Of a stretch of DNA of 64,000 nucleotides, positions 1 through 64,000 are shown one piece after another. The stretch comes from Verrucomicrobiia bacterium (lineage in GTDB: Bacteria; Verrucomicrobiota; Verrucomicrobiia; Limisphaerales; UBA1319). The notes under the pieces are model-generated. The model searched no databases. It was not told the origin of the DNA and saw nothing but the letters and a program-made list of their open reading frames with translations. The stretch is from assembly GCA_963664225.1 (NCBI GenBank), contig OY760937.1, positions 1,376,001 through 1,440,000 on the forward strand. Direction: 5' to 3'. The position numbers and the translations under genes were made by a program. Each line of letters starts with the position of its first letter. The first letter of the stretch is position 1.

Positions 1-48
1 GCCGATGAGACTCAATTGGTGCAGACGAACAAAGAATATCGCAATTTC

Positions 49-444
49 ATGAAAAAACATGCACTGGCCGTTTTTCGGCAGCCTCCCGAACACCTCAACT
101 GCGCACAGTCCGTTCTCCATGCCTGGCGCGAAAGTTCTGGAGACACTTCCATAGCTCTCGCCGATCTGAAATCCTTCGGTGGTGGCCGTGCGCCGGAAGG
201 CCTCTGTGGCGCGTTGCACGCGGCTTGCACCGTGGCCCCCGCAAAAGCTGAAGAGTTGAAAGCGCACTTTGCCGCCCGCCTGGGTTCGCTTTACTGCAAG
301 GAACTGCGCGAGGCCGGTCAACATCCTTGCGCGGATTGCGTTGCCCAGGCTGCGGAACTGCTCGAATTCAGGACGGAGATGGATCGGTCTGAGAAGGGTA
401 GCCGCTTTAATGCAGAAAGCTCTAAACCACTCACCAATCCATGA
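49..444 (+). CDS. C-GCAxxG-C-C family putative redox-active protein
   Basis: Motifs NCAQSV, FGGG...GLCGAL, GSLYCKEL, CADCV; ATG at 49 preferred over 16. Confidence 0.75.
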   Translation: MKKHALAVFRQPPEHLNCAQSVLHAWRESSGDTSIALADLKSFGGGRAPEGLCGALHAACTVAPAKAEELKAHFAARLGSLYCKELREAGQHPCADCVAQAAELLEFRTEMDRSEKGSRFNAESSKPLTNP

Positions 445-681
445 ACTTGGTCATAATTGGCACCGATGACAATCCGGCCCGCAATGAGATGCCCATCGCA
501 GAGGATTCTCTAAACTATAGTGCACACCGAGGCATCTTTAATCCAATAGCCGAAAATCACGGTAAAGATCAAAAGCTTCATATGTATGGGATGGAGGTGC
601 TCAATGTTTGGAACTAGGTGTTGCTCGCCACGGGACAGTTTTAGTGATTAATGCCCCATACCTTTGAAGGGTTGTTAAACC

Positions 682-1437
682 ATGCTCCATAAAAAGTCCA
701 AATCCATAACATTAAAGACTCACAAATTGAAACCTTTGCCCATCCAGACTGCATATGGCAATGAAGTCCTCGCCAATCATCGGTCATTGATGGAGCGCGA
801 TGCCTTGATAAAAGAGTTTGGTTACGATTTTCCAGCAGGGATACAATTTGTGCTGGATCAGGCACTGCCTCTGGGCACTTCCGTGCTTGAAATCGGCACT
901 GGAAAAGGCCGGTTTATGGTGGCACTGGCTCCCTGCGTCAAAGCCATAACCACCGTGGACATTTCCTTAGAAGAGCAGCACTGCGCGCGACTAAACGCCC
1001 GGCACGCCTGCGTTAAAACCAAAATCGAATATGTTCTTCAAGACGCCGCGCGCCTGCCCTGGCCGGACCAGAAATTCGACGCGGTGGCGACGATGAACGC
1101 CATGCATCACATTCCTCATTTTAATCAGGTCCTCGTAGAAATGCTGCGGGTTGTTAAACCTGACGGAAAAATTGTTCTCGCCGATTTCAGTCCGCGCGGG
1201 TTCCAAATCATGGCACGGTTTAACCGTTCAGAAGGCAAAACGCACGAACGCCACCTTCACAATTTCCGCGACATCCAAAAACTTCTGCGTGATCGGGGTT
1301 GGGCCACACGGCTGCGCAAAGGTTGCCTTCAAGAAGTCCTGATCGCGTGGCGAAACGGCGTCGCATCAAATTCAAATCACAGTCGGGATAAGAATCGAAA
1401 CGCTTACAACAAACCGTCGACTAATGAAAAAGGATGA
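682..1437 (+). CDS. Class I SAM-dependent methyltransferase
   Basis: VLEIGTGKG motif I, VDIS, DAARLPW, EMLRVVKPDGKIVLADF; start uncertain. Confidence 0.8.
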   Translation: MLHKKSKSITLKTHKLKPLPIQTAYGNEVLANHRSLMERDALIKEFGYDFPAGIQFVLDQALPLGTSVLEIGTGKGRFMVALAPCVKAITTVDISLEEQHCARLNARHACVKTKIEYVLQDAARLPWPDQKFDAVATMNAMHHIPHFNQVLVEMLRVVKPDGKIVLADFSPRGFQIMARFNRSEGKTHERHLHNFRDIQKLLRDRGWATRLRKGCLQEVLIAWRNGVASNSNHSRDKNRNAYNKPSTNEKG

Positions 1438-1684
1438 CATCATGACAAAACAAAATGCATTAAAGCAACAAACGGCCGCCACAGAGGCCGCTCATGTTCC
1501 GGAAGCTCTTGCGATAAACATTGCCCCGCCCGGAGTCTTTACTTATTTATTATAAAGCACGTACATGGGGCGCAAGAGAGCCGGAGGGCTTGGAGAGTAT
1601 CCAGAAGATTTCGCCTGCGCCATCGGCATTCGATATAATGAAATCCGAATTGACAGAATATGTAAGTGGTCTAACCTGTAACTT

Positions 1685-3103
1685 GTGATCGCTTTCTTGA
1701 AATCTTCCTGCTCGATGGCCCTTTGGTTTTGCGCCTGCATGGCCTTCTCGTCGCCTGCCGTGCGCGCCGCAGATACCCTGGCTCCGGCGGTGGCCACCAA
1801 TGCGCCCTCGTGGCTGGCCAAGCCCCTTTCCATTGAGGAATGTCTCAACCTGGCCCTTACCCAAAACGGCGCCATCCTCAAATCCCAGAAGGACCTCGAA
1901 GCCGCCTATGGCATCGTCGTCCAGACCCGTGCCATCGCCATTCCCAAGGTGCGCGCCCAGAGCCAGTATAAAATCATCGATCAGGATTCGATCGATAAGT
2001 TTCCGTTCTCTGGAGTGGGCGGTTTCAATATCGAGTATCCTGACCAAAGCTGGAACGCCAACGTTGCCTTGTCTCAATCCATCTACGAGGGCGGGCGCAT
2101 CAATTCGGCAATGCGCTCTGCCAGACTCACCCGGGACCAGGCCCTGTTCAGCCATCAGGCCATCATTGCCGACAACCTGCTCGAGGTGCGCGTGGCTTAC
2201 GCGGACGTCCTTCTGGCAGCCCAACTGATCACGGTGCAAGAGGCCTCGGTTAAGCTCCTGACCAGCGAATTGGAGGACACCAAGCGGCGTTTTGAGGCCG
2301 GAACCGTTCCCCGATTCAATGTCCTGCGGGCTGAAGTCGAAGTGGCCAACGCGCGTCCCCGCCTCATCAAGGCCCGCAACTCGTTTCGTGTTGCGAAAAG
2401 CAACCTGGCCAACCTGCTCGGTTACAACATCCCCAAAGAAATCTGGCAGGACATCCCCCTCCAACTGACAGCCACTCTGGAGGACATGGCTGTGCCTTAC
2501 GACATCGACCTGCCCTCGGCGCTCAGCCAGGCCGTCGAACGCCGCCCTGAACTGGGAGCATTGAAGAAAACCATCGGATTGCGCCAGGAAGGACTCGTTT
2601 CCGCCAAAGCCGGTTACAAACCCAGCGTCCAATTGACCGGCGGTTACGGCTCCCGCAGTTCAAGCTTCAGCAGCGACCTCACGCACGACGTCTCCGGCTG
2701 GTTTGCGGGCGCGCAGGCATCCTGGGATATTTTCGACGGCTTTCTCACAAAGGGCAAAGTGGATGAAGCCAGGGCACGGTTTCAAAAATCCCAGGTGGAC
2801 TTGGACGACACCACGCGCCGCGTCGAGCTCGAAGTCCGCACCACCTATTCGAATTTCATCGAGGCCCGGGAGGTCCTTGATTCCCAGAAAAAAGTCCAGG
2901 AGCAAGCCGAGGAAGCCCTGCGCCTGGCCACCGCACGCAGCGAAGCCGGAACAGGCACCCAATTGGACGTCCTAAGCGCCCAGACCTCGCTCACCGAGGC
3001 CAGAACCACTCAAATCCAGGCCCTGCATGATTATTCTGCGGCCCGATCCCGGTTGGAACGGGCCATCGGTCAGAGCTGTTCGGTCAATACCGCCGCCAAA
3101 TAA
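1685..3103 (+). CDS. TolC-family outer membrane efflux protein
   Basis: Signal peptide; two OEP repeats (RFEAGTVPRFNVLRAEV; RSEAGTGTQLDVLSAQ...YSAARSRLERAIG). Confidence 0.9.
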   Translation: MIAFLKSSCSMALWFCACMAFSSPAVRAADTLAPAVATNAPSWLAKPLSIEECLNLALTQNGAILKSQKDLEAAYGIVVQTRAIAIPKVRAQSQYKIIDQDSIDKFPFSGVGGFNIEYPDQSWNANVALSQSIYEGGRINSAMRSARLTRDQALFSHQAIIADNLLEVRVAYADVLLAAQLITVQEASVKLLTSELEDTKRRFEAGTVPRFNVLRAEVEVANARPRLIKARNSFRVAKSNLANLLGYNIPKEIWQDIPLQLTATLEDMAVPYDIDLPSALSQAVERRPELGALKKTIGLRQEGLVSAKAGYKPSVQLTGGYGSRSSSFSSDLTHDVSGWFAGAQASWDIFDGFLTKGKVDEARARFQKSQVDLDDTTRRVELEVRTTYSNFIEAREVLDSQKKVQEQAEEALRLATARSEAGTGTQLDVLSAQTSLTEARTTQIQALHDYSAARSRLERAIGQSCSVNTAAK

Positions 3104-3209
3104 GCCGATGTGTTCCCAATGTGTGCGTTTTTCGCAAGACGGGGCAATTTATTTGTAACCTTTCACGATTTCGTGGCTCGATGAGTTCTAGGTGCAAAAC
3201 TTAAAATCT

Positions 3210-3788
3210 ATGAACATAACTGACTGCGCTTCCGGCTCCTGCCGTTGCGGTGGAGGGCGTCAATCAATGAAGGGGCGTTGGAATCCCTATCTTGTCGGCA
3301 TTGGCATCGGCATCCTGAGTTGGCTGGCCTTTGCTGTTGTAGACGAACCGATTGGTATATCCACATCGCTCTCGGCTGTGTCCGGGCTTTGTGCCACCCC
3401 AATAATGGGCGGCGAAGCAGTGGCGAATAACGCTTACTGGGCCAAACTCCCATTTAAATGGAATGGCGGCATGTTGTTTCTTGTCGGCACGTTTCTCGGC
3501 AGTTTATTGAGCGTTCTGGCCAGCGGCACATTTCGGCTGGAGAAAGTCCCGGCGACGTGGTCGGAATACTTTGGCGGTTCGACTGGCAAGCGCATGTTCG
3601 CCGCCTTTCTCGGCGGTGTGATTATTATGTATGGAGCGCGCATGGCGGGTGGTTGCACCAGCGGACATGGCATCAGCGGTTCATTGCAATTGGCGCTGAG
3701 CAGTTGGGTGTTTTTTCTGACGATGTTCGTTTTCGGAATCGGAACTGCACTCATCCTCTTTCGAAAAACGTCGAACCAACCCCGATGA
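3210..3788 (+). CDS. YeeE/YedE-family sulfur-compound transporter, first half
   Basis: WNPY, PIGIST, YGARMAGGCTSGHGISG motif; hydrophobic; start could be 3192, 3210 or 3267. Confidence 0.85.
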   Translation: MNITDCASGSCRCGGGRQSMKGRWNPYLVGIGIGILSWLAFAVVDEPIGISTSLSAVSGLCATPIMGGEAVANNAYWAKLPFKWNGGMLFLVGTFLGSLLSVLASGTFRLEKVPATWSEYFGGSTGKRMFAAFLGGVIIMYGARMAGGCTSGHGISGSLQLALSSWVFFLTMFVFGIGTALILFRKTSNQPR

Positions 3789-3813
3789 TTTCAATTCTTA
3801 ACTTTTCAACACC

Positions 3814-4374
3814 ATGAATTTTCCTGTTTCTGCTGAAACGGCCCGTTGGCTGGCAATTCCGATGGGCATCCTTTTTGGGGTGCTTCTGCATCGCGGGGGC
3901 GTGTCGAACTATAACGTGATTGTTAATCAGTTCCGGTTCAAAGACTTCACCGTCCTTAAGGTTATGTTTACCGCCATCATTGTGGGTGGTATCGGCGTGC
4001 TCCTCCTGCATGGCGCTGGTCATGCCCTGTACCACATTAAGCCTGCGAATATGCTGGGCGTGGTCTTGGGTGCGGCCCTTTTTGGTGCGGGCATGGTGCT
4101 ATACGGATATTGTCCCGGCACGGGCATTGCCGCCATTGCCACGGGTAGCCTGCACGCCCTGGTCGGTTTCGTCGGCATGCTCCTGGGCGGAGCGCTCTAT
4201 GCGCTAAGTTTCTCCTGGGTTGCCAAACATATTCAGACCGTCGCGGCGCTGGGATCGGTTCGCCTTCCCGACATCACCGGCGTGCCCGACTGGGGCTGGT
4301 TCGGGATACTCATTGCGATCGCCAGCGTGATATTCTGGATTTTGGAAACAAAAGTTAAACCGGTCTCCGATTAG
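3814..4374 (+). CDS. YeeE/YedE-family transporter, second half
   Basis: GILFGVLL, FKDFTVLKVMFTAI, FGAGMVLYGYCPGT motif. Confidence 0.85.
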   Translation: MNFPVSAETARWLAIPMGILFGVLLHRGGVSNYNVIVNQFRFKDFTVLKVMFTAIIVGGIGVLLLHGAGHALYHIKPANMLGVVLGAALFGAGMVLYGYCPGTGIAAIATGSLHALVGFVGMLLGGALYALSFSWVAKHIQTVAALGSVRLPDITGVPDWGWFGILIAIASVIFWILETKVKPVSD

Positions 4375-4818
4375 TGGACGAAATTGCTTCAGCAATCTAT
4401 GCCTTGTCCAATGGCAGTCATGAACGAAATAGCTGTGCGTTCGTAACATGCCTGGATAAGGGCCAATTACGACTGATGTTGATACAGAGAATTGCTCCGA
4501 CTCCGTTTGTCCAAGCAAACCCAGTTGCATTTGTACCCATGAGGAGCGTCAGGCATTATGAGTGTCGTTACATGTGACCGAGGGGACATGGCGGATTTGA
4601 CTGGGGTGCCGCATTCGTCTGGCCATGCGCAACTCGGGATGTTCAACCAGTAGTTTGCCGATTGTCTCCATTAGTTATTCAAAATCGAGCGGATTTTTCC
4701 ATCGGGGCACCCATCCCTGCGGCCGCCGGTGCAAACGATTTACTCTAAATCTCATCGTGTCTCGTTAGGAAATCACCGAGGATGTTCATGCAAGGCACTA
4801 CTCCCTGTGCAGAGCTTC

Positions 4819-5022
4819 TTAACGTGTGGCGTCATTGGCAGCACCCGTAGTATTAGTGCTTGCAGGCATATTTGTTGTTCCGTCCTTCATGCCGTCGGCG
4901 TGGTTCATACTTGAATTGGTGGATGGCGTCTCGGTTGAATTGCTTGGGCTGTTTTGGTTGCAGCCCACCAGCGCCAATGCCGCCATTAGGGAGATTGCTA
5001 CAAGTGGAATACTCGATTTCAT
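4819..5022 (-). CDS. Small low-complexity lipoprotein
   Basis: Signal peptide with lipobox LVGC, then S/T/N-rich tail. Confidence 0.65.
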   Translation of the reverse strand: MKSSIPLVAISLMAALALVGCNQNSPSNSTETPSTNSSMNHADGMKDGTTNMPASTNTTGAANDATR

Positions 5023-5102
5023 AAATTCATTATTCGTTTTTGTGCTCCTGATTATTCCCGCCAGCGTGATCGTAAAAGGCCTGGCGGCGATTGGGTTTAC
5101 CT

Positions 5103-5148
5103 ATGTTGCGGCATGCCCCAATATTTCGCTATGGGGTATAACCCGCAC
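5103..5148 (-). promoter_or_regulatory. Bipartite upstream motif, copy 1 (GTGCGGGTTATACCCCATAGC-N18-GCAACAT on minus strand)
   Basis: Near-identical to 11064-11108 with the same 18-nt spacer and similar distance to the downstream ATG. Confidence 0.55.
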
Positions 5149-5201
5149 GTCAGATCGTGTCGTTTTCGCGACCGTGAAGTTCTTGAGAAATGATTTATAT
5201 T

Positions 5202-7904
5202 TCAGGTGTTGGTTTTTGGCTTTGCATCGTTTTTGGCAGCGTCTTTTCGGATTTCCCGCTCAGCCTCCTCCCAGTCCTGAACTGCTGAACTGTCCTTGCG
5301 GCCTCGATCCTCGTAGAGTTCATAGGCTCGCTTGGCGATTTGTGATTTCAAATCTGACGGCATAATGGCTTTGGCCTCAGGTTTAGACTGCTCCTTCGCT
5401 TTAGGCTGAAGATCCTCGTTGGTTTCGGTTTTTTTGGCCGCGACATTTAGAACACGCCATTTGATCATCGCGACTTTCACGACGTCGTTGATGACCAGAC
5501 ACGAAACCATTGCATAGACGAAAATCGCGAGCATCTGCAACCAAGGCAATGGCATGAGTCCCGGAAGCCCAACGCGCGTCAGGGCTGTTCCCGTGAGCGC
5601 ATCCACCGCGATCGCCGACAGAAAGGTCTTGCTGGGCAGCGTCGCCCAAAACCAGTGGCGTTCCCGCGCGGACACGACAGAGAATATGGCAAAGTAGAGC
5701 AGCATCAGGAAGCTGAAGGTGTAGAGGGCGTTGTTGTTGTTTGCCAGGCCGAAATGCGACCATGAGAACCACAAAAGGAGCAGCGTCTCAGCCACCATCG
5801 CGATACCTAACACCACAGACACCGTGATGAAACCTCCGATGTTCCATGTTTCCGGTTTCTTGGATGGCCGGACATTGTCGGTAGCCAGGGAGATTTTTGC
5901 AAAGTCCGTCATGAAGACCAGCAGTAGCATCGCAAAAGCTGAGACGACGAACTTGCCGGTGACAACGAACGCGATGGCTACGAATGCTGCCTTCAAAATG
6001 GTCCGGCTGATCTTGTTGATGATCCACGTCAGAATGCGCTGGTAAATTGTCCGGCCCTGCTCGACCAATGCCACGATGTTCGTCAATCCTGCTTCGGTTA
6101 GGACGACGCTTGCCGCACCCTTGGCCACGTCGGTCGCGGAGCTAACGGCGATGCCTACTTCAGCCTGACGGAGCGCGGGTGCGTCATTGACCCCGTCGCC
6201 TGTCATCCCTGTAACATGTCCCGCAATTTGCAAATGTTTTACGACCGTATATTTGTCTTCTGGAAACACCTCTGCGAAACCATCGGCGCCCGCGAACAAA
6301 TCAACCGCCTGGTCGCCAGTCTTCAGGTCGGCCATTGGCCGTATGTTTGGCAACCCGACTCCCTGGCCGATTTCACGTGCGACTGCCAGCGCGTCGCCGG
6401 TGAGCATCTTTACTGGAACGCCGAGGTCATGAAGTGTGGCGATGAGTTGCCTGGCGTCCGGTCGTGGCGGATCATATAACGACACGAGTCCAACCAAGGC
6501 TATGGAACCTGACTCGGGACCGAGCGCTACCGCCAGCGTTCGATAACCCTTCGCGGCGGATTCACTGACACGAGCCTCCAGTGCTTCGATTGCCGGGGGC
6601 TGGAGTCCGCAGGCTTCCGCGATGGTGCGCACGGCACCTTTCATCACGTGCAACCGCTGCCCGTTCTGCTCAACCACGGCTTCCGTTCGCCGGTTTTTCG
6701 CATCAAAAGGCGCGAACGAGACAGGCGTAACCTTGGGAAGGTTGTCGAAAACGTGCCGCTCCTTTGCTGCGGTGAGAAACGCGTGGTCAATTGGATCCTG
6801 ATCGGCTTCCTGCGACGCGAGTGCGCCAGCGAATAGCACGTCAGCTTCGGTCGCATGCTCCAGCGGAATCACGCCAGTGACAGCCAATTGGTTCATCGTG
6901 ATCGTGCCTGTTTTATCGACGCAGAGGACATCCATGGTTGCGGCATCCTCCGCAGCGCTGAGGCGTGTGACGAGAACACCCCGCTTGGCCAGTTCCTTCG
7001 AACCGACAGCCATGCTGACCGTGAACATGACTGGTAGGGCGACCGGCACTGCGCTCATCAGTAGAACTAGAATTAGCGAAACCATCTCCAGAAGCGGCGA
7101 GCCGCGAATTAGTGACAGCACAACGACCATGCAAAGCAACGCACCTACGATGACAAAGAGCCAGCGGACGACTTTCGCCACCACCGCTTCAATATGAAGC
7201 TTTGGACGCGCTTCCTGCACCAACTGCGTGGTGCGGCCGAAGTAGGTCTTCGCGCCGGTCAGCATGACTACGCCGTTACCTTCGCCCCGGCGCACGACGG
7301 ATCCCGACGAAAGCACTTCGCCCGGCTTCTTATCTGCGTCTTTCGATTCGCCAGTGAGGGCCGATTGGTCAACGCTCAACGAACCCGTGAGAAGTTTAAC
7401 GTCGGCTGGAATGATGTCACCGGGACGCACGCGGAGGATGTCGCCGGGAACCAACTCCCGTGCGGGAATGACTTGCCAGATCGATTCGCGCCGAACCCGC
7501 GCATTAACCTGCAACCGTTTCCGGAGCGTCTCAACGACCCCAGCGGCCCGGTTCTCCTGCATAAAACTCAACACGGCGTTGATTACCAGCAGTGCGCCTA
7601 CCACAATGAGGTCCGAATATTTTCCGAGAACAGCAGATAGAACCATGATTAGTTCGAGCATCCACGCCGAGATACCCCAAAACTTTTTTAGGAATTTGAG
7701 AACGGGATGGCTTTTCTTTTCGCTCACTTCGTTGTAGCCGTCCTTTTTTCGACGGGTTTCCACCTCACCAAGTGAAAGCCCGGTGTCGGGATTAACTTTA
7801 AGCGACGCGAGCGTGTCGGGAACCGACGCAGAGGCAATGTCCGGGGGCTTGCTGTCGGCTGGCTTCGAGGATGCCTGCCCCATTTCAGGCTTATTTGTGG
7901 TCAT
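5202..7904 (-). CDS. P-type (P3A-like) proton-efflux ATPase with C-terminal DUF2934-like domain
   Basis: TGES, PVALP, DKTGT phosphorylation site, MTGDGVNDAPAL; tail IAKRAYELYEDRGR...DWEEAEREI. Confidence 0.9.
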   Translation of the reverse strand: MTTNKPEMGQASSKPADSKPPDIASASVPDTLASLKVNPDTGLSLGEVETRRKKDGYNEVSEKKSHPVLKFLKKFWGISAWMLELIMVLSAVLGKYSDLIVVGALLVINAVLSFMQENRAAGVVETLRKRLQVNARVRRESIWQVIPARELVPGDILRVRPGDIIPADVKLLTGSLSVDQSALTGESKDADKKPGEVLSSGSVVRRGEGNGVVMLTGAKTYFGRTTQLVQEARPKLHIEAVVAKVVRWLFVIVGALLCMVVVLSLIRGSPLLEMVSLILVLLMSAVPVALPVMFTVSMAVGSKELAKRGVLVTRLSAAEDAATMDVLCVDKTGTITMNQLAVTGVIPLEHATEADVLFAGALASQEADQDPIDHAFLTAAKERHVFDNLPKVTPVSFAPFDAKNRRTEAVVEQNGQRLHVMKGAVRTIAEACGLQPPAIEALEARVSESAAKGYRTLAVALGPESGSIALVGLVSLYDPPRPDARQLIATLHDLGVPVKMLTGDALAVAREIGQGVGLPNIRPMADLKTGDQAVDLFAGADGFAEVFPEDKYTVVKHLQIAGHVTGMTGDGVNDAPALRQAEVGIAVSSATDVAKGAASVVLTEAGLTNIVALVEQGRTIYQRILTWIINKISRTILKAAFVAIAFVVTGKFVVSAFAMLLLVFMTDFAKISLATDNVRPSKKPETWNIGGFITVSVVLGIAMVAETLLLLWFSWSHFGLANNNNALYTFSFLMLLYFAIFSVVSARERHWFWATLPSKTFLSAIAVDALTGTALTRVGLPGLMPLPWLQMLAIFVYAMVSCLVINDVVKVAMIKWRVLNVAAKKTETNEDLQPKAKEQSKPEAKAIMPSDLKSQIAKRAYELYEDRGRKDSSAVQDWEEAEREIRKDAAKNDAKPKTNT

Positions 7905-7917
7905 TGTTCCTGGGTGT

Positions 7918-9870
7918 TTAATTTACGGCAATATCCACAAACGGCGGGATTGGGCAATCCAGCGTTTCGGCGATTGCTCGGAGCAATTCGGCTTCACTTT
8001 CCTGGATCAAACCATCAGCGCCGACGACATGCACGCAGGCTTCAATGAGATTCTTTTTGATCTGCGGCACGGCCAGTGCCAGGCGATCGAGAGCGGCATC
8101 GAGTTGTTCCAATCCACATGCTTCGAGGGGTAGGAGTTGGAGGCCATCCGCTTGTGCCCGCAGGTAGGGGGCGCCCGCCTGGAATGCCTTCTCAACAGTG
8201 TCAGCATTACTGCTGCTGAGGTTTCCCAGGGCGGAGAGCACGACGCTGCACGCCGGCAGGAGCGGTTTGAGCGTGTAGTATTGAATGGAGGCCGGATGGG
8301 TTTCACTCAACTGAGACGCGAGGTGACGGCGGACGATTTTCTGAAGTACGAATTCAAACAGTTCTACCCGGCCGTCGCTCTCAATGAGCCATTGCAGAGC
8401 CTGGTTGAACCGCTCAAACTCGTCAGGTCGAAGCAGGCGTAAGGCCGGCAGTGCAAGGTTTGCGAGGGGCAGACGCGCGCGCGAGGCGATGGACGAGATT
8501 TCAGGCCAGAGCGAGGCGGTTGTTTCGCCCACCTCCGGTGTGGCCCGCCTGGAAAGTTCGGTGAGTTGCTCGGCGCGTAGCGTGTCATCTGTGCTGAGAA
8601 GCATCGCGTAAAAAAGAGCTACGGCGTCGAGCGGTTCGCGTGCGGCGGATTGGATCTTTTCCGAGAATGAATTCCGCAATTCCACGGCATAGCGCAAGTG
8701 CAGAGGTGTTGGTTTGCCCAGGTTTGGCATCACAGTTGCCACTTGAATGGTGTTGGCAGAGAGGTCATTGGCTCCTGCCTGCGCACTCGGCATCCCGGGA
8801 ATCGGAGGGAACGGAAATTGGGACAATGGCGACTTTGACGGTCCTCGCGAAGATTCCGCTTCGCCCGCATTGAGGCTGATCCGCTTGAATTTCCCGTCCC
8901 AGGCCGGATCAATGGCGCGGATGCGCTCCTCGAGTGGCGGGTGGGTGGCCATCGAATTGAGGAACGATTTGCCCAAGGCGTTGCCGAAAAACATGTGGCT
9001 GGCTTCCCCGGCGTGAGCGGATTCGACCATGGATCCGGCGGCACCTATTTTTTGCAGCGCCCCTGAGAGCCCGTATGGATTGCGCGTGAACTGAACCGAG
9101 GAGGCATCAGCCAGAAATTCGCGTTGCCGACTTAGGGCAGCCTGAATGAGCCGGCCAAAGAATACGCCGATTGAGCCGATGACAATCAGGGCCAGCCCAA
9201 GGAGCATTAGAGGATTTTTGTCCTTGCCGCCCCGCGAATAGATCAATACCCGGCCGATCACCGCGAGGCAGAGGATGCCGAAGATGACTCCCATGAGCCG
9301 CAGATTCAGACGCATATCGCCATTGAGGATGTGACTGAACTCGTGGCCGATGACGCCCTGCAATTCATCCCGATTAAGCAAGGTCATGCAACCGCGTGTA
9401 ACGCCGATGGCGGCATCACCCGGCGCGTGGCCTGCCGCAAAGGCGTTGATGCCTTTTTCCTCGTCGAGGACATATATTTTGGGGACGGGCACACCGGAGG
9501 CAATGGCCATTTCCTCGATCACGTTCCGAAGTTTGCGCTCATCGGGATGGGTCGTGTTTGGATTGAGCAGGCGTCCGCCGAGCGATTCGGCGACAGCGCT
9601 GCCTCCCTCGGCCAAAGCGGCGATTTTATAGAGGCTGCCGACCGCTACAATGAAGAGAGTGCCTATCGTAACGTAAAGGAAAAGCATGGGATCCCACAAG
9701 ATGAGTTCCGGAAGAGTGCCGTCAGGCCTCTGTTTGGCGTGCGTGCCGTAAAAAATCAGCACGCTGGCGAAATAAATCGACACGATGATGCACGCGACGG
9801 CGATTATAAAATACGCCACCAGCACTCTTGTTTTCTTCCTGGCTTTGTCCTGATGTTCAAAAAAATCCAT
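7918..9870 (-). CDS. M48-family (HtpX-like) membrane zinc metallopeptidase with long C-terminal extension
   Basis: INAFAAG, HEFSH zinc motif, SRQREFLADA, THPPLEERI. Confidence 0.9.
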   Translation of the reverse strand: MDFFEHQDKARKKTRVLVAYFIIAVACIIVSIYFASVLIFYGTHAKQRPDGTLPELILWDPMLFLYVTIGTLFIVAVGSLYKIAALAEGGSAVAESLGGRLLNPNTTHPDERKLRNVIEEMAIASGVPVPKIYVLDEEKGINAFAAGHAPGDAAIGVTRGCMTLLNRDELQGVIGHEFSHILNGDMRLNLRLMGVIFGILCLAVIGRVLIYSRGGKDKNPLMLLGLALIVIGSIGVFFGRLIQAALSRQREFLADASSVQFTRNPYGLSGALQKIGAAGSMVESAHAGEASHMFFGNALGKSFLNSMATHPPLEERIRAIDPAWDGKFKRISLNAGEAESSRGPSKSPLSQFPFPPIPGMPSAQAGANDLSANTIQVATVMPNLGKPTPLHLRYAVELRNSFSEKIQSAAREPLDAVALFYAMLLSTDDTLRAEQLTELSRRATPEVGETTASLWPEISSIASRARLPLANLALPALRLLRPDEFERFNQALQWLIESDGRVELFEFVLQKIVRRHLASQLSETHPASIQYYTLKPLLPACSVVLSALGNLSSSNADTVEKAFQAGAPYLRAQADGLQLLPLEACGLEQLDAALDRLALAVPQIKKNLIEACVHVVGADGLIQESEAELLRAIAETLDCPIPPFVDIAVN

Positions 9871-9958
9871 GTTTATAGATCATTGCGTGGTTGAAGCGTT
9901 CAAACTGTCCCAGGTCCATTGATTCAATGGATCCATGGAAATATGGCGCCAGCCTGAT

Positions 9959-10561
9959 TCATGAGAATGAAATATTCGGCGCTTCCCTTTGCTCCGGCTT
10001 CTCGATGGCAAACAACTCAGCGGCGGTGAAGTGGAACGTGTTGGCGATGACGCTGCTGGGAAAAACTTCCCGCTGTGTGTTGTAGGCCATGACCGAGTCG
10101 TTATACGCCTGCCGGGTGAAGGAGACTTTATTTTCTGTCGAGGTCAGTTCCTCCATAAGGTTCAGCATTGTCGTATTCGCTTTTAGGTCGGGATACGCCT
10201 CGGAGAGCGCGAAAAGTCGACCGAGCGCACCTGTGAGCGCGCCTTCGGCGCTGCCGAGTTGCTTCATGGAGGCAGGATCGCCGGGATTGGCGGCGGCACC
10301 CGCATTTGCGGAAGACGCGGCGTTGCGCGCAACGATGACGGCTTCGAGTGTGCCGCGTTCGTGTTTGAGGTAACCTTTGGCGGTTTCGACCAGGTTCGGA
10401 ATCAGGTCGTATCGCCGCTTGAGCTGCACATCTATCTGGGCGTAGGCGTTTTTGAAACGATTGCGCAATCCGACGAGTTTATTGTAGATGCTGACAACGA
10501 AGAGCACCGCAAAAAGTGCCAGCGCAGCCAACACAATGACGACGATCACGATTGGATTCAT
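9959..10561 (-). CDS. lemA: LemA family protein
   Basis: N-terminal TM; IDVQLKRRYDLIPNLVETAKGY, EAYPDLKAN, TENKV. Confidence 0.95.
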   Translation of the reverse strand: MNPIVIVVIVLAALALFAVLFVVSIYNKLVGLRNRFKNAYAQIDVQLKRRYDLIPNLVETAKGYLKHERGTLEAVIVARNAASSANAGAAANPGDPASMKQLGSAEGALTGALGRLFALSEAYPDLKANTTMLNLMEELTSTENKVSFTRQAYNDSVMAYNTQREVFPSSVIANTFHFTAAELFAIEKPEQREAPNISFS

Positions 10562-10632
10562 AATAATACGTATTCTTTGGTTGATTTCTCGGTTGTCATT
10601 CTGTTGTTCTCACCAGTGGTCATTTAAAGCAG

Positions 10633-10980
10633 TTAAAAATGTGGCCGGGCCGCGTCTTCAAGGAACACGATTCCAACTCCTCCAAGTGATTGGACTGGAG
10701 GACGCGGAGTTAACCGGTATGATCCGGAGGAAAGACAAAGAGTCAGGCAGCGTGCTTCAAACTGGGAATGCCACTGGTCGATCAGCGCAGGGCATTTGGC
10801 CACGCCTGCCCACTGGTTTCCCGCGATTAAGCCGAAGCAATGGGACATCATGCTGCCAAAGCGGGAGGCCGCGAGTGCAACGAGAAACGAGCTGTTGGCG
10901 CTGCCAAACAGCAATTTCGCGCATTTGGTGCTATCACCGAAAAACACATTCAGGGCCATGAGTTGCATGATGTGCTCCAT
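10633..10980 (-). pseudogene. Possible decayed N-terminus of an FtsX/DevC-type ABC permease
   Basis: MALNVFFGDSTKCAKLLFG...SFLVALAAS...FGLIAGN resembles permease N-termini from memory; remainder looks non-coding; purine-rich RBS and shared motif upstream. Confidence 0.35.
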
Positions 10981-11063
10981 TCCTTTTCCTTCAGTGTTGG
11001 TGGTCGTTGTATATCACACTTCAGAAACCAATTCGACGACAATCTGCTCAGTTTCTCACATTA

Positions 11064-11108
11064 ATGTTGCACCGAAATGTGTGGTTTAGCTATGGGGTGA
11101 AACCCCAC
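11064..11108 (-). promoter_or_regulatory. Bipartite upstream motif, copy 2 (GTGGGGTTTCACCCCATAGC-N18-GCAACAT on minus strand)
   Basis: Matches 5103-5148; contains imperfect palindrome TGGGGTGAAACCCCA. Confidence 0.55.
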
Positions 11109-11213
11109 TATGGATTGTAAAACACTTCCAGCCGAAGAGGTTCCAGGCGATTTTCCTTTTAAAGAACTTGCAGCTGTGACGCCGCCATCGAATCCTTGAA
11201 GCACATTTCCTGA

Positions 11214-11630
11214 GGGAGCTTCACCTCGCGCCTGAGCATGAACCTGCGCGAGGACAAGCATTGCTCCTATGGCGTGCGTTCTTCGATTGTGGATGCGATC
11301 GGTCAGCGGCCCTTCCTTGTTGTCGCTCCCGGTCAAAGGGACAAGACCAGGAAAGCCGTCCAAGAGTTAAGCCGGGAGTTAAAAGGGATGGTGGGCTCGC
11401 GACTGGCGTCTGCGGAGGAACTCGCCAAGGCGCAGAAGGACGAAACCGTTACGCTTGCGGACCGATAGGCAATCAGCTCTTCGGCCGCACATTCCATTGG
11501 CGAAATCGTTAATTGTGGCCTCCCGGCGGACTGCTTCATTAAACATTCAGACACTGTTCTTGAACTGAAGCTCGACGATCTGAGCCGCGCCGCTGGTGAA
11601 GTGGTCTATCCCGATCAGATGGTCTGGGGC
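11214..11630 (+). pseudogene. Fragment of an M16 (insulinase-like) zinc peptidase C-terminal domain
   Basis: GSFTSRLSMNLREDKHCSYG...GQRPF...EELAKAQ, in-frame TAG at 11466, then SIGEIVNCGLP...VVYPDQMVW in the same frame; no N-terminus. Confidence 0.7.
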
Positions 11631-11745
11631 GAACGTCATTGGCGCGGTTATCGAGACCGCCCACGTCGGAAACTCCTTGGCAGGGGAAGATGGGATTGGG
11701 CTCGGTCTGACAGGTGCGCTGAGGATTCGTGCCATCGGCATTCAC
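11630..11745 (-). pseudogene. Truncated DGC-domain (putative zinc-binding) gene start
   Basis: GTG overlaps the upstream stop (GTGA); PIFPCQGVSDVGGLDNRA resembles DGC-domain IFxCSGxSDVG...DRAAR; breaks off against the M16 fragment. Confidence 0.45.
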
Positions 11746-12470
11746 GACAGTGTCAGATTGGATGGGGTTGTTGCCGATTTTAAAAGACCGTCTTCCATCT
11801 CATAGGTCCGGTCGAAGACATCCAACGAGCGCTGGTCGTGGGTGACCACGAGGACAGCCGCGCCACGTTCGTGAGCGACCTTGCCGAATAACTCCATCAC
11901 CTGGCGTCCGCGATGGCTGTCGAGGGCGGCGGTGGGTTCGTCGGCGAGAATGAGGTTTGGCTGATTGGCCAGCGCCCGGGCCACGGCCACGCGCTGCTGC
12001 TGGCCGCCGGAAAGCGCGTCGGGAAGGTTGTTTGCCCGGTCTGCCACGCCAAGGTAATCAAGCAACTCCATCGCGCGTTCCCGGGCCGCGTGTGCAGAGA
12101 CGTCGTTGATCTCCATTGCAATCGCAACATTTTCCAAGGCATTTAGGAACGGAATGAGATTCGCCTTCTGGAAAACGAAACCAAGATGTTTGCGGCGGTA
12201 AGCGCGCACGTCCACCAGGGCGCGGCTGCCATCCATCACCGGTTCTCCACCGATGATGATGCGTCCGGAGGTGGGTGGGTTGATGAGGCCGATGGCAGTG
12301 AGAAAAGTGGATTTTCCCGCGCCGCTTGGACCGAGCAGGGCCACGACTTCACCATGCGCCAGGATCACGGAAACGTCTTTCATAGCCACGACCTCGGTGT
12401 TGCCCGAGCCGTAGATTTTCGTCAGGGCGACGGCTTCCACCGCATTGGTGTTATTGGAGGTTGTGGTCAT
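11742..12470 (-). CDS. ABC transporter ATP-binding protein (MacB/LolD type)
   Basis: GPSGAGKS, LSGGQQQRV, ILADEPT, VVTHD. Confidence 0.95.
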   Translation of the reverse strand: MTTTSNNTNAVEAVALTKIYGSGNTEVVAMKDVSVILAHGEVVALLGPSGAGKSTFLTAIGLINPPTSGRIIIGGEPVMDGSRALVDVRAYRRKHLGFVFQKANLIPFLNALENVAIAMEINDVSAHAARERAMELLDYLGVADRANNLPDALSGGQQQRVAVARALANQPNLILADEPTAALDSHRGRQVMELFGKVAHERGAAVLVVTHDQRSLDVFDRTYEMEDGLLKSATTPSNLTLS

Positions 12471-13678
12471 GATAATATCTTATTGGGTTCGACGCGCATG
12501 GCCTTGATGATGCCTACCAAACTTGCCAGCACGGAAATTCCCAACACGATGCCTGCCAGCGAGAGCAAGTCCTGTGGCTCGATGATCACGAATCGGGGAA
12601 ATCTCGGGAAGGCATATGTGCCCAGCCAATACGCCAGCCCATAACCGAGCGCTCCGATGAGCAACGCCTGCTGGAGAATCAGGCCGACAATCACACCGTT
12701 GCGCGCTCCCATTAACTTGAGCATGGCGATGTCGTGAATCTTGTCCATCGTGAGGGTGTAGATAATGAGCGCCATGATGATGGTCGAGATGATGATGAGC
12801 AGAGCGCGGAAGAGGCCGAGCTGGCGCCTGGCCTTGTCCACCATGCCGGAAAGCAGCAAGTCCACCTGCTGCTGTTTGGAATAGACTGTAACGTCCGGCC
12901 ACTTCGAGATGGTTCCGGAGACCTTCGCCACATCCGCCCCAGGCTGAAGGGTCAACATGATGGCGCTGACTTGAGGTGGCGCAAGGGCAGGAATGCCGCT
13001 GACGGGACCCATGGCGCGTTCGAGCAATAGGGGTTGCACACGGCCAATATCCTGGGCCTCGGCCCGCGTGCGACGCGATTGGCGTTCCAATCGGCTGACT
13101 TCTCCGGGCAGATCGAATTGAATGGCTTCCGCGTCGCTTGTCGTAAAAAAGCACAAGCCGTCGCCTCCGGTGCCAACCATGCCGCTGGTAATGCCAACGA
13201 CCTGGTAAATGTCCTTTCCGAGCTTTAATTTCTCACCGAGTCCCAGCTTCAAAGAGCGGTCTGCAATCATTTCAAAATGCGCATTCCTCAAGGGACGTCC
13301 CGAAATCAGTTTCACCCAATCGCCCCTGTCTTCAGGCCAGGAAAGTCCCTGCACCACCATGCGCAGCGTTTGGCCGCGATGCTCACGTTGAATTGTGTGT
13401 GAGACGAAGCGTCGCGCTCCAGCCACACCTGGCACGGCGCGCACCCGATCTTCCAGATTGGCAGGCATGCGCGAGATTTCCGCGAATGGCCCACGTGTGC
13501 TCCCTTGAACGACCCAAAGGTCGGCGCCGATGTTGTCCACGAGCAGTGTGGCTTCACGAATCAGTCCCCTGTAAATGCCGCCCATGCCCATCACGATCAT
13601 GAGGAGCAGGCCGATGCCGACGGTGGTTAATGCAAACCGACCGAAGTTGTGGCGAATGTCTTTGATTGCAAGGTTCAT
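12467..13678 (-). CDS. ABC transporter permease (FtsX/MacB type)
   Basis: One TM, large periplasmic domain, three TMs; DIAMLKLMGA; ATGA overlaps. Confidence 0.9.
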   Translation of the reverse strand: MNLAIKDIRHNFGRFALTTVGIGLLLMIVMGMGGIYRGLIREATLLVDNIGADLWVVQGSTRGPFAEISRMPANLEDRVRAVPGVAGARRFVSHTIQREHRGQTLRMVVQGLSWPEDRGDWVKLISGRPLRNAHFEMIADRSLKLGLGEKLKLGKDIYQVVGITSGMVGTGGDGLCFFTTSDAEAIQFDLPGEVSRLERQSRRTRAEAQDIGRVQPLLLERAMGPVSGIPALAPPQVSAIMLTLQPGADVAKVSGTISKWPDVTVYSKQQQVDLLLSGMVDKARRQLGLFRALLIIISTIIMALIIYTLTMDKIHDIAMLKLMGARNGVIVGLILQQALLIGALGYGLAYWLGTYAFPRFPRFVIIEPQDLLSLAGIVLGISVLASLVGIIKAMRVEPNKILS

Positions 13679-14847
13679 TGCAGGGCGACCTTTTGGCCGG
13701 GTTTGAGGGACGTTTGCCTGGAATCAAGCGGAGCAACGACTTGTTCTCCGGCCGACAAACCCCGGGTAATTTCAACTGTCTCACTTCCCCGCAAGCCGAG
13801 CGACACATCACGCCATGCGGCATGTCCTTTTTCCGAGACGAACACACCCGGTTTACCCGCTCGCCATTGAATAAATTGCTGCGGCACAACCAGGGCATCC
13901 GTTTTGCGCCCGGTCTCGATGAATACCTCGGCACGCTGGCCCACGGTCCAGTTGGCCGGCAGATTATTGACGGCAACATCCACCAGGAATTCGCGCGTCT
14001 CCCGGTCCGTTTCGCGACCGAGCCGCTTAACCGTCCCGGGATGATTTTTCTCAGATTCAGAACGGAATACCACGCGCGCCGTCTGGCCGGTGGCCAGGCC
14101 AGCGGACGCGGTTTCGTCCACCCAGGCGGACACCCAGATTTCATTGGTTGAGATTATTTGAAGGATCGAACTGCCGGGGACGACCACGCCACCCGCATCC
14201 CGGTCGCGTCGTGTGACCAGACCGTCATACGGGCTGAGAATCCGGGTGAAACTCAACCGCTCCTGTTGATAGGCCAGGTTTTTCTCCGCTGTGATGATTT
14301 GCCGTCGTGCCTCCACCGTGGCGGCGCGGGCGCGTTGAAGGTCGGCTTCCGCCACGCGCAGCAGCTCGATGGCTTTGTCGAATTCGGATTGCGAACTGAC
14401 TTTTGTGCTGACGAGTTCGGACACGCGTTTGTGGTCCTGTTGTGCCTGCACCTCCACCGCCTGGGCGCGGGCTTCATCCGCCAGAACGCGTTCGGCGGTG
14501 GACTTCGCCGCGGCAACGGTTGCCTCAGCGACTTCCACCTGACCCTTGAGTTCGCCATCATCGAGGCGGGCCAGCAACTGCCCGGCTTTGACAGAATCGT
14601 TTTGGTCCACAAGCACCTCCGCCAGCCGCTCCTGGATTTGCGGGCTGATGGTGGTCTTGATCCGGGCTTCGAGAGTGCCCGTGCCCATGACCTCGGCGGT
14701 GATGGGACCATTTTTGACTTCGTAACCGAGCACGCGCGTTGGAGCGAATTTTACGCGGTAAAGCAGGACGAGGACGATGGCCACCAGCGCAATCCATTTC
14801 GCTGACTTGCGGAGAACTGATAAAAAGCGGGTTCGTGATTCGTTCAT
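13675..14847 (-). CDS. Efflux periplasmic adaptor (membrane fusion protein)
   Basis: N-terminal anchor, VKAGQLLARLD, coiled hairpin, ILSPYDGLV, GLSAGEQVV. Confidence 0.9.
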   Translation of the reverse strand: MNESRTRFLSVLRKSAKWIALVAIVLVLLYRVKFAPTRVLGYEVKNGPITAEVMGTGTLEARIKTTISPQIQERLAEVLVDQNDSVKAGQLLARLDDGELKGQVEVAEATVAAAKSTAERVLADEARAQAVEVQAQQDHKRVSELVSTKVSSQSEFDKAIELLRVAEADLQRARAATVEARRQIITAEKNLAYQQERLSFTRILSPYDGLVTRRDRDAGGVVVPGSSILQIISTNEIWVSAWVDETASAGLATGQTARVVFRSESEKNHPGTVKRLGRETDRETREFLVDVAVNNLPANWTVGQRAEVFIETGRKTDALVVPQQFIQWRAGKPGVFVSEKGHAAWRDVSLGLRGSETVEITRGLSAGEQVVAPLDSRQTSLKPGQKVALQ

Positions 14848-14885
14848 ATATGTAAGGGGCGGTGGGATATTTCAGCGACTGGGGG

Positions 14886-15986
14886 CTACATGATCATGTT
14901 GAATAGATAGCCCACCAAAAGGATTCCCAGCGCCACAACGCCGAAGAAGGTCGCGATAAGCCGGGGCTTGAGCACCTTGCGGAGGATAATGGCCTCGGGC
15001 AGGGAGAGTGCTATGACGGACATCATGAACGCCAGGACTGTGCCCAGAGCGGCGCCTTTGCCGAGCAACGCCTGCACAATCGGGATGATGCCCGCCGCGT
15101 TGGAATACATCGGGACCCCAATGACCACTGCCAGTGGCACGGACCACCACGCGCCTTTACCCATGATGGAGGCCATGAAATTCTCTGGCACGTAACCGTG
15201 AATGCCCGCGCCGACGCCGATGCCAATCAGCACATAGAGCCAAACGCGTCCAACAATGTCCTTCACCGCGTCCAGGCCGGAACGGATGCGGGCTGACCAG
15301 TCGAGCGATTCTTCAGCGGCTCCATTGCCGAGTGGAGTCTGGTAAACCCAATCCTCGACGTGCTTCTCCATGTGCAAACGGCCAATAACCCAACCGGAAA
15401 CGATGGCGATGATGAGGCCGGTGCTGAGGTAAAGGGCTGCCACTTTCCAGCCAAACAATCCGAACAATAGAACCAGGGCGACTTCGTTGACCATCGGTGC
15501 GGAGACCAGAAAGGAGAACGTTACTCCCAAGGGGACCCCAGTTGTGACGAAGCCGATGAACAAAGGGACGGCCGAGCAGGAACAGAAAGGGGTGACGATG
15601 CCCAGTAGCGCCGCGAGCACATTGCCGACAGACTCGCGTTTGCCGAAGAGAATCCGGCGTGTCCGCTCCGGTGTGAAGAAAGAGCGGACGATGCCCACGC
15701 CGAATACGACCAGGGTGAGCAGCATGAGGACCTTGGGGGATTCATAGATAAAGAACTCCACGGATGAACCCAGGTGCGAACCTTTCGTCAGCCCGAATAG
15801 CGCATAGGTGAACCAGGACGCAAGCGACGCCAGACTTCGGTAGAGGAACCACCAAACCAGAAGCACGACAAAGCCCAACACGATATAGCGAAGGAGCGTC
15901 TGCTTGGGAACTGCCGGGGCGGGGCGGTCTGCCGACAGGTTCGTCGGCATGGGACTGGAGATTTGTTTGCGGCTCATCTCAGACAT
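14886..15986 (-). CDS. DUF318/ArsP-family permease
   Basis: TPFCSCSAVPLFIG, SAPMVNE, GVPMYSNAAG, ALSLPE. Confidence 0.9.
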   Translation of the reverse strand: MSEMSRKQISSPMPTNLSADRPAPAVPKQTLLRYIVLGFVVLLVWWFLYRSLASLASWFTYALFGLTKGSHLGSSVEFFIYESPKVLMLLTLVVFGVGIVRSFFTPERTRRILFGKRESVGNVLAALLGIVTPFCSCSAVPLFIGFVTTGVPLGVTFSFLVSAPMVNEVALVLLFGLFGWKVAALYLSTGLIIAIVSGWVIGRLHMEKHVEDWVYQTPLGNGAAEESLDWSARIRSGLDAVKDIVGRVWLYVLIGIGVGAGIHGYVPENFMASIMGKGAWWSVPLAVVIGVPMYSNAAGIIPIVQALLGKGAALGTVLAFMMSVIALSLPEAIILRKVLKPRLIATFFGVVALGILLVGYLFNMIM

Positions 15987-16020
15987 AATTACGGTCGTGA
16001 TTTGGAATTCACAGGTTGTC

Positions 16021-16719
16021 TCATGCCGCCGAGTAGATCAGCCAGATGCCGCCCAGAAGGACCAGAACGCCGCAGATGGATTTGATCACCGTGACGCCTT
16101 TGGATTGCTCGTTCCAATTGAGGAAGCGTTGGACGACTTCGGTGAAGGTTCCCGCGAGAATGATGACGGAACAATGCCCAATCCCGTAAGCGAGCAAAAG
16201 TGAGGCACCGTAAAGTGGCGCCGACCTGGCGAGTTTAAAAGTGACACCGAGCATCGGTGCCATGAAGGCGAAGGTGCAGGGCCCGAGCGCAATCCCGAAG
16301 ACGAGGCCGAGAATGAATGCGGCAAACAGGCCCTTGCGTTTCAAATTCACCTGGCCTGGGCCGGACCACGGCATCGGAATGACACCGAGCAGATTCAAGC
16401 CTACAACAAAGAAGATTGCCGCCACGAAGTAATTCCCCCAGTGCCCCACATCGCCCATCATCCGGCCCGCCATCGCCGTAATGGCTCCGATGGCCGCAAT
16501 CGTCATTAGAATCCCGACCGCAAACAGAGTCGCAATGCCCGAGGCGCGCGCTGTCGAGACGCGTCCTTGACCGCTGATGAACCCCACGATCAATGGAATG
16601 CTCGCCAGATGGCAGGGGCTGAGAATGATGCTGAGAATGCCCCAGACCACCGATGCGCCCAGCGCGAGCATGGGAGCGCCCTCGACGGCGTGACTGAGAC
16701 TTGTGAAGAGTTGCTCCAT
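16021..16719 (-). CDS. ccdA: CcdA/DsbD-beta thiol-disulfide transporter
   Basis: LSPCHLASIP and LGPCT conserved Cys motifs; about 6 TMs. Confidence 0.85.
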   Translation of the reverse strand: MEQLFTSLSHAVEGAPMLALGASVVWGILSIILSPCHLASIPLIVGFISGQGRVSTARASGIATLFAVGILMTIAAIGAITAMAGRMMGDVGHWGNYFVAAIFFVVGLNLLGVIPMPWSGPGQVNLKRKGLFAAFILGLVFGIALGPCTFAFMAPMLGVTFKLARSAPLYGASLLLAYGIGHCSVIILAGTFTEVVQRFLNWNEQSKGVTVIKSICGVLVLLGGIWLIYSAA

Positions 16720-16721
16720 GG

Positions 16722-16946
16722 CTATTGTGGGCGATTGGTGAGCGATTCGCTGGCAGCACTAAGAGCTTTCGCATTGGTGGCTGCGACTGTCAGCACAGAG
16801 TTGGTCGGCAGGGGCTCCAAGTTGAATAAGAGTGGACAACATGAGCCGCCGGCACATGCCGCGCGCTGTTCTTGCCGGGCCGTCAAGAGGGCTGCTGCCG
16901 CGATGAAAACAGTGCCGACGAGAAGTGTGCGGCGGTCGGGTTTCAT
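16722..16946 (-). CDS. Small exported Cys-cluster protein
   Basis: Fills the gap between operon genes (1-2 nt spacing); signal-like N-terminus; CAGGSCCP. Confidence 0.55.
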   Translation of the reverse strand: MKPDRRTLLVGTVFIAAAALLTARQEQRAACAGGSCCPLLFNLEPLPTNSVLTVAATNAKALSAASESLTNRPQ

Positions 16947-16947
16947 A

Positions 16948-18234
16948 TTATTTGCACTCGCCAAGTTTGCAGGCCTTTGCAATTTGGTCGGGTGTGAGCT
17001 TCATTTTGTCTGCGAGCGCTTGGGCGATGGTGATTTGTCGGCCAGTCATTGCCGGGCGAGCCTCAAGCCACTTGTTAAGATTGTCCTCGTTAACGAAGAA
17101 TCCCTGTTTGAAGCAACCGGCTGAGACCCACTTGCCTTCCGGGGCTTTTTTCTGCCCAAACCATGCGATGGCGGATGCCGGTTCCAGCGATGCTACCTGG
17201 CCATCCAATGTTTTCACGCGAATCAGCTCGCCGGTCTGGCTATCCTTCGCCTCAACTTCGATGTCCTGCTTCAGTCGTGCGGCCACGCCAATTGCGCAGT
17301 GCGTGCAGCAGCCGTATCCGTGAGTGGTTCCAAATTTTACGCCACACGCGTCTTCGGGATATACAGCGCGGTCGCAAAAGGCGCAACGCGTGGTCAGTTC
17401 CTTGGAGCGAAACACTTCCCAAGCCAGGAGATTGCCTGGATTAGTCTGCTGTTCCTTTGTGGCCGCAGCTTTGTCAGCGAACGCTTTGATCGTGGGGCGA
17501 CCTTTAGCGTCCATGCCGTAGAGATAGAATGCGGTGGTGGCGGCTACGAGATTGCCACTAGCCCAATCGGTCACGCTCACTTTGGCCTCTTCAGCTTTAG
17601 GGTCCGCGCCCACGATGCTGGAGAAGTAGATGAAATAGCAATGCGGTGAGCACAGGACGCGCTGCTCGGCCTGTCCTTTCACGACCGTCCTTGTCTTCGG
17701 ATCCACATCGCCGTCACACATGTAACAGACTTGATCGCGCGGGCGAGTGTCGGGTTTCACGGCTTCCTCGCGCACGTTTCCGGCCGATGCATTGCCGTTG
17801 CTCAAGTCGATGCCCAGTTCCTTCCACTTGCCGAGGATATCTTCTTTGCCAAAGAAACCCGTGTGGCGGAACAGTTCCCTGCCTTCGGCATCGAAGAAGA
17901 TCTGCGTGGGAATCATTTCAATGCCGTATTGTTTGCCCGCATCCGGATTTTTCCATACGTCAAGGAACTCGATGTTCACTTTCCCGGCGTACTCTTTTTT
18001 CAACCCCTCCAAAATGGGAGCCATCATTTTGCACGGAATGCATTTGTCCGCGCCCAGGTCAATGAGCTTGGGCAGCTTCGCGGTAACGCCTGGTGTTGCG
18101 TTTGTTTCAGCAACAGCCACAGGGAGAGGGGCCTTGCTGGCTTCGGCAGGCGATTTGGCGTTCTTCAGAGTCACCGCTCCAACGACCGCGAGCGCCAGCG
18201 CCAGAACAATGACGATTTTGACGGGAGTATTCAT
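16948..18234 (-). CDS. Exported thioredoxin + NosL-like + MerB-like multidomain protein
   Basis: Signal/anchor; Trx CIPC...IPTQIFFD; NosL-like CYMC...CSPHC...VTDWASG...AFY...AFADKAAA; MerB-like YGCCTHC...TG...EPA...GCFKQGFF...W. Confidence 0.8.
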   Translation of the reverse strand: MNTPVKIVIVLALALAVVGAVTLKNAKSPAEASKAPLPVAVAETNATPGVTAKLPKLIDLGADKCIPCKMMAPILEGLKKEYAGKVNIEFLDVWKNPDAGKQYGIEMIPTQIFFDAEGRELFRHTGFFGKEDILGKWKELGIDLSNGNASAGNVREEAVKPDTRPRDQVCYMCDGDVDPKTRTVVKGQAEQRVLCSPHCYFIYFSSIVGADPKAEEAKVSVTDWASGNLVAATTAFYLYGMDAKGRPTIKAFADKAAATKEQQTNPGNLLAWEVFRSKELTTRCAFCDRAVYPEDACGVKFGTTHGYGCCTHCAIGVAARLKQDIEVEAKDSQTGELIRVKTLDGQVASLEPASAIAWFGQKKAPEGKWVSAGCFKQGFFVNEDNLNKWLEARPAMTGRQITIAQALADKMKLTPDQIAKACKLGECK

Positions 18235-18265
18235 AATGAGTGTTCGTTTGAGTTGATCAAATGGT

Positions 18266-19042
18266 TCATGGTTTGATCTTCTGGAATAACGCCGGGAGCT
18301 TCGTGCGATACATCTCCGCCACCTGCGATTCCATCTCGGCCAGGGGTTTCACAGGAACGAGGTCCATCACTTGAGCGGGTGTCAGACCGGATTCGAGCAA
18401 TGTACGCGTGGCGCCACAAACCATGCGCTTCATCGCGGGGACAATTTCAGCGTCGCTGAGCCCAAAACCCGTCGCCACTTCGCGCAGGGCCTGAAGCTGG
18501 AACCACAGATAGGTTGGCCCCATGGCTGTGAGCAACGCGTAGCCTTCGAGCTTTTGTTCCGCCACTTCCGGGCACTCGCCCAGCGGTGTGAGCAAAGCGG
18601 TGACTTCCGCCTTGTCTGCGGCCGTCAAGGATGGCGCGAAGGCCACCGGATTAAAACCGAAGTTGACCAGGGATGGCGCATTGGGAATGACGCGCGCCAG
18701 CCGAGTGAATCCACCGAGCAGTTCTGAAAGTCTGGCAAACGTGAACTTGGGCGCGAGCGATACCACCAGCGCGCCGGGTTTGATGCCGGACTTGATGCCG
18801 CCGGCCACCTCAGCCATCGCCGGTGGATGAACCGCCAGAAAAACGATGTCCTGGGAGGGGGCCGCGTGGCTGTCTGTGGCCGTGTTGATGGATGGGAAGT
18901 TCGCTTTGAGATTCGCGAGAGTGTCCGCGTTGCAGTCGCTCACCACGATATGGGCCGGGAGGGTGTTCGCCCTTCTCCAGCCTTCCAGAAGAATACTTGT
19001 GACACGCCCGCCGCCAATGAAACCAATGCTTTTATTGCTCAT
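18266..19042 (-). CDS. ProC-like NAD(P)-binding oxidoreductase
   Basis: IGFIGGGRV Rossmann motif, FLAVHP, RVIPNAP, MGPTY; start at MSNKS. Confidence 0.8.
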   Translation of the reverse strand: MSNKSIGFIGGGRVTSILLEGWRRANTLPAHIVVSDCNADTLANLKANFPSINTATDSHAAPSQDIVFLAVHPPAMAEVAGGIKSGIKPGALVVSLAPKFTFARLSELLGGFTRLARVIPNAPSLVNFGFNPVAFAPSLTAADKAEVTALLTPLGECPEVAEQKLEGYALLTAMGPTYLWFQLQALREVATGFGLSDAEIVPAMKRMVCGATRTLLESGLTPAQVMDLVPVKPLAEMESQVAEMYRTKLPALFQKIKP

Positions 19043-19085
19043 GAAGGTCCTTTCAATTAAACGTTTCACGAATGATTTTGGAGGC

Positions 19086-19328
19086 TTACGCCGCCGCCTG
19101 TTGGAGAATCGCCTTGATCTCAGGGACGCTTGGCACCTTGCCAACGACCTTGATCGTGCCGTTAACCGCGAGGGCAGGGGTCATCATCACGCCCAGGGCC
19201 ATGATCTGCTTGAGATCGGTGACCTTGTTGATTTCAGCGGTGATGCCGAGTTCCTTGACGGCTTGCTCGGTGAATTGCGCCAGGGTTTTGCATTTGGCGC
19301 AGCCGGTTCCAATGACGAGTAATTGCAT
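19086..19328 (-). CDS. Small thioredoxin-like redox-active disulfide protein (MTH895-like)
   Basis: GTGCAKC, GVMMTPALAVNG, GKVPS. Confidence 0.9.
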   Translation of the reverse strand: MQLLVIGTGCAKCKTLAQFTEQAVKELGITAEINKVTDLKQIMALGVMMTPALAVNGTIKVVGKVPSVPEIKAILQQAAA

Positions 19329-19348
19329 AATAGGATTTTATTTTGAGA

Positions 19349-19777
19349 TTAGAATAATGCTTCGTAGAGCAGTCCGCTCAGCGTCGACATCACAATGACG
19401 AGCGACACATGGACCACCGTTTTCTTCGTGCCCAGGCGCCAGATACCTGCAAACAAAGGTAATACGGTGCAGGAGCAGACCGCCAGAATGGTGCCCGACA
19501 CCGACGCCACGCCGTAGGCCATGGGCTTGCTGGCCTTTGGGCCGAGATATTTCATGACTGAGGCCTGACTGACAAACACTCCAATGGCGCCGGCAATGAA
19601 AAAGGCGGGGACAAGGCACAAAATGACATGCTCGCGCGCATACCATTTCACTAATTCAAAGGCTTCGGTTATGGCGTTATCGAAACGTGGCACACCGACT
19701 GACAGATAAAAACACGCCAAAAACAAACCGACGATCAGGGACAGCGGCTTCCACTCGTCTTTCCAGTTCGTAGCCAT
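19349..19777 (-). pseudogene. DUF318-family permease with large in-frame internal deletion
   Basis: N-terminus AREHVILCLVPAFFIAGAI...AVCSCTVLPLFAGI joined directly to C-terminal GTKKTVV...SGLLY; only 142 aa. Confidence 0.65.
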
Positions 19778-19817
19778 TTAGCGGAGTCGATAAATGAAAA
19801 TTCAAAAAAAAGAGAAA

Positions 19818-20147
19818 TCAGGCCAGCAGGGCAGCATCCCGATCGATGGAGGCTTTCCGCACCTCCGTAACGCAATGGAAGAATTTCATCACACACGGAG
19901 TTTTTAACTGGTAGAAAACCTGCGCACCGCGCTTGTCGTCTTCCACGATGCCAGCCGACTTGAGCACCGACAAATGCCGGGAGACGGTGGGCATTTCCAC
20001 TCCAATCATGGCCGTTAATTCACAGACGCATCGTTCCCCCCGAGAAAGTTCCTCAACAATAAAGAGGCGCGTCGGATGGGCGAGGGCCTTATGAACTTTT
20101 GCCTGGGCCTGATACCGTGCTTTGTCAATCGAAGTCATGCCATTCAT
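19818..20147 (-). CDS. ArsR/SmtB-family metalloregulator
   Basis: KALAHPTRLFI, ERCVCEL (alpha3 Cys site), TVSRHLSVLKSAGIV; extra C-terminal Cys pair. Confidence 0.9.
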   Translation of the reverse strand: MNGMTSIDKARYQAQAKVHKALAHPTRLFIVEELSRGERCVCELTAMIGVEMPTVSRHLSVLKSAGIVEDDKRGAQVFYQLKTPCVMKFFHCVTEVRKASIDRDAALLA

Positions 20148-20155
20148 TCGTGAGC

Positions 20156-20183
20156 AATTTAGCATATCTGCTAAGTGTGTCAA
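20156..20183 (-). promoter_or_regulatory. Sigma70-type promoter (TTGACA-N16-TAAATT) with overlapping inverted repeat TTAGCA-N4-TGCTAA, a probable ArsR operator
   Basis: -35 at 20178-20183, -10 at 20156-20161, palindrome at 20159-20174, just upstream of the regulator ATG. Confidence 0.7.
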
Positions 20184-20329
20184 ACTAAAAACGACAAATT
20201 GTTGAATATAGCGTCAATCTCGTCAGCCACGCCTTGAGTTTGGATTGGACTTTACTCCGAGCCACTTGAAAATCGATTTCATGATTTGACAGTGCTCACT
20301 CAATCCTGGCTCCGATCTACGCACCTATC

Positions 20330-20525
20330 CTTTGAATAGTGATCCAAATCGGGCGATCACGTCGAAAAGTTACTTCTCGATGCCACTTTGAACAATTGGT
20401 GGAAGGTGCCGTGGAGATTCTCCAGCTATTCGTTGATGCTTTTATCGGTGCGTTCCATCGCCGCCAGGCGGTTCGCGTTTCGCTGGAGAGGGATTCGGCT
20501 CACGCCCGAAAGAGCGAGACGGAGA
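20330..20525 (-). pseudogene. atpG: Relic of the C-terminus of an alternate (N-type) F0F1 ATP synthase gamma subunit
   Basis: Across two frameshifts and three stops reads VSLFRA*AESLSSE/NANRLAAMERTDKSINE*LENLHGTFHQL/QSGIEK*LFDVIARF. Confidence 0.75.
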
Positions 20526-20809
20526 AGCTCAGTGAGCTTCCGAATTCACGCAAGTCTGGAAAGAGTGGAAACTCCCGGGGCCTTTTGCCTCAAATCAGGA
20601 TTCGACAATTGCATAATTTTCTCTGGGGCGGAACACTATAAGCCCTTTGGAAATCGTGTTGTCGTATCACCAAGACATGGCCCTGCAAAGAGTGGTATCG
20701 CTACCGACTGGGGCTGCTCCCCTTTCGAGGGATTGGCTTGCACATTTGCGCCTTGGTCCTATTTCCAGGAGCGTCCTGCGCTAGAACATAGGGCATTTCA
20801 GTGTCATTC

Positions 20810-20833
20810 AACGGACACCAAAACGGACACCAA
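20810..20833 (+). repeat. Tandem 12-bp direct repeat AACGGACACCAA x2 (possible integrase arm-type site)
   Basis: Perfect duplication about 95 bp inside the tRNA fragment. Confidence 0.6.
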
Positions 20834-20928
20834 AAGAGTTAAAACGGGTAGGGTAGGGTAGTGAGCGATTAGGCTTGAATAGCCCGTAAAATATGGCATT
20901 TTGACTCCGTAATTGTAGCGTTTTTGGA

Positions 20929-20950
20929 TCGAGTCCGACCACCGGCACCA
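20929..20950 (+). mobile_element. tRNA 3'-end fragment (Leu-like), probable att site at the right end of a genomic island
   Basis: TCGAGT-CCGAC-CACCGGC-A-CCA = T-loop part, T-stem 3' strand, acceptor 3' strand, discriminator A, CCA; no tRNA 5' half upstream. Confidence 0.7.
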
Positions 20951-20964
20951 ACACCCAATTTTAT

Positions 20965-21693
20965 ATGAAATATATTCTAACCGTCGCTTTTGGCCTGCTG
21001 TTGGCAGCGGGATCCTTTGCCGCTGAAACACCAGTGGGAGAGGAAGGTTTTGTGAGCCTGTTCGATGGGAAAACCCTTGATGGCTGGAAAGTTGGGGTGA
21101 ACGCCAGCGTTTTCCAGGTCCGCGACGGCATGATCGTTATGGAGTGTCCAGCGACAATCCATAGCCCAGCACACTTGTTCTACGTTGGAAAAGTGAGCGA
21201 TCACAGCTTCAAAAACTTCGATCTTCGCATTGATGTAATGACCTTCCCTTTCGCAAATTCCGGAATTTATTTTCATACGGAATATCAGGAGTCCGAGTGG
21301 CCCAAGCGCGGACTGGAATGCCAGGTGAACAACAGTCACGCTGACTGGCGGCGGACCGGCAGCCTGTATTCCATCAAGAATATATCCTGGGGGCCGGAAA
21401 CGCCCTCTGCGGACAACAAGGAGATGGTTACGATTTTGCCAAAAGCGCCCATTAAGGATAATGTCTGGTACACTCAGGAGATTATTTACCAGAACGGCGC
21501 AGTCACTGTTAAACTCAATGGCGTGACCATGATCGAATACACGATTGCCGACAGCGATGTCCAACATAAGCTTCAAACTGGGATGACTTGGCTGCCGAGA
21601 GGGACATTCGCCCTTCAGGGACATCCTCCGATGCCGGACCATGCCAGCAAAGCGTGCTTCAAAAACATCCGCATCAAGATACTGCCCGACTGA
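20965..21693 (+). CDS. DUF1080 (3-keto-disaccharide hydrolase) family secreted protein
   Basis: SLFDGKTLDGW, NSGIYF, ECQV, TGSLY, FALQGH, FKNIRIK. Confidence 0.9.
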   Translation: MKYILTVAFGLLLAAGSFAAETPVGEEGFVSLFDGKTLDGWKVGVNASVFQVRDGMIVMECPATIHSPAHLFYVGKVSDHSFKNFDLRIDVMTFPFANSGIYFHTEYQESEWPKRGLECQVNNSHADWRRTGSLYSIKNISWGPETPSADNKEMVTILPKAPIKDNVWYTQEIIYQNGAVTVKLNGVTMIEYTIADSDVQHKLQTGMTWLPRGTFALQGHPPMPDHASKACFKNIRIKILPD

Positions 21694-21755
21694 TCGTCGA
21701 AAGGGCCATCAAAGATGGCTTTATTGGGGGGGGGATGATGGCTATCAGCGGTTGA

Positions 21756-22943
21756 TTACCGCTGCGCGGGTGATGGTGTGCGCCAGAGGTTTGGCAGCAG
21801 GTGTGCCAGATGATCGCGCCAGGTGCCCCAATCATGCCCGCCATCCCCGCCGATGTAATAATCGTGGTTGATCCGGTGCTTCTCCAGGATTTGATGAAAT
21901 AGCACGCTGCGATTCTTTGGCTCGTTTTCGAACGTGCCGAGGCCAACGAACAGGTAATCCACTTTGGCATTGGTCTCGGGATCCTGCAGAAACGCAGGTG
22001 TGGAATACTCAGAGTCAGGATCGCCTGCACTAAGAATGCCGAACGAGGCGAATAGATCCAGACACTTGAAGCCGACGAGTTGCGCGTGCCTGCCTCCCAT
22101 GGATAGGCCGGCGATTGCGCGACAGTGGCGGTTTGTTTGCACACTGTAATTCATCTCCACCAACGGCACGATGTGTCGGCGCAATTCGTCCTCAAAGAGT
22201 TGGAAAGTTCGTTCCGTGTGCGTTCGATCTGATCGATGAAGCACTTGGTTGTTTGGCATGGCGATCAGCATCGGCAGAGCTTTGCCTTCGGCGATCAGAT
22301 TATCGGCGATGAAGCCAGCGCGTCCATCCAGGTTCCATGTGGATGCAAGTTCTCCGCTGCCGCCCAGGAGATAAAGCACGGGGTATTGCTTGTTCCGGTC
22401 ATAACCAGGCGGCGTGTAAACATAGATTTCCCGTTCTCCACCGGTCACGTTTGAGTGATAGATGTGCCTCGAGACCGTCCCGTGAGGGACATTGCGCGCG
22501 TCGAAATAGCTGGGGCTGCCCCCGTGAACGACCAGAATGCTGTAGCCGGGTTGATCGGAAAACCCCGTCAGCGTGTTGTTGGGATCGGGCACCGTGACAC
22601 CGTCCAGGACAAACCTATAAACGTACATGTTCGGCTTCAGGGGGCCAATCGTCAGCGTCCAGATTCCGTTGGGATCCTTTTGGAAGGACAGCGGTTTGTT
22701 GTCCTGGTGGATGGCGAGTGAGATTGGGCCACTGGTCAACTCCACTTTTTGCGCCTGGGGTGCTTTGAGACGGAAGACAACGGTGTGGTCATCTCGCACC
22801 TCGGGTGAAATGACATTGGCGCCATAGGGGACCAGGTTCTGCGTATTCTTTTGTGGATTCCAATCCAGATTGACATGGGCCTGCTGGGCGTGAATAAGGA
22901 TTCCTCCTGTCAGACAAAGAATGACTATGGGGATCAATTTCAT
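21756..22943 (-). CDS. Secreted CE1-like esterase with N-terminal Ig/CBM48-like domain
   Basis: VYTPPGYD, YPVLYLL, AIAGLSMGG nucleophile, GGHDWGTWR. Confidence 0.85.
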   Translation of the reverse strand: MKLIPIVILCLTGGILIHAQQAHVNLDWNPQKNTQNLVPYGANVISPEVRDDHTVVFRLKAPQAQKVELTSGPISLAIHQDNKPLSFQKDPNGIWTLTIGPLKPNMYVYRFVLDGVTVPDPNNTLTGFSDQPGYSILVVHGGSPSYFDARNVPHGTVSRHIYHSNVTGGEREIYVYTPPGYDRNKQYPVLYLLGGSGELASTWNLDGRAGFIADNLIAEGKALPMLIAMPNNQVLHRSDRTHTERTFQLFEDELRRHIVPLVEMNYSVQTNRHCRAIAGLSMGGRHAQLVGFKCLDLFASFGILSAGDPDSEYSTPAFLQDPETNAKVDYLFVGLGTFENEPKNRSVLFHQILEKHRINHDYYIGGDGGHDWGTWRDHLAHLLPNLWRTPSPAQR

Positions 22944-23330
22944 TTTAAACTGGAGTTTTCCTTATTGTTGAGTTTCCGGTTCGGTATAATTCATGATCGG
23001 CAGACACCGTTTCCGGGCTGAGAATTCTGCACCATTTCCGGCATCTTTCGATCAAGCTTGTGGCCATACCAATCTTCATACGGCACGTCCGCCCGCGACA
23101 AATCGAGGGCTCCGAATTTACTGGCACCTATAAAGTGGAATGACGGGATCAACTGCAAAGCCGACGCTCGGATTGAAGACAGGGGCGGCACAAAAGCCAG
23201 CGTCAAAAGCGTGATGTTCCTATTGGCACTTGCGCATTGCTGTGTGGTTTTTCGATTTGTGTATTGAGTGCTTGGAATATGCCGGAGACTCAACTCTGTC
23301 AGTTGTGCGATGAGCTGTTTATTTTGAGTT

Positions 23331-24437
23331 CTACCGCTTTTCAATCTCCGTCGGCCGCACCACCTGCAGGAATACCACCGCACTGCTGCAGCCCCACGAA
23401 TGTCTCCGACCCTCCGGCGTGGGCTGCGGCCATCGGCACCAGGAAAGGTTGTCTGACAAGCGGCGCCCCTGCCACGCGGCCTCTGCGTTTTTCTGCAACC
23501 ACGGTTCAAACGTCGTTTGCGCGTTGCGCTCCTTCATGAAGCGCGCAATCCATCGCGCGCCGATTCCATTGAAACCGCCGCCATCGCCAGCCTCTCCGGC
23601 AGGGGGCATCAACCCCTCCTTGCAAAGGTTGGTCATCGTGAAAGTGGCCGCCAGCATGGCTTCATTCGTGAAACCGAGGAAGTTCGCCGCGCCGACAAAG
23701 GTGCCCTGGTTATACGTCAGCGCAAACCTCGCCAGCCGTCCGTTGACGTTGATGCTGTCACAAATTCGTCCCGTCTTGGGATCGAACAATGTGTCGCGTT
23801 CCCAAAGGAAAAGGTTTGTGGCTGTTGTAAAGTAGGACTTTTCGCCCGTTGCGCGGCCCAGCAGAAATGCCGCGATTGAACCCGGCCCGTTTACGCACGC
23901 GTTCTTCGACTGGTTGTTCGTCTTCCACCACAAGCCGCCTCCCAGGTCCGACGACGCCGCTCGCGCATAACAGAGGTCGAAGTTCGTTCGCGCCACATCG
24001 CGGAACTCTGAATTGCCGGTCAGCAGATGCGCCCGCGTGCAGGCAATGACCATCCACATGATGTCATCGTTGAACTCGTTGTGGGCCCAATTCGTGCCGT
24101 GATCGGCCAGGAATCCTCGAAACAGGTTGGTGAACATCACCAGTTGCTGCGCATTGGTGGTTCGTTCATAGGCGTCCAGCACCATCTCCATCTGTTCCGC
24201 GCGCATCCAGTAGGAGACTTTTCCACCCTCCGTGTTCTCCTTGAACCAGGCGCGCCCATTCTTTTCTTTGTAAAATGCCTGGGTGTGCGCCTGGAATAGC
24301 GTGTCGGCGTCCGCCGATGTAAAGGCTTGGGAAATTAACGCCCCGCCAAAAACCGCAAGGCATAATCCCGAGTAGAGCATCGCACGGTGCCACCACGCCC
24401 GGCCATGAGCGACAGTTCTGGTCAACTTCATGATCAT
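23331..24437 (-). CDS. Glycoside hydrolase family 76 (alpha-1,6-mannanase-like)
   Basis: FNDDIMW catalytic DD, GGGLWW, KNACVNGP, TYNQGTF. Confidence 0.9.
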   Translation of the reverse strand: MIMKLTRTVAHGRAWWHRAMLYSGLCLAVFGGALISQAFTSADADTLFQAHTQAFYKEKNGRAWFKENTEGGKVSYWMRAEQMEMVLDAYERTTNAQQLVMFTNLFRGFLADHGTNWAHNEFNDDIMWMVIACTRAHLLTGNSEFRDVARTNFDLCYARAASSDLGGGLWWKTNNQSKNACVNGPGSIAAFLLGRATGEKSYFTTATNLFLWERDTLFDPKTGRICDSINVNGRLARFALTYNQGTFVGAANFLGFTNEAMLAATFTMTNLCKEGLMPPAGEAGDGGGFNGIGARWIARFMKERNAQTTFEPWLQKNAEAAWQGRRLSDNLSWCRWPQPTPEGRRHSWGCSSAVVFLQVVRPTEIEKR

Positions 24438-24464
24438 TAAGTTTTCGTCCGATTCACCGACATT

Positions 24465-25940
24465 TTACTTTGCCGTCGTCAAATGCCGGCCAGCGCGGTA
24501 ACCATAAATTCCGTAAAACGCGATGTAGGCAAACGCGATCATGGGGACCACGAACGAAGCCTGTATGCCCCATGCGTCGGCAATTCTGCCCTGTAACGGC
24601 GGGAGGATTGCGCCTCCCACGATCGCCATGACCAGGAGCGAGGAGGCCTGGCTCTTGAGCGCGCCCAAACCCTCAATGGCCAATGAGAAAATGTTCGACC
24701 ACATGACCGAACAGAACAGGCCCACGCTCAGAATCGCCCACTTGGCGGTCTCTCCTCCGGTCATGATTCCCGTGGCCAGCAGCGTGATGATCACGCCGCT
24801 GAACAGCAGCAGCATGCGTTGCGGGCTGGATTCACCCAGAAAGAAGGCTACCAGCAGGATCCCGAGGAACATTCCGTAGTGTTTGGCGTTCTCAAAGCTG
24901 CAGAGGTCGGCGGCCGCCGAGGCCCACGGCATTTGCAGCGCGGAACCCACGGCAGGAAGCGCAACGATCACTCCAAAGGCCACCAGCGGCACCAGAATAA
25001 CCAGCGTGTGCTTGACGCTGCCCCGCAGGTTGGACAGGGAGAAGGCCCCCATGAAGCGCCCGATCATAAGGCCGCCCCAGTAGAACGCCAGGTAGCTGCT
25101 GGCCGTTTCTTTCGGCAGGCTCCCCAGCTTTTCGGTGCCGAGAAAATTGACAATCGCGCTGCCGACGCTGACCTCTCCTCCGACATACATGAAGATGGCC
25201 AGCATGCCCAGAACCGTGTGCGGATGCTTTAGAGCGCCTGCGCCCCGTTCGATTTGCTCCGTGTTTGTGAAACTCGGAAGGTGCGTGAATTTGAAAAACA
25301 CCGCCAGGATCAGGAACACTCCGGCAAAGCAAAGGTACGGTATTTTCACCGAGTCCGCGCCATGCGCATTCTTGCTGGTGAAATAGGCGAAGATGAGCCA
25401 GCCGCCGATGATCGGCCCAATGGTCGTGCCAAAAGAATTGAACGCCTGCGACAAATTCAACCGGCTTGAGGCGGTGCGTTCCGGCCCCAGGATCGTCACA
25501 TAAGGATTGGCCGCGATCTGCAGCATGGCAAAACCCAGCCCGACGATGAACAGGGCCAGCAGGAAGAACGGATAGGAGGCCATCGCCGCCGCAGGGTAGA
25601 AAAGCGCGCTGCCTAACGCGGCAACCAGCAATCCAATGATGACGCCGTTCTTGTATCCGATCCGGTTGATCGGATCGCCTGAGATCATCGAGGTGATGTA
25701 ATACAACAACGCGCCGCATCCATAGGCCCCGAAGAAGGCGAATTGCACGAGCATCGCTTGAAAATAGCTCAGCGTGAACGCCTCCTTGAAACGGGGAATC
25801 AGGATGTCGTTCCACACGGTCATGAATCCCCACATGAAGAAGAGGACCGTCATGGTCACGAAAGGACCGCGGTATGTTTTTCCCTCATCACTTTGCGATG
25901 AGAGCTTGTTCGGGCTGGTTGTTGAACCAATGGTCGCCAT
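24465..25940 (-). CDS. FucP/GluP-family sugar MFS transporter
   Basis: LFFMWGF, LQIAANPYV, SSRLNLSQAFNS, YVGGEVS, MAIVGGAILP. Confidence 0.9.
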   Translation of the reverse strand: MATIGSTTSPNKLSSQSDEGKTYRGPFVTMTVLFFMWGFMTVWNDILIPRFKEAFTLSYFQAMLVQFAFFGAYGCGALLYYITSMISGDPINRIGYKNGVIIGLLVAALGSALFYPAAAMASYPFFLLALFIVGLGFAMLQIAANPYVTILGPERTASSRLNLSQAFNSFGTTIGPIIGGWLIFAYFTSKNAHGADSVKIPYLCFAGVFLILAVFFKFTHLPSFTNTEQIERGAGALKHPHTVLGMLAIFMYVGGEVSVGSAIVNFLGTEKLGSLPKETASSYLAFYWGGLMIGRFMGAFSLSNLRGSVKHTLVILVPLVAFGVIVALPAVGSALQMPWASAAADLCSFENAKHYGMFLGILLVAFFLGESSPQRMLLLFSGVIITLLATGIMTGGETAKWAILSVGLFCSVMWSNIFSLAIEGLGALKSQASSLLVMAIVGGAILPPLQGRIADAWGIQASFVVPMIAFAYIAFYGIYGYRAGRHLTTAK

Positions 25941-25995
25941 GATTTTTAGGGTGCTTGGGTTAATGTTCAGAAATGTTTCGGCATCATTAGGTGCC

Positions 25996-28281
25996 TTATT
26001 TGCCGGGGGCGGCCATCGCCGCAGGTGGACGGCTTTCCGGTGCCGATCCCCACTTTTTCTCAGGTGCCGAGCTCATTTGAAAAACAATCTCACCACCCTT
26101 CAGCATTGTTTCGTGATCGAGGAACACCTTGTCATACGCGGCTCCATTGAGTTGCGCGCCCCGGATGTAGGGGTGCTGTGGACCATTCTCTAGCGCGGAA
26201 ATCGTGAACTTCCTGCCGTCCGCCAGACTCAGTGTGGCGCGGTTGAACAATGGGCTGCCGATCGCATAGATCGTCGTCCCCGGAGTGACGGGATAAAAGC
26301 CCAGCGCGCTCAGGACGAACCATGCCGAGGTTTGACCGGTGTCCTCATCCCCGCAGAGGCCATCGGGCGTCGCCTGGTAAAGCCGGGTCATCACTGTGCG
26401 CACCTTGGACTGCGCCTTCCAAGGTTGGCCCACATAATCGTAGAGGTAAATCATGTGGTGGATCGGTTCGTTGCCGTGCGCGTATTGGCCCATGTCCAGC
26501 GCGGTCATTTCCGTCATCTCATGAATCGCAAAACCGTAACTGCCCCAGTTGAAGGTGTTGGGCGCCGTGAAAACCGAATCAAGCTTGTCCGCAAAAGCCC
26601 TTTCGCCGCCCATTAGTTTGACCAGGCCGGGAATGTCCTGAAACACGCTCCAGGTCCAATGCCAGGAGCAACCCTCGGTGAACGGGCCGCCCCATTCCGT
26701 GGGATCGAACGGCTCACACCAGGCGCCGTTTTCCTGGCGGCCCCGCACAAATCCGATTTTGGCATCGAACAGGTTGGTGTAATTCATCGTCTTTTTGGTA
26801 AACACTTCCGCCTCGCTGTCCCGTCCAATGGCCCGGGCCAGTTGTGCGGCGCAGAAATCGTCGTAGGCAAACTCCAGGGTCTGTGCGGCGGCCTCGCGAA
26901 TGGTGGGTGAGGGGACATAGCCCACGGTATTGTAAAACTTCACGCCTTTGCGCCCCAGCGTGTTGATTGGGCCCTCGGCATTGGCGTCATGAACCATCGC
27001 GTCCACGGCCTTCTTCGGGTCGAAGCTGCGGATGCCTTTGGCCCAGCCGTCGGCCAGAAGCGAAAAGGCGTGGTTGCCGATCATGCAATCCCGGTGTCCG
27101 GGACTGGACCAGGAGGGCAGCCAGCCACTCTGATCGTAGGCATTGAGCAGTCCCTGCAGAATCTCCGCGCTCACCTCGGGAAAGAGCAGGTTGTAAAGCG
27201 GATGCGCTGCGCGAAACGTGTCCCAAAAACCGGTGTCGGTGTAGAGAACGCCTTCGTGAACCTTGCCATCGTAGGGGCTGAAATAAACTTTATGGCCTTG
27301 TTCGTCCATTTCGTAAAACTTGTGCGGATACAAGATGCTGCGATATAGCGCACTGTAGAACGTCCTCTGTTGATCGTCGGTTCCGCCTTCAACCCGGGCT
27401 CGCCCGAGAGCCTCGTTCCAGCGTTCCTCCGCCCGGAGGCGGATGGATTGAAAGTCCGCGTCGCCAATCTCTTGCTGCAGGTTTCGCAACGCCTGTTCCG
27501 GGCTGATGAATGACGAAGCCACTTTGCAGCCAACCACATGGCTGGACCCCGTCTTGAATTTGAAATACGCCCCCGCGTGCTTGTTCTCCAGCTTCGACAC
27601 CCCCGCCTGAACACCTTCCGGCGTCCAGACTCCGTGCTCCTCAAAAGGTTGGTCGAAAACCACCACAAAGTAATTTCCAAAGCCCTTTGGCACTCCCCCG
27701 TGGTTGTTCCGGCAGACGCCGATAACCTTGTTTTCCGAGGCGATGATTTCCACCGACGAACCGCCGCTGAAGGCGTCCAACACCACGTAGGACGCGTCGT
27801 CCCCATCGAAGGTGAATTGGAAACGGGCCGCCCGTTCCGTGGGCGTCACCTCGGCCGTGGCCTTCCAGGTGTCCAGGCGCACACTGTAGTAGCTCGGTTC
27901 GGCGACTTCATTCTCGTGCTTGAATTCCGAGGCCCGGTCATTCTCGTTGACCGCCAGCTTGCCGCTGACCGGCATCAGGGCAAAGGCCGCGTAATCCCCG
28001 ATCCACGGGCTGGGCTGATGCGTTTGCCGAATGCCGCGGATTTTCTTTTGCGGATACTGGTAATAAAAACTGTCGCTCTCAGGCTGGGTGTAAGGCGCCC
28101 AGGTGTTCATCGGAAACGGCAGCGCGATGGCCGGATACTCGTTTCCATGGGAATACCCGGAGGTGGAATCGGTCCCCTGCATCGGATTAGCCAGCCTGAC
28201 CAGTGGGGTGGGCGTCGCTGCGATCTCGGCGGTTGCCAGCCCCAGAACGCTCAACCACAATAGCAAATTATTTTGTTTCAT
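25996..28281 (-). CDS. Glycoside hydrolase family 92 (exo-alpha-mannosidase)
   Basis: QTHQPSPWIGDY, WDTFRA, CMIGNH, FTEG, QYAHGNEP, GDEDTGQTSAW; start at MKQNN signal peptide. Confidence 0.95.
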   Translation of the reverse strand: MKQNNLLLWLSVLGLATAEIAATPTPLVRLANPMQGTDSTSGYSHGNEYPAIALPFPMNTWAPYTQPESDSFYYQYPQKKIRGIRQTHQPSPWIGDYAAFALMPVSGKLAVNENDRASEFKHENEVAEPSYYSVRLDTWKATAEVTPTERAARFQFTFDGDDASYVVLDAFSGGSSVEIIASENKVIGVCRNNHGGVPKGFGNYFVVVFDQPFEEHGVWTPEGVQAGVSKLENKHAGAYFKFKTGSSHVVGCKVASSFISPEQALRNLQQEIGDADFQSIRLRAEERWNEALGRARVEGGTDDQQRTFYSALYRSILYPHKFYEMDEQGHKVYFSPYDGKVHEGVLYTDTGFWDTFRAAHPLYNLLFPEVSAEILQGLLNAYDQSGWLPSWSSPGHRDCMIGNHAFSLLADGWAKGIRSFDPKKAVDAMVHDANAEGPINTLGRKGVKFYNTVGYVPSPTIREAAAQTLEFAYDDFCAAQLARAIGRDSEAEVFTKKTMNYTNLFDAKIGFVRGRQENGAWCEPFDPTEWGGPFTEGCSWHWTWSVFQDIPGLVKLMGGERAFADKLDSVFTAPNTFNWGSYGFAIHEMTEMTALDMGQYAHGNEPIHHMIYLYDYVGQPWKAQSKVRTVMTRLYQATPDGLCGDEDTGQTSAWFVLSALGFYPVTPGTTIYAIGSPLFNRATLSLADGRKFTISALENGPQHPYIRGAQLNGAAYDKVFLDHETMLKGGEIVFQMSSAPEKKWGSAPESRPPAAMAAPGK

Positions 28282-28461
28282 CGGATTTCCATTATTCATG
28301 CCCCATCGGCACTCTGTTGGGTGTGGTGGGAGATTACCTGTAGTCCGGTTTATTTCAAGACCGAACCTCTGCAGGTCGCGGGGTTCATCGAAATGAATCG
28401 GCAGGCCGGCGTTTTGTGCTTTCGCTTTACAACGAAAAGGCCAACTGGTTAGATGGTTCCC

Positions 28462-29898
28462 ATGCCCACACGAAGAGATTTTATCAAAGCCACCGGTTTG
28501 GCCACTGCCGCCATTGGAGCGGGACTCGTTTCCGTCAACGCTGCAGCCGTTTCCGGATTCACTTCCATGCGTCCGGCGCCGGAGAAACGCCGCTTCTCGA
28601 GTCAGGCGGTCGAAGACACCATCGTCGAGGTTAAAAAGGCGATGGGCGACGACGAATTGGCCTGGATGTTTGAAAACTGTTTCCCCAACACCCTCGACAC
28701 TACGGTTACGTATTACGAGAAGAACGGGAAGCCCTACACCTATATCATCACCGGCGATATCGACGCCATGTGGCTGCGCGATTCCTCCGCCCAAGTCTGG
28801 CCCTATCTCCCGCTTTGCAACAAGGATGAAAAGCTCAAAAAGCTTCTTCAGGGCGCCATCAACAAGCAGGCGGAATTTGTCCTGCTCGACCCCTACGCCA
28901 ACGCGTTCTATGACGATCCCAAAAAGAAAGGCGAGTGGGCGAGTGATAACACTCAGATGAAACCCGGTGTTCACGAACGCAAATGGGAGGTGGATTCCCT
29001 TTGCTACGTGATTCGCCTGGCCCATGGCTATTGGAAGGCGACCGGCGACAGCACCCCTTTTGATTCCCAGTGGCAGGATGCGATGAAGCTCATTGTGAAG
29101 ACCTTCAAGGAGCAGCAGCGCAAGGAAAACAAAGGTCCGTACAAGTTCCAAAGGAAAACAACGGTGCCCACCGACACCCAGTTTGGAGGCGGCTGGGGCA
29201 ACCCCACGAAGAAGGTCGGCCTTATCCACTCCATGTTCCGTCCGTCTGACGATTCGACGTTTTATCCGTTCCTCATTTCGTCAAATATGTTTGCCGTCGT
29301 GTCCTTGCGGCAGTTGAGCGATATCTTTGCCACCGTGGTCAAGGATGCCACCTTTGCCGCCGAGTGCCGGGCCCTCGCCACGGAGGTCGATGCCGCCATC
29401 AAACACTACGCCCACGCCCGTCACCTGGATTTCGGCCAGATTTATGCCCTGGAAATCGACGGTTTCGGCAACATGCTCTTCATGGACGACGCCAATGTGC
29501 CGAACTTGCTCTCCATCCCCTACCTCGGTTACGCCTCCATTGACGATCCGGTTTACAAAAACTCGCGCCGTTTCTCCTTGAGCCACAGCAATCCCTGGTA
29601 TCACGAAGGCAAATTTGCTGCCGGGATCGGCGGACCCCACGTCGGCGAAAACAAGATCTGGCCCCTGGGCATCGTCATGCGTGCGCTCACCAGCCATGAT
29701 GACAAGGAGATTGTTTATTGCCTGACAACTCTTAAGAAAACTCATGCGGGAACCGGATTCATTCACGAATCCTTCCATGTGGATGATCCCAAGGACTTTT
29801 CGCGTTCCTGGTTCGCCTGGGCGAATACCATATTCGGTGAATTGATTTGCCAGCTTTACAAGGAAAAACCCGACTTGCTCAAACGAAAGTTGGATTAG
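28462..29898 (+). CDS. Glycoside hydrolase family 125 (exo-alpha-1,6-mannosidase), Tat-exported
   Basis: TRRDFIK Tat motif; CFPNTLDTT, TGDIDAMWLRDS, ERKWEVDSL, MDDANVP, WFAWAN. Confidence 0.95.
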   Translation: MPTRRDFIKATGLATAAIGAGLVSVNAAAVSGFTSMRPAPEKRRFSSQAVEDTIVEVKKAMGDDELAWMFENCFPNTLDTTVTYYEKNGKPYTYIITGDIDAMWLRDSSAQVWPYLPLCNKDEKLKKLLQGAINKQAEFVLLDPYANAFYDDPKKKGEWASDNTQMKPGVHERKWEVDSLCYVIRLAHGYWKATGDSTPFDSQWQDAMKLIVKTFKEQQRKENKGPYKFQRKTTVPTDTQFGGGWGNPTKKVGLIHSMFRPSDDSTFYPFLISSNMFAVVSLRQLSDIFATVVKDATFAAECRALATEVDAAIKHYAHARHLDFGQIYALEIDGFGNMLFMDDANVPNLLSIPYLGYASIDDPVYKNSRRFSLSHSNPWYHEGKFAAGIGGPHVGENKIWPLGIVMRALTSHDDKEIVYCLTTLKKTHAGTGFIHESFHVDDPKDFSRSWFAWANTIFGELICQLYKEKPDLLKRKLD

Positions 29899-30269
29899 CC
29901 GGAATTGCCCGGCAACCTGATGAGCGCCAAAAGATACCGGCGCTTTCCTGAAGGCGTCGAACCAGATCGGACATCCCAATCTGGTTCGGGTTGACCAGTT
30001 TAACAAGCGGCCACCGTCCGACCTTTGAAGAAAGCCGTCGATGGTGATGTCCAGGCGCAAGTCAGGACAAATTCCAATAACCCGCCTTGTTTCTCCCTTT
30101 ACGGTTTGTTCAACCCCAAATGCGAATTTTAACTTTCGCGCAATTCGCTCATGCAGCGAATGAATCCCATTTTCTTAATCCGCATAAGGGCCGATCTGGC
30201 ACCCTCGGCATGCGGAATTAATTTGCAATCTCGTTTTACAGGTGGACTTTACAGACAGAGCGCAAAACC

Positions 30270-30521
30270 ATGAAAACCTTTATCATCACGGACGGCGGAG
30301 TCACGCAGACGGCCTCAACCTTAACCGATGCGGCCGAGATTTGCGAACGCTGGTACGACTCAATGCAGGCCAACGGTACAATGCCATCCGTGCCACCACC
30401 CGATCTCGACGCAAGCAGCCTCGACGCGCTGAATGCCAGCATTGACGCATGGGAGCAGGGGATCGCCCAGCAAAGCGGAAGCAAGTGTGCAAAGCTCAGT
30501 GTTACCTTAATGCAGCCGTAA
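30270..30521 (+). CDS. Hypothetical small acidic protein
   Basis: ATG-started ORF with plausible codon use; no recognised motif. Confidence 0.45.
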   Translation: MKTFIITDGGVTQTASTLTDAAEICERWYDSMQANGTMPSVPPPDLDASSLDALNASIDAWEQGIAQQSGSKCAKLSVTLMQP

Positions 30522-30778
30522 TAACACTCCAAGCCATCGGGTGGTCGTTTTGAGGAATCGGACGTCTCTTGCATGCATGCGCCCCCCCCTTCCACAAAAA
30601 ACCTTGTTCTTATTCACGCCATTGTCGCGGCGAACCCTGTGGCGCCAATCTTTCCAATGCCAGGCTGGATTGCTTTTGACTTATTGGGGGATGAAATGTT
30701 GCACTCACAAAGAGTTGTGTATGGCTGCATTTTGTGTTAAACTCAAGGACGTTAATTGAGTAAGGGATATGGAATTTC

Positions 30779-31537
30779 ATGAAAGCCAATGATAAAACAT
30801 CGATCTGTGCGCCCATCAGATCAATGCCGGTGATTTCTTCCTTTGGCATTGCGGCATCTCCGCATTGGACCAGGGTTTTGTGCGCGGTTTTGTGTTCGTG
30901 TCTGATGCTGGCGGCTTATTCCGGCATTGCTGCGGAACAGTCCACAAATTCAAGTCCATCAATGACACTTGATGTCAAACCGGACCTCCAGACTTCCTCC
31001 GGCATTTGGCGGGATGGAATTGGAACTGGCTTCCAAAAAGGAACTGAGGAAGGATCCCTTGCCTTTGGAACGGGAATAGGGATGCGGAGCTTTGGAAGCA
31101 CTCAGGCGCATGATTTGATGCTGGGCCGCGTTGGTTACGGACGCATCTTGACAGATGTGATCGGAGGCAACTGTTGCTTGCGTGGAAATCTGGAGGGCGG
31201 GGTGGAATTACTGGGTGGTGGACAGTATTATCCCAGGGGAGCATACCTCTTCGGATTGACGCCGCTCCTTCGCTATAATATTGCGACGGGCAGCCGGTGG
31301 ATGCCGTTTATGGATGCCGGAGCTGGAGTGTCGGCCACGGATATTGGAAGGCCGGACTTGGGCAGCGTTTTCGAGTTCAATCTTCAGGCTGGTGCGGGAT
31401 GCCACTATTTTCTTAAGCAAAATCTGGCCCTGACTCTCCAATACCGCATTATTCATCTGTCAAATGCACGGATCGCCACTCCCAATCTTGGTGCCAATGC
31501 CAGCCTTGTGTATCTGGGCATCATCCGCTTCTTCTGA
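30779..31537 (+). CDS. PagL-like lipid A 3-O-deacylase / acyloxyacyl hydrolase beta-barrel
   Basis: FEFNLQAGAG, HLSNA catalytic motif, C-terminal Phe; start uncertain. Confidence 0.8.
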   Translation: MKANDKTSICAPIRSMPVISSFGIAASPHWTRVLCAVLCSCLMLAAYSGIAAEQSTNSSPSMTLDVKPDLQTSSGIWRDGIGTGFQKGTEEGSLAFGTGIGMRSFGSTQAHDLMLGRVGYGRILTDVIGGNCCLRGNLEGGVELLGGGQYYPRGAYLFGLTPLLRYNIATGSRWMPFMDAGAGVSATDIGRPDLGSVFEFNLQAGAGCHYFLKQNLALTLQYRIIHLSNARIATPNLGANASLVYLGIIRFF

Positions 31538-31694
31538 GCCTGAATTCACCAGTTAGGGGCGAACTGATCGAAGTTTTGAGCCAGTGAGGTGGACACGGTG
31601 ATTTCCTTTCAGCAGCGGCTATGAAGCTGCACCCCTGTTTCCGTATGGAATTGTCCGGGGGAACTCGGGACTAACCCCGGGATTTTTATCTGGC

Positions 31695-33173
31695 TTAAGC
31701 AAGATCCTCCAGCAGCAGGCGCGCACTGATGCGGGCGGATTCAAAAATCACCGGCAGACCACTCCCGGGATGTGTGCCGCCCCCCACCAGATACATGCGG
31801 TCGAATTCCTCGAAACGGTTGCGCGGGCGCAAATGGAGCATCTGGCCGAGATTGTGGGCAAGATTGAAAGTCGCACCGCGATAGATTCCAACTTTGTTTT
31901 CCCACTCAGCCGGGGTGACCATGCGCTCGAAGCGAATGCGCTTTTCGATGTCGGTCAAACCCAGTTTGGCCAGTTGCCGCAATGCGACTTGCCGGTAGCG
32001 GAAGCGCTCCCTGCCCCAGTCAATGTTCGGATGCTGATGGCTTACAGGTACCAGCACATACAAAGCACTGTGGCCCGGTGGCGCCATCGTTTGGTCAGTG
32101 CGGCACGGATTCTCGACATAGAACGAAGGGTCTTCGGTGAGCACGTGCTGATTCTCGATTTCGTCAAGGTTCTGCCGGTAATTCGCGGCCACGTAAATGT
32201 TGTGGTGCTGAAGCTGCTCGTAGCGGCCTTCGATTCCCAGATAAAGCATGAAGGTGGAGCAGGAAAAGCGTTTGCTGGCGATGGTTTTGTTGGTCCAACG
32301 GTGTCGCAGTCGTTCAGGCACGAGTGTGGTCATCGCATGACCAAAGTCGGCGTTCACCACCACCGCATCGGACCGGTACTCACCTTGCGCGGTGCGAGCG
32401 CCCACAGCCCTCCGACCCTCGAATAGAATTTCTTCCACAGGCTCGTCCAGCCGGATGGTCACACCGAGTTCTGTGGCCACGCGCGCCATGCCGCGAGTGA
32501 GCGCGTTACAGCCTCCGATCGGATGCCAGATGCCGTGTTCGTATTCGAGAAAAGAGAGAATCGAGAACAGGCTGGGACATTTAAAAGGAGACATCCCCAG
32601 GTATTTCGACTGGAAGGTGAATGCCAATTGCAGACGCGGATCCTGGAAGTAACCGGCCAGTTCTGCGTGCAACGATTTCCACGGCTTCAGGTAAGGAAGC
32701 ACCGCAAGCAGGCGCGCTTGCAGGAGGCTCGTCCAGCCGGGAAATGGCGATTGCAAACACGGCGCAAACTTCTCCAGCTTCACACGGTTGTAATCCATGA
32801 ACCGGCGAAACTGCGGTGCATCGTCCGGCGCCAACTTCGCGATTTCCGCCTCCATCTGCACGATATCCGATTTGCATAGCAGTTCGCCACCAGCGCCAAA
32901 GACGAGCCGGTATTGAGGATCGAGCCGCTTCATCGGGATTTCAGTGCGGAGATCGCGACCGACCTCGGTGAATATTTCCTCCAGGATTTGTGGGTAGAGG
33001 AAAAAGGTGGGACCGAGGTCAAAGCGAAATCCTTCGGCTTCAATGGCCGAAGTCCGGCCGCCAACGCGCGGTTGCTTTTCCAGAATGGTGACTTGCTTTC
33101 CTGCTTTAGCCAATAGTAACGCAGTCGCCAACGCGCCTGGTCCAGCGCCGATGATTAGCACTTGCTGTGACAT
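31695..33173 (-). CDS. crtN: CrtN-type 4,4'-diapophytoene desaturase
   Basis: IIGAGPG FAD motif, FDLGPTFF, FQSKYLGMSP, GGGTHPGSGLP. Confidence 0.75.
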   Translation of the reverse strand: MSQQVLIIGAGPGALATALLLAKAGKQVTILEKQPRVGGRTSAIEAEGFRFDLGPTFFLYPQILEEIFTEVGRDLRTEIPMKRLDPQYRLVFGAGGELLCKSDIVQMEAEIAKLAPDDAPQFRRFMDYNRVKLEKFAPCLQSPFPGWTSLLQARLLAVLPYLKPWKSLHAELAGYFQDPRLQLAFTFQSKYLGMSPFKCPSLFSILSFLEYEHGIWHPIGGCNALTRGMARVATELGVTIRLDEPVEEILFEGRRAVGARTAQGEYRSDAVVVNADFGHAMTTLVPERLRHRWTNKTIASKRFSCSTFMLYLGIEGRYEQLQHHNIYVAANYRQNLDEIENQHVLTEDPSFYVENPCRTDQTMAPPGHSALYVLVPVSHQHPNIDWGRERFRYRQVALRQLAKLGLTDIEKRIRFERMVTPAEWENKVGIYRGATFNLAHNLGQMLHLRPRNRFEEFDRMYLVGGGTHPGSGLPVIFESARISARLLLEDLA

Positions 33174-33211
33174 GAGATTATTAATATCAGGCAATCAAGC
33201 CAATTGCAACC

Positions 33212-34594
33212 TCAGCCGCCCAGCATGAGACGATAGACGCGTTTGAGCGTGGCCAAGGTAATCCGCACGGGAGGGTAGCGCAGTTTTGAGTCGAACGCGA
33301 ATGATCGGCGCAATACGGAGCGGCGGTGAGTGAAACAATTGAAGCCCGCCTTTCCGTGGTAGGAGCCGAGACCGCTTTCGCCCAAACCGCCAAAGGGCAG
33401 TTGATGACCAAGGATATGCGTGACGGTGTCATTGAAGCAGACCCCCCCTGAGCGAGTGGCAGCCAGCACCTGGCTTTGTGCCTCACGGTCCCGGGTGAAG
33501 AGATACAATGCCAGCGGCGTTGGGCGATCACGGAGCAGCGCCAGCGCGTCTTCGAGTCGATCATATTCCATGACCGGAAGGATTGGGCCAAAAATTTCTT
33601 CCTGCATCACTGGGGCATCAACGGGAACGTTTGTCAGAATGGTCGGCGCGAGGTAGTGGTCATCCGCGTCGTAATGGCCGCCATGCGCTATCTTGCCCAC
33701 AGCGAGATAACCTGCCAACCGGTCGAAGTGCCGCCGGTTGATAATCCGGCCGTAGTCAGGGCTCTGTTGCGGGTCTTCACCGTAAAAGGCGCGTATCTCC
33801 CGTTTCATCGTTTCAACCAATGCCGGGACGAAACCACGTTCCACGAGCAGAAAATCGGGGGCGACGCATGTCTGACCTGCGTTCATGAATTTTCCCCAGA
33901 CGATGCGGCGGGCTGTGATGTTCAACGGCGCGTCCGCACAGACCAGACAGGGGCATTTTCCTCCGAGCTCCAGTGTCACAGGGGTTAAATGCCGGGCTGC
34001 GGCGGTCATCACGATGCGGCCAACACCCGTGCTCCCGGTGAAAAAGATCGTGTCGAATTTCTCCCTCAGCAATGCTTCCGCAGTCTCGTGTTCGCCCTGG
34101 ACGATCGTGAGGTATTCTGCGGGGAAGGTTGAGCTGATGATTTGGGCGATCGCTGCAGCGGTGCGCGGCGCAAATTCGGATGGCTTGAGCACGGCGCAAT
34201 TGCCGGCCGCCAGGGCGCTCGTCAAGGGTGACATGAGAAGTTGGAACGGGTAATTCCACGGTCCGATAATGAGGGCGACTCCATACGGTTCTGGCTGTAT
34301 GAATCCCTTTGATGGCCAGGCGATCAATGGAGAGGGACGCCGCCGGGTCTTCATCCAAACCGCCAGATGGCGAATCGCGTGTCGAATTTCGCTGATCACG
34401 AGGCCGATTTCCGAAGTGTAGGCCTCGTGCGGTGATTTGTGAAGATCCGCCTGCAACGCGTCCAGGATTACTTGTTCCTGGTCCTCTATGACTTTGCACA
34501 GCTTGACGAGTTGCGACTTGCGAAAATCCAGAGAACGCGTTGCCCCGGTTTGGAAGAATGCGCGCTGGCGTGCGATGAGGGCGGTGTAGTCCAT
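33212..34594 (-). CDS. aldH: Aldehyde dehydrogenase (probable diapocarotenoid aldehyde oxidase, AldH/CrtNc)
   Basis: PWNYP, FTGS, LELGGK, NAGQTCVAPD, EEIFGP; lies in the crt cluster. Confidence 0.8.
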   Translation of the reverse strand: MDYTALIARQRAFFQTGATRSLDFRKSQLVKLCKVIEDQEQVILDALQADLHKSPHEAYTSEIGLVISEIRHAIRHLAVWMKTRRRPSPLIAWPSKGFIQPEPYGVALIIGPWNYPFQLLMSPLTSALAAGNCAVLKPSEFAPRTAAAIAQIISSTFPAEYLTIVQGEHETAEALLREKFDTIFFTGSTGVGRIVMTAAARHLTPVTLELGGKCPCLVCADAPLNITARRIVWGKFMNAGQTCVAPDFLLVERGFVPALVETMKREIRAFYGEDPQQSPDYGRIINRRHFDRLAGYLAVGKIAHGGHYDADDHYLAPTILTNVPVDAPVMQEEIFGPILPVMEYDRLEDALALLRDRPTPLALYLFTRDREAQSQVLAATRSGGVCFNDTVTHILGHQLPFGGLGESGLGSYHGKAGFNCFTHRRSVLRRSFAFDSKLRYPPVRITLATLKRVYRLMLGG

Positions 34595-34640
34595 ATTGGG
34601 AATGGCTAAAGCTCTGTGACGAGTGTATGATAGTCAAGCG

Positions 34641-35414
34641 ATGATTCGCTGGATATCGATCTGGATTTGCCTTGCGGCGGTGCTGCTGCGGGGGGAATCT
34701 GCAACAGATACACTTGCCGCAAACGGTGTGGCAGAATTCAAGGCGGCTTATCAGGCATGGGATGGCGCGCGTTTTGGCGTGGCGGCGCAACTTTTCCGTC
34801 AGGCGTGCATGAACGCGCCCGGGTTCTGCACAAACTTTTACTGGCTGGGAGTGGCGCAGTTTCATCGAATGCTCCAATTGCAAACTCTGCCTGCTTCTCC
34901 TGCGAACACAGTTGCTGCCGACGCGGCCATGGAGGATGCTTTGGCTGCCCTCAAAACCGCGGTAAAGCTCGACGAGCGAAATGCTGAAAGCCACGCCCTG
35001 CTGGGCACACTTTACGGGATGAAGATTAATGGGAGTCTGGCGCGCGCCGCATGGTTTGGTCCGCGCGTCCAGAGCCATCGCAATAAGGCGCTGGAGGCCG
35101 GTGCTGAGAATCCTCGCGTGCAGTATTTGCTCGGCATGTGCGAATTCCACACGGCGGACAAGCCGCCGGCGCGGCGCGAGGCGCTTGCCAGGTTGCTGAT
35201 CGCGGAGAAACTCTTTGAGGCGGAAGCGCACCATCCTCCCGGACCTCTGGAACCACGCTGGGGATGGAGCAGTTGCCTTACTTTCATCGGGCGCACCTAT
35301 GAATTACTGGGACGGAGTCAGGAAGCATCAGGTTACTTTCGCAAGGCTCTCGCGGCGCACCCCGCCGATCATATCGCGAAGGAGGGCTTGGGACGCGTTA
35401 TGGAAAAGAAATGA
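34641..35414 (+). CDS. Secreted TPR-like helical repeat protein
   Basis: Signal peptide; TPR-like AESHALLGTLYG, PRVQYLLG, FRKALAAHP; 7 nt from crtP. Confidence 0.7.
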   Translation: MIRWISIWICLAAVLLRGESATDTLAANGVAEFKAAYQAWDGARFGVAAQLFRQACMNAPGFCTNFYWLGVAQFHRMLQLQTLPASPANTVAADAAMEDALAALKTAVKLDERNAESHALLGTLYGMKINGSLARAAWFGPRVQSHRNKALEAGAENPRVQYLLGMCEFHTADKPPARREALARLLIAEKLFEAEAHHPPGPLEPRWGWSSCLTFIGRTYELLGRSQEASGYFRKALAAHPADHIAKEGLGRVMEKK

Positions 35415-35421
35415 AGCAAAT

Positions 35422-36903
35422 ATGAGCAAAAAGCAGGTCATCGTCATCGGATCAGGGCTGGGCGGATTATCCGCAGCCATTTCGCTGGCTCAGGAAGGTT
35501 ACGCCGTCGCGATTCACGAGAAGAATGTGAGGATTGGCGGTAAACTTAACGTGCTGAAGGAGCATGGCTTTAGCTTTGACCTTGGCCCATCCATCCTCAC
35601 CCTTCCACACATTTTTCAACGCTTGTTCGAGCGCAGCGGCAGGAAGATGAGCGATTACATTGCGATTCGTCCCTTGCGTCCCCATTGGCGCAACTTCTTT
35701 GAGGATGGCAAGATCGTGGACCTGTATCCTGAGCCGGATCGAATGGCGGACGAGGCGCTGAAAGTGGGTGAAGATCCTGTTAATGTGCAACGATTTCTGA
35801 AGTATTCCGCCGACCTTTACGATCTGGTGAATGCGGGTTACTTTGAGCAGGGCCTCGACACTTCGCAAGAATTTGGCCGCTTCTACGGCCTCTGGAAATT
35901 CTCCAAATTCGATCTGTTCCGCACCATGCACGGGGGCGTGAAGCGGTTTCTAAAGACGCGTTACATGCAGGACATCTTCGACTACTTTATCAAGTATGTC
36001 GGCTCGTCGGCTTATCATTCCCCGGCCTTCATGAATTGCCTCCCCACAATCCAGTTTCGCTACGATCTCTGGTACGTGGAGGGCGGACTTTACAATATCG
36101 CTCTTGGTCTCCAGCGTTTGATGGACGAACTCGGCATCGTCGTTCACCTTGACAGCGAGGTCGTGGAAGTCCGTAAGAATGGCGGTCATGTCACCGGGCT
36201 CGTGACGAAGGACGGCCAGTTCCATTCCGCCCACATCATTGTCTCGAACATGGAAGTCATCCCTGCTTACGAACGGCTGTTGCGCGAAGACAAAAATTTC
36301 ATGCACACGCTGGAAAAGTTGGAGCCATCCTGCTCTGGCCTCGTTCTTGAACTGGGTCTCGATTGCAAGTATCCCCAACTGGCTCACCACAACTTCTTTT
36401 TTTCAGATGACCAGCGTGAGCATTTTAACACCGTTTTCCGCAAACGCCAGTTGCCGCCCGACCCCACAATCTACCTCGTGGCAGCCTCCAAGACCGATCC
36501 GTCCGTTGCGCCGCCTGGCTGCGATTGCCTGAAAATATTGCCCCACATCCCGCACATTGACGACGAGCACCCCTTGACCCGCGAGGATTACCTCGTCTTC
36601 AAGGAGCGCGTGTTGAACAAGCTGGAACGGATGGGACTAAAGGATCTGAGAAAACACGTTGTTTTTGAGCATTGCTGGACTCCGCTGGATATTCGCGAGC
36701 AGTATTACTCCAATAAGGGCTCGATTTATGGTGTTGTCAGCGATCGTTTCAAAAACCTGGCCTTCAAGGCACCCAAGCAAAGCACCAAGTACCCGAACCT
36801 ATTCTTCGTCGGCGGCTCGGTAAATCCGGGTGGCGGCATGCCCATGGTGGTGCTTTGCGGGCAGAACGTGGCCAGGAAGGTCGTTGCCTGGGACAAACAA
36901 TGA
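35422..36903 (+). CDS. crtP: CrtP/CrtNb-type diapolycopene oxygenase
   Basis: VIGSGLGG, FDLGPSILT, YFIKYVGSS, SNMEVIP, GGSVNPGGGMPMV. Confidence 0.85.
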   Translation: MSKKQVIVIGSGLGGLSAAISLAQEGYAVAIHEKNVRIGGKLNVLKEHGFSFDLGPSILTLPHIFQRLFERSGRKMSDYIAIRPLRPHWRNFFEDGKIVDLYPEPDRMADEALKVGEDPVNVQRFLKYSADLYDLVNAGYFEQGLDTSQEFGRFYGLWKFSKFDLFRTMHGGVKRFLKTRYMQDIFDYFIKYVGSSAYHSPAFMNCLPTIQFRYDLWYVEGGLYNIALGLQRLMDELGIVVHLDSEVVEVRKNGGHVTGLVTKDGQFHSAHIIVSNMEVIPAYERLLREDKNFMHTLEKLEPSCSGLVLELGLDCKYPQLAHHNFFFSDDQREHFNTVFRKRQLPPDPTIYLVAASKTDPSVAPPGCDCLKILPHIPHIDDEHPLTREDYLVFKERVLNKLERMGLKDLRKHVVFEHCWTPLDIREQYYSNKGSIYGVVSDRFKNLAFKAPKQSTKYPNLFFVGGSVNPGGGMPMVVLCGQNVARKVVAWDKQ

Positions 36904-37940
36904 CCCTCCTCACGCTTGCTCTCGCGTTTTGTTCAGTGGGCTTTTTCCTGCTGGGACGTCTTCGTTGCTCCGGTGGTGGTGCCAACGCACGGGGTTTGCC
37001 GGGGGCTTTGAGTATAATCATCCCGGCACGCAATGAGGAGCACAACCTTCCTGCTTTGTTGGGGTCTTTGGTGACGCAGTCGGTCAAGCCGCACGAGATC
37101 ATTGTTGTGGACGACGGTTCGACTGATCGCACCGCTGAAATCGCCCGACAACTGGGCGCATCCGTGATCGCCTCGGATTCGCTTCCCGAAGGTTGGCGTG
37201 GCAAGACCTGGGCATGTCATCAAGGGGCGCAAGCTGCGACAGGCGACCACCTGCTATTCCTGGACGCCGACACCTGGTTCGAGCCAGAGGGTCTTGCCTG
37301 GATTCTGTCTAAATATTCCGGAGGCGCATTTTCCGTCGGGCCGTATCATGTGGTGATTAAACCTTACGAGGATTTTTCCCTTTTCTTCAACCTCAACATG
37401 AACTTTGGGACTTTGCCGCACGGTTTGTTCGGACAAATGTTGCTCATCGATCGCGAAAGCTATCGGCATGTTGGCGGACACGAAGCTGTCAAGGGCCGGA
37501 TTCTGGAGAACTTTTGGCTGGCGGAGCAGCTTGACAGAGCCGGGATCCAAGTCAGTAGCATGATCGGCCGGGGGGCATTCTCGTTCCGTATGTACCCCAA
37601 AGGGCTGCGGGAGTTGATCGACGGCTGGACCAAGGGATTTGCTTCCGGTGCCGGGCAAACTGAGCCGGGGACGTTGCTCGCAGTGGTGGCTTGGATGATT
37701 GGACTGGTGCTTGTGTCTCTGGGGTGGCTGTTGGCTGGTGACTGGCGCCATTGGGGCGCCTTGTACCTGCTTTGCGCCGCACAGGTGTTGTGGGCTGGAA
37801 GAAGGGTTGGGACATTCCGTTGGTACACGGCGTTGTTTTACCCGGCGCCTCTGTTTTTTTTCTTTGTTCTGTTCGCCCGTTCGGCAATGCAATCAGGCAG
37901 GACGGTGAGTTGGAAAGGACGAAAAATCGATGCCGATTGA
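36900..37940 (+). CDS. crtQ: GT2 glycosyltransferase (CrtQ-like)
   Basis: IIPARNEE, VDDGSTD, GWRGKTWAC, FLDAD, RMYP..GWTK; ATGA overlap with crtP. Confidence 0.85.
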   Translation: MTLLTLALAFCSVGFFLLGRLRCSGGGANARGLPGALSIIIPARNEEHNLPALLGSLVTQSVKPHEIIVVDDGSTDRTAEIARQLGASVIASDSLPEGWRGKTWACHQGAQAATGDHLLFLDADTWFEPEGLAWILSKYSGGAFSVGPYHVVIKPYEDFSLFFNLNMNFGTLPHGLFGQMLLIDRESYRHVGGHEAVKGRILENFWLAEQLDRAGIQVSSMIGRGAFSFRMYPKGLRELIDGWTKGFASGAGQTEPGTLLAVVAWMIGLVLVSLGWLLAGDWRHWGALYLLCAAQVLWAGRRVGTFRWYTALFYPAPLFFFFVLFARSAMQSGRTVSWKGRKIDAD

Positions 37941-38397
37941 ACTGCCCATTGTTTGGATCATTGTGTTGAATATGGCTGGCTGGCTTGTCTTACAGCTTGG
38001 CCTTGCGTGGTTGTTCATGCGGATGCCCGTCTCATGGTTCAACCCTTGCAGGGCATTTGCATGGGAACGGAGCGGACGCTTCTACGAACGCGTTTTTGCC
38101 ATTAAGAGATGGAAGGACCGCCTGCCCGATGCTGCACGGTGGTTTGGTGGAGGGTTCGCGAAAGGCACACTGGCCGGAACGAATACCGGTTATCTGCAGC
38201 GATTCGTTCGCGAAACCTGGCGGGGTGAACTTTGCCATTGGTCGGCTATCGCATTCGCTCCAGCGTTCTTTTTGTGGAATCCGTGGTGGGGTGACCTGAT
38301 CATCGTGGGATACGCCGTGGCGGCCAACCTGCCTTGCATCCTGGCTCAACGCTACAATCGACTCCGCTTTGAGCGGTTGCTTGCTCGGCGCTCATGA
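37930..38397 (+). CDS. crtO: Glycosyl-4,4'-diaponeurosporenoate acyltransferase
   Basis: IKRWKDRLPD, ETWRGELCHW, NLPCILAQRYNR. Confidence 0.85.
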   Translation: MPIELPIVWIIVLNMAGWLVLQLGLAWLFMRMPVSWFNPCRAFAWERSGRFYERVFAIKRWKDRLPDAARWFGGGFAKGTLAGTNTGYLQRFVRETWRGELCHWSAIAFAPAFFLWNPWWGDLIIVGYAVAANLPCILAQRYNRLRFERLLARRS

Positions 38398-38651
38398 CCT
38401 TGCTGCCGAGCCACCGTATTGCCTGATGCCTGATTTTGCGTGCGGGGTGTGGAATTGCTGGATGCTGGAAAAAGTTGCCGCCAATGAATAATTGGCAAAA
38501 AGTGGCCTCCGCGGCAAAAAACCACAAAGCGCAGTCTTTGATTAATGGGGATTACAGGGCTGCACTAAACGAAACCACCTCCAAAGCTTGATGGAAAGTT
38601 GCTGAGGGGAGCGAGAGTTCCAGTTTAACTGGCTGCGGCCTCGAAGAAGGG

Positions 38652-38867
38652 CTAATTTAAACGCCAGACGATGCGCGCTTTATTCAAATCGTAGGGGGAC
38701 ATCTCCATCTTGACGCGATCACCAACGGTCAACCGCACCCAACGCTTGCGCATCTTGCCACAGATTGTGGCCAGAACGAGGTGCTTATTATTCAATTCAA
38801 CGCGAAACATGGTGCCCGCGAGCACCGTTTGGATGCGACCTTCGACTTCGATGGATTCTTCTTTCAT
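38652..38867 (-). CDS. infA: Translation initiation factor IF-1
   Basis: KEESIEVEG, MFRVELNN, GKMRK, GDRVKMEMSPYDL. Confidence 0.95.
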   Translation of the reverse strand: MKEESIEVEGRIQTVLAGTMFRVELNNKHLVLATICGKMRKRWVRLTVGDRVKMEMSPYDLNKARIVWRLN

Positions 38868-38947
38868 GCAATAGACAGGAATCGGCCCGGACAGACTCTG
38901 ACAACGACGCTTCGCAAAACGGGCCAAACAGGGAGAAGTCGTCCAAT

Positions 38948-38981
38948 AAAAAAGCGGGGACCAGTATGACCTGGGCCCCGC
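38948..38981 (-). terminator. Rho-independent terminator after the RRM gene
   Basis: Minus strand GCGGGGCCCAG-GTCATA-CTGGTCCCCGC followed by T6. Confidence 0.8.
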
Positions 38982-39009
38982 TATGTGCAAAAGCTTGGTC
39001 TACAATAGC

Positions 39010-39354
39010 TTAATAGCGACCACGGCCGCCACCGCCACTGCCGCCGCCGAAGTCACGACGACCACCGCTGCTGCCGCCACGGCTGCCGCCGCCCGCCGGA
39101 CGCTCTTCGCGAGGCTTGGCAATGTTCACGGTGACTGCACGGCCGTCGATCTGGCTGCCGTTGAGGGCCTCAATGGCCTTCTGAGCTTCCTCGGGGGTGC
39201 TCATGGTGATGAAACCGAATCCGCGGGAACGACCGCTCATGCGATCCATCATCAGGTTGGCTTCCACGACAGTGCCGTGTGCCGCAAAGGCGTCTTGCAG
39301 GTCGTTTTCAGTGGTGTTGAAGGAAAGATTTCCAACAAACAGTTTAGTACTCAT
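39010..39354 (-). CDS. RRM RNA-binding protein with Gly/Arg-rich tail
   Basis: RNP2 LFVGNL, RNP1 RGFGFITM. Confidence 0.95.
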   Translation of the reverse strand: MSTKLFVGNLSFNTTENDLQDAFAAHGTVVEANLMMDRMSGRSRGFGFITMSTPEEAQKAIEALNGSQIDGRAVTVNIAKPREERPAGGGSRGGSSGGRRDFGGGSGGGGRGRY

Positions 39355-39686
39355 TTAATAATTGCTGTCCAGACTACCTCTGCATCTCGAGACTGTTCCC
39401 GACCGTCGGGTTTCAAATCTTCACTGAACCACGTTCACTTGAGGATTCAACATGCCTTGGAAGCGACAAGCTATCTAACAGACGAGCACTACAATGCACC
39501 ATGTGGAAAACGTTGGCAACCACATTTTGAATATTTTTTTGGATATCTTTGAACGAACCAATCGAAATGCAAAACAACGGCTCGGTGGGTCGCAACGGTT
39601 GCTTAACATCCATTCAGTTCGGAGAGACGTGTTCCCATAGGTCATCTCGTTACGTAAAAACCACGGCATTAACAATATGAACATGC

Positions 39687-40940
39687 CTATTCTGGAGACA
39701 CCGCAGAAGCCATTTTTGAGAATCCGCGCGGCATCATGGCCAGGATGAGCCAGAGCAGGGCGGCAATAACCAGGGCGATGGGGAGCAGCATCACGGCTTT
39801 CTGAAGACTTTGCCAGTGGTCTGAAAGGCGTCCGATGATTTCTGGCGACCAGAGATCGCCCAGCAGGTGAATCAGAAAGATTGAGAGTGCCATCGCGCTG
39901 GAGCGCAGGTTTACAGGCACAGTCTCTATAATGAGCGTATTGATGGGGCCTGTCGGGAGAAACAGAAGGAACATCGCCATGGCCAGGCAGGACATGGAAA
40001 GGGTGGTGTTGGATGTCTTAAACGCAACGATTGAAAACGGGATGGCCGCCAGCACCGAAAGCCCGAGGGTAAAGGCATATCCAGAGCGATTGTGCTTTTG
40101 CCATGCGGTGGCTGCGAAACCGCCGATCAGCGTGCCCAGCAGACCGGCGACGACGAGAACCGCGCCGAAAAACGTCGCAGCAGTCTTTACGGGTATGTGA
40201 TGCACGCGATTTAGGAATGTGGGGCCCCAAAAGGCAAACGCACCCAAAGCGAAGGTGTAAGCCACGTATCCAAAGACAGTTAAATTGTAGTCGCGCAGGA
40301 GCAGGAGTTTAAAGGCGTCGCTCCATTTTGGCTTCTCCTTGAATTCGGGATGGTCAGCAAGACCCTCGGCCTGTCCGCGCCGGGGTTCGGCGAACGGCAA
40401 CAATGAAAGGGCCAGCAGCAATCCGGGAGCCCCCGCGATAATAAAAGCGTAACGCCAACCCCACAGGTTGGCGATCTGGCCTCCCAGGATGTTGCCCAAT
40501 GCAGCGCCCACGGGAATGGCCACATAGAAAATTGTGAGGGCGTTGTTGCGGCGTTTTGGGGGGAAAGTGTCTGAAATCCAGCCGGGGCTGATCGTGGCAT
40601 AACTGGCTTCTCCGAGTCCCACCAAGGCGCGGAATGCGAGCAGCGAGTACATGGCGGTGGCACATCCGGTGAGCACCGTGCCCAGGCTCCATAGAAAAAT
40701 ACCCGCTGCGATCAGCCATTTGCGCGACGACCTGTCGCCAAGATAACCGAAAGCGGGCGAAGTGACGAAGTAACCGAGCATGAAGGCAGTGAATAACCTT
40801 CCGGCGTCGCCGTCGTTGATGCGCAGTTCAGATTGCAGTGATGGCAGGACTGCGGAGAGCACATATCGGTCGATATAGTTGAACAGGTTGAGGCCTGTCA
40901 GAATAAACAGCGTCCAAAAAGGAGAGAGTAATTTGTTCAT
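39687..40940 (-). CDS. Spinster-like MFS transporter
   Basis: NLFNYIDR, GYLGDR, RALVGLGEASY, HLLGD. Confidence 0.9.
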   Translation of the reverse strand: MNKLLSPFWTLFILTGLNLFNYIDRYVLSAVLPSLQSELRINDGDAGRLFTAFMLGYFVTSPAFGYLGDRSSRKWLIAAGIFLWSLGTVLTGCATAMYSLLAFRALVGLGEASYATISPGWISDTFPPKRRNNALTIFYVAIPVGAALGNILGGQIANLWGWRYAFIIAGAPGLLLALSLLPFAEPRRGQAEGLADHPEFKEKPKWSDAFKLLLLRDYNLTVFGYVAYTFALGAFAFWGPTFLNRVHHIPVKTAATFFGAVLVVAGLLGTLIGGFAATAWQKHNRSGYAFTLGLSVLAAIPFSIVAFKTSNTTLSMSCLAMAMFLLFLPTGPINTLIIETVPVNLRSSAMALSIFLIHLLGDLWSPEIIGRLSDHWQSLQKAVMLLPIALVIAALLWLILAMMPRGFSKMASAVSPE

Positions 40941-41065
40941 GACAGACAGTTCGTTGCTCCTGGCAATCAGTATGCTCTCGTCATCTTCCGATGTCCCGAA
41001 GAATTATTGAGACGGATGCACATTGGCACCCATTTGTTTGCGTATGGCGCGATTAGCCCTGCGCT

Positions 41066-42430
41066 TCAACGAACCGGCCAATAGGGAGAATCCGTGCGCG
41101 CGGTTTTCACATAATCTTGAACCCTGGCGATGATGTCTGGAAATTGATCGGCGCAGTTGTGGCTTTCGGCGATGTCTTTGGTTAAATCGTACAATTCCCA
41201 GGGCTGGTCTTGGGCAAGCCGGATGGCTTTCCAGTCGTTCATGCGAACAGCCTGTTTAAAGCCTCCCTCGTGAAATTCCCAATAGAGATTGGGATGATTC
41301 TCCTGCTTGTTTCCAACGAGCGTGGGCAGCATGGAAACACCATCGATGTTTTCAGGCGGCTTGATCCCGGCAATGGCGGCGGCTGTGGGTAGGAAATCCC
41401 AAAGGGCCCAAACCTGGTCACTGACCGTTCCAGCTTTGACGATTCCAGGCCAGCGGACGATCATGGGCACCCGGATGCCACCTTCATAAAGATCGCGTTT
41501 GATCCCGCGCAATGGGCCTGAGCTCTGAAAGAAAGCGGGGTTGATGCCGCCTTCCTTGTGTGGCCCGTTGTCACTGGTGAAGAAGACAACGGTATTGGTG
41601 TCGATTTTATATTTCTTAAGCAGACCCATGATGATTTCCACATCCTCATCCAGGCGCGTGATCATGGCCGCCTTGTTTTTTTCCTGTTGCGGCCAGTTTT
41701 CCTGCGTGTATGGGGCGTCGCTCGGAGTTTCCATTCCTTCATTCTTGAGCTCGTTATTGGCGTGAGGAATGGTGTAAGGGAGGTAGAGGAAAAAGGATTT
41801 GTTCTGGTTGAGACGGATAAAATTGCCTGTCGCCCGGATTAATAGATCCTGAACGTACTCACCCCGTTTGTTGGCCAGGTTTTTTTCGATTACAAATTTT
41901 GCTTTATTACGCCAGAGGTATTCCGGGTAATAGTTGTGGGCATGTGTCTGATCGAGATATCCGAACCATTCGTCAAAACCTTTACGATTGGGTTCTCCGG
42001 TCGTATTCTCCAGGCCCAGTCCCCATTTTCCGAAGATACCGGTGGAGTAATTCCCTTTTTTGAGAATCTCTGCAACCGTCAGGTCCTCAGGGGCCAGGGG
42101 CACATTGCCATTGCCGCGAATGCGAGCATGGCCCGTATGCAGACCGGTCATCAGGCTGGCTCGCGACGGCGCGCAAACCGTGCTGCCGGAATAGCACTGG
42201 GTGAAGCGTGCTCCTTCGGTGGCCATCTGATCCAAATTGGGGGTTTTAATGCGCTTTTGACCGTAACAACCCAAGTCCCCGTAACCCAGATCATCGGCAA
42301 GGATGAAAATGATGTTCGGTTTCATCTCCTTCTGAGGAGGTGCTGCGGCTCGAAGCGAAACGTGGAATAAAAAAAAGACGGCTGCAACCAGGGCCACCGT
42401 GCTCATCAACTGGAGTCGTTTCATGTGCAT
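41066..42430 (-). CDS. Arylsulfatase (Cys-type, secreted)
   Basis: ADDLGYGD, CAPSRASLMTG, GKWGLG, SDNG. Confidence 0.95.
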   Translation of the reverse strand: MHMKRLQLMSTVALVAAVFFLFHVSLRAAAPPQKEMKPNIIFILADDLGYGDLGCYGQKRIKTPNLDQMATEGARFTQCYSGSTVCAPSRASLMTGLHTGHARIRGNGNVPLAPEDLTVAEILKKGNYSTGIFGKWGLGLENTTGEPNRKGFDEWFGYLDQTHAHNYYPEYLWRNKAKFVIEKNLANKRGEYVQDLLIRATGNFIRLNQNKSFFLYLPYTIPHANNELKNEGMETPSDAPYTQENWPQQEKNKAAMITRLDEDVEIIMGLLKKYKIDTNTVVFFTSDNGPHKEGGINPAFFQSSGPLRGIKRDLYEGGIRVPMIVRWPGIVKAGTVSDQVWALWDFLPTAAAIAGIKPPENIDGVSMLPTLVGNKQENHPNLYWEFHEGGFKQAVRMNDWKAIRLAQDQPWELYDLTKDIAESHNCADQFPDIIARVQDYVKTARTDSPYWPVR

Positions 42431-42471
42431 AAATATTCTGTGATCAGCAAGTTGTCGGGTTGATTAGGGCC

Positions 42472-43734
42472 TTACTCCATGTAGGGAATGGTCAGCGGTC
42501 CGAGCGGCAGCACGGCCACGCGAGAATCAGGCCCGGCGGCATCGAGCAATCGTCTGACTTCCATGCCGATGTCATGACACGGCGTCAAATGAACCTTGCG
42601 AACGATTTCGTCCGGGATGGAGCTATGTAGCAACACGTTGGCCCGCCTCTGGATCAGGGCTTGAATCTGCGATTGCCATTGCTCTGGACGCGAGAAGCCC
42701 GGGGTTTGCATTTGCGAAAGCAATTGTTCGGGACACACCGCCTCAAACAATAATTTTTCGTGCGGACTGCCCGTGGGCACGCCTTCGCGACACTCAGCCG
42801 CCAAAATCAAAGTCCCCCCGGGCTTGAGAATGCGCGCACCCGCGCTCATGCCCTTGACTCCCTGGTATAGGTTCAAGTCCAGCGGGTAACCGCTGTTGGT
42901 TGTGACCACCACGTCAAAAGGCGCGGCAACCTTTTGCATGGCCGATTTCCTGACGAATTCCACGCCCACTTTGTGCGCGGCGATAAGGTCCCCGGCGAAT
43001 ACGCCTGCAATCTTGCGCTCTGCGTTGAGGGCGACATTGATTAAAAAGCTTGGACCCGCCTTCAATGCAATATCCCGCATTTCCTCCCAGACAGGATTTC
43101 CTTCCGTCATTCCAAAGGCCGCATGGGGATCGCCGATATTGCGCGCTCCATGATTGCTCATCACGGTCTTGAGTCCGGCACAACCTGGCATGATTCCCTT
43201 GGGGCCGCCGCTGAATCCGGCAAAAAAATGGGGTTCGATAAAACCGGTGACGATCCGGATGTCCGCTTCGACCAAATGGCGATTGAGCAGGATTGGAGCG
43301 CCGTCCCGCATGACACCCACCTTGGTCAGTTCATCCAGGTTTTCAGGTTCATGATTGATGACATGGAAGCGGCGGGCCACCTCCGGTGTCAGCATGCGCT
43401 CAAGTTCCTGCGGCGTATTGTGCCGGTGTGTTCCGAGTGCGTTGAGAAGGGTGATATGGGCGTCCGGAACATGCGACAGGTATTTGAGGAGCCAGGGGAT
43501 GATCCGCTCATTGGGTGTTGGACGTGTGATGTCGGTGAATACGATGCAGACCCGATCCTCCTTGGAAACCATTGTTCTCAGCGGGGGCAGGCCGACAGGA
43601 TGGTCCAACGCATGGAGGAATGAGGCTTGCTCATCGGCCAGTCCCTGGGCATGCGATGGTTCAATTACTGTGGTGCGACCACCGGGAAAATCCACCGCCA
43701 AATGTTCCTGACCGTATGCAAGCTCAACTCTCAT
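42472..43734 (-). CDS. larA: Nickel-pincer-dependent lactate racemase family
   Basis: DITRPTP, GTHR, EPHFFAGFSGGPK, GYPLDLNLYQGVKG. Confidence 0.9.
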   Translation of the reverse strand: MRVELAYGQEHLAVDFPGGRTTVIEPSHAQGLADEQASFLHALDHPVGLPPLRTMVSKEDRVCIVFTDITRPTPNERIIPWLLKYLSHVPDAHITLLNALGTHRHNTPQELERMLTPEVARRFHVINHEPENLDELTKVGVMRDGAPILLNRHLVEADIRIVTGFIEPHFFAGFSGGPKGIMPGCAGLKTVMSNHGARNIGDPHAAFGMTEGNPVWEEMRDIALKAGPSFLINVALNAERKIAGVFAGDLIAAHKVGVEFVRKSAMQKVAAPFDVVVTTNSGYPLDLNLYQGVKGMSAGARILKPGGTLILAAECREGVPTGSPHEKLLFEAVCPEQLLSQMQTPGFSRPEQWQSQIQALIQRRANVLLHSSIPDEIVRKVHLTPCHDIGMEVRRLLDAAGPDSRVAVLPLGPLTIPYME

Positions 43735-43809
43735 AAAACAAGCGAATTTGAAAACGCGTTCAAACGCACACTAATACTTTCCAGAATTTTCTGCCAAGAA
43801 ATCATGCGC

Positions 43810-45315
43810 TTATTTTCGTGCGGGGAAAACTTCCGCAATGGCATCCTGGAGCACCGAGAACAGGGTCTGGAGCTGTTTTGCGGTTGTGCAATAGGGCGGC
43901 ATGATCAACAACACATTGCCAATGGGACGCGATAGCACTCCGCGACGCGCCATGACATCACAGACCCGCATTCCGGCGCGTTCAGCCAGGGGGAAGGATT
44001 CCCGTTTTGTCCAATCCTTCACCAGTTCGATACCCAGGACCAGACCGACCTGACGGACGTCACCCACTTGCGGCAATGTCCAGAGGTCCCGCGCGAGGGT
44101 CTTCATATGACGCTGTAATCGCATTCGGGATTGGATCGACGCGGGGCTGTCCAGAAGGTCCATGCTGGCCAGCGAGGCGACGCTGGCAAGTTGGTTGGCG
44201 GTGTAACTGTGACCGTGAAAGAATGTTTTGAATTCTTCGTAGTCACCCAAGAACTGGTCAAAGATGGCCTGGGTGGTCAACGTGGCGGCCATGGGTAGAT
44301 AACCGCCTGTCATACCCTTGGCGATCGCCATCATGTCCGGTTGCACCCCTTCGTGCTGGACGGCAAATAGCGGGGCAGGGCAGGGCGGGTTCGAGGACGC
44401 CATCCAGCTTTCAGGAAATCCAGCGCGGCCAAATCCAATCATGACTTCATCGGCCACAAAAAGAGAGTGGTGCGAGCGGGTTATTTCCGCAACGCGACGG
44501 AGCCATCCAGCGGGTTGGGGAATCATTCCTGCCGCGCCCTGGATCATTGGTTCCACGACAAAGGCCGCATATGGATTTCCCTTTTTCGTCTGACTTGCGA
44601 ACGATTTTTCCACGACATCCACGCACTCCCAATGGCACTGGCGGTAATCCCGGGCATCTCCGCGTTCGGGCCGCGCGCGATTGAACGGGCAGCGGTAGCA
44701 GTATGGCGACATGACCTTGTCGGTTTGAAATACCAGTCCCGCATAGGCCTTGTGAAAAAGGTCGATATGGCCGACGCTCACTGCGCCGACGGTGTCTCCG
44801 TGATACGCGCCTTGCAGGGAAAGAAACTTTGGCTTTTTCGAGAAGCCGGTGCGTCGCGCAAATTCATGGGCCAATTTCAAGGCCACTTCCACAGCGGTTG
44901 AACCGTTGTCAGAGTAGAAAACCTTGGTCAGAGGAGCATCAGGACGCCTTTTGGAATGTTTCCCTTTTGCGCCTCCTCTGGCTTGTGGCGATACGCTCCA
45001 CTGGTGGCCGGCTTCCACAGTGTGGATCAGGCGTGCCGCCAGTGTGGACGCCGGTTCGTTGGCCAGGCCCAGTGCGGAGGAATGTTCGAGGCGACCGAGT
45101 TGGCGTCGAATGGCCGCGTTGATTTTCGGATGGCAATGCCCGTGGATATTGGTCCAGATTGACGCGTTCGCATCCAGGTATTCCTTGTCGTTGACATCCC
45201 ACAGCACGGCCCCTTTGCCGCGCGCAATGACGATGGGTTCCCGTTGCAGCCAGTCGCGCATTTGGGTGAATGGATGCCACACGAATTGATGGTCGAGTTT
45301 TGCCAGAGGATGCAT
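43810..45315 (-). CDS. bioA: Adenosylmethionine-8-amino-7-oxononanoate transaminase
   Basis: VWHPFTQM, GSTAVEVALK, YHGDTVGA, AKGMTGGYLP, HGHSYTAN. Confidence 0.9.
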   Translation of the reverse strand: MHPLAKLDHQFVWHPFTQMRDWLQREPIVIARGKGAVLWDVNDKEYLDANASIWTNIHGHCHPKINAAIRRQLGRLEHSSALGLANEPASTLAARLIHTVEAGHQWSVSPQARGGAKGKHSKRRPDAPLTKVFYSDNGSTAVEVALKLAHEFARRTGFSKKPKFLSLQGAYHGDTVGAVSVGHIDLFHKAYAGLVFQTDKVMSPYCYRCPFNRARPERGDARDYRQCHWECVDVVEKSFASQTKKGNPYAAFVVEPMIQGAAGMIPQPAGWLRRVAEITRSHHSLFVADEVMIGFGRAGFPESWMASSNPPCPAPLFAVQHEGVQPDMMAIAKGMTGGYLPMAATLTTQAIFDQFLGDYEEFKTFFHGHSYTANQLASVASLASMDLLDSPASIQSRMRLQRHMKTLARDLWTLPQVGDVRQVGLVLGIELVKDWTKRESFPLAERAGMRVCDVMARRGVLSRPIGNVLLIMPPYCTTAKQLQTLFSVLQDAIAEVFPARK

Positions 45316-45329
45316 GTGAATCGATTAAA

Positions 45330-46529
45330 TCAGGATGGGGGAGCTTTTGCGAGCGATTGCAGTGCATCGCATAAGGCCATGATGTCCGTTTGGGAGTGGG
45401 CCGCGCTCAGGGTCAGGCGCAGCCGGGCCTGACCGCGCGCCACCGTGGGATGGCGAATCGCAGGAATGAAAAAACCGCGTTCCCTCAAGGCAGCGGACCA
45501 GCGCATGGCCAACATCTCATCTCCAATTTGCAGCGGCACAATCGTGCTGCGCGGTGGCCCGCTGAATCCAGCTTTTGCCAATTCATCGCCGGCAATCCTG
45601 GCAAGCTCCCACAAATGCGCGCACCGTCGTTCGCCTTCTGTGGATCGAATCAATTCGATCCCGGCGGTCGCGGCGGTCGCGGCGGCAGGAGGCGGCGCAG
45701 TTGAAAAAACAAAGCTTCTCGCGCGGTTGATCAGCAGGGAGATTAAGGCGCGCGAGCCGCAAATGAATCCACCGCTTCCTCCAATCGCCTTGCTGAGCGT
45801 GCCCATTTGAACTTCGATCCGATCCGCAACCCCTTCCTCGGCGGCCAGGCCGCATCGCCCCGGCCCATACAAACCCGTGGAATGGGCTTCATCGACCATC
45901 AGCCACGCGTCATGTTTTTCCTTCAGCGCCACAATATCCCGCAGGGGCGCGTGATCGCCGTCCATTGAAAACACGCTTTCGGTCACCACCAGCACATGGG
46001 GGCTTGGACTGTTCTTTGCATTGGACCGCCGGGACCATTGAAGAATGCGCTCCAGGTCCTCCATGTCATTGTGTTTAAAGACACGGAGTTTGGCTCCGCA
46101 CATGCGCACTGCGTCAATCACGCAGGCATGAACGAGCTTGTCGATGATCACAATGCTGGATTTGTCCATCAACGCGGTGATCGTTCCCACGGCCGCCGCA
46201 TAGCCGGAAGAAAAGGCGAGGGCCGCCTCGGTGTTTTTAAAGCTCGCGAGCGCGCTTTCCAATGCGCCATGCGGTTCGAGCGTGCCGCAAATCAGCCGGG
46301 AAGCGCCAGAGCCGACCCCGTGGCGCTCGACGGCCCTGAGCGCCGCTTCCTTCAGTGCGGGATCATTGGCCAATCCCAAATAATCGTTCGAGGAGAAATT
46401 GAGCAGGGGACGGCCTTCCACAATAATGTGCGGACCTTGCGCGCCATGCAACGTGCGTAATTCGCGGTACAAACCCTGCGCGCGAATTTCCGCAAGCCTC
46501 TGCTTAAGTTCCTGTTCAAATCCACTCAT
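45330..46529 (-). CDS. bioF: 8-amino-7-oxononanoate synthase
   Basis: FSSNDYLGL, ESVFSMDGD, VDEAH, GTLSKA. Confidence 0.9.
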   Translation of the reverse strand: MSGFEQELKQRLAEIRAQGLYRELRTLHGAQGPHIIVEGRPLLNFSSNDYLGLANDPALKEAALRAVERHGVGSGASRLICGTLEPHGALESALASFKNTEAALAFSSGYAAAVGTITALMDKSSIVIIDKLVHACVIDAVRMCGAKLRVFKHNDMEDLERILQWSRRSNAKNSPSPHVLVVTESVFSMDGDHAPLRDIVALKEKHDAWLMVDEAHSTGLYGPGRCGLAAEEGVADRIEVQMGTLSKAIGGSGGFICGSRALISLLINRARSFVFSTAPPPAAATAATAGIELIRSTEGERRCAHLWELARIAGDELAKAGFSGPPRSTIVPLQIGDEMLAMRWSAALRERGFFIPAIRHPTVARGQARLRLTLSAAHSQTDIMALCDALQSLAKAPPS

Positions 46530-46547
46530 GCACAAACCGATTCGAAA

Positions 46548-47273
46548 TTACGTCCATCGACTGATCCGGCTGTCAAGCTGGAGTACCTGGCCGGAAATGT
46601 TTTTCATGCCCGCCACGAAGGCGATGAAGCGGGCGACTTCGACCGGATCGTTGAGCCGCTCCAGAACGTTATCCCGCGTGAAAGCATCGAGGACTGAGGA
46701 CGGGAGATTGCGGGTCATGGCGGTGGGAAGAACGCCTGGGAAAATGGCGTTGACCTGGATGTTGAATTGGCCCACTTCCCTGGCCAGCGATTGAGTCAGC
46801 CCAACAAGGCCGGACTTCGCGGCCGCGTAATTCGATTGTCCCGGTGCGCCGGTTTTGGCCGCATGGGAACTGATGTTGAGGATATGGCCTGAACGCCGGG
46901 CCATCATGGTTTTCAGGACGGCCTGAGCGCACAAAAATGCGCCCCTTAGATTCACACTCAGAACTGTGTCCCAGTCGATCTCATTGGTGCGGGCAAGCAG
47001 GCCATCAGCAGTGACCCCGGCGTTATTGACGAGGACATCGATCGCGCCCCAACGCTGTATTATGCGCGCAGCGCCGGCAAGAACCTGTTCGCGATCTTCG
47101 ACCGGCATGACGAAGGACCAGATGCTTTCGGACTCGGAAATATCCACGCATGGACGATGTGTGGTCGCGGCAACACGCCAGCCAAGCGCGGCAAATTCAG
47201 AAGTCAGGGCACTCCCCAATCCGCCGGCCGCGCCGGTGATCCATACGACCTTTTGCGTGAGATCCTCTGGCAT
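46548..47273 (-). CDS. FabG-like short-chain dehydrogenase/reductase
   Basis: TGAAGGLG, VNNAG, YAAAK; TAATG overlap with upstream gene. Confidence 0.85.
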   Translation of the reverse strand: MPEDLTQKVVWITGAAGGLGSALTSEFAALGWRVAATTHRPCVDISESESIWSFVMPVEDREQVLAGAARIIQRWGAIDVLVNNAGVTADGLLARTNEIDWDTVLSVNLRGAFLCAQAVLKTMMARRSGHILNISSHAAKTGAPGQSNYAAAKSGLVGLTQSLAREVGQFNIQVNAIFPGVLPTAMTRNLPSSVLDAFTRDNVLERLNDPVEVARFIAFVAGMKNISGQVLQLDSRISRWT

Positions 47274-48532
47274 TAATTGAACATGTGAGGCGTCCGCTGC
47301 ACGACCCACTGACCGGAGATCATCACGCCGGAGGGCTTGCCGGAAAAATTAACTATTTCCTCCTCCGCTTCAGCCGCCGGGCATATGCAAGGCAGGGCAA
47401 CGAGATCGGCCCAGCTTCCAGGGCTTATCTCGCCCGCCAATCCTTCCAGCCCCAAAGCGCGCGCCGGATTTAGTGTGACCATGGCCAGTATGGTAGAGGC
47501 GGGAACCAAACCAGCATAGGCCGCATAGGCGCGCGATTCCGCAAACATATCCAGGGTCGGCACCCAGTCCCGGTCCTTGATCACCGTGGCCATGCTGTCG
47601 GTCCCCAGGCATATATTGACACCTGCTTTCCGAAGAGGATCATGAAGAAAAGGAGTATGCCGAAAATAGGCATGGCTGCGTGGGCAATGAACCACACTGG
47701 TCTGGCTGCGCGCGAGCCATTCCACATCGCCGGGCGCGAGATAATTTGCGTGAATCGCGAGGCAATCGGAATTGAGCAATCCAGCCTGCCCGGCCATTTG
47801 AATCGGTGAAATGTTTCTGATATCGCTCATGTTGCGCTGGTCGCGGAGCCAATCGAATAGCGGGCCTCGCGCATGTTCGAACATTTGAGCTTCATCAGCC
47901 GATTCGGCCAAATGAGTCATCAGTCGCCAGTTTCTTTCTCTCGCCGCCTTCTGGCATTGCTCCAGCAAAGCCGGCGTCGTTGAGTAGAGCGCATGCGGGG
48001 AAAGCCCCAATTGCCCATGCCCGGCCTGACGACATGCCTCCGCCTTTGACAGCGCTGGCTCCAATACATCTTGGGGTTGTCGTTCTTTGCGAATTCCAAT
48101 GACTTCAAAAAACGGAATCACTCGCAAAGGCGTTTGGAAACGAATTGCGGGGAGGAGGGCATGAACACTCTCGACATTGGCCACCGTGGTGGTGCCAGAT
48201 TCAAGTAATTGTTGCGCGCCATCGATCCATGAATCCTGGAAATGCGCATCAGTCCAGGAGCTTTTGACGCCATTGATGGCTTTAATCCAATCCGCAAAGC
48301 CTTTGCATGGCGGGATCATTCCAGCCATGTGGGTGTAATCCAAATGGCAATGGGAATTCACCAAGCCAGGCATCAGTACGTGATCGTCCAGGTCTGTGAT
48401 GCTTTCGCCGGGCCGAGGCTGAATTTGAGAGCGGCCGCCCACTTCCGTGATGCGGCCGTCAATAATTCTCACCGCTCCGTTTTCAATCGGCGGGCATCGA
48501 ACTGGAACGACAATGCGAGCCCGAAGGATCAC
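47273..48532 (-). CDS. Metal-dependent amidohydrolase (nucleoside/futalosine deaminase-like)
   Basis: PGLVNSHCH, SPHALY, THLAES, LGTDS. Confidence 0.85.
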   Translation of the reverse strand: MILRARIVVPVRCPPIENGAVRIIDGRITEVGGRSQIQPRPGESITDLDDHVLMPGLVNSHCHLDYTHMAGMIPPCKGFADWIKAINGVKSSWTDAHFQDSWIDGAQQLLESGTTTVANVESVHALLPAIRFQTPLRVIPFFEVIGIRKERQPQDVLEPALSKAEACRQAGHGQLGLSPHALYSTTPALLEQCQKAARERNWRLMTHLAESADEAQMFEHARGPLFDWLRDQRNMSDIRNISPIQMAGQAGLLNSDCLAIHANYLAPGDVEWLARSQTSVVHCPRSHAYFRHTPFLHDPLRKAGVNICLGTDSMATVIKDRDWVPTLDMFAESRAYAAYAGLVPASTILAMVTLNPARALGLEGLAGEISPGSWADLVALPCICPAAEAEEEIVNFSGKPSGVMISGQWVVQRTPHMFN

Positions 48533-48894
48533 TCCGTCAGTTCGGCCGCTTTCACCTGATTCGCGGTCTTGGTGCGGGAAGCCAGGGTGTGTTTGCGCGC
48601 CTTGACTTTGCTCTGATGCTTGCGAATCTGCTGTTCCACTTTTTTGATGACCAGATCAATGGCCGAGTAAAGGTCGCTTTGAGAATCTTCCGCGAAAAAG
48701 TCCGGACCCGGAACGGTGAGCCGGATGGCGCACTTGAACTGACGTTCTGGAAGGCGGGTATGATCGTGTTCGATGGTAACCCGTGCGTCTATTGCAAACC
48801 GGTCCAATCTCTCCAATTTTTCAATCTTATCGACGATGTGGTCTTCGATTGCCTTGGTGAGAGTGACATTGTGCGTGGAAAGGACAAGTTTCAT
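48529..48894 (-). CDS. hpf: Ribosome hibernation factor HPF/RaiA
   Basis: NVTLTKAI...KIEKL, DLYSAIDLVIKKVEQQIRK. Confidence 0.9.
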   Translation of the reverse strand: MKLVLSTHNVTLTKAIEDHIVDKIEKLERLDRFAIDARVTIEHDHTRLPERQFKCAIRLTVPGPDFFAEDSQSDLYSAIDLVIKKVEQQIRKHQSKVKARKHTLASRTKTANQVKAAELTE

Positions 48895-48934
48895 ATCAAT
48901 AATATATTACAAAACTTTGGAAAATCCAGTTTAA

Positions 48935-50464
48935 CTATTCTTTTACTACAAGGTTGCGGTGCTTCACAAAAACAGAACGCAGGCTTTGAGACATGCCGTC
49001 CTGAAGAGATTGCAGTTCTTGATAAACGGGAACATTTTTTGCGTTTGGCTCCGCAGTCTCAGAGGAATTGAGACGGACGAATTGCTCCGTGATATCCGCA
49101 ATTTCAACCTTCTCACCATGCTGGCGAAGCAGACACCAAAGGGCTTGAAGGGCCGCGCCATAAGCCGCCCCCTCGCTGACTTCGAGCGTCACAACCTGGG
49201 CGTTGAAGACATCGGCCATGATTTGACGCCAGATCTTGGATTTGGCGCCGCCACCCGTTGCGCGAATCTGGGTCGGTTTGACGCCCAGTTCGGCAAGCCT
49301 TCGCAAACCGTAATTCATTCCCAGCGTTACTCCTTCCATGGCGGCGCGCGCGAGATTCCCGGCGTTCATCGTTTTCTGATTCACACCCAGGAAAACACCT
49401 GTGCCTGCCGGAACGTTCGGGGTGCGCTCGCCTTCCAGATAGGGCAGCAAGACGACGCCGTTGGAACCGGGAGCGGTCCTGCCGATGGTGGCATCGAGTT
49501 TCTTGATGTCCCATCCAAAACAATCGCGCACCATTTCGGTGGCCACAGTCACGTTCATCGTGCAAAGCAGCGGCAGCCAGTGATTCGTCGAATCGCAGAA
49601 GGCGGCGATTTCACCTTTGGGATCCACCACCGGTTTGTTCGCGCACGCATAAATGGTTCCGCTGGTTCCAAAGCTGGCTGTGATGACCCCTTCGCTTGTA
49701 TTGCCTGTGCCAATGGCGCCCATCATGTTGTCACCGCCACCCGCGCTGACGAGAATATCAGTGTCCAACCCCAGCGCCTTGGCGGTGGAGGCTTGGAGTT
49801 TGCCCGCCGGCTGATCGCTGGACATGAGCGGAGGCAATTTATCGATCAGATCCGCGTCAATGGTTTTGAGAACGGCTTCGGACCATTTCCGTTTGCGAAC
49901 GTCGAGCAGGGCGGTGCCGCTGGCGTCTCCATATTCCATCACGGCGCGGCCGGTGAGCCAGAAATTCAGATAATCGTGCGGCAGAAGAACCGTCTCCAAC
50001 CGTTTGAAATTCTCCGGTTCGTTCTTTTTCAACCAAAGTATCTTCGAAGCGGTGAACCCCGGCAAAACCGCGTTGCCCAAGGCTTTGACAGCCCCTTTCA
50101 AGCCGCCAAGTTTGGCGGTCATTTCCTCGCATTCCGCAGCCGTGGAGGTGTCGCACCAAAGTTTGGCCGGGCGAATGACTTCACCGCTTTTGTCCAAAGG
50201 CACGAATCCATGCTGTTGGCCGCTTACGCCAATGGCCTTGACTTCGCCAACTGTTGCCTTGGCCGCCTTGAGCGCCTGGCGAATGGCTTTGCTTGTGGCA
50301 TCCCGCCAGGTGTGCGGATGTTGCTCCTTTGCGCCGGGAGGCAGTCCGGGAATGAGGTCGTAGCCTTGTGATGCGGAGGACAGGACACGGCCTTTGACAG
50401 CATCCACGACCAATACTTTTGTGGATTGCGTTCCGCTATCGATACCCAAAATCAATGTTCTCAT
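48935..50464 (-). CDS. xylB: Xylulokinase
   Basis: GIDSGTQSTK, SGQQHG, GGGDN, PYLEGERTP, GGGAKS. Confidence 0.9.
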   Translation of the reverse strand: MRTLILGIDSGTQSTKVLVVDAVKGRVLSSASQGYDLIPGLPPGAKEQHPHTWRDATSKAIRQALKAAKATVGEVKAIGVSGQQHGFVPLDKSGEVIRPAKLWCDTSTAAECEEMTAKLGGLKGAVKALGNAVLPGFTASKILWLKKNEPENFKRLETVLLPHDYLNFWLTGRAVMEYGDASGTALLDVRKRKWSEAVLKTIDADLIDKLPPLMSSDQPAGKLQASTAKALGLDTDILVSAGGGDNMMGAIGTGNTSEGVITASFGTSGTIYACANKPVVDPKGEIAAFCDSTNHWLPLLCTMNVTVATEMVRDCFGWDIKKLDATIGRTAPGSNGVVLLPYLEGERTPNVPAGTGVFLGVNQKTMNAGNLARAAMEGVTLGMNYGLRRLAELGVKPTQIRATGGGAKSKIWRQIMADVFNAQVVTLEVSEGAAYGAALQALWCLLRQHGEKVEIADITEQFVRLNSSETAEPNAKNVPVYQELQSLQDGMSQSLRSVFVKHRNLVVKE

Positions 50465-50691
50465 TTTTATTTCGAACTGAATTCGTGCCAGAGCCTGGCG
50501 GAGCGTTGCTTATCGCCCTTCGAGTTGTTTCCCCGCTTATCCATTTAAAAAATCAGGCCCTCGAATAATAATTTTGCCCACTCAAACGGACACTGTCCAA
50601 CCTATACTCGTTCAATAATTTAAAAAAATGACCCTCGGTTTCGGTGGATTATTTCTTGTTCTCAATGCGAATTATAACCCAAGGTTGATGC

Positions 50692-51531
50692 ATGACGCCG
50701 ATTGAGGAACTTCAGGTGCGCATCCACGGTGATCCGGAATGTCCCGTCCTGGTGTATTTGCCGGGAGTCCATGGCGACTGGACCCTGGTGGCCAGTTTTC
50801 GCGCGGCGGTTTCCGGTCAGGTGCGATTTGTGGAGTTTACTTATCCACGTCAGCCACACTGGTCCCTGGCTGATTACGCGCAAGCCATTGAAACGGCACT
50901 GGCCGACAACGGGATCTCCAAAGTCTGGTTGCTGGGCGAATCCTTCGGCTCCCAGGTTGCATGGGAATTGGCCCGCAGAAATCGTCTTCAAGACCATGTT
51001 CCCGGCGGGCTTGAGATTCAGGGCATCGTTCTGGCGGGGGGCTTTGTTCGGCATCCTTTTATTGCCTCTGTGCGGGTTGCGCACTGGTTTTGGAACGAGA
51101 CGCCATTATGGTTTTTATCCCAGTTTCTGAAGCTATATGCCGCCGCCGCACCATACCGCCATCGTCATGCGCCTGAAACCCTGGCCGATTTGAGCGAGTT
51201 CGTGGCACGTCGCAATGCCGATGACAAAGTTGCCCTGGGCCGGCGCCTGAAATTGATTGCCCAAAACGATCCCCGACCGACCGCACGCGATTTTCACGCA
51301 CCGGTCTATTACCTCTCCGGTGGATTAGATCCCATCGTGCCATGGTTTTTCGTGCGGCGTTGGCTGCGCGCGCAGTGTCCGGGATTTCGTGAGTCAAAAA
51401 TTGTGGCCCGGGCGGACCACAATGTGTTGGGAACCGAGCCGAAGCAATCGGCACGGCATATCCTGGCATGGATCGGCAAGGCGGAGGTTCGCGGGATCAG
51501 CGGAAATCCGCCATCCTCTCCAGTTCCTTGA
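50692..51531 (+). CDS. Alpha/beta hydrolase
   Basis: GESFG nucleophile, GGLDPIV, ADHNV triad candidates. Confidence 0.8.
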   Translation: MTPIEELQVRIHGDPECPVLVYLPGVHGDWTLVASFRAAVSGQVRFVEFTYPRQPHWSLADYAQAIETALADNGISKVWLLGESFGSQVAWELARRNRLQDHVPGGLEIQGIVLAGGFVRHPFIASVRVAHWFWNETPLWFLSQFLKLYAAAAPYRHRHAPETLADLSEFVARRNADDKVALGRRLKLIAQNDPRPTARDFHAPVYYLSGGLDPIVPWFFVRRWLRAQCPGFRESKIVARADHNVLGTEPKQSARHILAWIGKAEVRGISGNPPSSPVP

Positions 51532-52399
51532 CGCGCGCCTCGATTTTTGCCCGGGTGGTTTTGGTGGTCGCATTGAGACCGAAACCTTCGCAGCAAAAAG
51601 ACGCGGTCACAGATCCATAAATCAATGCGCGCCGCAGGTTTTTCTCGGGCGAACCCTTGGCCCCCGCCAGATAACCGATCAGCCCGCCAACGAAGGAATC
51701 TCCAGCGCCTGTGGGGTCGATCACCTTTTTCAACGGAAAGGCCGGGGTCAGGAACAGGCCGTCCGGCCCGGACAGAAATGCGCCGTGTTCGCCCTTTTTG
51801 ATGATGACGTATTTAGGACCCAGCTTGTGGATCTTTGGCGCGGCGGCCACGATGTTATCCTCGCCGACCAATTGCCGCGCTTCGCTGTCATTGAGCACCA
51901 GTGCGTCGATGCGTTTCAACAAGCTCAACAGATCCTTGAGAGCAACGTTCAGCCAAAGATCCATGGTATCGGCGATGACGAATTTGGGCCGATCCATTTG
52001 ATCCAGCACATGATGCTGAAGGGCAGGGGCGATGTTGGCTAAAAGCAGCCAGGGCGTCTTGCGCCAGGCCTTCGGAAGCTCAGGTTTGAAATCGGCAAAC
52101 ACGCCCAACTCCGTCCCCAGTGTTCGGCGGTTGTTCATGTTGACCTCATATTCACCCGACCAGTGAAAGGTCTTGCCCGCGGCGATTTGAAGCCCGGCCA
52201 AGTCGATTCCGTGCTTTTTGTAGAGTTGAATGTAGCGCTTGGGGAAATCCGCGCCCACGATGCCGACCAATTGAACGGGGCTGAAAAAACTCGCGGCCAC
52301 GGCGGCATGGCTGGCGGAGCCACCGAGTAGCAGGGGATTTTCCGCCTTCGGAGTTTTAATGGAATCCAACGCCGTTGATCCGACCACAAGAACGCTCAT
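51497..52399 (-). CDS. PfkB-family carbohydrate kinase
   Basis: LGGSA, KKGEHG, DPTGAGDSF. Confidence 0.9.
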   Translation of the reverse strand: MSVLVVGSTALDSIKTPKAENPLLLGGSASHAAVAASFFSPVQLVGIVGADFPKRYIQLYKKHGIDLAGLQIAAGKTFHWSGEYEVNMNNRRTLGTELGVFADFKPELPKAWRKTPWLLLANIAPALQHHVLDQMDRPKFVIADTMDLWLNVALKDLLSLLKRIDALVLNDSEARQLVGEDNIVAAAPKIHKLGPKYVIIKKGEHGAFLSGPDGLFLTPAFPLKKVIDPTGAGDSFVGGLIGYLAGAKGSPEKNLRRALIYGSVTASFCCEGFGLNATTKTTRAKIEARVKELERMADFR

Positions 52400-52462
52400 G
52401 ATAAATAATTGTTGATTATTAAAATTGCTCCGACGCTTTTTTTGACGTTGTTTTTCGAGACG

Positions 52463-53101
52463 TCAGATTAGGCGACGCTTGAATGACTGACAAGCCCCCG
52501 CAACATCGGTTTCCTTGAGAATGGTTGACACCACGCAAATTCCACGGGCTCCCGCTTCCAGAATCTGGTCCAGATTCGACAAATTGATGCCGCCAATTGC
52601 AAACCATGGAACGGTGATGTTTCGCGCCGCCCATTCCACATATTGGAGCGAAACGGGTTTGGCTTCGGGTTTGGTGGCAGTGGAAAAAACGGGGCCAACG
52701 CCAAGATAATGCGCGCCTGCAGCCATGGCCCGTCGGGCCTGTTCCGGGCTGTGCGAGCTCAGGCCAATGAGGATTGGGTTGCCAGCGGGAACCAGTTCCG
52801 AAACGCTGGTCAGGCCAGCATCGAAAAAGTCTTCCTGTCCCAGATGAAATGCCGGGGCGCCTTTTTGAATGGCCACTGAGTAAAAATCATTAATCACCAG
52901 TCGCACACCCGCCTCCCGGGTAACCGGCAGAATTTGATCGATCAATTCGGCCACCTGATCGGAGGTGGAATTTTTGGCACGCAGTTGAATGAGATCGGAG
53001 CCGCCATCGCAAAGCTGTCGGGCCAGATCGGCGGGTTTGCGGCCGAGCAAATAGGCGGTATCGATGAATGTGTAAAGGCGGCACTCGTTTAGAGGCTTCA
53101 T
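52463..53101 (-). CDS. thiE: Thiamine phosphate synthase
   Basis: IQLRAK, VIND, HLGQED, GPVFSTATK, FAIGGI. Confidence 0.9.
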   Translation of the reverse strand: MKPLNECRLYTFIDTAYLLGRKPADLARQLCDGGSDLIQLRAKNSTSDQVAELIDQILPVTREAGVRLVINDFYSVAIQKGAPAFHLGQEDFFDAGLTSVSELVPAGNPILIGLSSHSPEQARRAMAAGAHYLGVGPVFSTATKPEAKPVSLQYVEWAARNITVPWFAIGGINLSNLDQILEAGARGICVVSTILKETDVAGACQSFKRRLI

Positions 53102-53139
53102 GTGCCGTTAAATACTCATGATTCCAACCCCGGCTTCTA

Positions 53140-54522
<1,383 letters not shown>

Positions 54523-54604
54523 GCAGTAGTTGTGGGATAAATCAGATCAATTGCGGATTTTTGCGCTTTTTAAGACATCTGCCATAGCATGATGAAGCCA
54601 AGAT

Positions 54605-55078
54605 CTAACGGGGTTTGATTTTAAACAATGGCTGACCATACTCCACGGGTTTTGAGTTTTCCACCAGCACCTGTGTTACCACCCCGCTCAATTCCGCCTT
54701 GATTTCGTTCATCACCTTCATGGCCTCAATGATGCAAACAACCGAATCCGCCGTAACCTCCGTTCCCACTTCCACGTAAGGCCCGGCTTCGGGTGTTGGG
54801 CATTTGTAAAAAGTGCCGACCATGGGCGATTTAATCTCAATCTCGTCTGAGACGGTAACGGTGGCCGGTGCGGGCACCTGACCGGCAGAAAGCTGACTGG
54901 GGGGCGGGGCGGAGGCATATCCCAATCCAGACGGAACCTCATCTTGATAGACAGTCACACCGCCACCGTTGGCCACTCGCTTAAGCCGGATCTTGAAATC
55001 CGGTTTTTCGAGTTCCAACTCAGAGACGGCGTTTTTCCTCATCAGATCGATGATGGCTTTTATGTCTTTTAAATCCAC
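54605..55078 (-). CDS. accB: Biotin carboxyl carrier protein
   Basis: SPMVGTFY, EAMKVMNE; GTG start preceded by AGGAG. Confidence 0.95.
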   Translation of the reverse strand: MDLKDIKAIIDLMRKNAVSELELEKPDFKIRLKRVANGGGVTVYQDEVPSGLGYASAPPPSQLSAGQVPAPATVTVSDEIEIKSPMVGTFYKCPTPEAGPYVEVGTEVTADSVVCIIEAMKVMNEIKAELSGVVTQVLVENSKPVEYGQPLFKIKPR

Positions 55079-55197
55079 AGGCCTCTCCTGATTCAAATAT
55101 TTGCGCTGAATTTGTGACTGATAGCGCGTTCGGTTGTTGTAAAAAAAGCAGTCGTCGAACATCGACACTGCTTATCAAATTCTTAATACTGTTAACG

Positions 55198-55226
55198 AGC
55201 CTACGGGAAATTAAAAACCGCGTCAA
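55198..55226 (-). promoter_or_regulatory. Candidate sigma70 promoter for accB-accC-thiE
   Basis: TTGACG-N17-TAGGCT on the minus strand. Confidence 0.45.
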
Positions 55227-55300
55227 GGTGGTAATTACATTCGAATTGACTGGTCAAAAAGGAGGATATTAGGAACGAAATGGACGATTAAAATCCAAAC

Positions 55301-55735
55301 TCAAGGATCCGTTAACGATATTGCAGCGTCAACTGCCAAAAGATAAGATGTCGCTCCAAAACCACAGATTTGGCCCTTGCATACTCCCGCAATCATTGAA
55401 CGATGACGAAATTCTTCCCGCGCGTGAATGTTCGAAAGGTGAATTTCAATTGTTGGAATTCCGATTCCCGCAATGCAGTCCCTCAAGGCAATACTGGTAT
55501 GCGTATATGCTGCTGCGTTTAGCACAATCACATCGAACTGGCCTTGTGCCTGCTGAATCCAGGTGATCAGCTCCCCTTCGAAATTCGACTGACGAAACTC
55601 GACCTTGGCTCTCAAGGACTGCGCGCGCTCGGTGACCAATTGCTCAATCTCAGCAAGCGTCTTTTTCCCATACACAGAGGGTTCGCGCTTGCCGAGAAGA
55701 TTCAAATTTGGTCCATTGAGAAACAAAATCTTCAT
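55301..55735 (-). CDS. aroQ: Type II 3-dehydroquinate dehydratase
   Basis: NGPNLNLLGKREP, QSNFEG, EIHLSNIHAREEFRH. Confidence 0.95.
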   Translation of the reverse strand: MKILFLNGPNLNLLGKREPSVYGKKTLAEIEQLVTERAQSLRAKVEFRQSNFEGELITWIQQAQGQFDVIVLNAAAYTHTSIALRDCIAGIGIPTIEIHLSNIHAREEFRHRSMIAGVCKGQICGFGATSYLLAVDAAISLTDP

Positions 55736-55791
55736 AATTCACTCATAAAGCTAACGGTTAGAGCGAGCTTTGTCGATACCGCAGGCGTTTT

Positions 55792-57246
55792 TCATAATGG
55801 CTTCATTTTCGTGACGGATGCAGGAGCGGCAGAAGTGGCAGTGTCTTCAACCATCCCAACCAGCCAACCCATCAGTGTGAACGCGGTCCACGATAAAGCC
55901 GGAATGAACAGTCCGAATTCGACAAATTCTTGAAGCGACCATGCAATAAGGCCAAGTAAAGCCGCCTTGGCCAAGGGGTTGTGTAAATGGATGCGATAAC
56001 GATATAAATAACGAAATGTGCCAATAATGAAGCTTATATAGAGAATAAACCCAGGAATTCCTGAATCTGAAGCCTGTTCCAGATAATCGTTATGAACCAA
56101 TCTCGCCATTTCGGATTCCGGCGACTTCATCCCGCCATAGGGTACAGAGAAAGTGCCCGGACCGGTCCCTAGCAAAGGGTGTTGCGTGGTAATCATTGCT
56201 GCCGCCCGCCAATAGTCATATCGAGCAGAAACACTGGTAGCCCCTTTCTTGAAGTATGAAGAATAGCGAACACCGAATCCAACCAATCCCCCGGCAAAAA
56301 CCAGGATAATGATCGACCAGCGTAGTTTTTTGCTGAGATTTAGACTGAGTAGGATCCCGACCAGGCAAAACATTGCGATCAACCAGGCCGATTTGGATCC
56401 TGACCAAACAAGGCAAGCGATTCCAGCGTAGGCAATTAATCCAGTAGCCACTCCGCTGATCACATGGCCCCGCGAGCGAGTCAAATGCCAGGTGGCCATC
56501 AAAACCGGGGGCAGGAGCAGGAGCAGAACACCCGCCAAGGCGTTGGGATAGACAAGGGTGGAGTAAATTCGTCCTGTGGAAATGCGTGTCAAAAATTCCT
56601 GCGGCAGGAGTTGCCAGGTCGGCTGCTCATAAATCCATTTTCTGGTGGCCTCCAGACCTCCATAATGCTGGCCAAATGCATACCATAACATGAGGATAAA
56701 ACCTGCAATGACCGGCACAAAGAACCAGTGACGCGCCGGATTGCGGGCCAGGGCAAACCAACCCAGATAAAAACAGGTCAGGCAGGCCGTAAAATGAATG
56801 AGGGTGATGCGGGTCAAACTAAAGTCCACCGTCGAAACACTGGAAATTAATTGCCATCCATACCAGCATAATGGCAACAGCAACAAATACTTGGGAGTGT
56901 GTTTATTTTTAGTTCCAACCAGTAAACCCAAAATGAACACAATGGTCAGCCACCAGAGGCCGTTGGCCAGCGGCCATGGGACAAATAGGTTGTCGAACCA
57001 ACTGGCTTCTCCGGCCGGGGCCGATTGAAATGTGCTTGTGGCCAGATTAGGTTCAACGCCCAACAGGGATTCGGACGACCGCGCAAGCATGTGATCGAGT
57101 ATGACTGGATTCCCCAATTTAAGCAGCGCAATCCCGAGCAAGCCGCCAAAAGCCAGTGCAAAAACGATGTTAAGTGGATGTGGTATGGCTACTTGTGGCG
57201 CATTCAGTATCGCTGCGGGCTTCGTTTTTGATTTGTTGGCGCTCAT
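55792..57246 (-). CDS. O-antigen ligase (Wzy_C) family membrane protein
   Basis: YPNALAG, SGSKS, R..YW, GTGPGTF, HNDYLE. Confidence 0.85.
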   Translation of the reverse strand: MSANKSKTKPAAILNAPQVAIPHPLNIVFALAFGGLLGIALLKLGNPVILDHMLARSSESLLGVEPNLATSTFQSAPAGEASWFDNLFVPWPLANGLWWLTIVFILGLLVGTKNKHTPKYLLLLPLCWYGWQLISSVSTVDFSLTRITLIHFTACLTCFYLGWFALARNPARHWFFVPVIAGFILMLWYAFGQHYGGLEATRKWIYEQPTWQLLPQEFLTRISTGRIYSTLVYPNALAGVLLLLLPPVLMATWHLTRSRGHVISGVATGLIAYAGIACLVWSGSKSAWLIAMFCLVGILLSLNLSKKLRWSIIILVFAGGLVGFGVRYSSYFKKGATSVSARYDYWRAAAMITTQHPLLGTGPGTFSVPYGGMKSPESEMARLVHNDYLEQASDSGIPGFILYISFIIGTFRYLYRYRIHLHNPLAKAALLGLIAWSLQEFVEFGLFIPALSWTAFTLMGWLVGMVEDTATSAAPASVTKMKPL

Positions 57247-57274
57247 TGGACAATGGCTCGTTTTTTTGGAGCGT

Positions 57275-58309
57275 TCAAAGGTGTAGTTTCAAAAGACACA
57301 CTTCCAATGTTAACGCTTCTTGGACATTTGACTCCAATAGTTTTCGCGTTTTATGGACGATATTGATATTGTCTTCCGCGCGTTCAGGATCCAGGTTTTG
57401 GGCCACTGTTCGGGTGATGGCTGCAAACTGGGGGAAACAAAGTCGGGTGTCACTTTGTCCCAGTGTTTCGAGCCAGACGTCGCGGAGCCAGTTTTGAATT
57501 ACGGCGAGCGACTCGGCTCTGCGACGGCGATACTCGGATTCGATGGCGGCGTTGAGTTCTGTTTCCCACTTGTTCCTTAGCGAGGCTTCGACTTCGTCGT
57601 ATTTCTCCAACGGGCTGCTTGCGGACAGGTTCGTTTCTATCTGCCCTTTGATTTCCGAAAAATGGGCGACGAGCACTCCAAGCATTTGATAACGGGTTAG
57701 CAAATTCTTCGTCGGCGTTTGAGCGTATTCGCAGAATAGCTTTAGCCAGGGCTGCTGGGCGATATTCGTGAGTGAAGAGTTTTCCCCCCCGAGATTCAAC
57801 CGCAGGCATCGGGAAAGGATGGTTTCCAATATCCGGCCGGGATCATCGGAAATGAGGATCAAAATGGATTTTTGCGGCGGTTCTTCCAGGGTTTTCAGGA
57901 AGGCATTGGCGGCCTGAGTGTTCAAACGATCCGCGCTGACCAGGATGCCGGCCTTGTAACCGTTTTCCATCGCCTTCAAATGGATGGAGTGCATCAGGTC
58001 CCGCATTTGATCGATGGTGATGATGCGTAGCTTGGACTCGGGCCTGACCCAGGTGATATCCGGGTGATTATCCTGGTCAATACGCCGACACTCGTCACAG
58101 GCATCGCAACAATCCACTGCGGATTGGTTGGGACCCTTCCGCACAGGTTTGCGGCAATTGAGGGTTTTAATCAGATTCCTGGCCAGCGTCGAGGCGTCGT
58201 CAAGGGATGCCCCGGTTAGCAAATAGGCATGAGCTACGCGGCCCCGCTCGAGGCTGCGCTGCAATAAGTCCACCGTTTGCGGGTGGGTATGCATGGCGGC
58301 GAAAGACAT
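57275..58309 (-). CDS. holB: DNA polymerase III delta' subunit
   Basis: AHAYLL, zinc Cys cluster, HPD, AANAFLKTLEEPP, TILSRC. Confidence 0.9.
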   Translation of the reverse strand: MSFAAMHTHPQTVDLLQRSLERGRVAHAYLLTGASLDDASTLARNLIKTLNCRKPVRKGPNQSAVDCCDACDECRRIDQDNHPDITWVRPESKLRIITIDQMRDLMHSIHLKAMENGYKAGILVSADRLNTQAANAFLKTLEEPPQKSILILISDDPGRILETILSRCLRLNLGGENSSLTNIAQQPWLKLFCEYAQTPTKNLLTRYQMLGVLVAHFSEIKGQIETNLSASSPLEKYDEVEASLRNKWETELNAAIESEYRRRRAESLAVIQNWLRDVWLETLGQSDTRLCFPQFAAITRTVAQNLDPERAEDNINIVHKTRKLLESNVQEALTLEVCLLKLHL

Positions 58310-58437
58310 GACGAGATGCACGCTAGTGGAAGGTTCAGGAAAAAACCAACCATTTGTTCAGATCCCGCTCCGTATCAGAGTGAAAGCGGAAACCCGGCAT
58401 TTAAAACTGCCAACGGGCGCGGATCAAGGGAGGCCCA

Positions 58438-59076
58438 TCAACTGACCGAAAGCCCGACCATGGTGGCAACCACGGATACCGTTCCGAATGTGACCAACCC
58501 CAACATGTTGGAAACCAAGGGAATCTGAATCAAGATAATGACGAGGATGAACCCATATTGGCTGATGCGGTAATAGGTTTCATCACGCATTCCGATCAGG
58601 TTTTTGAGCAGATGCGAGCCATCAAGCGGCGGCACGGGAATCATGTTGAAAAAGCAGAGAATCAGGCTCAACACGGCCAGTTGGAAACAGGCATTGGTGA
58701 AGAGTTCGTAGCCGGCGAACTGAAAGATCCGGGCGATAATCAATACCACGACGCCGATGATGAAGTTCATTGCTGGTCCGGCAATGGACACCAGCGTGTC
58801 ATCCCGGCGCCGATGCCGCAGGTTATAGATGTTAACAGGCACGGGTTTGCCCCAGCCAAATGCAAAACTGCTCATGGTTAGCGTGATCAGGGGCAGAATG
58901 ACAGTCCCGATCAAATCCATGTGGGCCAGGGGATTGACGGTAACCCGGCCTTGAAGCTTGGCCGTATCGTCACCGCATTTCCAAGCCACCCAGGCATGTG
59001 CAAACTCATGCAGTGTCAACAGGGGCAGGAGGCAAAAGTATATCACCAACCCGTCCAAAATATGTTTCAAATCCAT
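58438..59076 (-). CDS. Site-2 protease (M50) family
   Basis: HEFAH, AGPAMN, NMIPVPPLDG. Confidence 0.9.
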   Translation of the reverse strand: MDLKHILDGLVIYFCLLPLLTLHEFAHAWVAWKCGDDTAKLQGRVTVNPLAHMDLIGTVILPLITLTMSSFAFGWGKPVPVNIYNLRHRRRDDTLVSIAGPAMNFIIGVVVLIIARIFQFAGYELFTNACFQLAVLSLILCFFNMIPVPPLDGSHLLKNLIGMRDETYYRISQYGFILVIILIQIPLVSNMLGLVTFGTVSVVATMVGLSVS

Positions 59077-59164
59077 CGCGACAAAACTAATGCAGCTTTT
59101 TCCAAAAAACCATTCATTTGTTGAGAAGAGGCGAAAGCTCGGATGCGCAAATGATGCATTTATA

Positions 59165-59336
59165 GGTTGTCGCCGTGCGGTTCAGACAAGGTTCCTCTTG
59201 TTCGAGTCAACTGCAATCGGAAAGCCATCGCCGCTTTTAAAGACCGGCCTTCTTCTTGTTGCTGCCAGACATTGAGACTTCCACATCCATTCATTGCTCG
59301 AGTTGACTATTGTTGTCCTTGAGCAGTTTTCAACTC
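59165..59336 (-). ncRNA. Candidate rod-shaped structured RNA (6S-like or leader)
   Basis: Nested long-range complements (CAAGG/CCTTG, AGTCAACT/AGTTGACT, GCAAT/ATTGC, GGAAG/TTTCC); TTGACA-N17-GAGAAT directly upstream (59339-59367). Confidence 0.35.
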
Positions 59337-59465
59337 GGATTCTCAAGCTCCCCCCCAGGGCTGTCAAACTCCGAGAGTCTCCCGGGCAAGGTAGGGGAGG
59401 GCTTTCAACTAAACGGGGCGCCATGCCTCTGCGCATGGTCGTTCCGTCTGCATATATGGATTGAC

Positions 59466-62400
59466 TCAGTGTAGCAGCTGCACCCTGTAAAACCGACGAG
59501 ACGAATTGATGACATCCGTCTTTGAAGCAGTGCGGCCGGAGGCCAGGATATCGCCATTGAGATCCGTCCAGAGGTTTGTCGTCAAATCGTCTTTGAATTG
59601 AACTCGATAGGTGACGTTGCTGACCGAATTCCATGTGATGGAAACCTGGGCAGCGCCTATTACAGCGATGTTCGAGATTTTAATTTCGGCCCCGCCAATG
59701 ATGGTCAACGTGCCGCTATTGAACGTGATCGTGTAATTCCCGCTGGTTAATCCATTGGGTGTGATGACATAATTACCCGCGTTCTCGCCCGGTGCGCGCG
59801 TGAAGGAAAGCGTCCCACCCAACACGCTCGCCGTTTCCCCATTCACAAATCCCGCGTAACTTGCCGTGAAGGTCGGGTCCGCCGCTCCATACGTTTTGGT
59901 CTTGTTGTCCGCGGTAACCGATAGCGCTGCCTTATCGATGGTCAATGTGCCGGTGTTGAATGTGATCGTGTAGTTCCCGCTGGTTAACCCACTGGGGGTG
60001 ATGACATAATTGCCTGCGTTCTCGCCCGGTGCGCGCGTGAAGGAAAGCGTCCCACCCAGCACGCTCGCCGTTTCCCCATTCACGAATCCCGCGTAACTCG
60101 CCGTGAAGGTCGGATCAGCCGCTCCATACGTTTTGGTCTTGCTGTCAGCGGTGATGGTCAAACCGGTCCTGTCGATGGTCAGTGATCCGGTAATGAAAGT
60201 AATCGTGTAATTCCCGGTGGTTAATCCACTGGGGGTGATGACGTAATTGCCCACGCTCTCACCTGGTGCGCGCGTGAAGGAAAGCGTCCCACCCAGCACT
60301 CCCGCCGTTTCCCCATTCACAAATCCCGCGTAACTCGCCGTGAAGGTAGGATCCGCCGCTCCATACGTTTTGGTCTTGCTGTCAGCGGTGATGGTCAAGC
60401 CAACCTTGTCGATGGTCAGTGATCCGGTATTGAACGTGATCGTGTAATTCCCGGTGGTTAATCCGCTGGGTGTGATGACGTAATTGCCCGCGTTCTCGCC
60501 CGGTGCGCGCGTGAAGGAAAGCGTCCCACCCAGGACGCTCGCGGTTTCCCCATTCACGAATCCCGCGTAACTCGCCGTGAAGGTCGGATCAGCCGCTCCA
60601 TACGTTTTAGTCTTGTTGTCCGCGGTGATGGTCAGGCCAACTTTGTCGATGGCCAGCGAGCCGATGTTGAACGTAATCGTATAATTCCCGCTGGTTAATC
60701 CGCTGGGTGTGATGACGTAATTGCCCGCGTTCTCGCCCAGTGCGCGCGTGAAGGAAAGTGCCCCACCCAGCACGCTCGACGTTTCCCCATTCACAAATCC
60801 CGCGTAACTCGCCGTGAAGGTCGGATCCGTCGCTCCATACGTTTTGGTCTTGTTGTCCGCGGTGATGGTCAAACCGGCCTTGTCGATGGTCAATGAGCCG
60901 GTGTTGAACGTGATCGTATAATTGCCACTGGTCAGTCCGCTAGGTGTGATGAGGTAGCTGCCCACGCTCTCACCTGGCGCGCGTATGAAGTTCAGTGCGC
61001 CGCCCAGCACGCTCGCCGTTTCCCCATTCACAAATCCCGCGTAACTCGCCGTGAAGGTCGGATCCGTCACTCCATACGTTTTGGTCTTGCTGTCAGCAGT
61101 AACCGATAGATGGACAGGTGCAATCACCAGCGTGCTTCCTGCGAAACTGATGGTGTAACTGCCGTTGGCTGCAAGCGTTCCCTGGGTAATTGCGTAAGGA
61201 CTGCTTGCCACAGTCTCGCCCGATGCCCGCGATAGCGTGCCTGTCAATACAGTGGCCGGTGTGTCAGTGAACTTCAGCCCGCTCACGGAGTAGGTGAGGG
61301 GCGGCTCCGATGCTCCGTAAACTTTGATCTGGGGATCGGCTGTGATTGTCAAAGTCGATGGATTTACGGTGATGTGGAATACATTTGTGGCCTTCAGGTT
61401 TGGGCTGCCACCATCGTCCGCGACAACCGTTACAGGATACACGCCAGCCTGTGTTGGTGTCCCTGCAAACGTGCGTGTGGATCCCGCAAAGTTGATGCCT
61501 GGCGGCATTTCAAAGGCCGTGTAACTCAACGTGTCGTTATCAGGGTCCGTGAATGTATTGGCTGGAAACTGGAAGTTGAACGCATCCCCGTAATAAACGG
61601 GCGCCGGATCGGCAATCGGGTTGGCCACCACCGGCTTTAGATTGGTGACCTTGAGCGTTACGGATGCGAGGTCGTAACTCACCTGCATGCCGAGGTCGTT
61701 GGAAGGATAGTTGAAGGTCGCGAATACACCGCCTCGGCTGGCTGCGGTCAGGAAAGTGAACGTCGCGCCGTTGGTTGGGAGGAAGCTGTTGGTTAACGTG
61801 ACATTGAGCGTGCCACCCAGCGAGGCAACCCCTCCAGCGCCCCCTGCGGTGACAGTGATCAAATCGAATCCGGTCCCTGGCGCATATCCGCCCAGGTCAA
61901 TGTTCAATACGCCGGAGGCTGTTTGCTGATAATTACCAGTGATGTCCAATTCACCCAGAGGCAGCCCAGGGCTGATGCTGGCGGAATTAATGACATTCTG
62001 GTTGTTGGCCAGGGTAATCGAACCCGTGCCGATTAGCCTGCCACCCACGAAATTCAGCGGTTGTCCCTGGACGTCCAAACCGCCACCGTCCAGGAGCGTA
62101 AGCCCGGCCGTTTGTTGGTTTACAGCATAGCGCACAACGTTGGTTTGCACGTCCACGGTTCCGGTGTTGATGAACTGTGGATCAATGGTTGTGGTTCCGA
62201 GCGCCGCTGTGCCGCCCGACTTGCGAAAGAGGCCGGCGTTGTTGAACGTGGCAGGGGCGGTGGCCATATTCATGCGGCCATCGAACGTGTTTTCGAACGT
62301 CCCGCCAGCCTCGTTGTTAATCACGGCTCCGCTGCCTGCGGTGATGTTGCCAACGTTCCACGTCACAACCCCCGCATTGTTCAACGTGCGCGCTGTGAGC

Positions 62401-62882
62401 GTTGCATTGCCGGTTATGTTCACCGCGCCGTTGGTGCTGATGCTCGTTACCGCTGCGCCGCTCATGGTGCCGCCAGCCCAGTTCAGAGTGCCGTCCACAG
62501 TGAGCGCGCCCAAGCCGGTTACGGTGCTATTGGCCACGGTCATCGCAAGATGGCCATTGGGGTTCACCACGCTCGCGCCGTTTAATGTCAGGATGGACCT
62601 GCCCAGGGACAGGGTTTGTGTGCCGCTGGTCCCACCGAGTGTGAGGCTGCCAACGGTCGCATTTACGGCATCCGGAAGTGTGACGGTGTAGGTTCCACTA
62701 TTGTTGATGAAGACATTGTCGCCCGCCCCCGGCAACTGTGCCGGACTCCAATTGCCGGCGTTATTCCAAAGCCCGGTGCCGCCGATCCATGTGATGTCTG
62801 CGGCTTGAACTGAGGGGATGCCAGACTGCAAGTTAATGGCAATCATCGCCAGACCGGCAATAGACAAGAATTGATTATTCAT
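59466..62882 (-). CDS. Large secreted/surface protein: beta-helix-like region, Ig/cadherin-like domain, seven MBG-type repeats, C-terminal sorting-like domain
   Basis: Signal peptide; G/N/T-rich repeats; FTDPDNDTLSY...GTPT; repeated ITADNKTKTYGAADPTFT; tail YRVQFKDDL..W..RRFYRV. Confidence 0.85.
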   Translation of the reverse strand: MNNQFLSIAGLAMIAINLQSGIPSVQAADITWIGGTGLWNNAGNWSPAQLPGAGDNVFINNSGTYTVTLPDAVNATVGSLTLGGTSGTQTLSLGRSILTLNGASVVNPNGHLAMTVANSTVTGLGALTVDGTLNWAGGTMSGAAVTSISTNGAVNITGNATLTARTLNNAGVVTWNVGNITAGSGAVINNEAGGTFENTFDGRMNMATAPATFNNAGLFRKSGGTAALGTTTIDPQFINTGTVDVQTNVVRYAVNQQTAGLTLLDGGGLDVQGQPLNFVGGRLIGTGSITLANNQNVINSASISPGLPLGELDITGNYQQTASGVLNIDLGGYAPGTGFDLITVTAGGAGGVASLGGTLNVTLTNSFLPTNGATFTFLTAASRGGVFATFNYPSNDLGMQVSYDLASVTLKVTNLKPVVANPIADPAPVYYGDAFNFQFPANTFTDPDNDTLSYTAFEMPPGINFAGSTRTFAGTPTQAGVYPVTVVADDGGSPNLKATNVFHITVNPSTLTITADPQIKVYGASEPPLTYSVSGLKFTDTPATVLTGTLSRASGETVASSPYAITQGTLAANGSYTISFAGSTLVIAPVHLSVTADSKTKTYGVTDPTFTASYAGFVNGETASVLGGALNFIRAPGESVGSYLITPSGLTSGNYTITFNTGSLTIDKAGLTITADNKTKTYGATDPTFTASYAGFVNGETSSVLGGALSFTRALGENAGNYVITPSGLTSGNYTITFNIGSLAIDKVGLTITADNKTKTYGAADPTFTASYAGFVNGETASVLGGTLSFTRAPGENAGNYVITPSGLTTGNYTITFNTGSLTIDKVGLTITADSKTKTYGAADPTFTASYAGFVNGETAGVLGGTLSFTRAPGESVGNYVITPSGLTTGNYTITFITGSLTIDRTGLTITADSKTKTYGAADPTFTASYAGFVNGETASVLGGTLSFTRAPGENAGNYVITPSGLTSGNYTITFNTGTLTIDKAALSVTADNKTKTYGAADPTFTASYAGFVNGETASVLGGTLSFTRAPGENAGNYVITPNGLTSGNYTITFNSGTLTIIGGAEIKISNIAVIGAAQVSITWNSVSNVTYRVQFKDDLTTNLWTDLNGDILASGRTASKTDVINSSRRFYRVQLLH
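59700..61120 (-). repeat. Six near-identical 237-bp (79-aa) tandem coding repeats
   Basis: Anchor ACGTTTT(G/A)GTCTTG at 59891, 60128, 60365, 60602, 60839, 61076. Confidence 0.95.
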
Positions 62883-63258
62883 AATAGACTCATTTCCCCG
62901 TTGTTTTCGACCATGTTATCCTCGGTAAACCCTTCCATTGGGTGCGGTATGGAATCCCGCATTCCTGGGTAAGAGGGCTCAATGGTGATTTTGTTCCCGA
63001 TAAACTGGGAAAACATTTTGCAAATGGCGCCATTGCAGGCTACCATAACCCTTGACTAATGAATTGCTGCGTTGCTCGACTGGGCCTGTTTCCGCAGTCA
63101 ATTAGAGCTTGGTGAGGTTCGGAACGGGCAGGGTGCGCATGGCTGCAACATCCAAAATCGCATGAATCGCCAGGCATATAAAATCAAGACCGCTGCTGGA
63201 CCTGCTCAGGCGCTGGGGATTGCCCCTTAAACCCTAAAACTTTAGCGATTCGACCCTG

Positions 63259-63441
63259 ATGAAAGCCTATTTGATTACCACCGGCACGGTCTTCGGTCTG
63301 ATTACTCTGGCACATATCCTGCGCCTGTTTGCGGAGGGACCACGGCTTGCGAAGGAGCCGTTGTTTCTTCTCCTGACACTGGCTGCTGCTGGTTTGAGCT
63401 TTTGGGCGTGGCGCTTGCTTTGGAGATCTTCCCGCCCATGA
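63259..63441 (+). CDS. Small two-TM membrane protein
   Basis: MKAYLITTGTVFGLITLAHILR...WAWRLL; two hydrophobic segments. Confidence 0.6.
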   Translation: MKAYLITTGTVFGLITLAHILRLFAEGPRLAKEPLFLLLTLAAAGLSFWAWRLLWRSSRP

Positions 63442-63591
63442 TCAGGGCCTTCCCCATCGGTGCCAGGATCGACGAATGGCATTCCGCATTCTCAGCCGGT
63501 TTGATTCGATCGCAATAAAACGGGCTCTGGAATGTCCCCTGCTAAACATCACCAGAGCCCGCGCTTGCCTTGGATTGTACGCAAGGCAAAT

Positions 63592-64000
63592 TCAATACTT
63601 CAGCAGTACTTGTCCGCGGATTTCACCTCCGCCATTAATTGTGGTGTGAATGTTGACATAGGTCATGCCGGTCACGATATCAGCCAGCCAGTCGGCGGTC
63701 AGGCTCGCGGTTCCCGAAAGGGTTCCTGAGGTTCCCGCGGCGCCCACCAATGGAAAGAGCACCCCGGCTGGTAGTGTGACATTGGCTGGACCGTGAATGT
63801 GAGAGGCCGTGGCGTCGGAGGTCAGGCCCGAATAACGGATCGAATAGGTCAGGTTGGTTCCACTCAGAGACAAATTACCGCTTCCGGTGCCTGGAGAGGC
63901 CACCGGAGGCACTTCGGATACCCCGTTGAGGTCCACTGTGAATTGCCAGGGCAACACCTGCCCTCGGATTTCCCCGCCTGGATGCAGGCTGGTATGAATG
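63592..64000 (-). CDS. CHRD-repeat protein, 3' part (runs off the window edge)
   Basis: LNGVSEVPP, HIHGPA, YVNIHT..GGEIRGQ, preceded by the end of another repeat (HTSLHPGGEIRGQV). Confidence 0.9.
   Translation of the reverse strand, partial: IHTSLHPGGEIRGQVLPWQFTVDLNGVSEVPPVASPGTGSGNLSLSGTNLTYSIRYSGLTSDATASHIHGPANVTLPAGVLFPLVGAAGTSGTLSGTASLTADWLADIVTGMTYVNIHTTINGGGEIRGQVLLKY

Follow-up and report, generated by a model that had tools for sequence, protein, structure and literature searches.

The locus considered here raises the question of what a protein that joins a thioredoxin to relatives of both NosL and the organomercurial lyase MerB does for its host, a Verrucomicrobiia bacterium. The window analyzed is a stretch of 64,000 nucleotides from contig OY760937.1, and the gene under study, referred to below as the fusion, is an open reading frame that runs uninterrupted from ATG to stop. 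A preliminary description, made from the DNA sequence, had proposed an exported thioredoxin-NosL-MerB-like protein with a “re-wired” MerB active site, which would bind metals or metalloids, or process organometals, rather than act as a classical mercury lyase. The fusion, its domains, and its neighbors are compiled in Table 1.

Table 1. The fusion gene, its predicted domains, and neighboring genes in the window.
Feature	Position	Strand	Basis or remark
Whole fusion gene	16948..18234	-	428 aa: signal/anchor, thioredoxin, NosL-like domain, MerB-like domain, CxxxxC tail
Residues 1-25, N-terminal hydrophobic helix (putative signal peptide or membrane anchor)	18160..18234	-	Model: helix 4-25
Residues 53-140, thioredoxin domain, C65-I-P-C68 and IPT cis-proline stretch	17815..18078	-	Pfam Thioredoxin
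Residues 164-282, NosL-like domain, C170-x2-C173-x21-C195-x3-C199	17389..17745	-	Pfam NosL and fold
Residues 283-420, MerB-like domain, C284-x2-C287-x21-C309-x3-C313 with C310 and C374	16975..17388	-	Pfam MerB and fold
Residues 421-428, C-terminal tail A-C422-K-L-G-E-C427-K, conserved CxxxxC pair	16951..16974	-	Conservation
DsbD-superfamily membrane protein (“CcdA-like”/ArsG-like), 232 aa	16021..16719	-	Downstream of the fusion
Thioredoxin_3 (Trx_3) protein, 80 aa (MTH895/ArsE family)	19086..19328	-	Pfam 91.5 bits; TIGR00412 103.7 bits, cut-off 62
Pyrroline-5-carboxylate-reductase-like NADP oxidoreductase	18266..19042	-	Pfam F420_oxidored 57.9 bits; proC 113.9 bits, cut-off 196.75
ArsP_1 permease remnant, 142 aa, in-frame internal deletion	19349..19777	-	Comparison with locus L014
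ArsR/SmtB regulator, C52-V-C54 and C97-x6-C104	19818..20183	-	HTH_5 59 bits; NF033788 93.1 bits, cut-off 55
Second, intact ArsP_1 permease, shorter type	14886..15986	-	Pfam ArsP_1 254.2 bits
MacAB-type efflux genes: HlyD-family adaptor, MacB/FtsX permease, ABC ATPase	11742..14847	-	Pfam

The architecture that had been proposed, a signal or anchor followed by thioredoxin, NosL-like, and MerB-like domains, was borne out: Pfam finds all three domains, the folds agree, and the domain coordinates fit. Pfam Thioredoxin matches residues 53-126 (48.8 bits; cut-off, 23.5). The best match of this domain among PDB sequences is 3hxs/3hyp (E 2.5e-14), of which 3hyp is titled Bacteroides fragilis TrxP, and Foldseek returns many thioredoxins at a TM of about 0.7. 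Pfam MerB (PF03243) spans residues 298-407 with profile positions 9-118 of 126 (68.2 bits, cut-off 27, E 8.4e-19) and reaches 70.7 bits in a six-frame scan of the genome. The match of Pfam NosL (PF05573) to residues 167-273 is marginal: it scores 24.2 bits, the cut-off being 24, and rises to 27.2 bits in the six-frame scan, and the family profile finds PDB NosL sequences at only E 0.5. For both C-terminal domains, the profile matches are accompanied by structural ones. The full-length model has a pLDDT of 84.5, and a separate model of residues 160-428 has a pLDDT of 94.0 and a pTM of 0.87; confidence is low in the linker (residues 24-51, pLDDT <50) and reduced at the C-terminal end (last block, pLDDT 75-77). 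VIA pairs the NosL-like domain with NosL 7og7_A (Z 12.2, rmsd 2.7, 109 residues) and 2hq3_A (Z 6.3), and the MerB-like domain with MerB2 5c17_A (Z 12.9, 127 residues) and MerB 3f2g_A (Z 11.6, 124 residues); the next unrelated match after the NosL and MerB entries has a Z of 4.3. Foldseek matches at E<=0.001 are MerB, MerB2, or NosL entries in 13 of 13 cases, and a search of the ESM Atlas with residues 160-428 yielded no usable match.

The N-terminal hydrophobic segment has a median hydrophobicity of 3.04 over 17 residues among 119 homologues. The charges that flank it are even in the same set (+1.75 vs +1.71), so charge leaves the orientation of the segment undecided. Distant relatives that lack the thioredoxin begin with signals that we take, from a lipobox pattern, to be lipoprotein-like (e.g., ...LLLSC and ...LAFSC). 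The fusion itself is probably extracytoplasmic, either exported or anchored facing outward. Sec-exported proteins usually carry no Fe-S clusters; the N-terminus shows no twin-arginine motif, and a reading of the cysteine sets as Fe-S ligands was set aside.

Relatives of the fusion occur in at least 591 species-level genomes, mostly of poorly cultured Verrucomicrobiota and Planctomycetota, and the conservation counts given here refer to the best 80 of 591 confirmed loci, which come from related genomes and are not independent of one another. The cysteines at 65, 68, 170, 173, 195, 199, 284, 287, 309, 310, 313, 374, and 422 (13 positions) are cysteine in 80/80 loci, a count that is biased for C65, C68, C195, and C199 because the patterns used to select the loci included these four. 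C427 is cysteine in 79/79 loci and C297 in 25/80 only. The cysteines that the preliminary description had picked out are conserved in homologues. In a separate alignment, C284, C287, C309, and C313 are invariant in 30/30 sequences, and C170, C173, C195, and C199 are kept in >=90%. A selenocysteine reading was considered: among the 80 loci, none of the cysteine positions of the fusion matches is occupied by an in-frame stop, and stops appear only in secondary, thioredoxin-only matches. A contig of 1399 bases from a metatranscriptome library, about 90.6% identical, spans positions 16633-18031; it records a relative in that library and is not evidence of transcription.

How closely does the last domain follow MerB? 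The gapless alignment with E. coli MerB that had been put forward, with TG and EPA in register, holds in both phmmer and profile comparisons. phmmer aligns the fusion with MerB2 (5c17) at E 2.3e-9, and the family profile does so at E 9.7e-13; the profile match to the D99S mutant of E. coli MerB (5c0t) reaches only E 0.25, with an identical register. In this register, C310 corresponds to Cys96, C374 to Cys159, and C313 to residue 99, just as had been claimed. C313 faces a serine of MerB2 and of the D99S mutant in the alignments, and the position of the catalytic Asp99 is cysteine in 80/80 loci. The domain thus has in common with MerB and MerB2 (PF03243; 3f0p, 3f2g, 5c17) the catalytic-core fold, the Pfam membership, and the equivalents of Cys96 and Cys159. 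It differs from MerB in its cysteine, rather than aspartate, at residue 99, and in the C284/C287 knuckle and C309, which complete a Cys4 site of a kind that MerB has lost. Further, unlike MerB, it is part of a probably exported or anchored protein, is joined to a thioredoxin and a NosL-like domain, and lies in an ars rather than a mer context. The N-terminal ~70 residues of MerB, which close over the active site, have no counterpart: the structural match begins at chain residue 77 of 5c17 and 73 of 3f2g, and the fusion's residues before 282 form the NosL-like domain.

The view that this is not a classical mercury lyase is sustained by the NCBIfam MerB models NF033555 and NF009710, against which the fusion scores 29.2 and 25.6 bits, far below the cut-offs of 200 and 193, and by the genome, in which no MerA match exceeds its cut-off (best 369.9 bits vs 454.45). 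Mer and nos genes had been said to be missing from the window, and none was found among its 57 open reading frames of >=90 aa. The genome holds one MerB-domain and one NosL-domain match, both within the fusion gene; NosZ, searched with model TIGR04246 alone, was not detected in this genome, which is 96% complete.

The TRASH motif is reportedly spaced C-x2-C-x19-22-C-x3-C, and the NosL-like and MerB-like domains each carry a TRASH-type Cys4 motif, CxxC-x21-CxxxC, that falls within this spacing. In the models, the Cys4 regions run in the order knuckle, beta-hairpin, and helix start, as in treble clefs, and the lower VIA matches of residues 160-228 are RING, B-box, L24e, and TRASH (2das, Z 3.1) zinc fingers. 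No Pfam YHS or TRASH-type family matched the fusion at E<=0.1. The fusion shares C-x2-C-x21-C-x3-C and the knuckle-hairpin-helix order with TRASH and treble-clef fingers, as these are cited in later articles (Ettema et al. 2003 and Kaur and Subramanian 2014, via PMC4999995 and PMC10114901); in contrast to a free finger of ~40 residues, its motif forms part of a whole NosL/MerB-fold domain (115-140 residues).

Sequence comparison further identifies the two domains as homologues: hhalign pairs them with a probability of 95.5% (E 1.4e-8), and 30 column shuffles give at most 6.0%. The middle domain had been described as Cys-rich and NosL-like, which it is; its possession of the same Cys4 motif and its sequence homology to the last domain had gone unnoticed. 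It is without the two extra cysteines of the MerB-like domain, S196 and R246 being found at those places, the latter opposite C374 in the domain-domain alignment. H198 is invariant in it. With regard to the Cu(I) ligands of NosL (Cys62, Met64, and Met145), it has a CxxC (C170, C173), and M172 is kept in 65/80 loci.

NosL, the Cu(I) chaperone of nitrous-oxide reductase maturation (PF05573; 7og7, 2hq3), offers a guide to these sites. Its structural Zn site consists of C59, C62, C88, and D92, and its cargo Cu(I) sits beside this site, on C62, M64, and M145 (PMC8457098). The middle domain of the fusion has the same fold, with CxxC...Cxxx(C/D) at the place of the structural Zn. NosL is extracytoplasmic and has a structural metal with an adjacent cargo site (PMC8457098), a design that we propose for the fusion as well. 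The fusion departs from NosL in having Cys4 in place of 3Cys+Asp and in lacking evident methionine ligands for Cu; it is neither a stand-alone lipoprotein nor part of a nos cluster, and its NosL-type domain occurs twice in tandem, the second copy being MerB-like.

Given these motifs, C313 is better read as the fourth ligand of an intact predicted Cys4 site, and hence as an un-derived state, than as the mark of a “re-wired” active site. The exchange of Asp99 for cysteine stands, but it is no lone change: C313 belongs to an intact Cys4 motif together with C284, C287, and C309. The relatives P0134 and P0136, which lack the thioredoxin, keep the Cys4 site without C374, and P0136 is also without C310; the Cys4 site is therefore separable from the extra pair C310/C374. 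The geometry predicted for the Cys4 site, like the proximity proposed for C310 and C374, derives from motif, secondary structure, and homology.

The genomic neighborhood bears on the nature of the cargo. The fusion belongs to a cassette of ArsR, an ArsP permease, a small thioredoxin, the fusion, and a DsbD-family membrane protein, which is conserved in Verrucomicrobiota and Planctomycetota, often beside acr3, arsM, and arsC-like genes. Within 6 kb of the fusion are the Trx_3 gene in 71/80 loci, the DsbD-like gene, downstream, in 69/80, and the ArsR/SmtB gene in 62/80; a full-length cassette ArsP_1 (~438 aa) is present in 55/80. Among the 63 loci with a match to the regulator, its cysteines are kept as follows: C52 in 63/63, C54 in 62/63, C97 in 55/56, and C104 in 56/56. 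Acr3 accompanies the fusion in 30/80 loci and ArsM in 23/80 (by tblastn), and representatives of both pass their NCBIfam models (376.2 vs 282.8 bits and 324.7 vs 263 bits, respectively). ArsC-like genes and the ArsF family are each found in 15/80 loci, and FMN_red near the fusion in 32/80. Nearly all of these neighboring genes lie on the same strand as the fusion. The order in locus L036, for example, is ArsR, ArsP, Trx_3, DGC, ArsF, fusion, Trx protein, DsbD_TM, FMN_red, and LMWPc. Among the 19 neighborhood clusters found in >=6 loci, none is a mer family or any other copper or mercury gene family. The context of the fusion is that of arsenic, which had been listed before only for assay.

In the present genome, the cassette is altered. 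Residues 4-116 of the ArsP_1 remnant correspond to 17-129 of the 448-aa reading frame of locus L014, and residues 115-142 to 420-447. The second ArsP_1 is of a shorter type that occurs in 24/80 loci; its nearest families are SaoE (137.5 bits vs 325) and SO_0444 (101.9 vs 300), both below cut-off. These two ArsP_1 matches are the only ones in the genome, and both lie inside the fusion's cassette. acr3 and arsM are located ~2.7 Mb away from it, and ArsF was not found in the genome. With the usual ArsP reduced to a remnant, acr3 and arsM distant, and ArsF not found, the link to arsenic rests here on the ArsR and ArsP genes and on the relatives. The MacAB-type genes are a variable appendage (HlyD, MacB, and ABC components within 6 kb in 12/80, 11/80, and 15/80 loci, respectively), and the pyrroline-5-carboxylate-reductase-like gene is found within 6 kb in 20/80. 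For the latter gene, the ATG at 19042 is the likelier start, because a start at the listed TTG (19144) would overlap the preceding gene. A scan of positions 11000-20800 for promoters and terminators gave no excess over shuffled sequence (2 vs a mean of 4.2 and 9 vs a mean of 10.8, respectively).

The DsbD-like protein deserves separate mention. It is 65-89% identical across the two phyla, and its P35-C36 and P147-C148 motifs are invariant in 20/20 sequences, as are C183 and C216. Its homologues in L051 and L036 (71-76% identity) exceed the Pfam DsbD_TM cut-off of 27.1 bits, with scores of 44.6 and 45.5, but the window's own protein has no such match, and the six-frame genome scan finds DsbD_TM elsewhere only. 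Its best curated match is the NCBIfam efflux-permease family ArsG (NF040495), at 41.2 bits (range 41-56 bits) and far below the cut-off of 200; a profile search of PDB sequences returned nothing relevant. Instead of conducting electrons, the protein may act as a transporter. The small Trx_3 protein shows no evident export signal. Together, these genes recall the ArsEFG module and ArsP of ars operons, the roles of ArsE, ArsF, and ArsG being taken here from their NCBIfam names. The points in common are a Trx_3 protein above the ArsE-family cut-off (TIGR00412), ArsF (NF040494) in some of the loci, a DsbD-like protein nearest to ArsG (NF040495), ArsP_1, and ArsR; the differences are that the fusion stands outside the described set, that the ArsG score is far below cut-off, and that this genome yielded no ArsF.

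What, then, does the fusion do? We favor, at an even chance, an exported, thiol-based protein for arsenic binding or hand-over in an ArsR-controlled operon, and not a classical organomercurial lyase. The most likely cargo is a thiophilic metalloid, As(III) or trivalent organoarsenicals. The N-terminal hydrophobic segment would export the fusion across the membrane or anchor it there. Each NosL/MerB-fold domain would, by homology, be held by a Cys4 site with a structural metal, as by Zn in NosL. C310 and C374, beside the MerB-like Cys4 site, would make up the cargo site, to which a Cys4 ligand may contribute by bridging, and the C422/C427 arm may fetch the cargo or pass it on. Judging by the conserved gene order, the fused thioredoxin would keep the fusion's thiols reduced, and the neighboring DsbD-family protein would recharge it across the membrane, possibly from the small cytoplasmic Trx_3; the recharging by “CcdA” put forward earlier corresponds to this putative step. 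More speculatively, the cargo could be exchanged with an ArsP-type permease or with the efflux systems of the operon. Because the ArsP permeases come nearest to the Cu/Zn exporter SO_0444 and to SaoE, in both cases below cut-off, the element is not fixed.

We weighed the possibility that the fusion acts in the periplasm in the manner of NosL, chaperoning or buffering a different soft metal (Cu(I), Zn, Cd, or Hg(II)) and serving the SO_0444-like permease or the MacAB-type pump, with the arsenic genes as mere island neighbors. The NosL-like fold (Z 12.2) is in keeping with this, and NosL-type proteins also occur outside nos clusters, where the NosL authors consider that they may represent a wider type of chaperone (PMC8457098). 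The permeases score best against SO_0444 and SaoE, as stated; regulators of the ArsR/SmtB family respond to many metals, and the CVC and Cx6C motifs of the present one are unspecific. Further, it is MacAB-type efflux genes that adjoin the cassette in the window, rather than acr3, arsC, or arsM. However, the neighborhoods of the relatives are enriched specifically in arsenic genes (Acr3 30, ArsM 23, ArsC-like 15, and ArsF 15 of 80) and hold no Cu or Hg family among the 19 recurrent clusters; moreover, the Cu ligands Met64 and Met145 of NosL have no evident methionine counterparts, and R246 stands at the place of C374. We think a soft-metal chaperone unlikely.

A true organometal(loid) lyase is rather unlikely. 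In such an enzyme, the substrate bound by C310 and C374 would be methylarsenite or some other R-As(III), or else R-Hg+; the part of Asp99 in protonolysis would fall to a third thiol, either C313 or a cysteine of the tail, and the thioredoxin would reset the site. We know of no enzyme that carries out C-As protonolysis. The Pfam MerB score (68.2 bits), the fold match to Hg-bound MerB2 (Z 12.9), and the Cys96 and Cys159 equivalents in 80/80 loci all fit a lyase, and genes whose products make or move methylarsenite lie nearby (ArsM in 23/80 and ArsP in 55/80 loci). In a review, three-thiol model compounds are reported to protonolyze methyl- and ethylmercury (PMC10114901). On the other hand, Asp99 is essential in MerB; C313 is most simply the fourth Cys4 ligand, in which case it would not be free; the ~70 N-terminal residues of MerB have no counterpart, and the scores are far below the NCBIfam cut-offs for MerB and SaoL.

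SaoL, a MerB-like (seleno)protein of the SAO locus, invites comparison. According to a preprint (10.1101/2022.07.06.499078), it belongs to the MerB family, has a non-canonical, Cys-packed metal site, and is encoded beside the ArsP-family exporter SaoE and a small thioredoxin-like protein. The preprint describes SaoL, unlike the fusion, as cytosolic, single-domain, and ~213 aa long, with a CU or CC motif in the Cys159 region and nine-gene loci of the anaerobic Firmicutes type (10.1101/2022.07.06.499078). The fusion scores 23.4 bits against the SaoL model NF040728 (cut-off 140), and architecture and neighbors differ.

Another possibility is that a thiol relay runs from Trx_3 through the DsbD-like protein and the fused thioredoxin to the Cys-rich domains, with the fusion as its outward-facing, terminal reductase. 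Its substrates outside the cytoplasm would be arsenicals, pentavalent or nitro-aromatic, or else adducts of arsenic with thiols, and it would be the exported equivalent of ArsC or of the nitroreductase pair ArsEF. The fusion of a thioredoxin to Cys-rich domains, the DsbD-family neighbor in 69/80 loci, the membership of Trx_3 in the MTH895/ArsE family, ArsF in 15/80 loci, and the gene order of L036, in which Trx_3, ArsF, the fusion, and DsbD_TM occur together, are consistent with such a relay. Yet metal binding and lyase activity, and not reductase chemistry, are what the NosL/MerB fold is known for, and ArsF was not found in this genome; we regard this account as quite improbable. The boldest proposal, an O2-independent, extracytoplasmic carbon-arsenic (or carbon-metalloid) lyase that would clamp ArsP-exported methyl- or aryl-arsenite between C310 and C374, cleave it by thiol-assisted protonolysis in a tri-thiol site reset by the fused thioredoxin and the DsbD-like conduit, and represent both an anaerobic counterpart of O2-dependent ArsI and a surviving intermediate that links TRASH zinc fingers, NosL, and MerB, has in our estimation only a slim chance of being right.

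The favored reading, arsenic binding or hand-over outside the cytoplasm, places the fusion among arsenic-operon components, of which it is an unstudied and widespread one, with relatives in at least 591 species-level genomes. In the literature searched, we found no description of a thioredoxin-NosL-MerB protein, in agreement with the earlier impression that the architecture was undescribed. A practical caution follows for environmental surveys: Pfam MerB matches in metagenomes should not be equated with a potential for methylmercury demethylation. The fusion also touches on the ancestry of MerB, which reviews describe as an evolutionary orphan tied to NosL by structure only (PMC10114901); the sequences of MerB and NosL have been reported as not usefully alignable (PMC8261052). 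NosL-like and MerB-like domains that stand side by side, that are sequence homologues, and that both retain a full Cys4 motif are what one would expect of an early form under the TRASH-duplication hypothesis, and phylogenies of MerB could use the family as an outgroup or bridge. For the organisms that carry it, the fusion points to an extracytoplasmic arsenic chemistry that is lacking from current models of ars systems.

The fusion is an intact product of 428 residues in which thioredoxin, NosL and MerB domains are recognized by profile, the Pfam scores placing it within the MerB family and marginally within NosL (see the table). Its predicted structure leads to the same two families. Models of the whole protein (pLDDT 84.5) and of residues 160-428 (pLDDT 94.0, pTM 0.87) were obtained, and in an exhaustive comparison with the structures of 48,161 chains, residues 282-420 matched MerB2 (5c17_A; Z 12.9, rmsd 2.7, 127 residues) and residues 164-282 matched NosL (7og7_A; Z 12.2, rmsd 2.7, 109 residues). 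A MerB chain (3f2g_A, Z 11.6) and a second NosL chain (2hq3_A, Z 6.3) also matched, and beyond these two MerB and two NosL chains no match in the search exceeded Z 4.3. Foldseek agrees, as all 13 of its matches at E<=0.001 are MerB, MerB2 or NosL entries. Treble-clef zinc fingers (RING, B-box, ribosomal L24e, MYND, ZZ and the TRASH domain 2das) make up the weaker structural matches on residues 160-228.

The NosL and MerB domains of the preliminary description are thus borne out by both profile and fold. That description had also aligned the last domain with MerB without gaps, and phmmer and a 25-sequence family profile share its register, 'TG' and 'EPA' included, which confirms the observation. 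Against MerB2, phmmer gave E 2.3e-9 and the profile E 9.7e-13; against E. coli MerB D99S the profile reached only E 0.25, with the register unchanged. By both methods C310 falls on Cys96 and C374 on Cys159 of MerB, as had been proposed, and C313 falls on residue 99, which is Asp in MerB and Ser in MerB2 and in the D99S mutant. The idea of a "re-wired" MerB site holds insofar as a cysteine occupies the Asp99 position; C313 is, however, no isolated substitution, for it completes a Cys4 pattern.

This pattern, C284-x2-C287-x21-C309-x3-C313, is a complete one of the TRASH type, whose spacing rule is said to go back to Ettema and colleagues in 2003. The middle domain carries an identical pattern, C170-x2-C173-x21-C195-x3-C199. 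In a 30-sequence alignment with identity down to 23%, C284, C287, C309 and C313 are invariant, and conservation is 90% or higher at C170, C173, C195, C199, C310 and C374. The fusion has 15 cysteines in all (65, 68, 170, 173, 195, 199, 284, 287, 297, 309, 310, 313, 374, 422 and 427); in the best 80 of at least 591 confirmed loci they are kept in 80 of 80, apart from C427 (79 of 79) and C297 (25 of 80), the search patterns having included C65, C68, C195 and C199, so that the full count for these four is biased by selection. In both domains as modelled, the CxxC precedes a beta-hairpin and the other cysteine pair lies where a helix starts, which is the treble-clef order. Further, profile comparison shows the NosL-like and MerB-like domains to be homologues: hhalign aligned them over 95 columns (probability 95.5%, E 1.4e-8), whereas the probability never exceeded 6.0% in 30 column shuffles and was 0.3% with a reversed profile. 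The alignment pairs C170/C173/C195/C199 with C284/C287/C309/C313, S196 with C310, and R246 with C374.

In the crystal structure of Shewanella NosL, C59, C62, C88 and D92, which form the corresponding pattern, hold a buried structural Zn(II), and the cargo Cu(I) lies 3.4 Å from it on bridging C62, M64 and M145 (PMC8457098). According to papers citing Kaur and Subramanian 2014 (PMC4999995, PMC10114901), the NosL/MerB fold consists of TRASH treble clefs that were duplicated and no longer bind zinc, and in MerB the former zinc ligands turned catalytic. The simplest reading is that the fusion retains the ancestral Cys4 sites in both domains and that its last domain adds the MerB-type pair C310/C374 alongside. 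In line with this, the thioredoxin-less relatives P0134 and P0136 keep the Cys4 site yet lose C374, and P0136 is without C310 as well. In a more distant thioredoxin-less group, both domains have additional cysteines at the two positions (CCPHC, PCC(A/N)P), and the N-termini are lipoprotein-like signals.

Among 7999 candidates scored in a word-index search, 1975 proteins reached E<=0.001, some of which may match thioredoxin alone. The best 120 of these are full-length fusions, 74-100% identical, annotated only as "thioredoxin 1" or "thioredoxin fold domain-containing protein". The NosL-MerB module is a narrow family: searched alone among 1.84 billion, it found 100 cluster representatives at E<=0.001, 57 at E<=1e-10 and 28 at E<=1e-30. 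At least 591 loci were confirmed among the 599 pattern matches listed (one genome per species), the best 80 being nearly all from MAGs of Verrucomicrobiota or Planctomycetota. The distribution is patchy: the fusion occurs in 7 of 9 further genomes from the family to which the window belongs, in 3 of 31 others from the order, and in 5 of 400 genomes sampled evenly across the phylum. In one relative's genome in the family (G404) the module is matched on different contigs, twice in full and once in part. In sequencing run X7, and also in X15 and X1, the DsbD-like gene directly adjoins a thioredoxin-domain gene on relatives' contigs, which skip about 1.08 kb of window 16720-17800, so forms without the NosL and MerB domains seem to exist; at 80% likeness, these contigs may stem from other organisms or paralogues. 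X15 is a metatranscriptome library, and another of its contigs (1399 bases, about 90.6% identical) covers window 16633-18031, taking in most of the fusion gene together with the end of the DsbD-like one; it documents a relative's presence in the library and is no proof of transcription.

Genes of the cassette (window positions) and domains of the fusion (residues)
Feature	Position	Strand	Remarks
ArsR	19818-20183	minus	first of minus-strand order
ArsP_1 remnant	19349-19777	minus	142-aa in-frame deletion product of the cassette's usual upstream permease
Trx_3, MTH895/ArsE family	19086-19328	minus	
P5C-reductase-like NADP oxidoreductase	18266-19042	minus	
Fusion	16948-18234	minus	fifth in order
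Thioredoxin domain	residues 53-126		Pfam 48.8 bits
NosL domain	residues 167-273		Pfam 24.2 bits, barely above cut-off 24
MerB domain	residues 298-407		Pfam 68.2 bits, E 8.4e-19
DsbD-superfamily membrane protein	16021-16719	minus	
Intact ArsP_1 permease	14886-15986	minus	of a type other than the remnant's
HlyD adaptor, MacB permease, ABC ATPase	11742-14847	minus	

The two ArsP_1 genes of the cassette are the only ArsP_1 matches in the genome. In a 448-aa homologue, the counterparts of remnant residues 4-116 and 115-142 are residues 17-129 and 420-447. The best sigma-70-like match (TTGACA, 16 nt, TAAATT; window 20156-20183, minus strand) overlaps the TTG at which the ArsR frame is listed as starting, so translation may in fact begin at an ATG downstream; the promoter scan around the cassette as a whole was not above chance. 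Acr3 and arsM lie about 2.7 Mb from the cassette, and ArsF was not found in this genome. Elsewhere, an upstream group at window 16-4374 (plus strand) codes for a redox protein of the C_GCAxxG_C_C type, a class I methyltransferase (29.5 bits only to the ArsM model), a TolC-like outer-membrane factor and, in adjacent genes, two half-size YeeE/YedE (Sulf_transp) proteins. Clustered at 31695-38397 are two flavin amine-oxidase/desaturase-like genes, a family-2 glycosyltransferase and a CrtO-type acyltransferase (glycosyl-4,4'-diaponeurosporenoate acyltransferase family), which together suggest a C30 carotenoid glycoside-ester pathway.

The gene company of the fusion is arsenic. Within 6 kb of it in the 80 loci we found Trx_3 (71), the DsbD-like gene (69), ArsR (62), the P5CR-like gene (20), ABC (15), HlyD (12) and MacB (11). 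When 1128 neighbour ORFs from within 8 kb were clustered without bias, an ArsP_1 some 438 aa long occurred in 55 loci, ArsR in 42, FMN_red in 32, a shorter ArsP_1 in 24, Acr3 in 22, an LMWPc arsenate-reductase-like family, the ArsF family and ArsM in 15 each, and F420_oxidored in 14. By tblastn with this genome's own proteins, 30 of the 80 loci have Acr3 and 23 have ArsM; representatives of both pass their NCBIfam cut-offs, and nearly all the recurrent genes share the fusion's strand. A longer operon in a Phycisphaerae locus (L036:6997-14591) comprises ArsR, ArsP, Trx_3, a DGC-domain protein, the ArsF family, the fusion, a 326-aa protein whose C-terminal part is a thioredoxin, DsbD_TM, FMN_red and LMWPc; the DGC-domain protein and this second thioredoxin protein are additional uncharacterised members.

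By homology, the Cys4 sites of both domains would hold structural metal, and C310 and C374 would form a soft-metal or metalloid site beside the Cys4 site. Gene order suggests that the fused thioredoxin may keep this site reduced and that the DsbD-like protein may in turn recharge it. Two features of this scheme are weak points. The first is topology: residues 4-25 are modelled as a hydrophobic helix, followed by a low-confidence linker (24-51), and in 119 homologues the charges flanking the hydrophobic segment are nearly equal (+1.75 and +1.71) and so favour neither orientation. Many of these homologues have an A-V-A stretch, which we take to be a possible signal-peptidase site. The second is the identity of the membrane partner. 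The DsbD-like protein has four invariant cysteines (C36, C148, C183 and C216), two more than CcdA. Pfam DsbD_TM does not match the window copy, and a six-frame genome scan places it only elsewhere; homologues sharing 71-76% identity are above its cut-off, with 44.6 and 45.5 bits. The nearest curated family, the ArsG efflux permease, scores 41.2 bits against a cut-off of 200.

The element bound is another weak point. We give about an even chance to the fusion being an arsenic binding or hand-over protein. That it handles another soft metal is unlikely. Copper, mercury and nos families are absent from the 19 recurrent neighbour clusters, the genome's single MerB and single NosL matches both lie within the fusion gene, MerA is not found above cut-off, NosZ is not found with the one model tried, and the window outside the fusion has no mer or nos genes, as first described. 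That the fusion is a true lyase is slightly less likely again. It has the Cys96 and Cys159 equivalents; it differs from MerB at Asp99, in the N-terminal region and in lacking a mer context, and its last domain scores far below the NCBIfam MerB equivalog models (29.2 bits against a cut-off of 200, 25.6 against 193) and the SaoL model (23.4 against 140). An outward reductase is rated marginally lower still.

In working, the protein would most resemble NosL, with its structural metal and adjacent cargo site outside the cytoplasm, while the putative cargo ligands resemble those of MerB. We found no description of the thioredoxin-NosL-MerB architecture in the literature, in keeping with the preliminary description. 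The nearest published idea is SaoL, a cytosolic MerB-like selenoprotein adjoining an ArsP-family exporter (bioRxiv 10.1101/2022.07.06.499078). The fusion is of interest for its arsenic biology and as a bridge that connects TRASH fingers, NosL and MerB.
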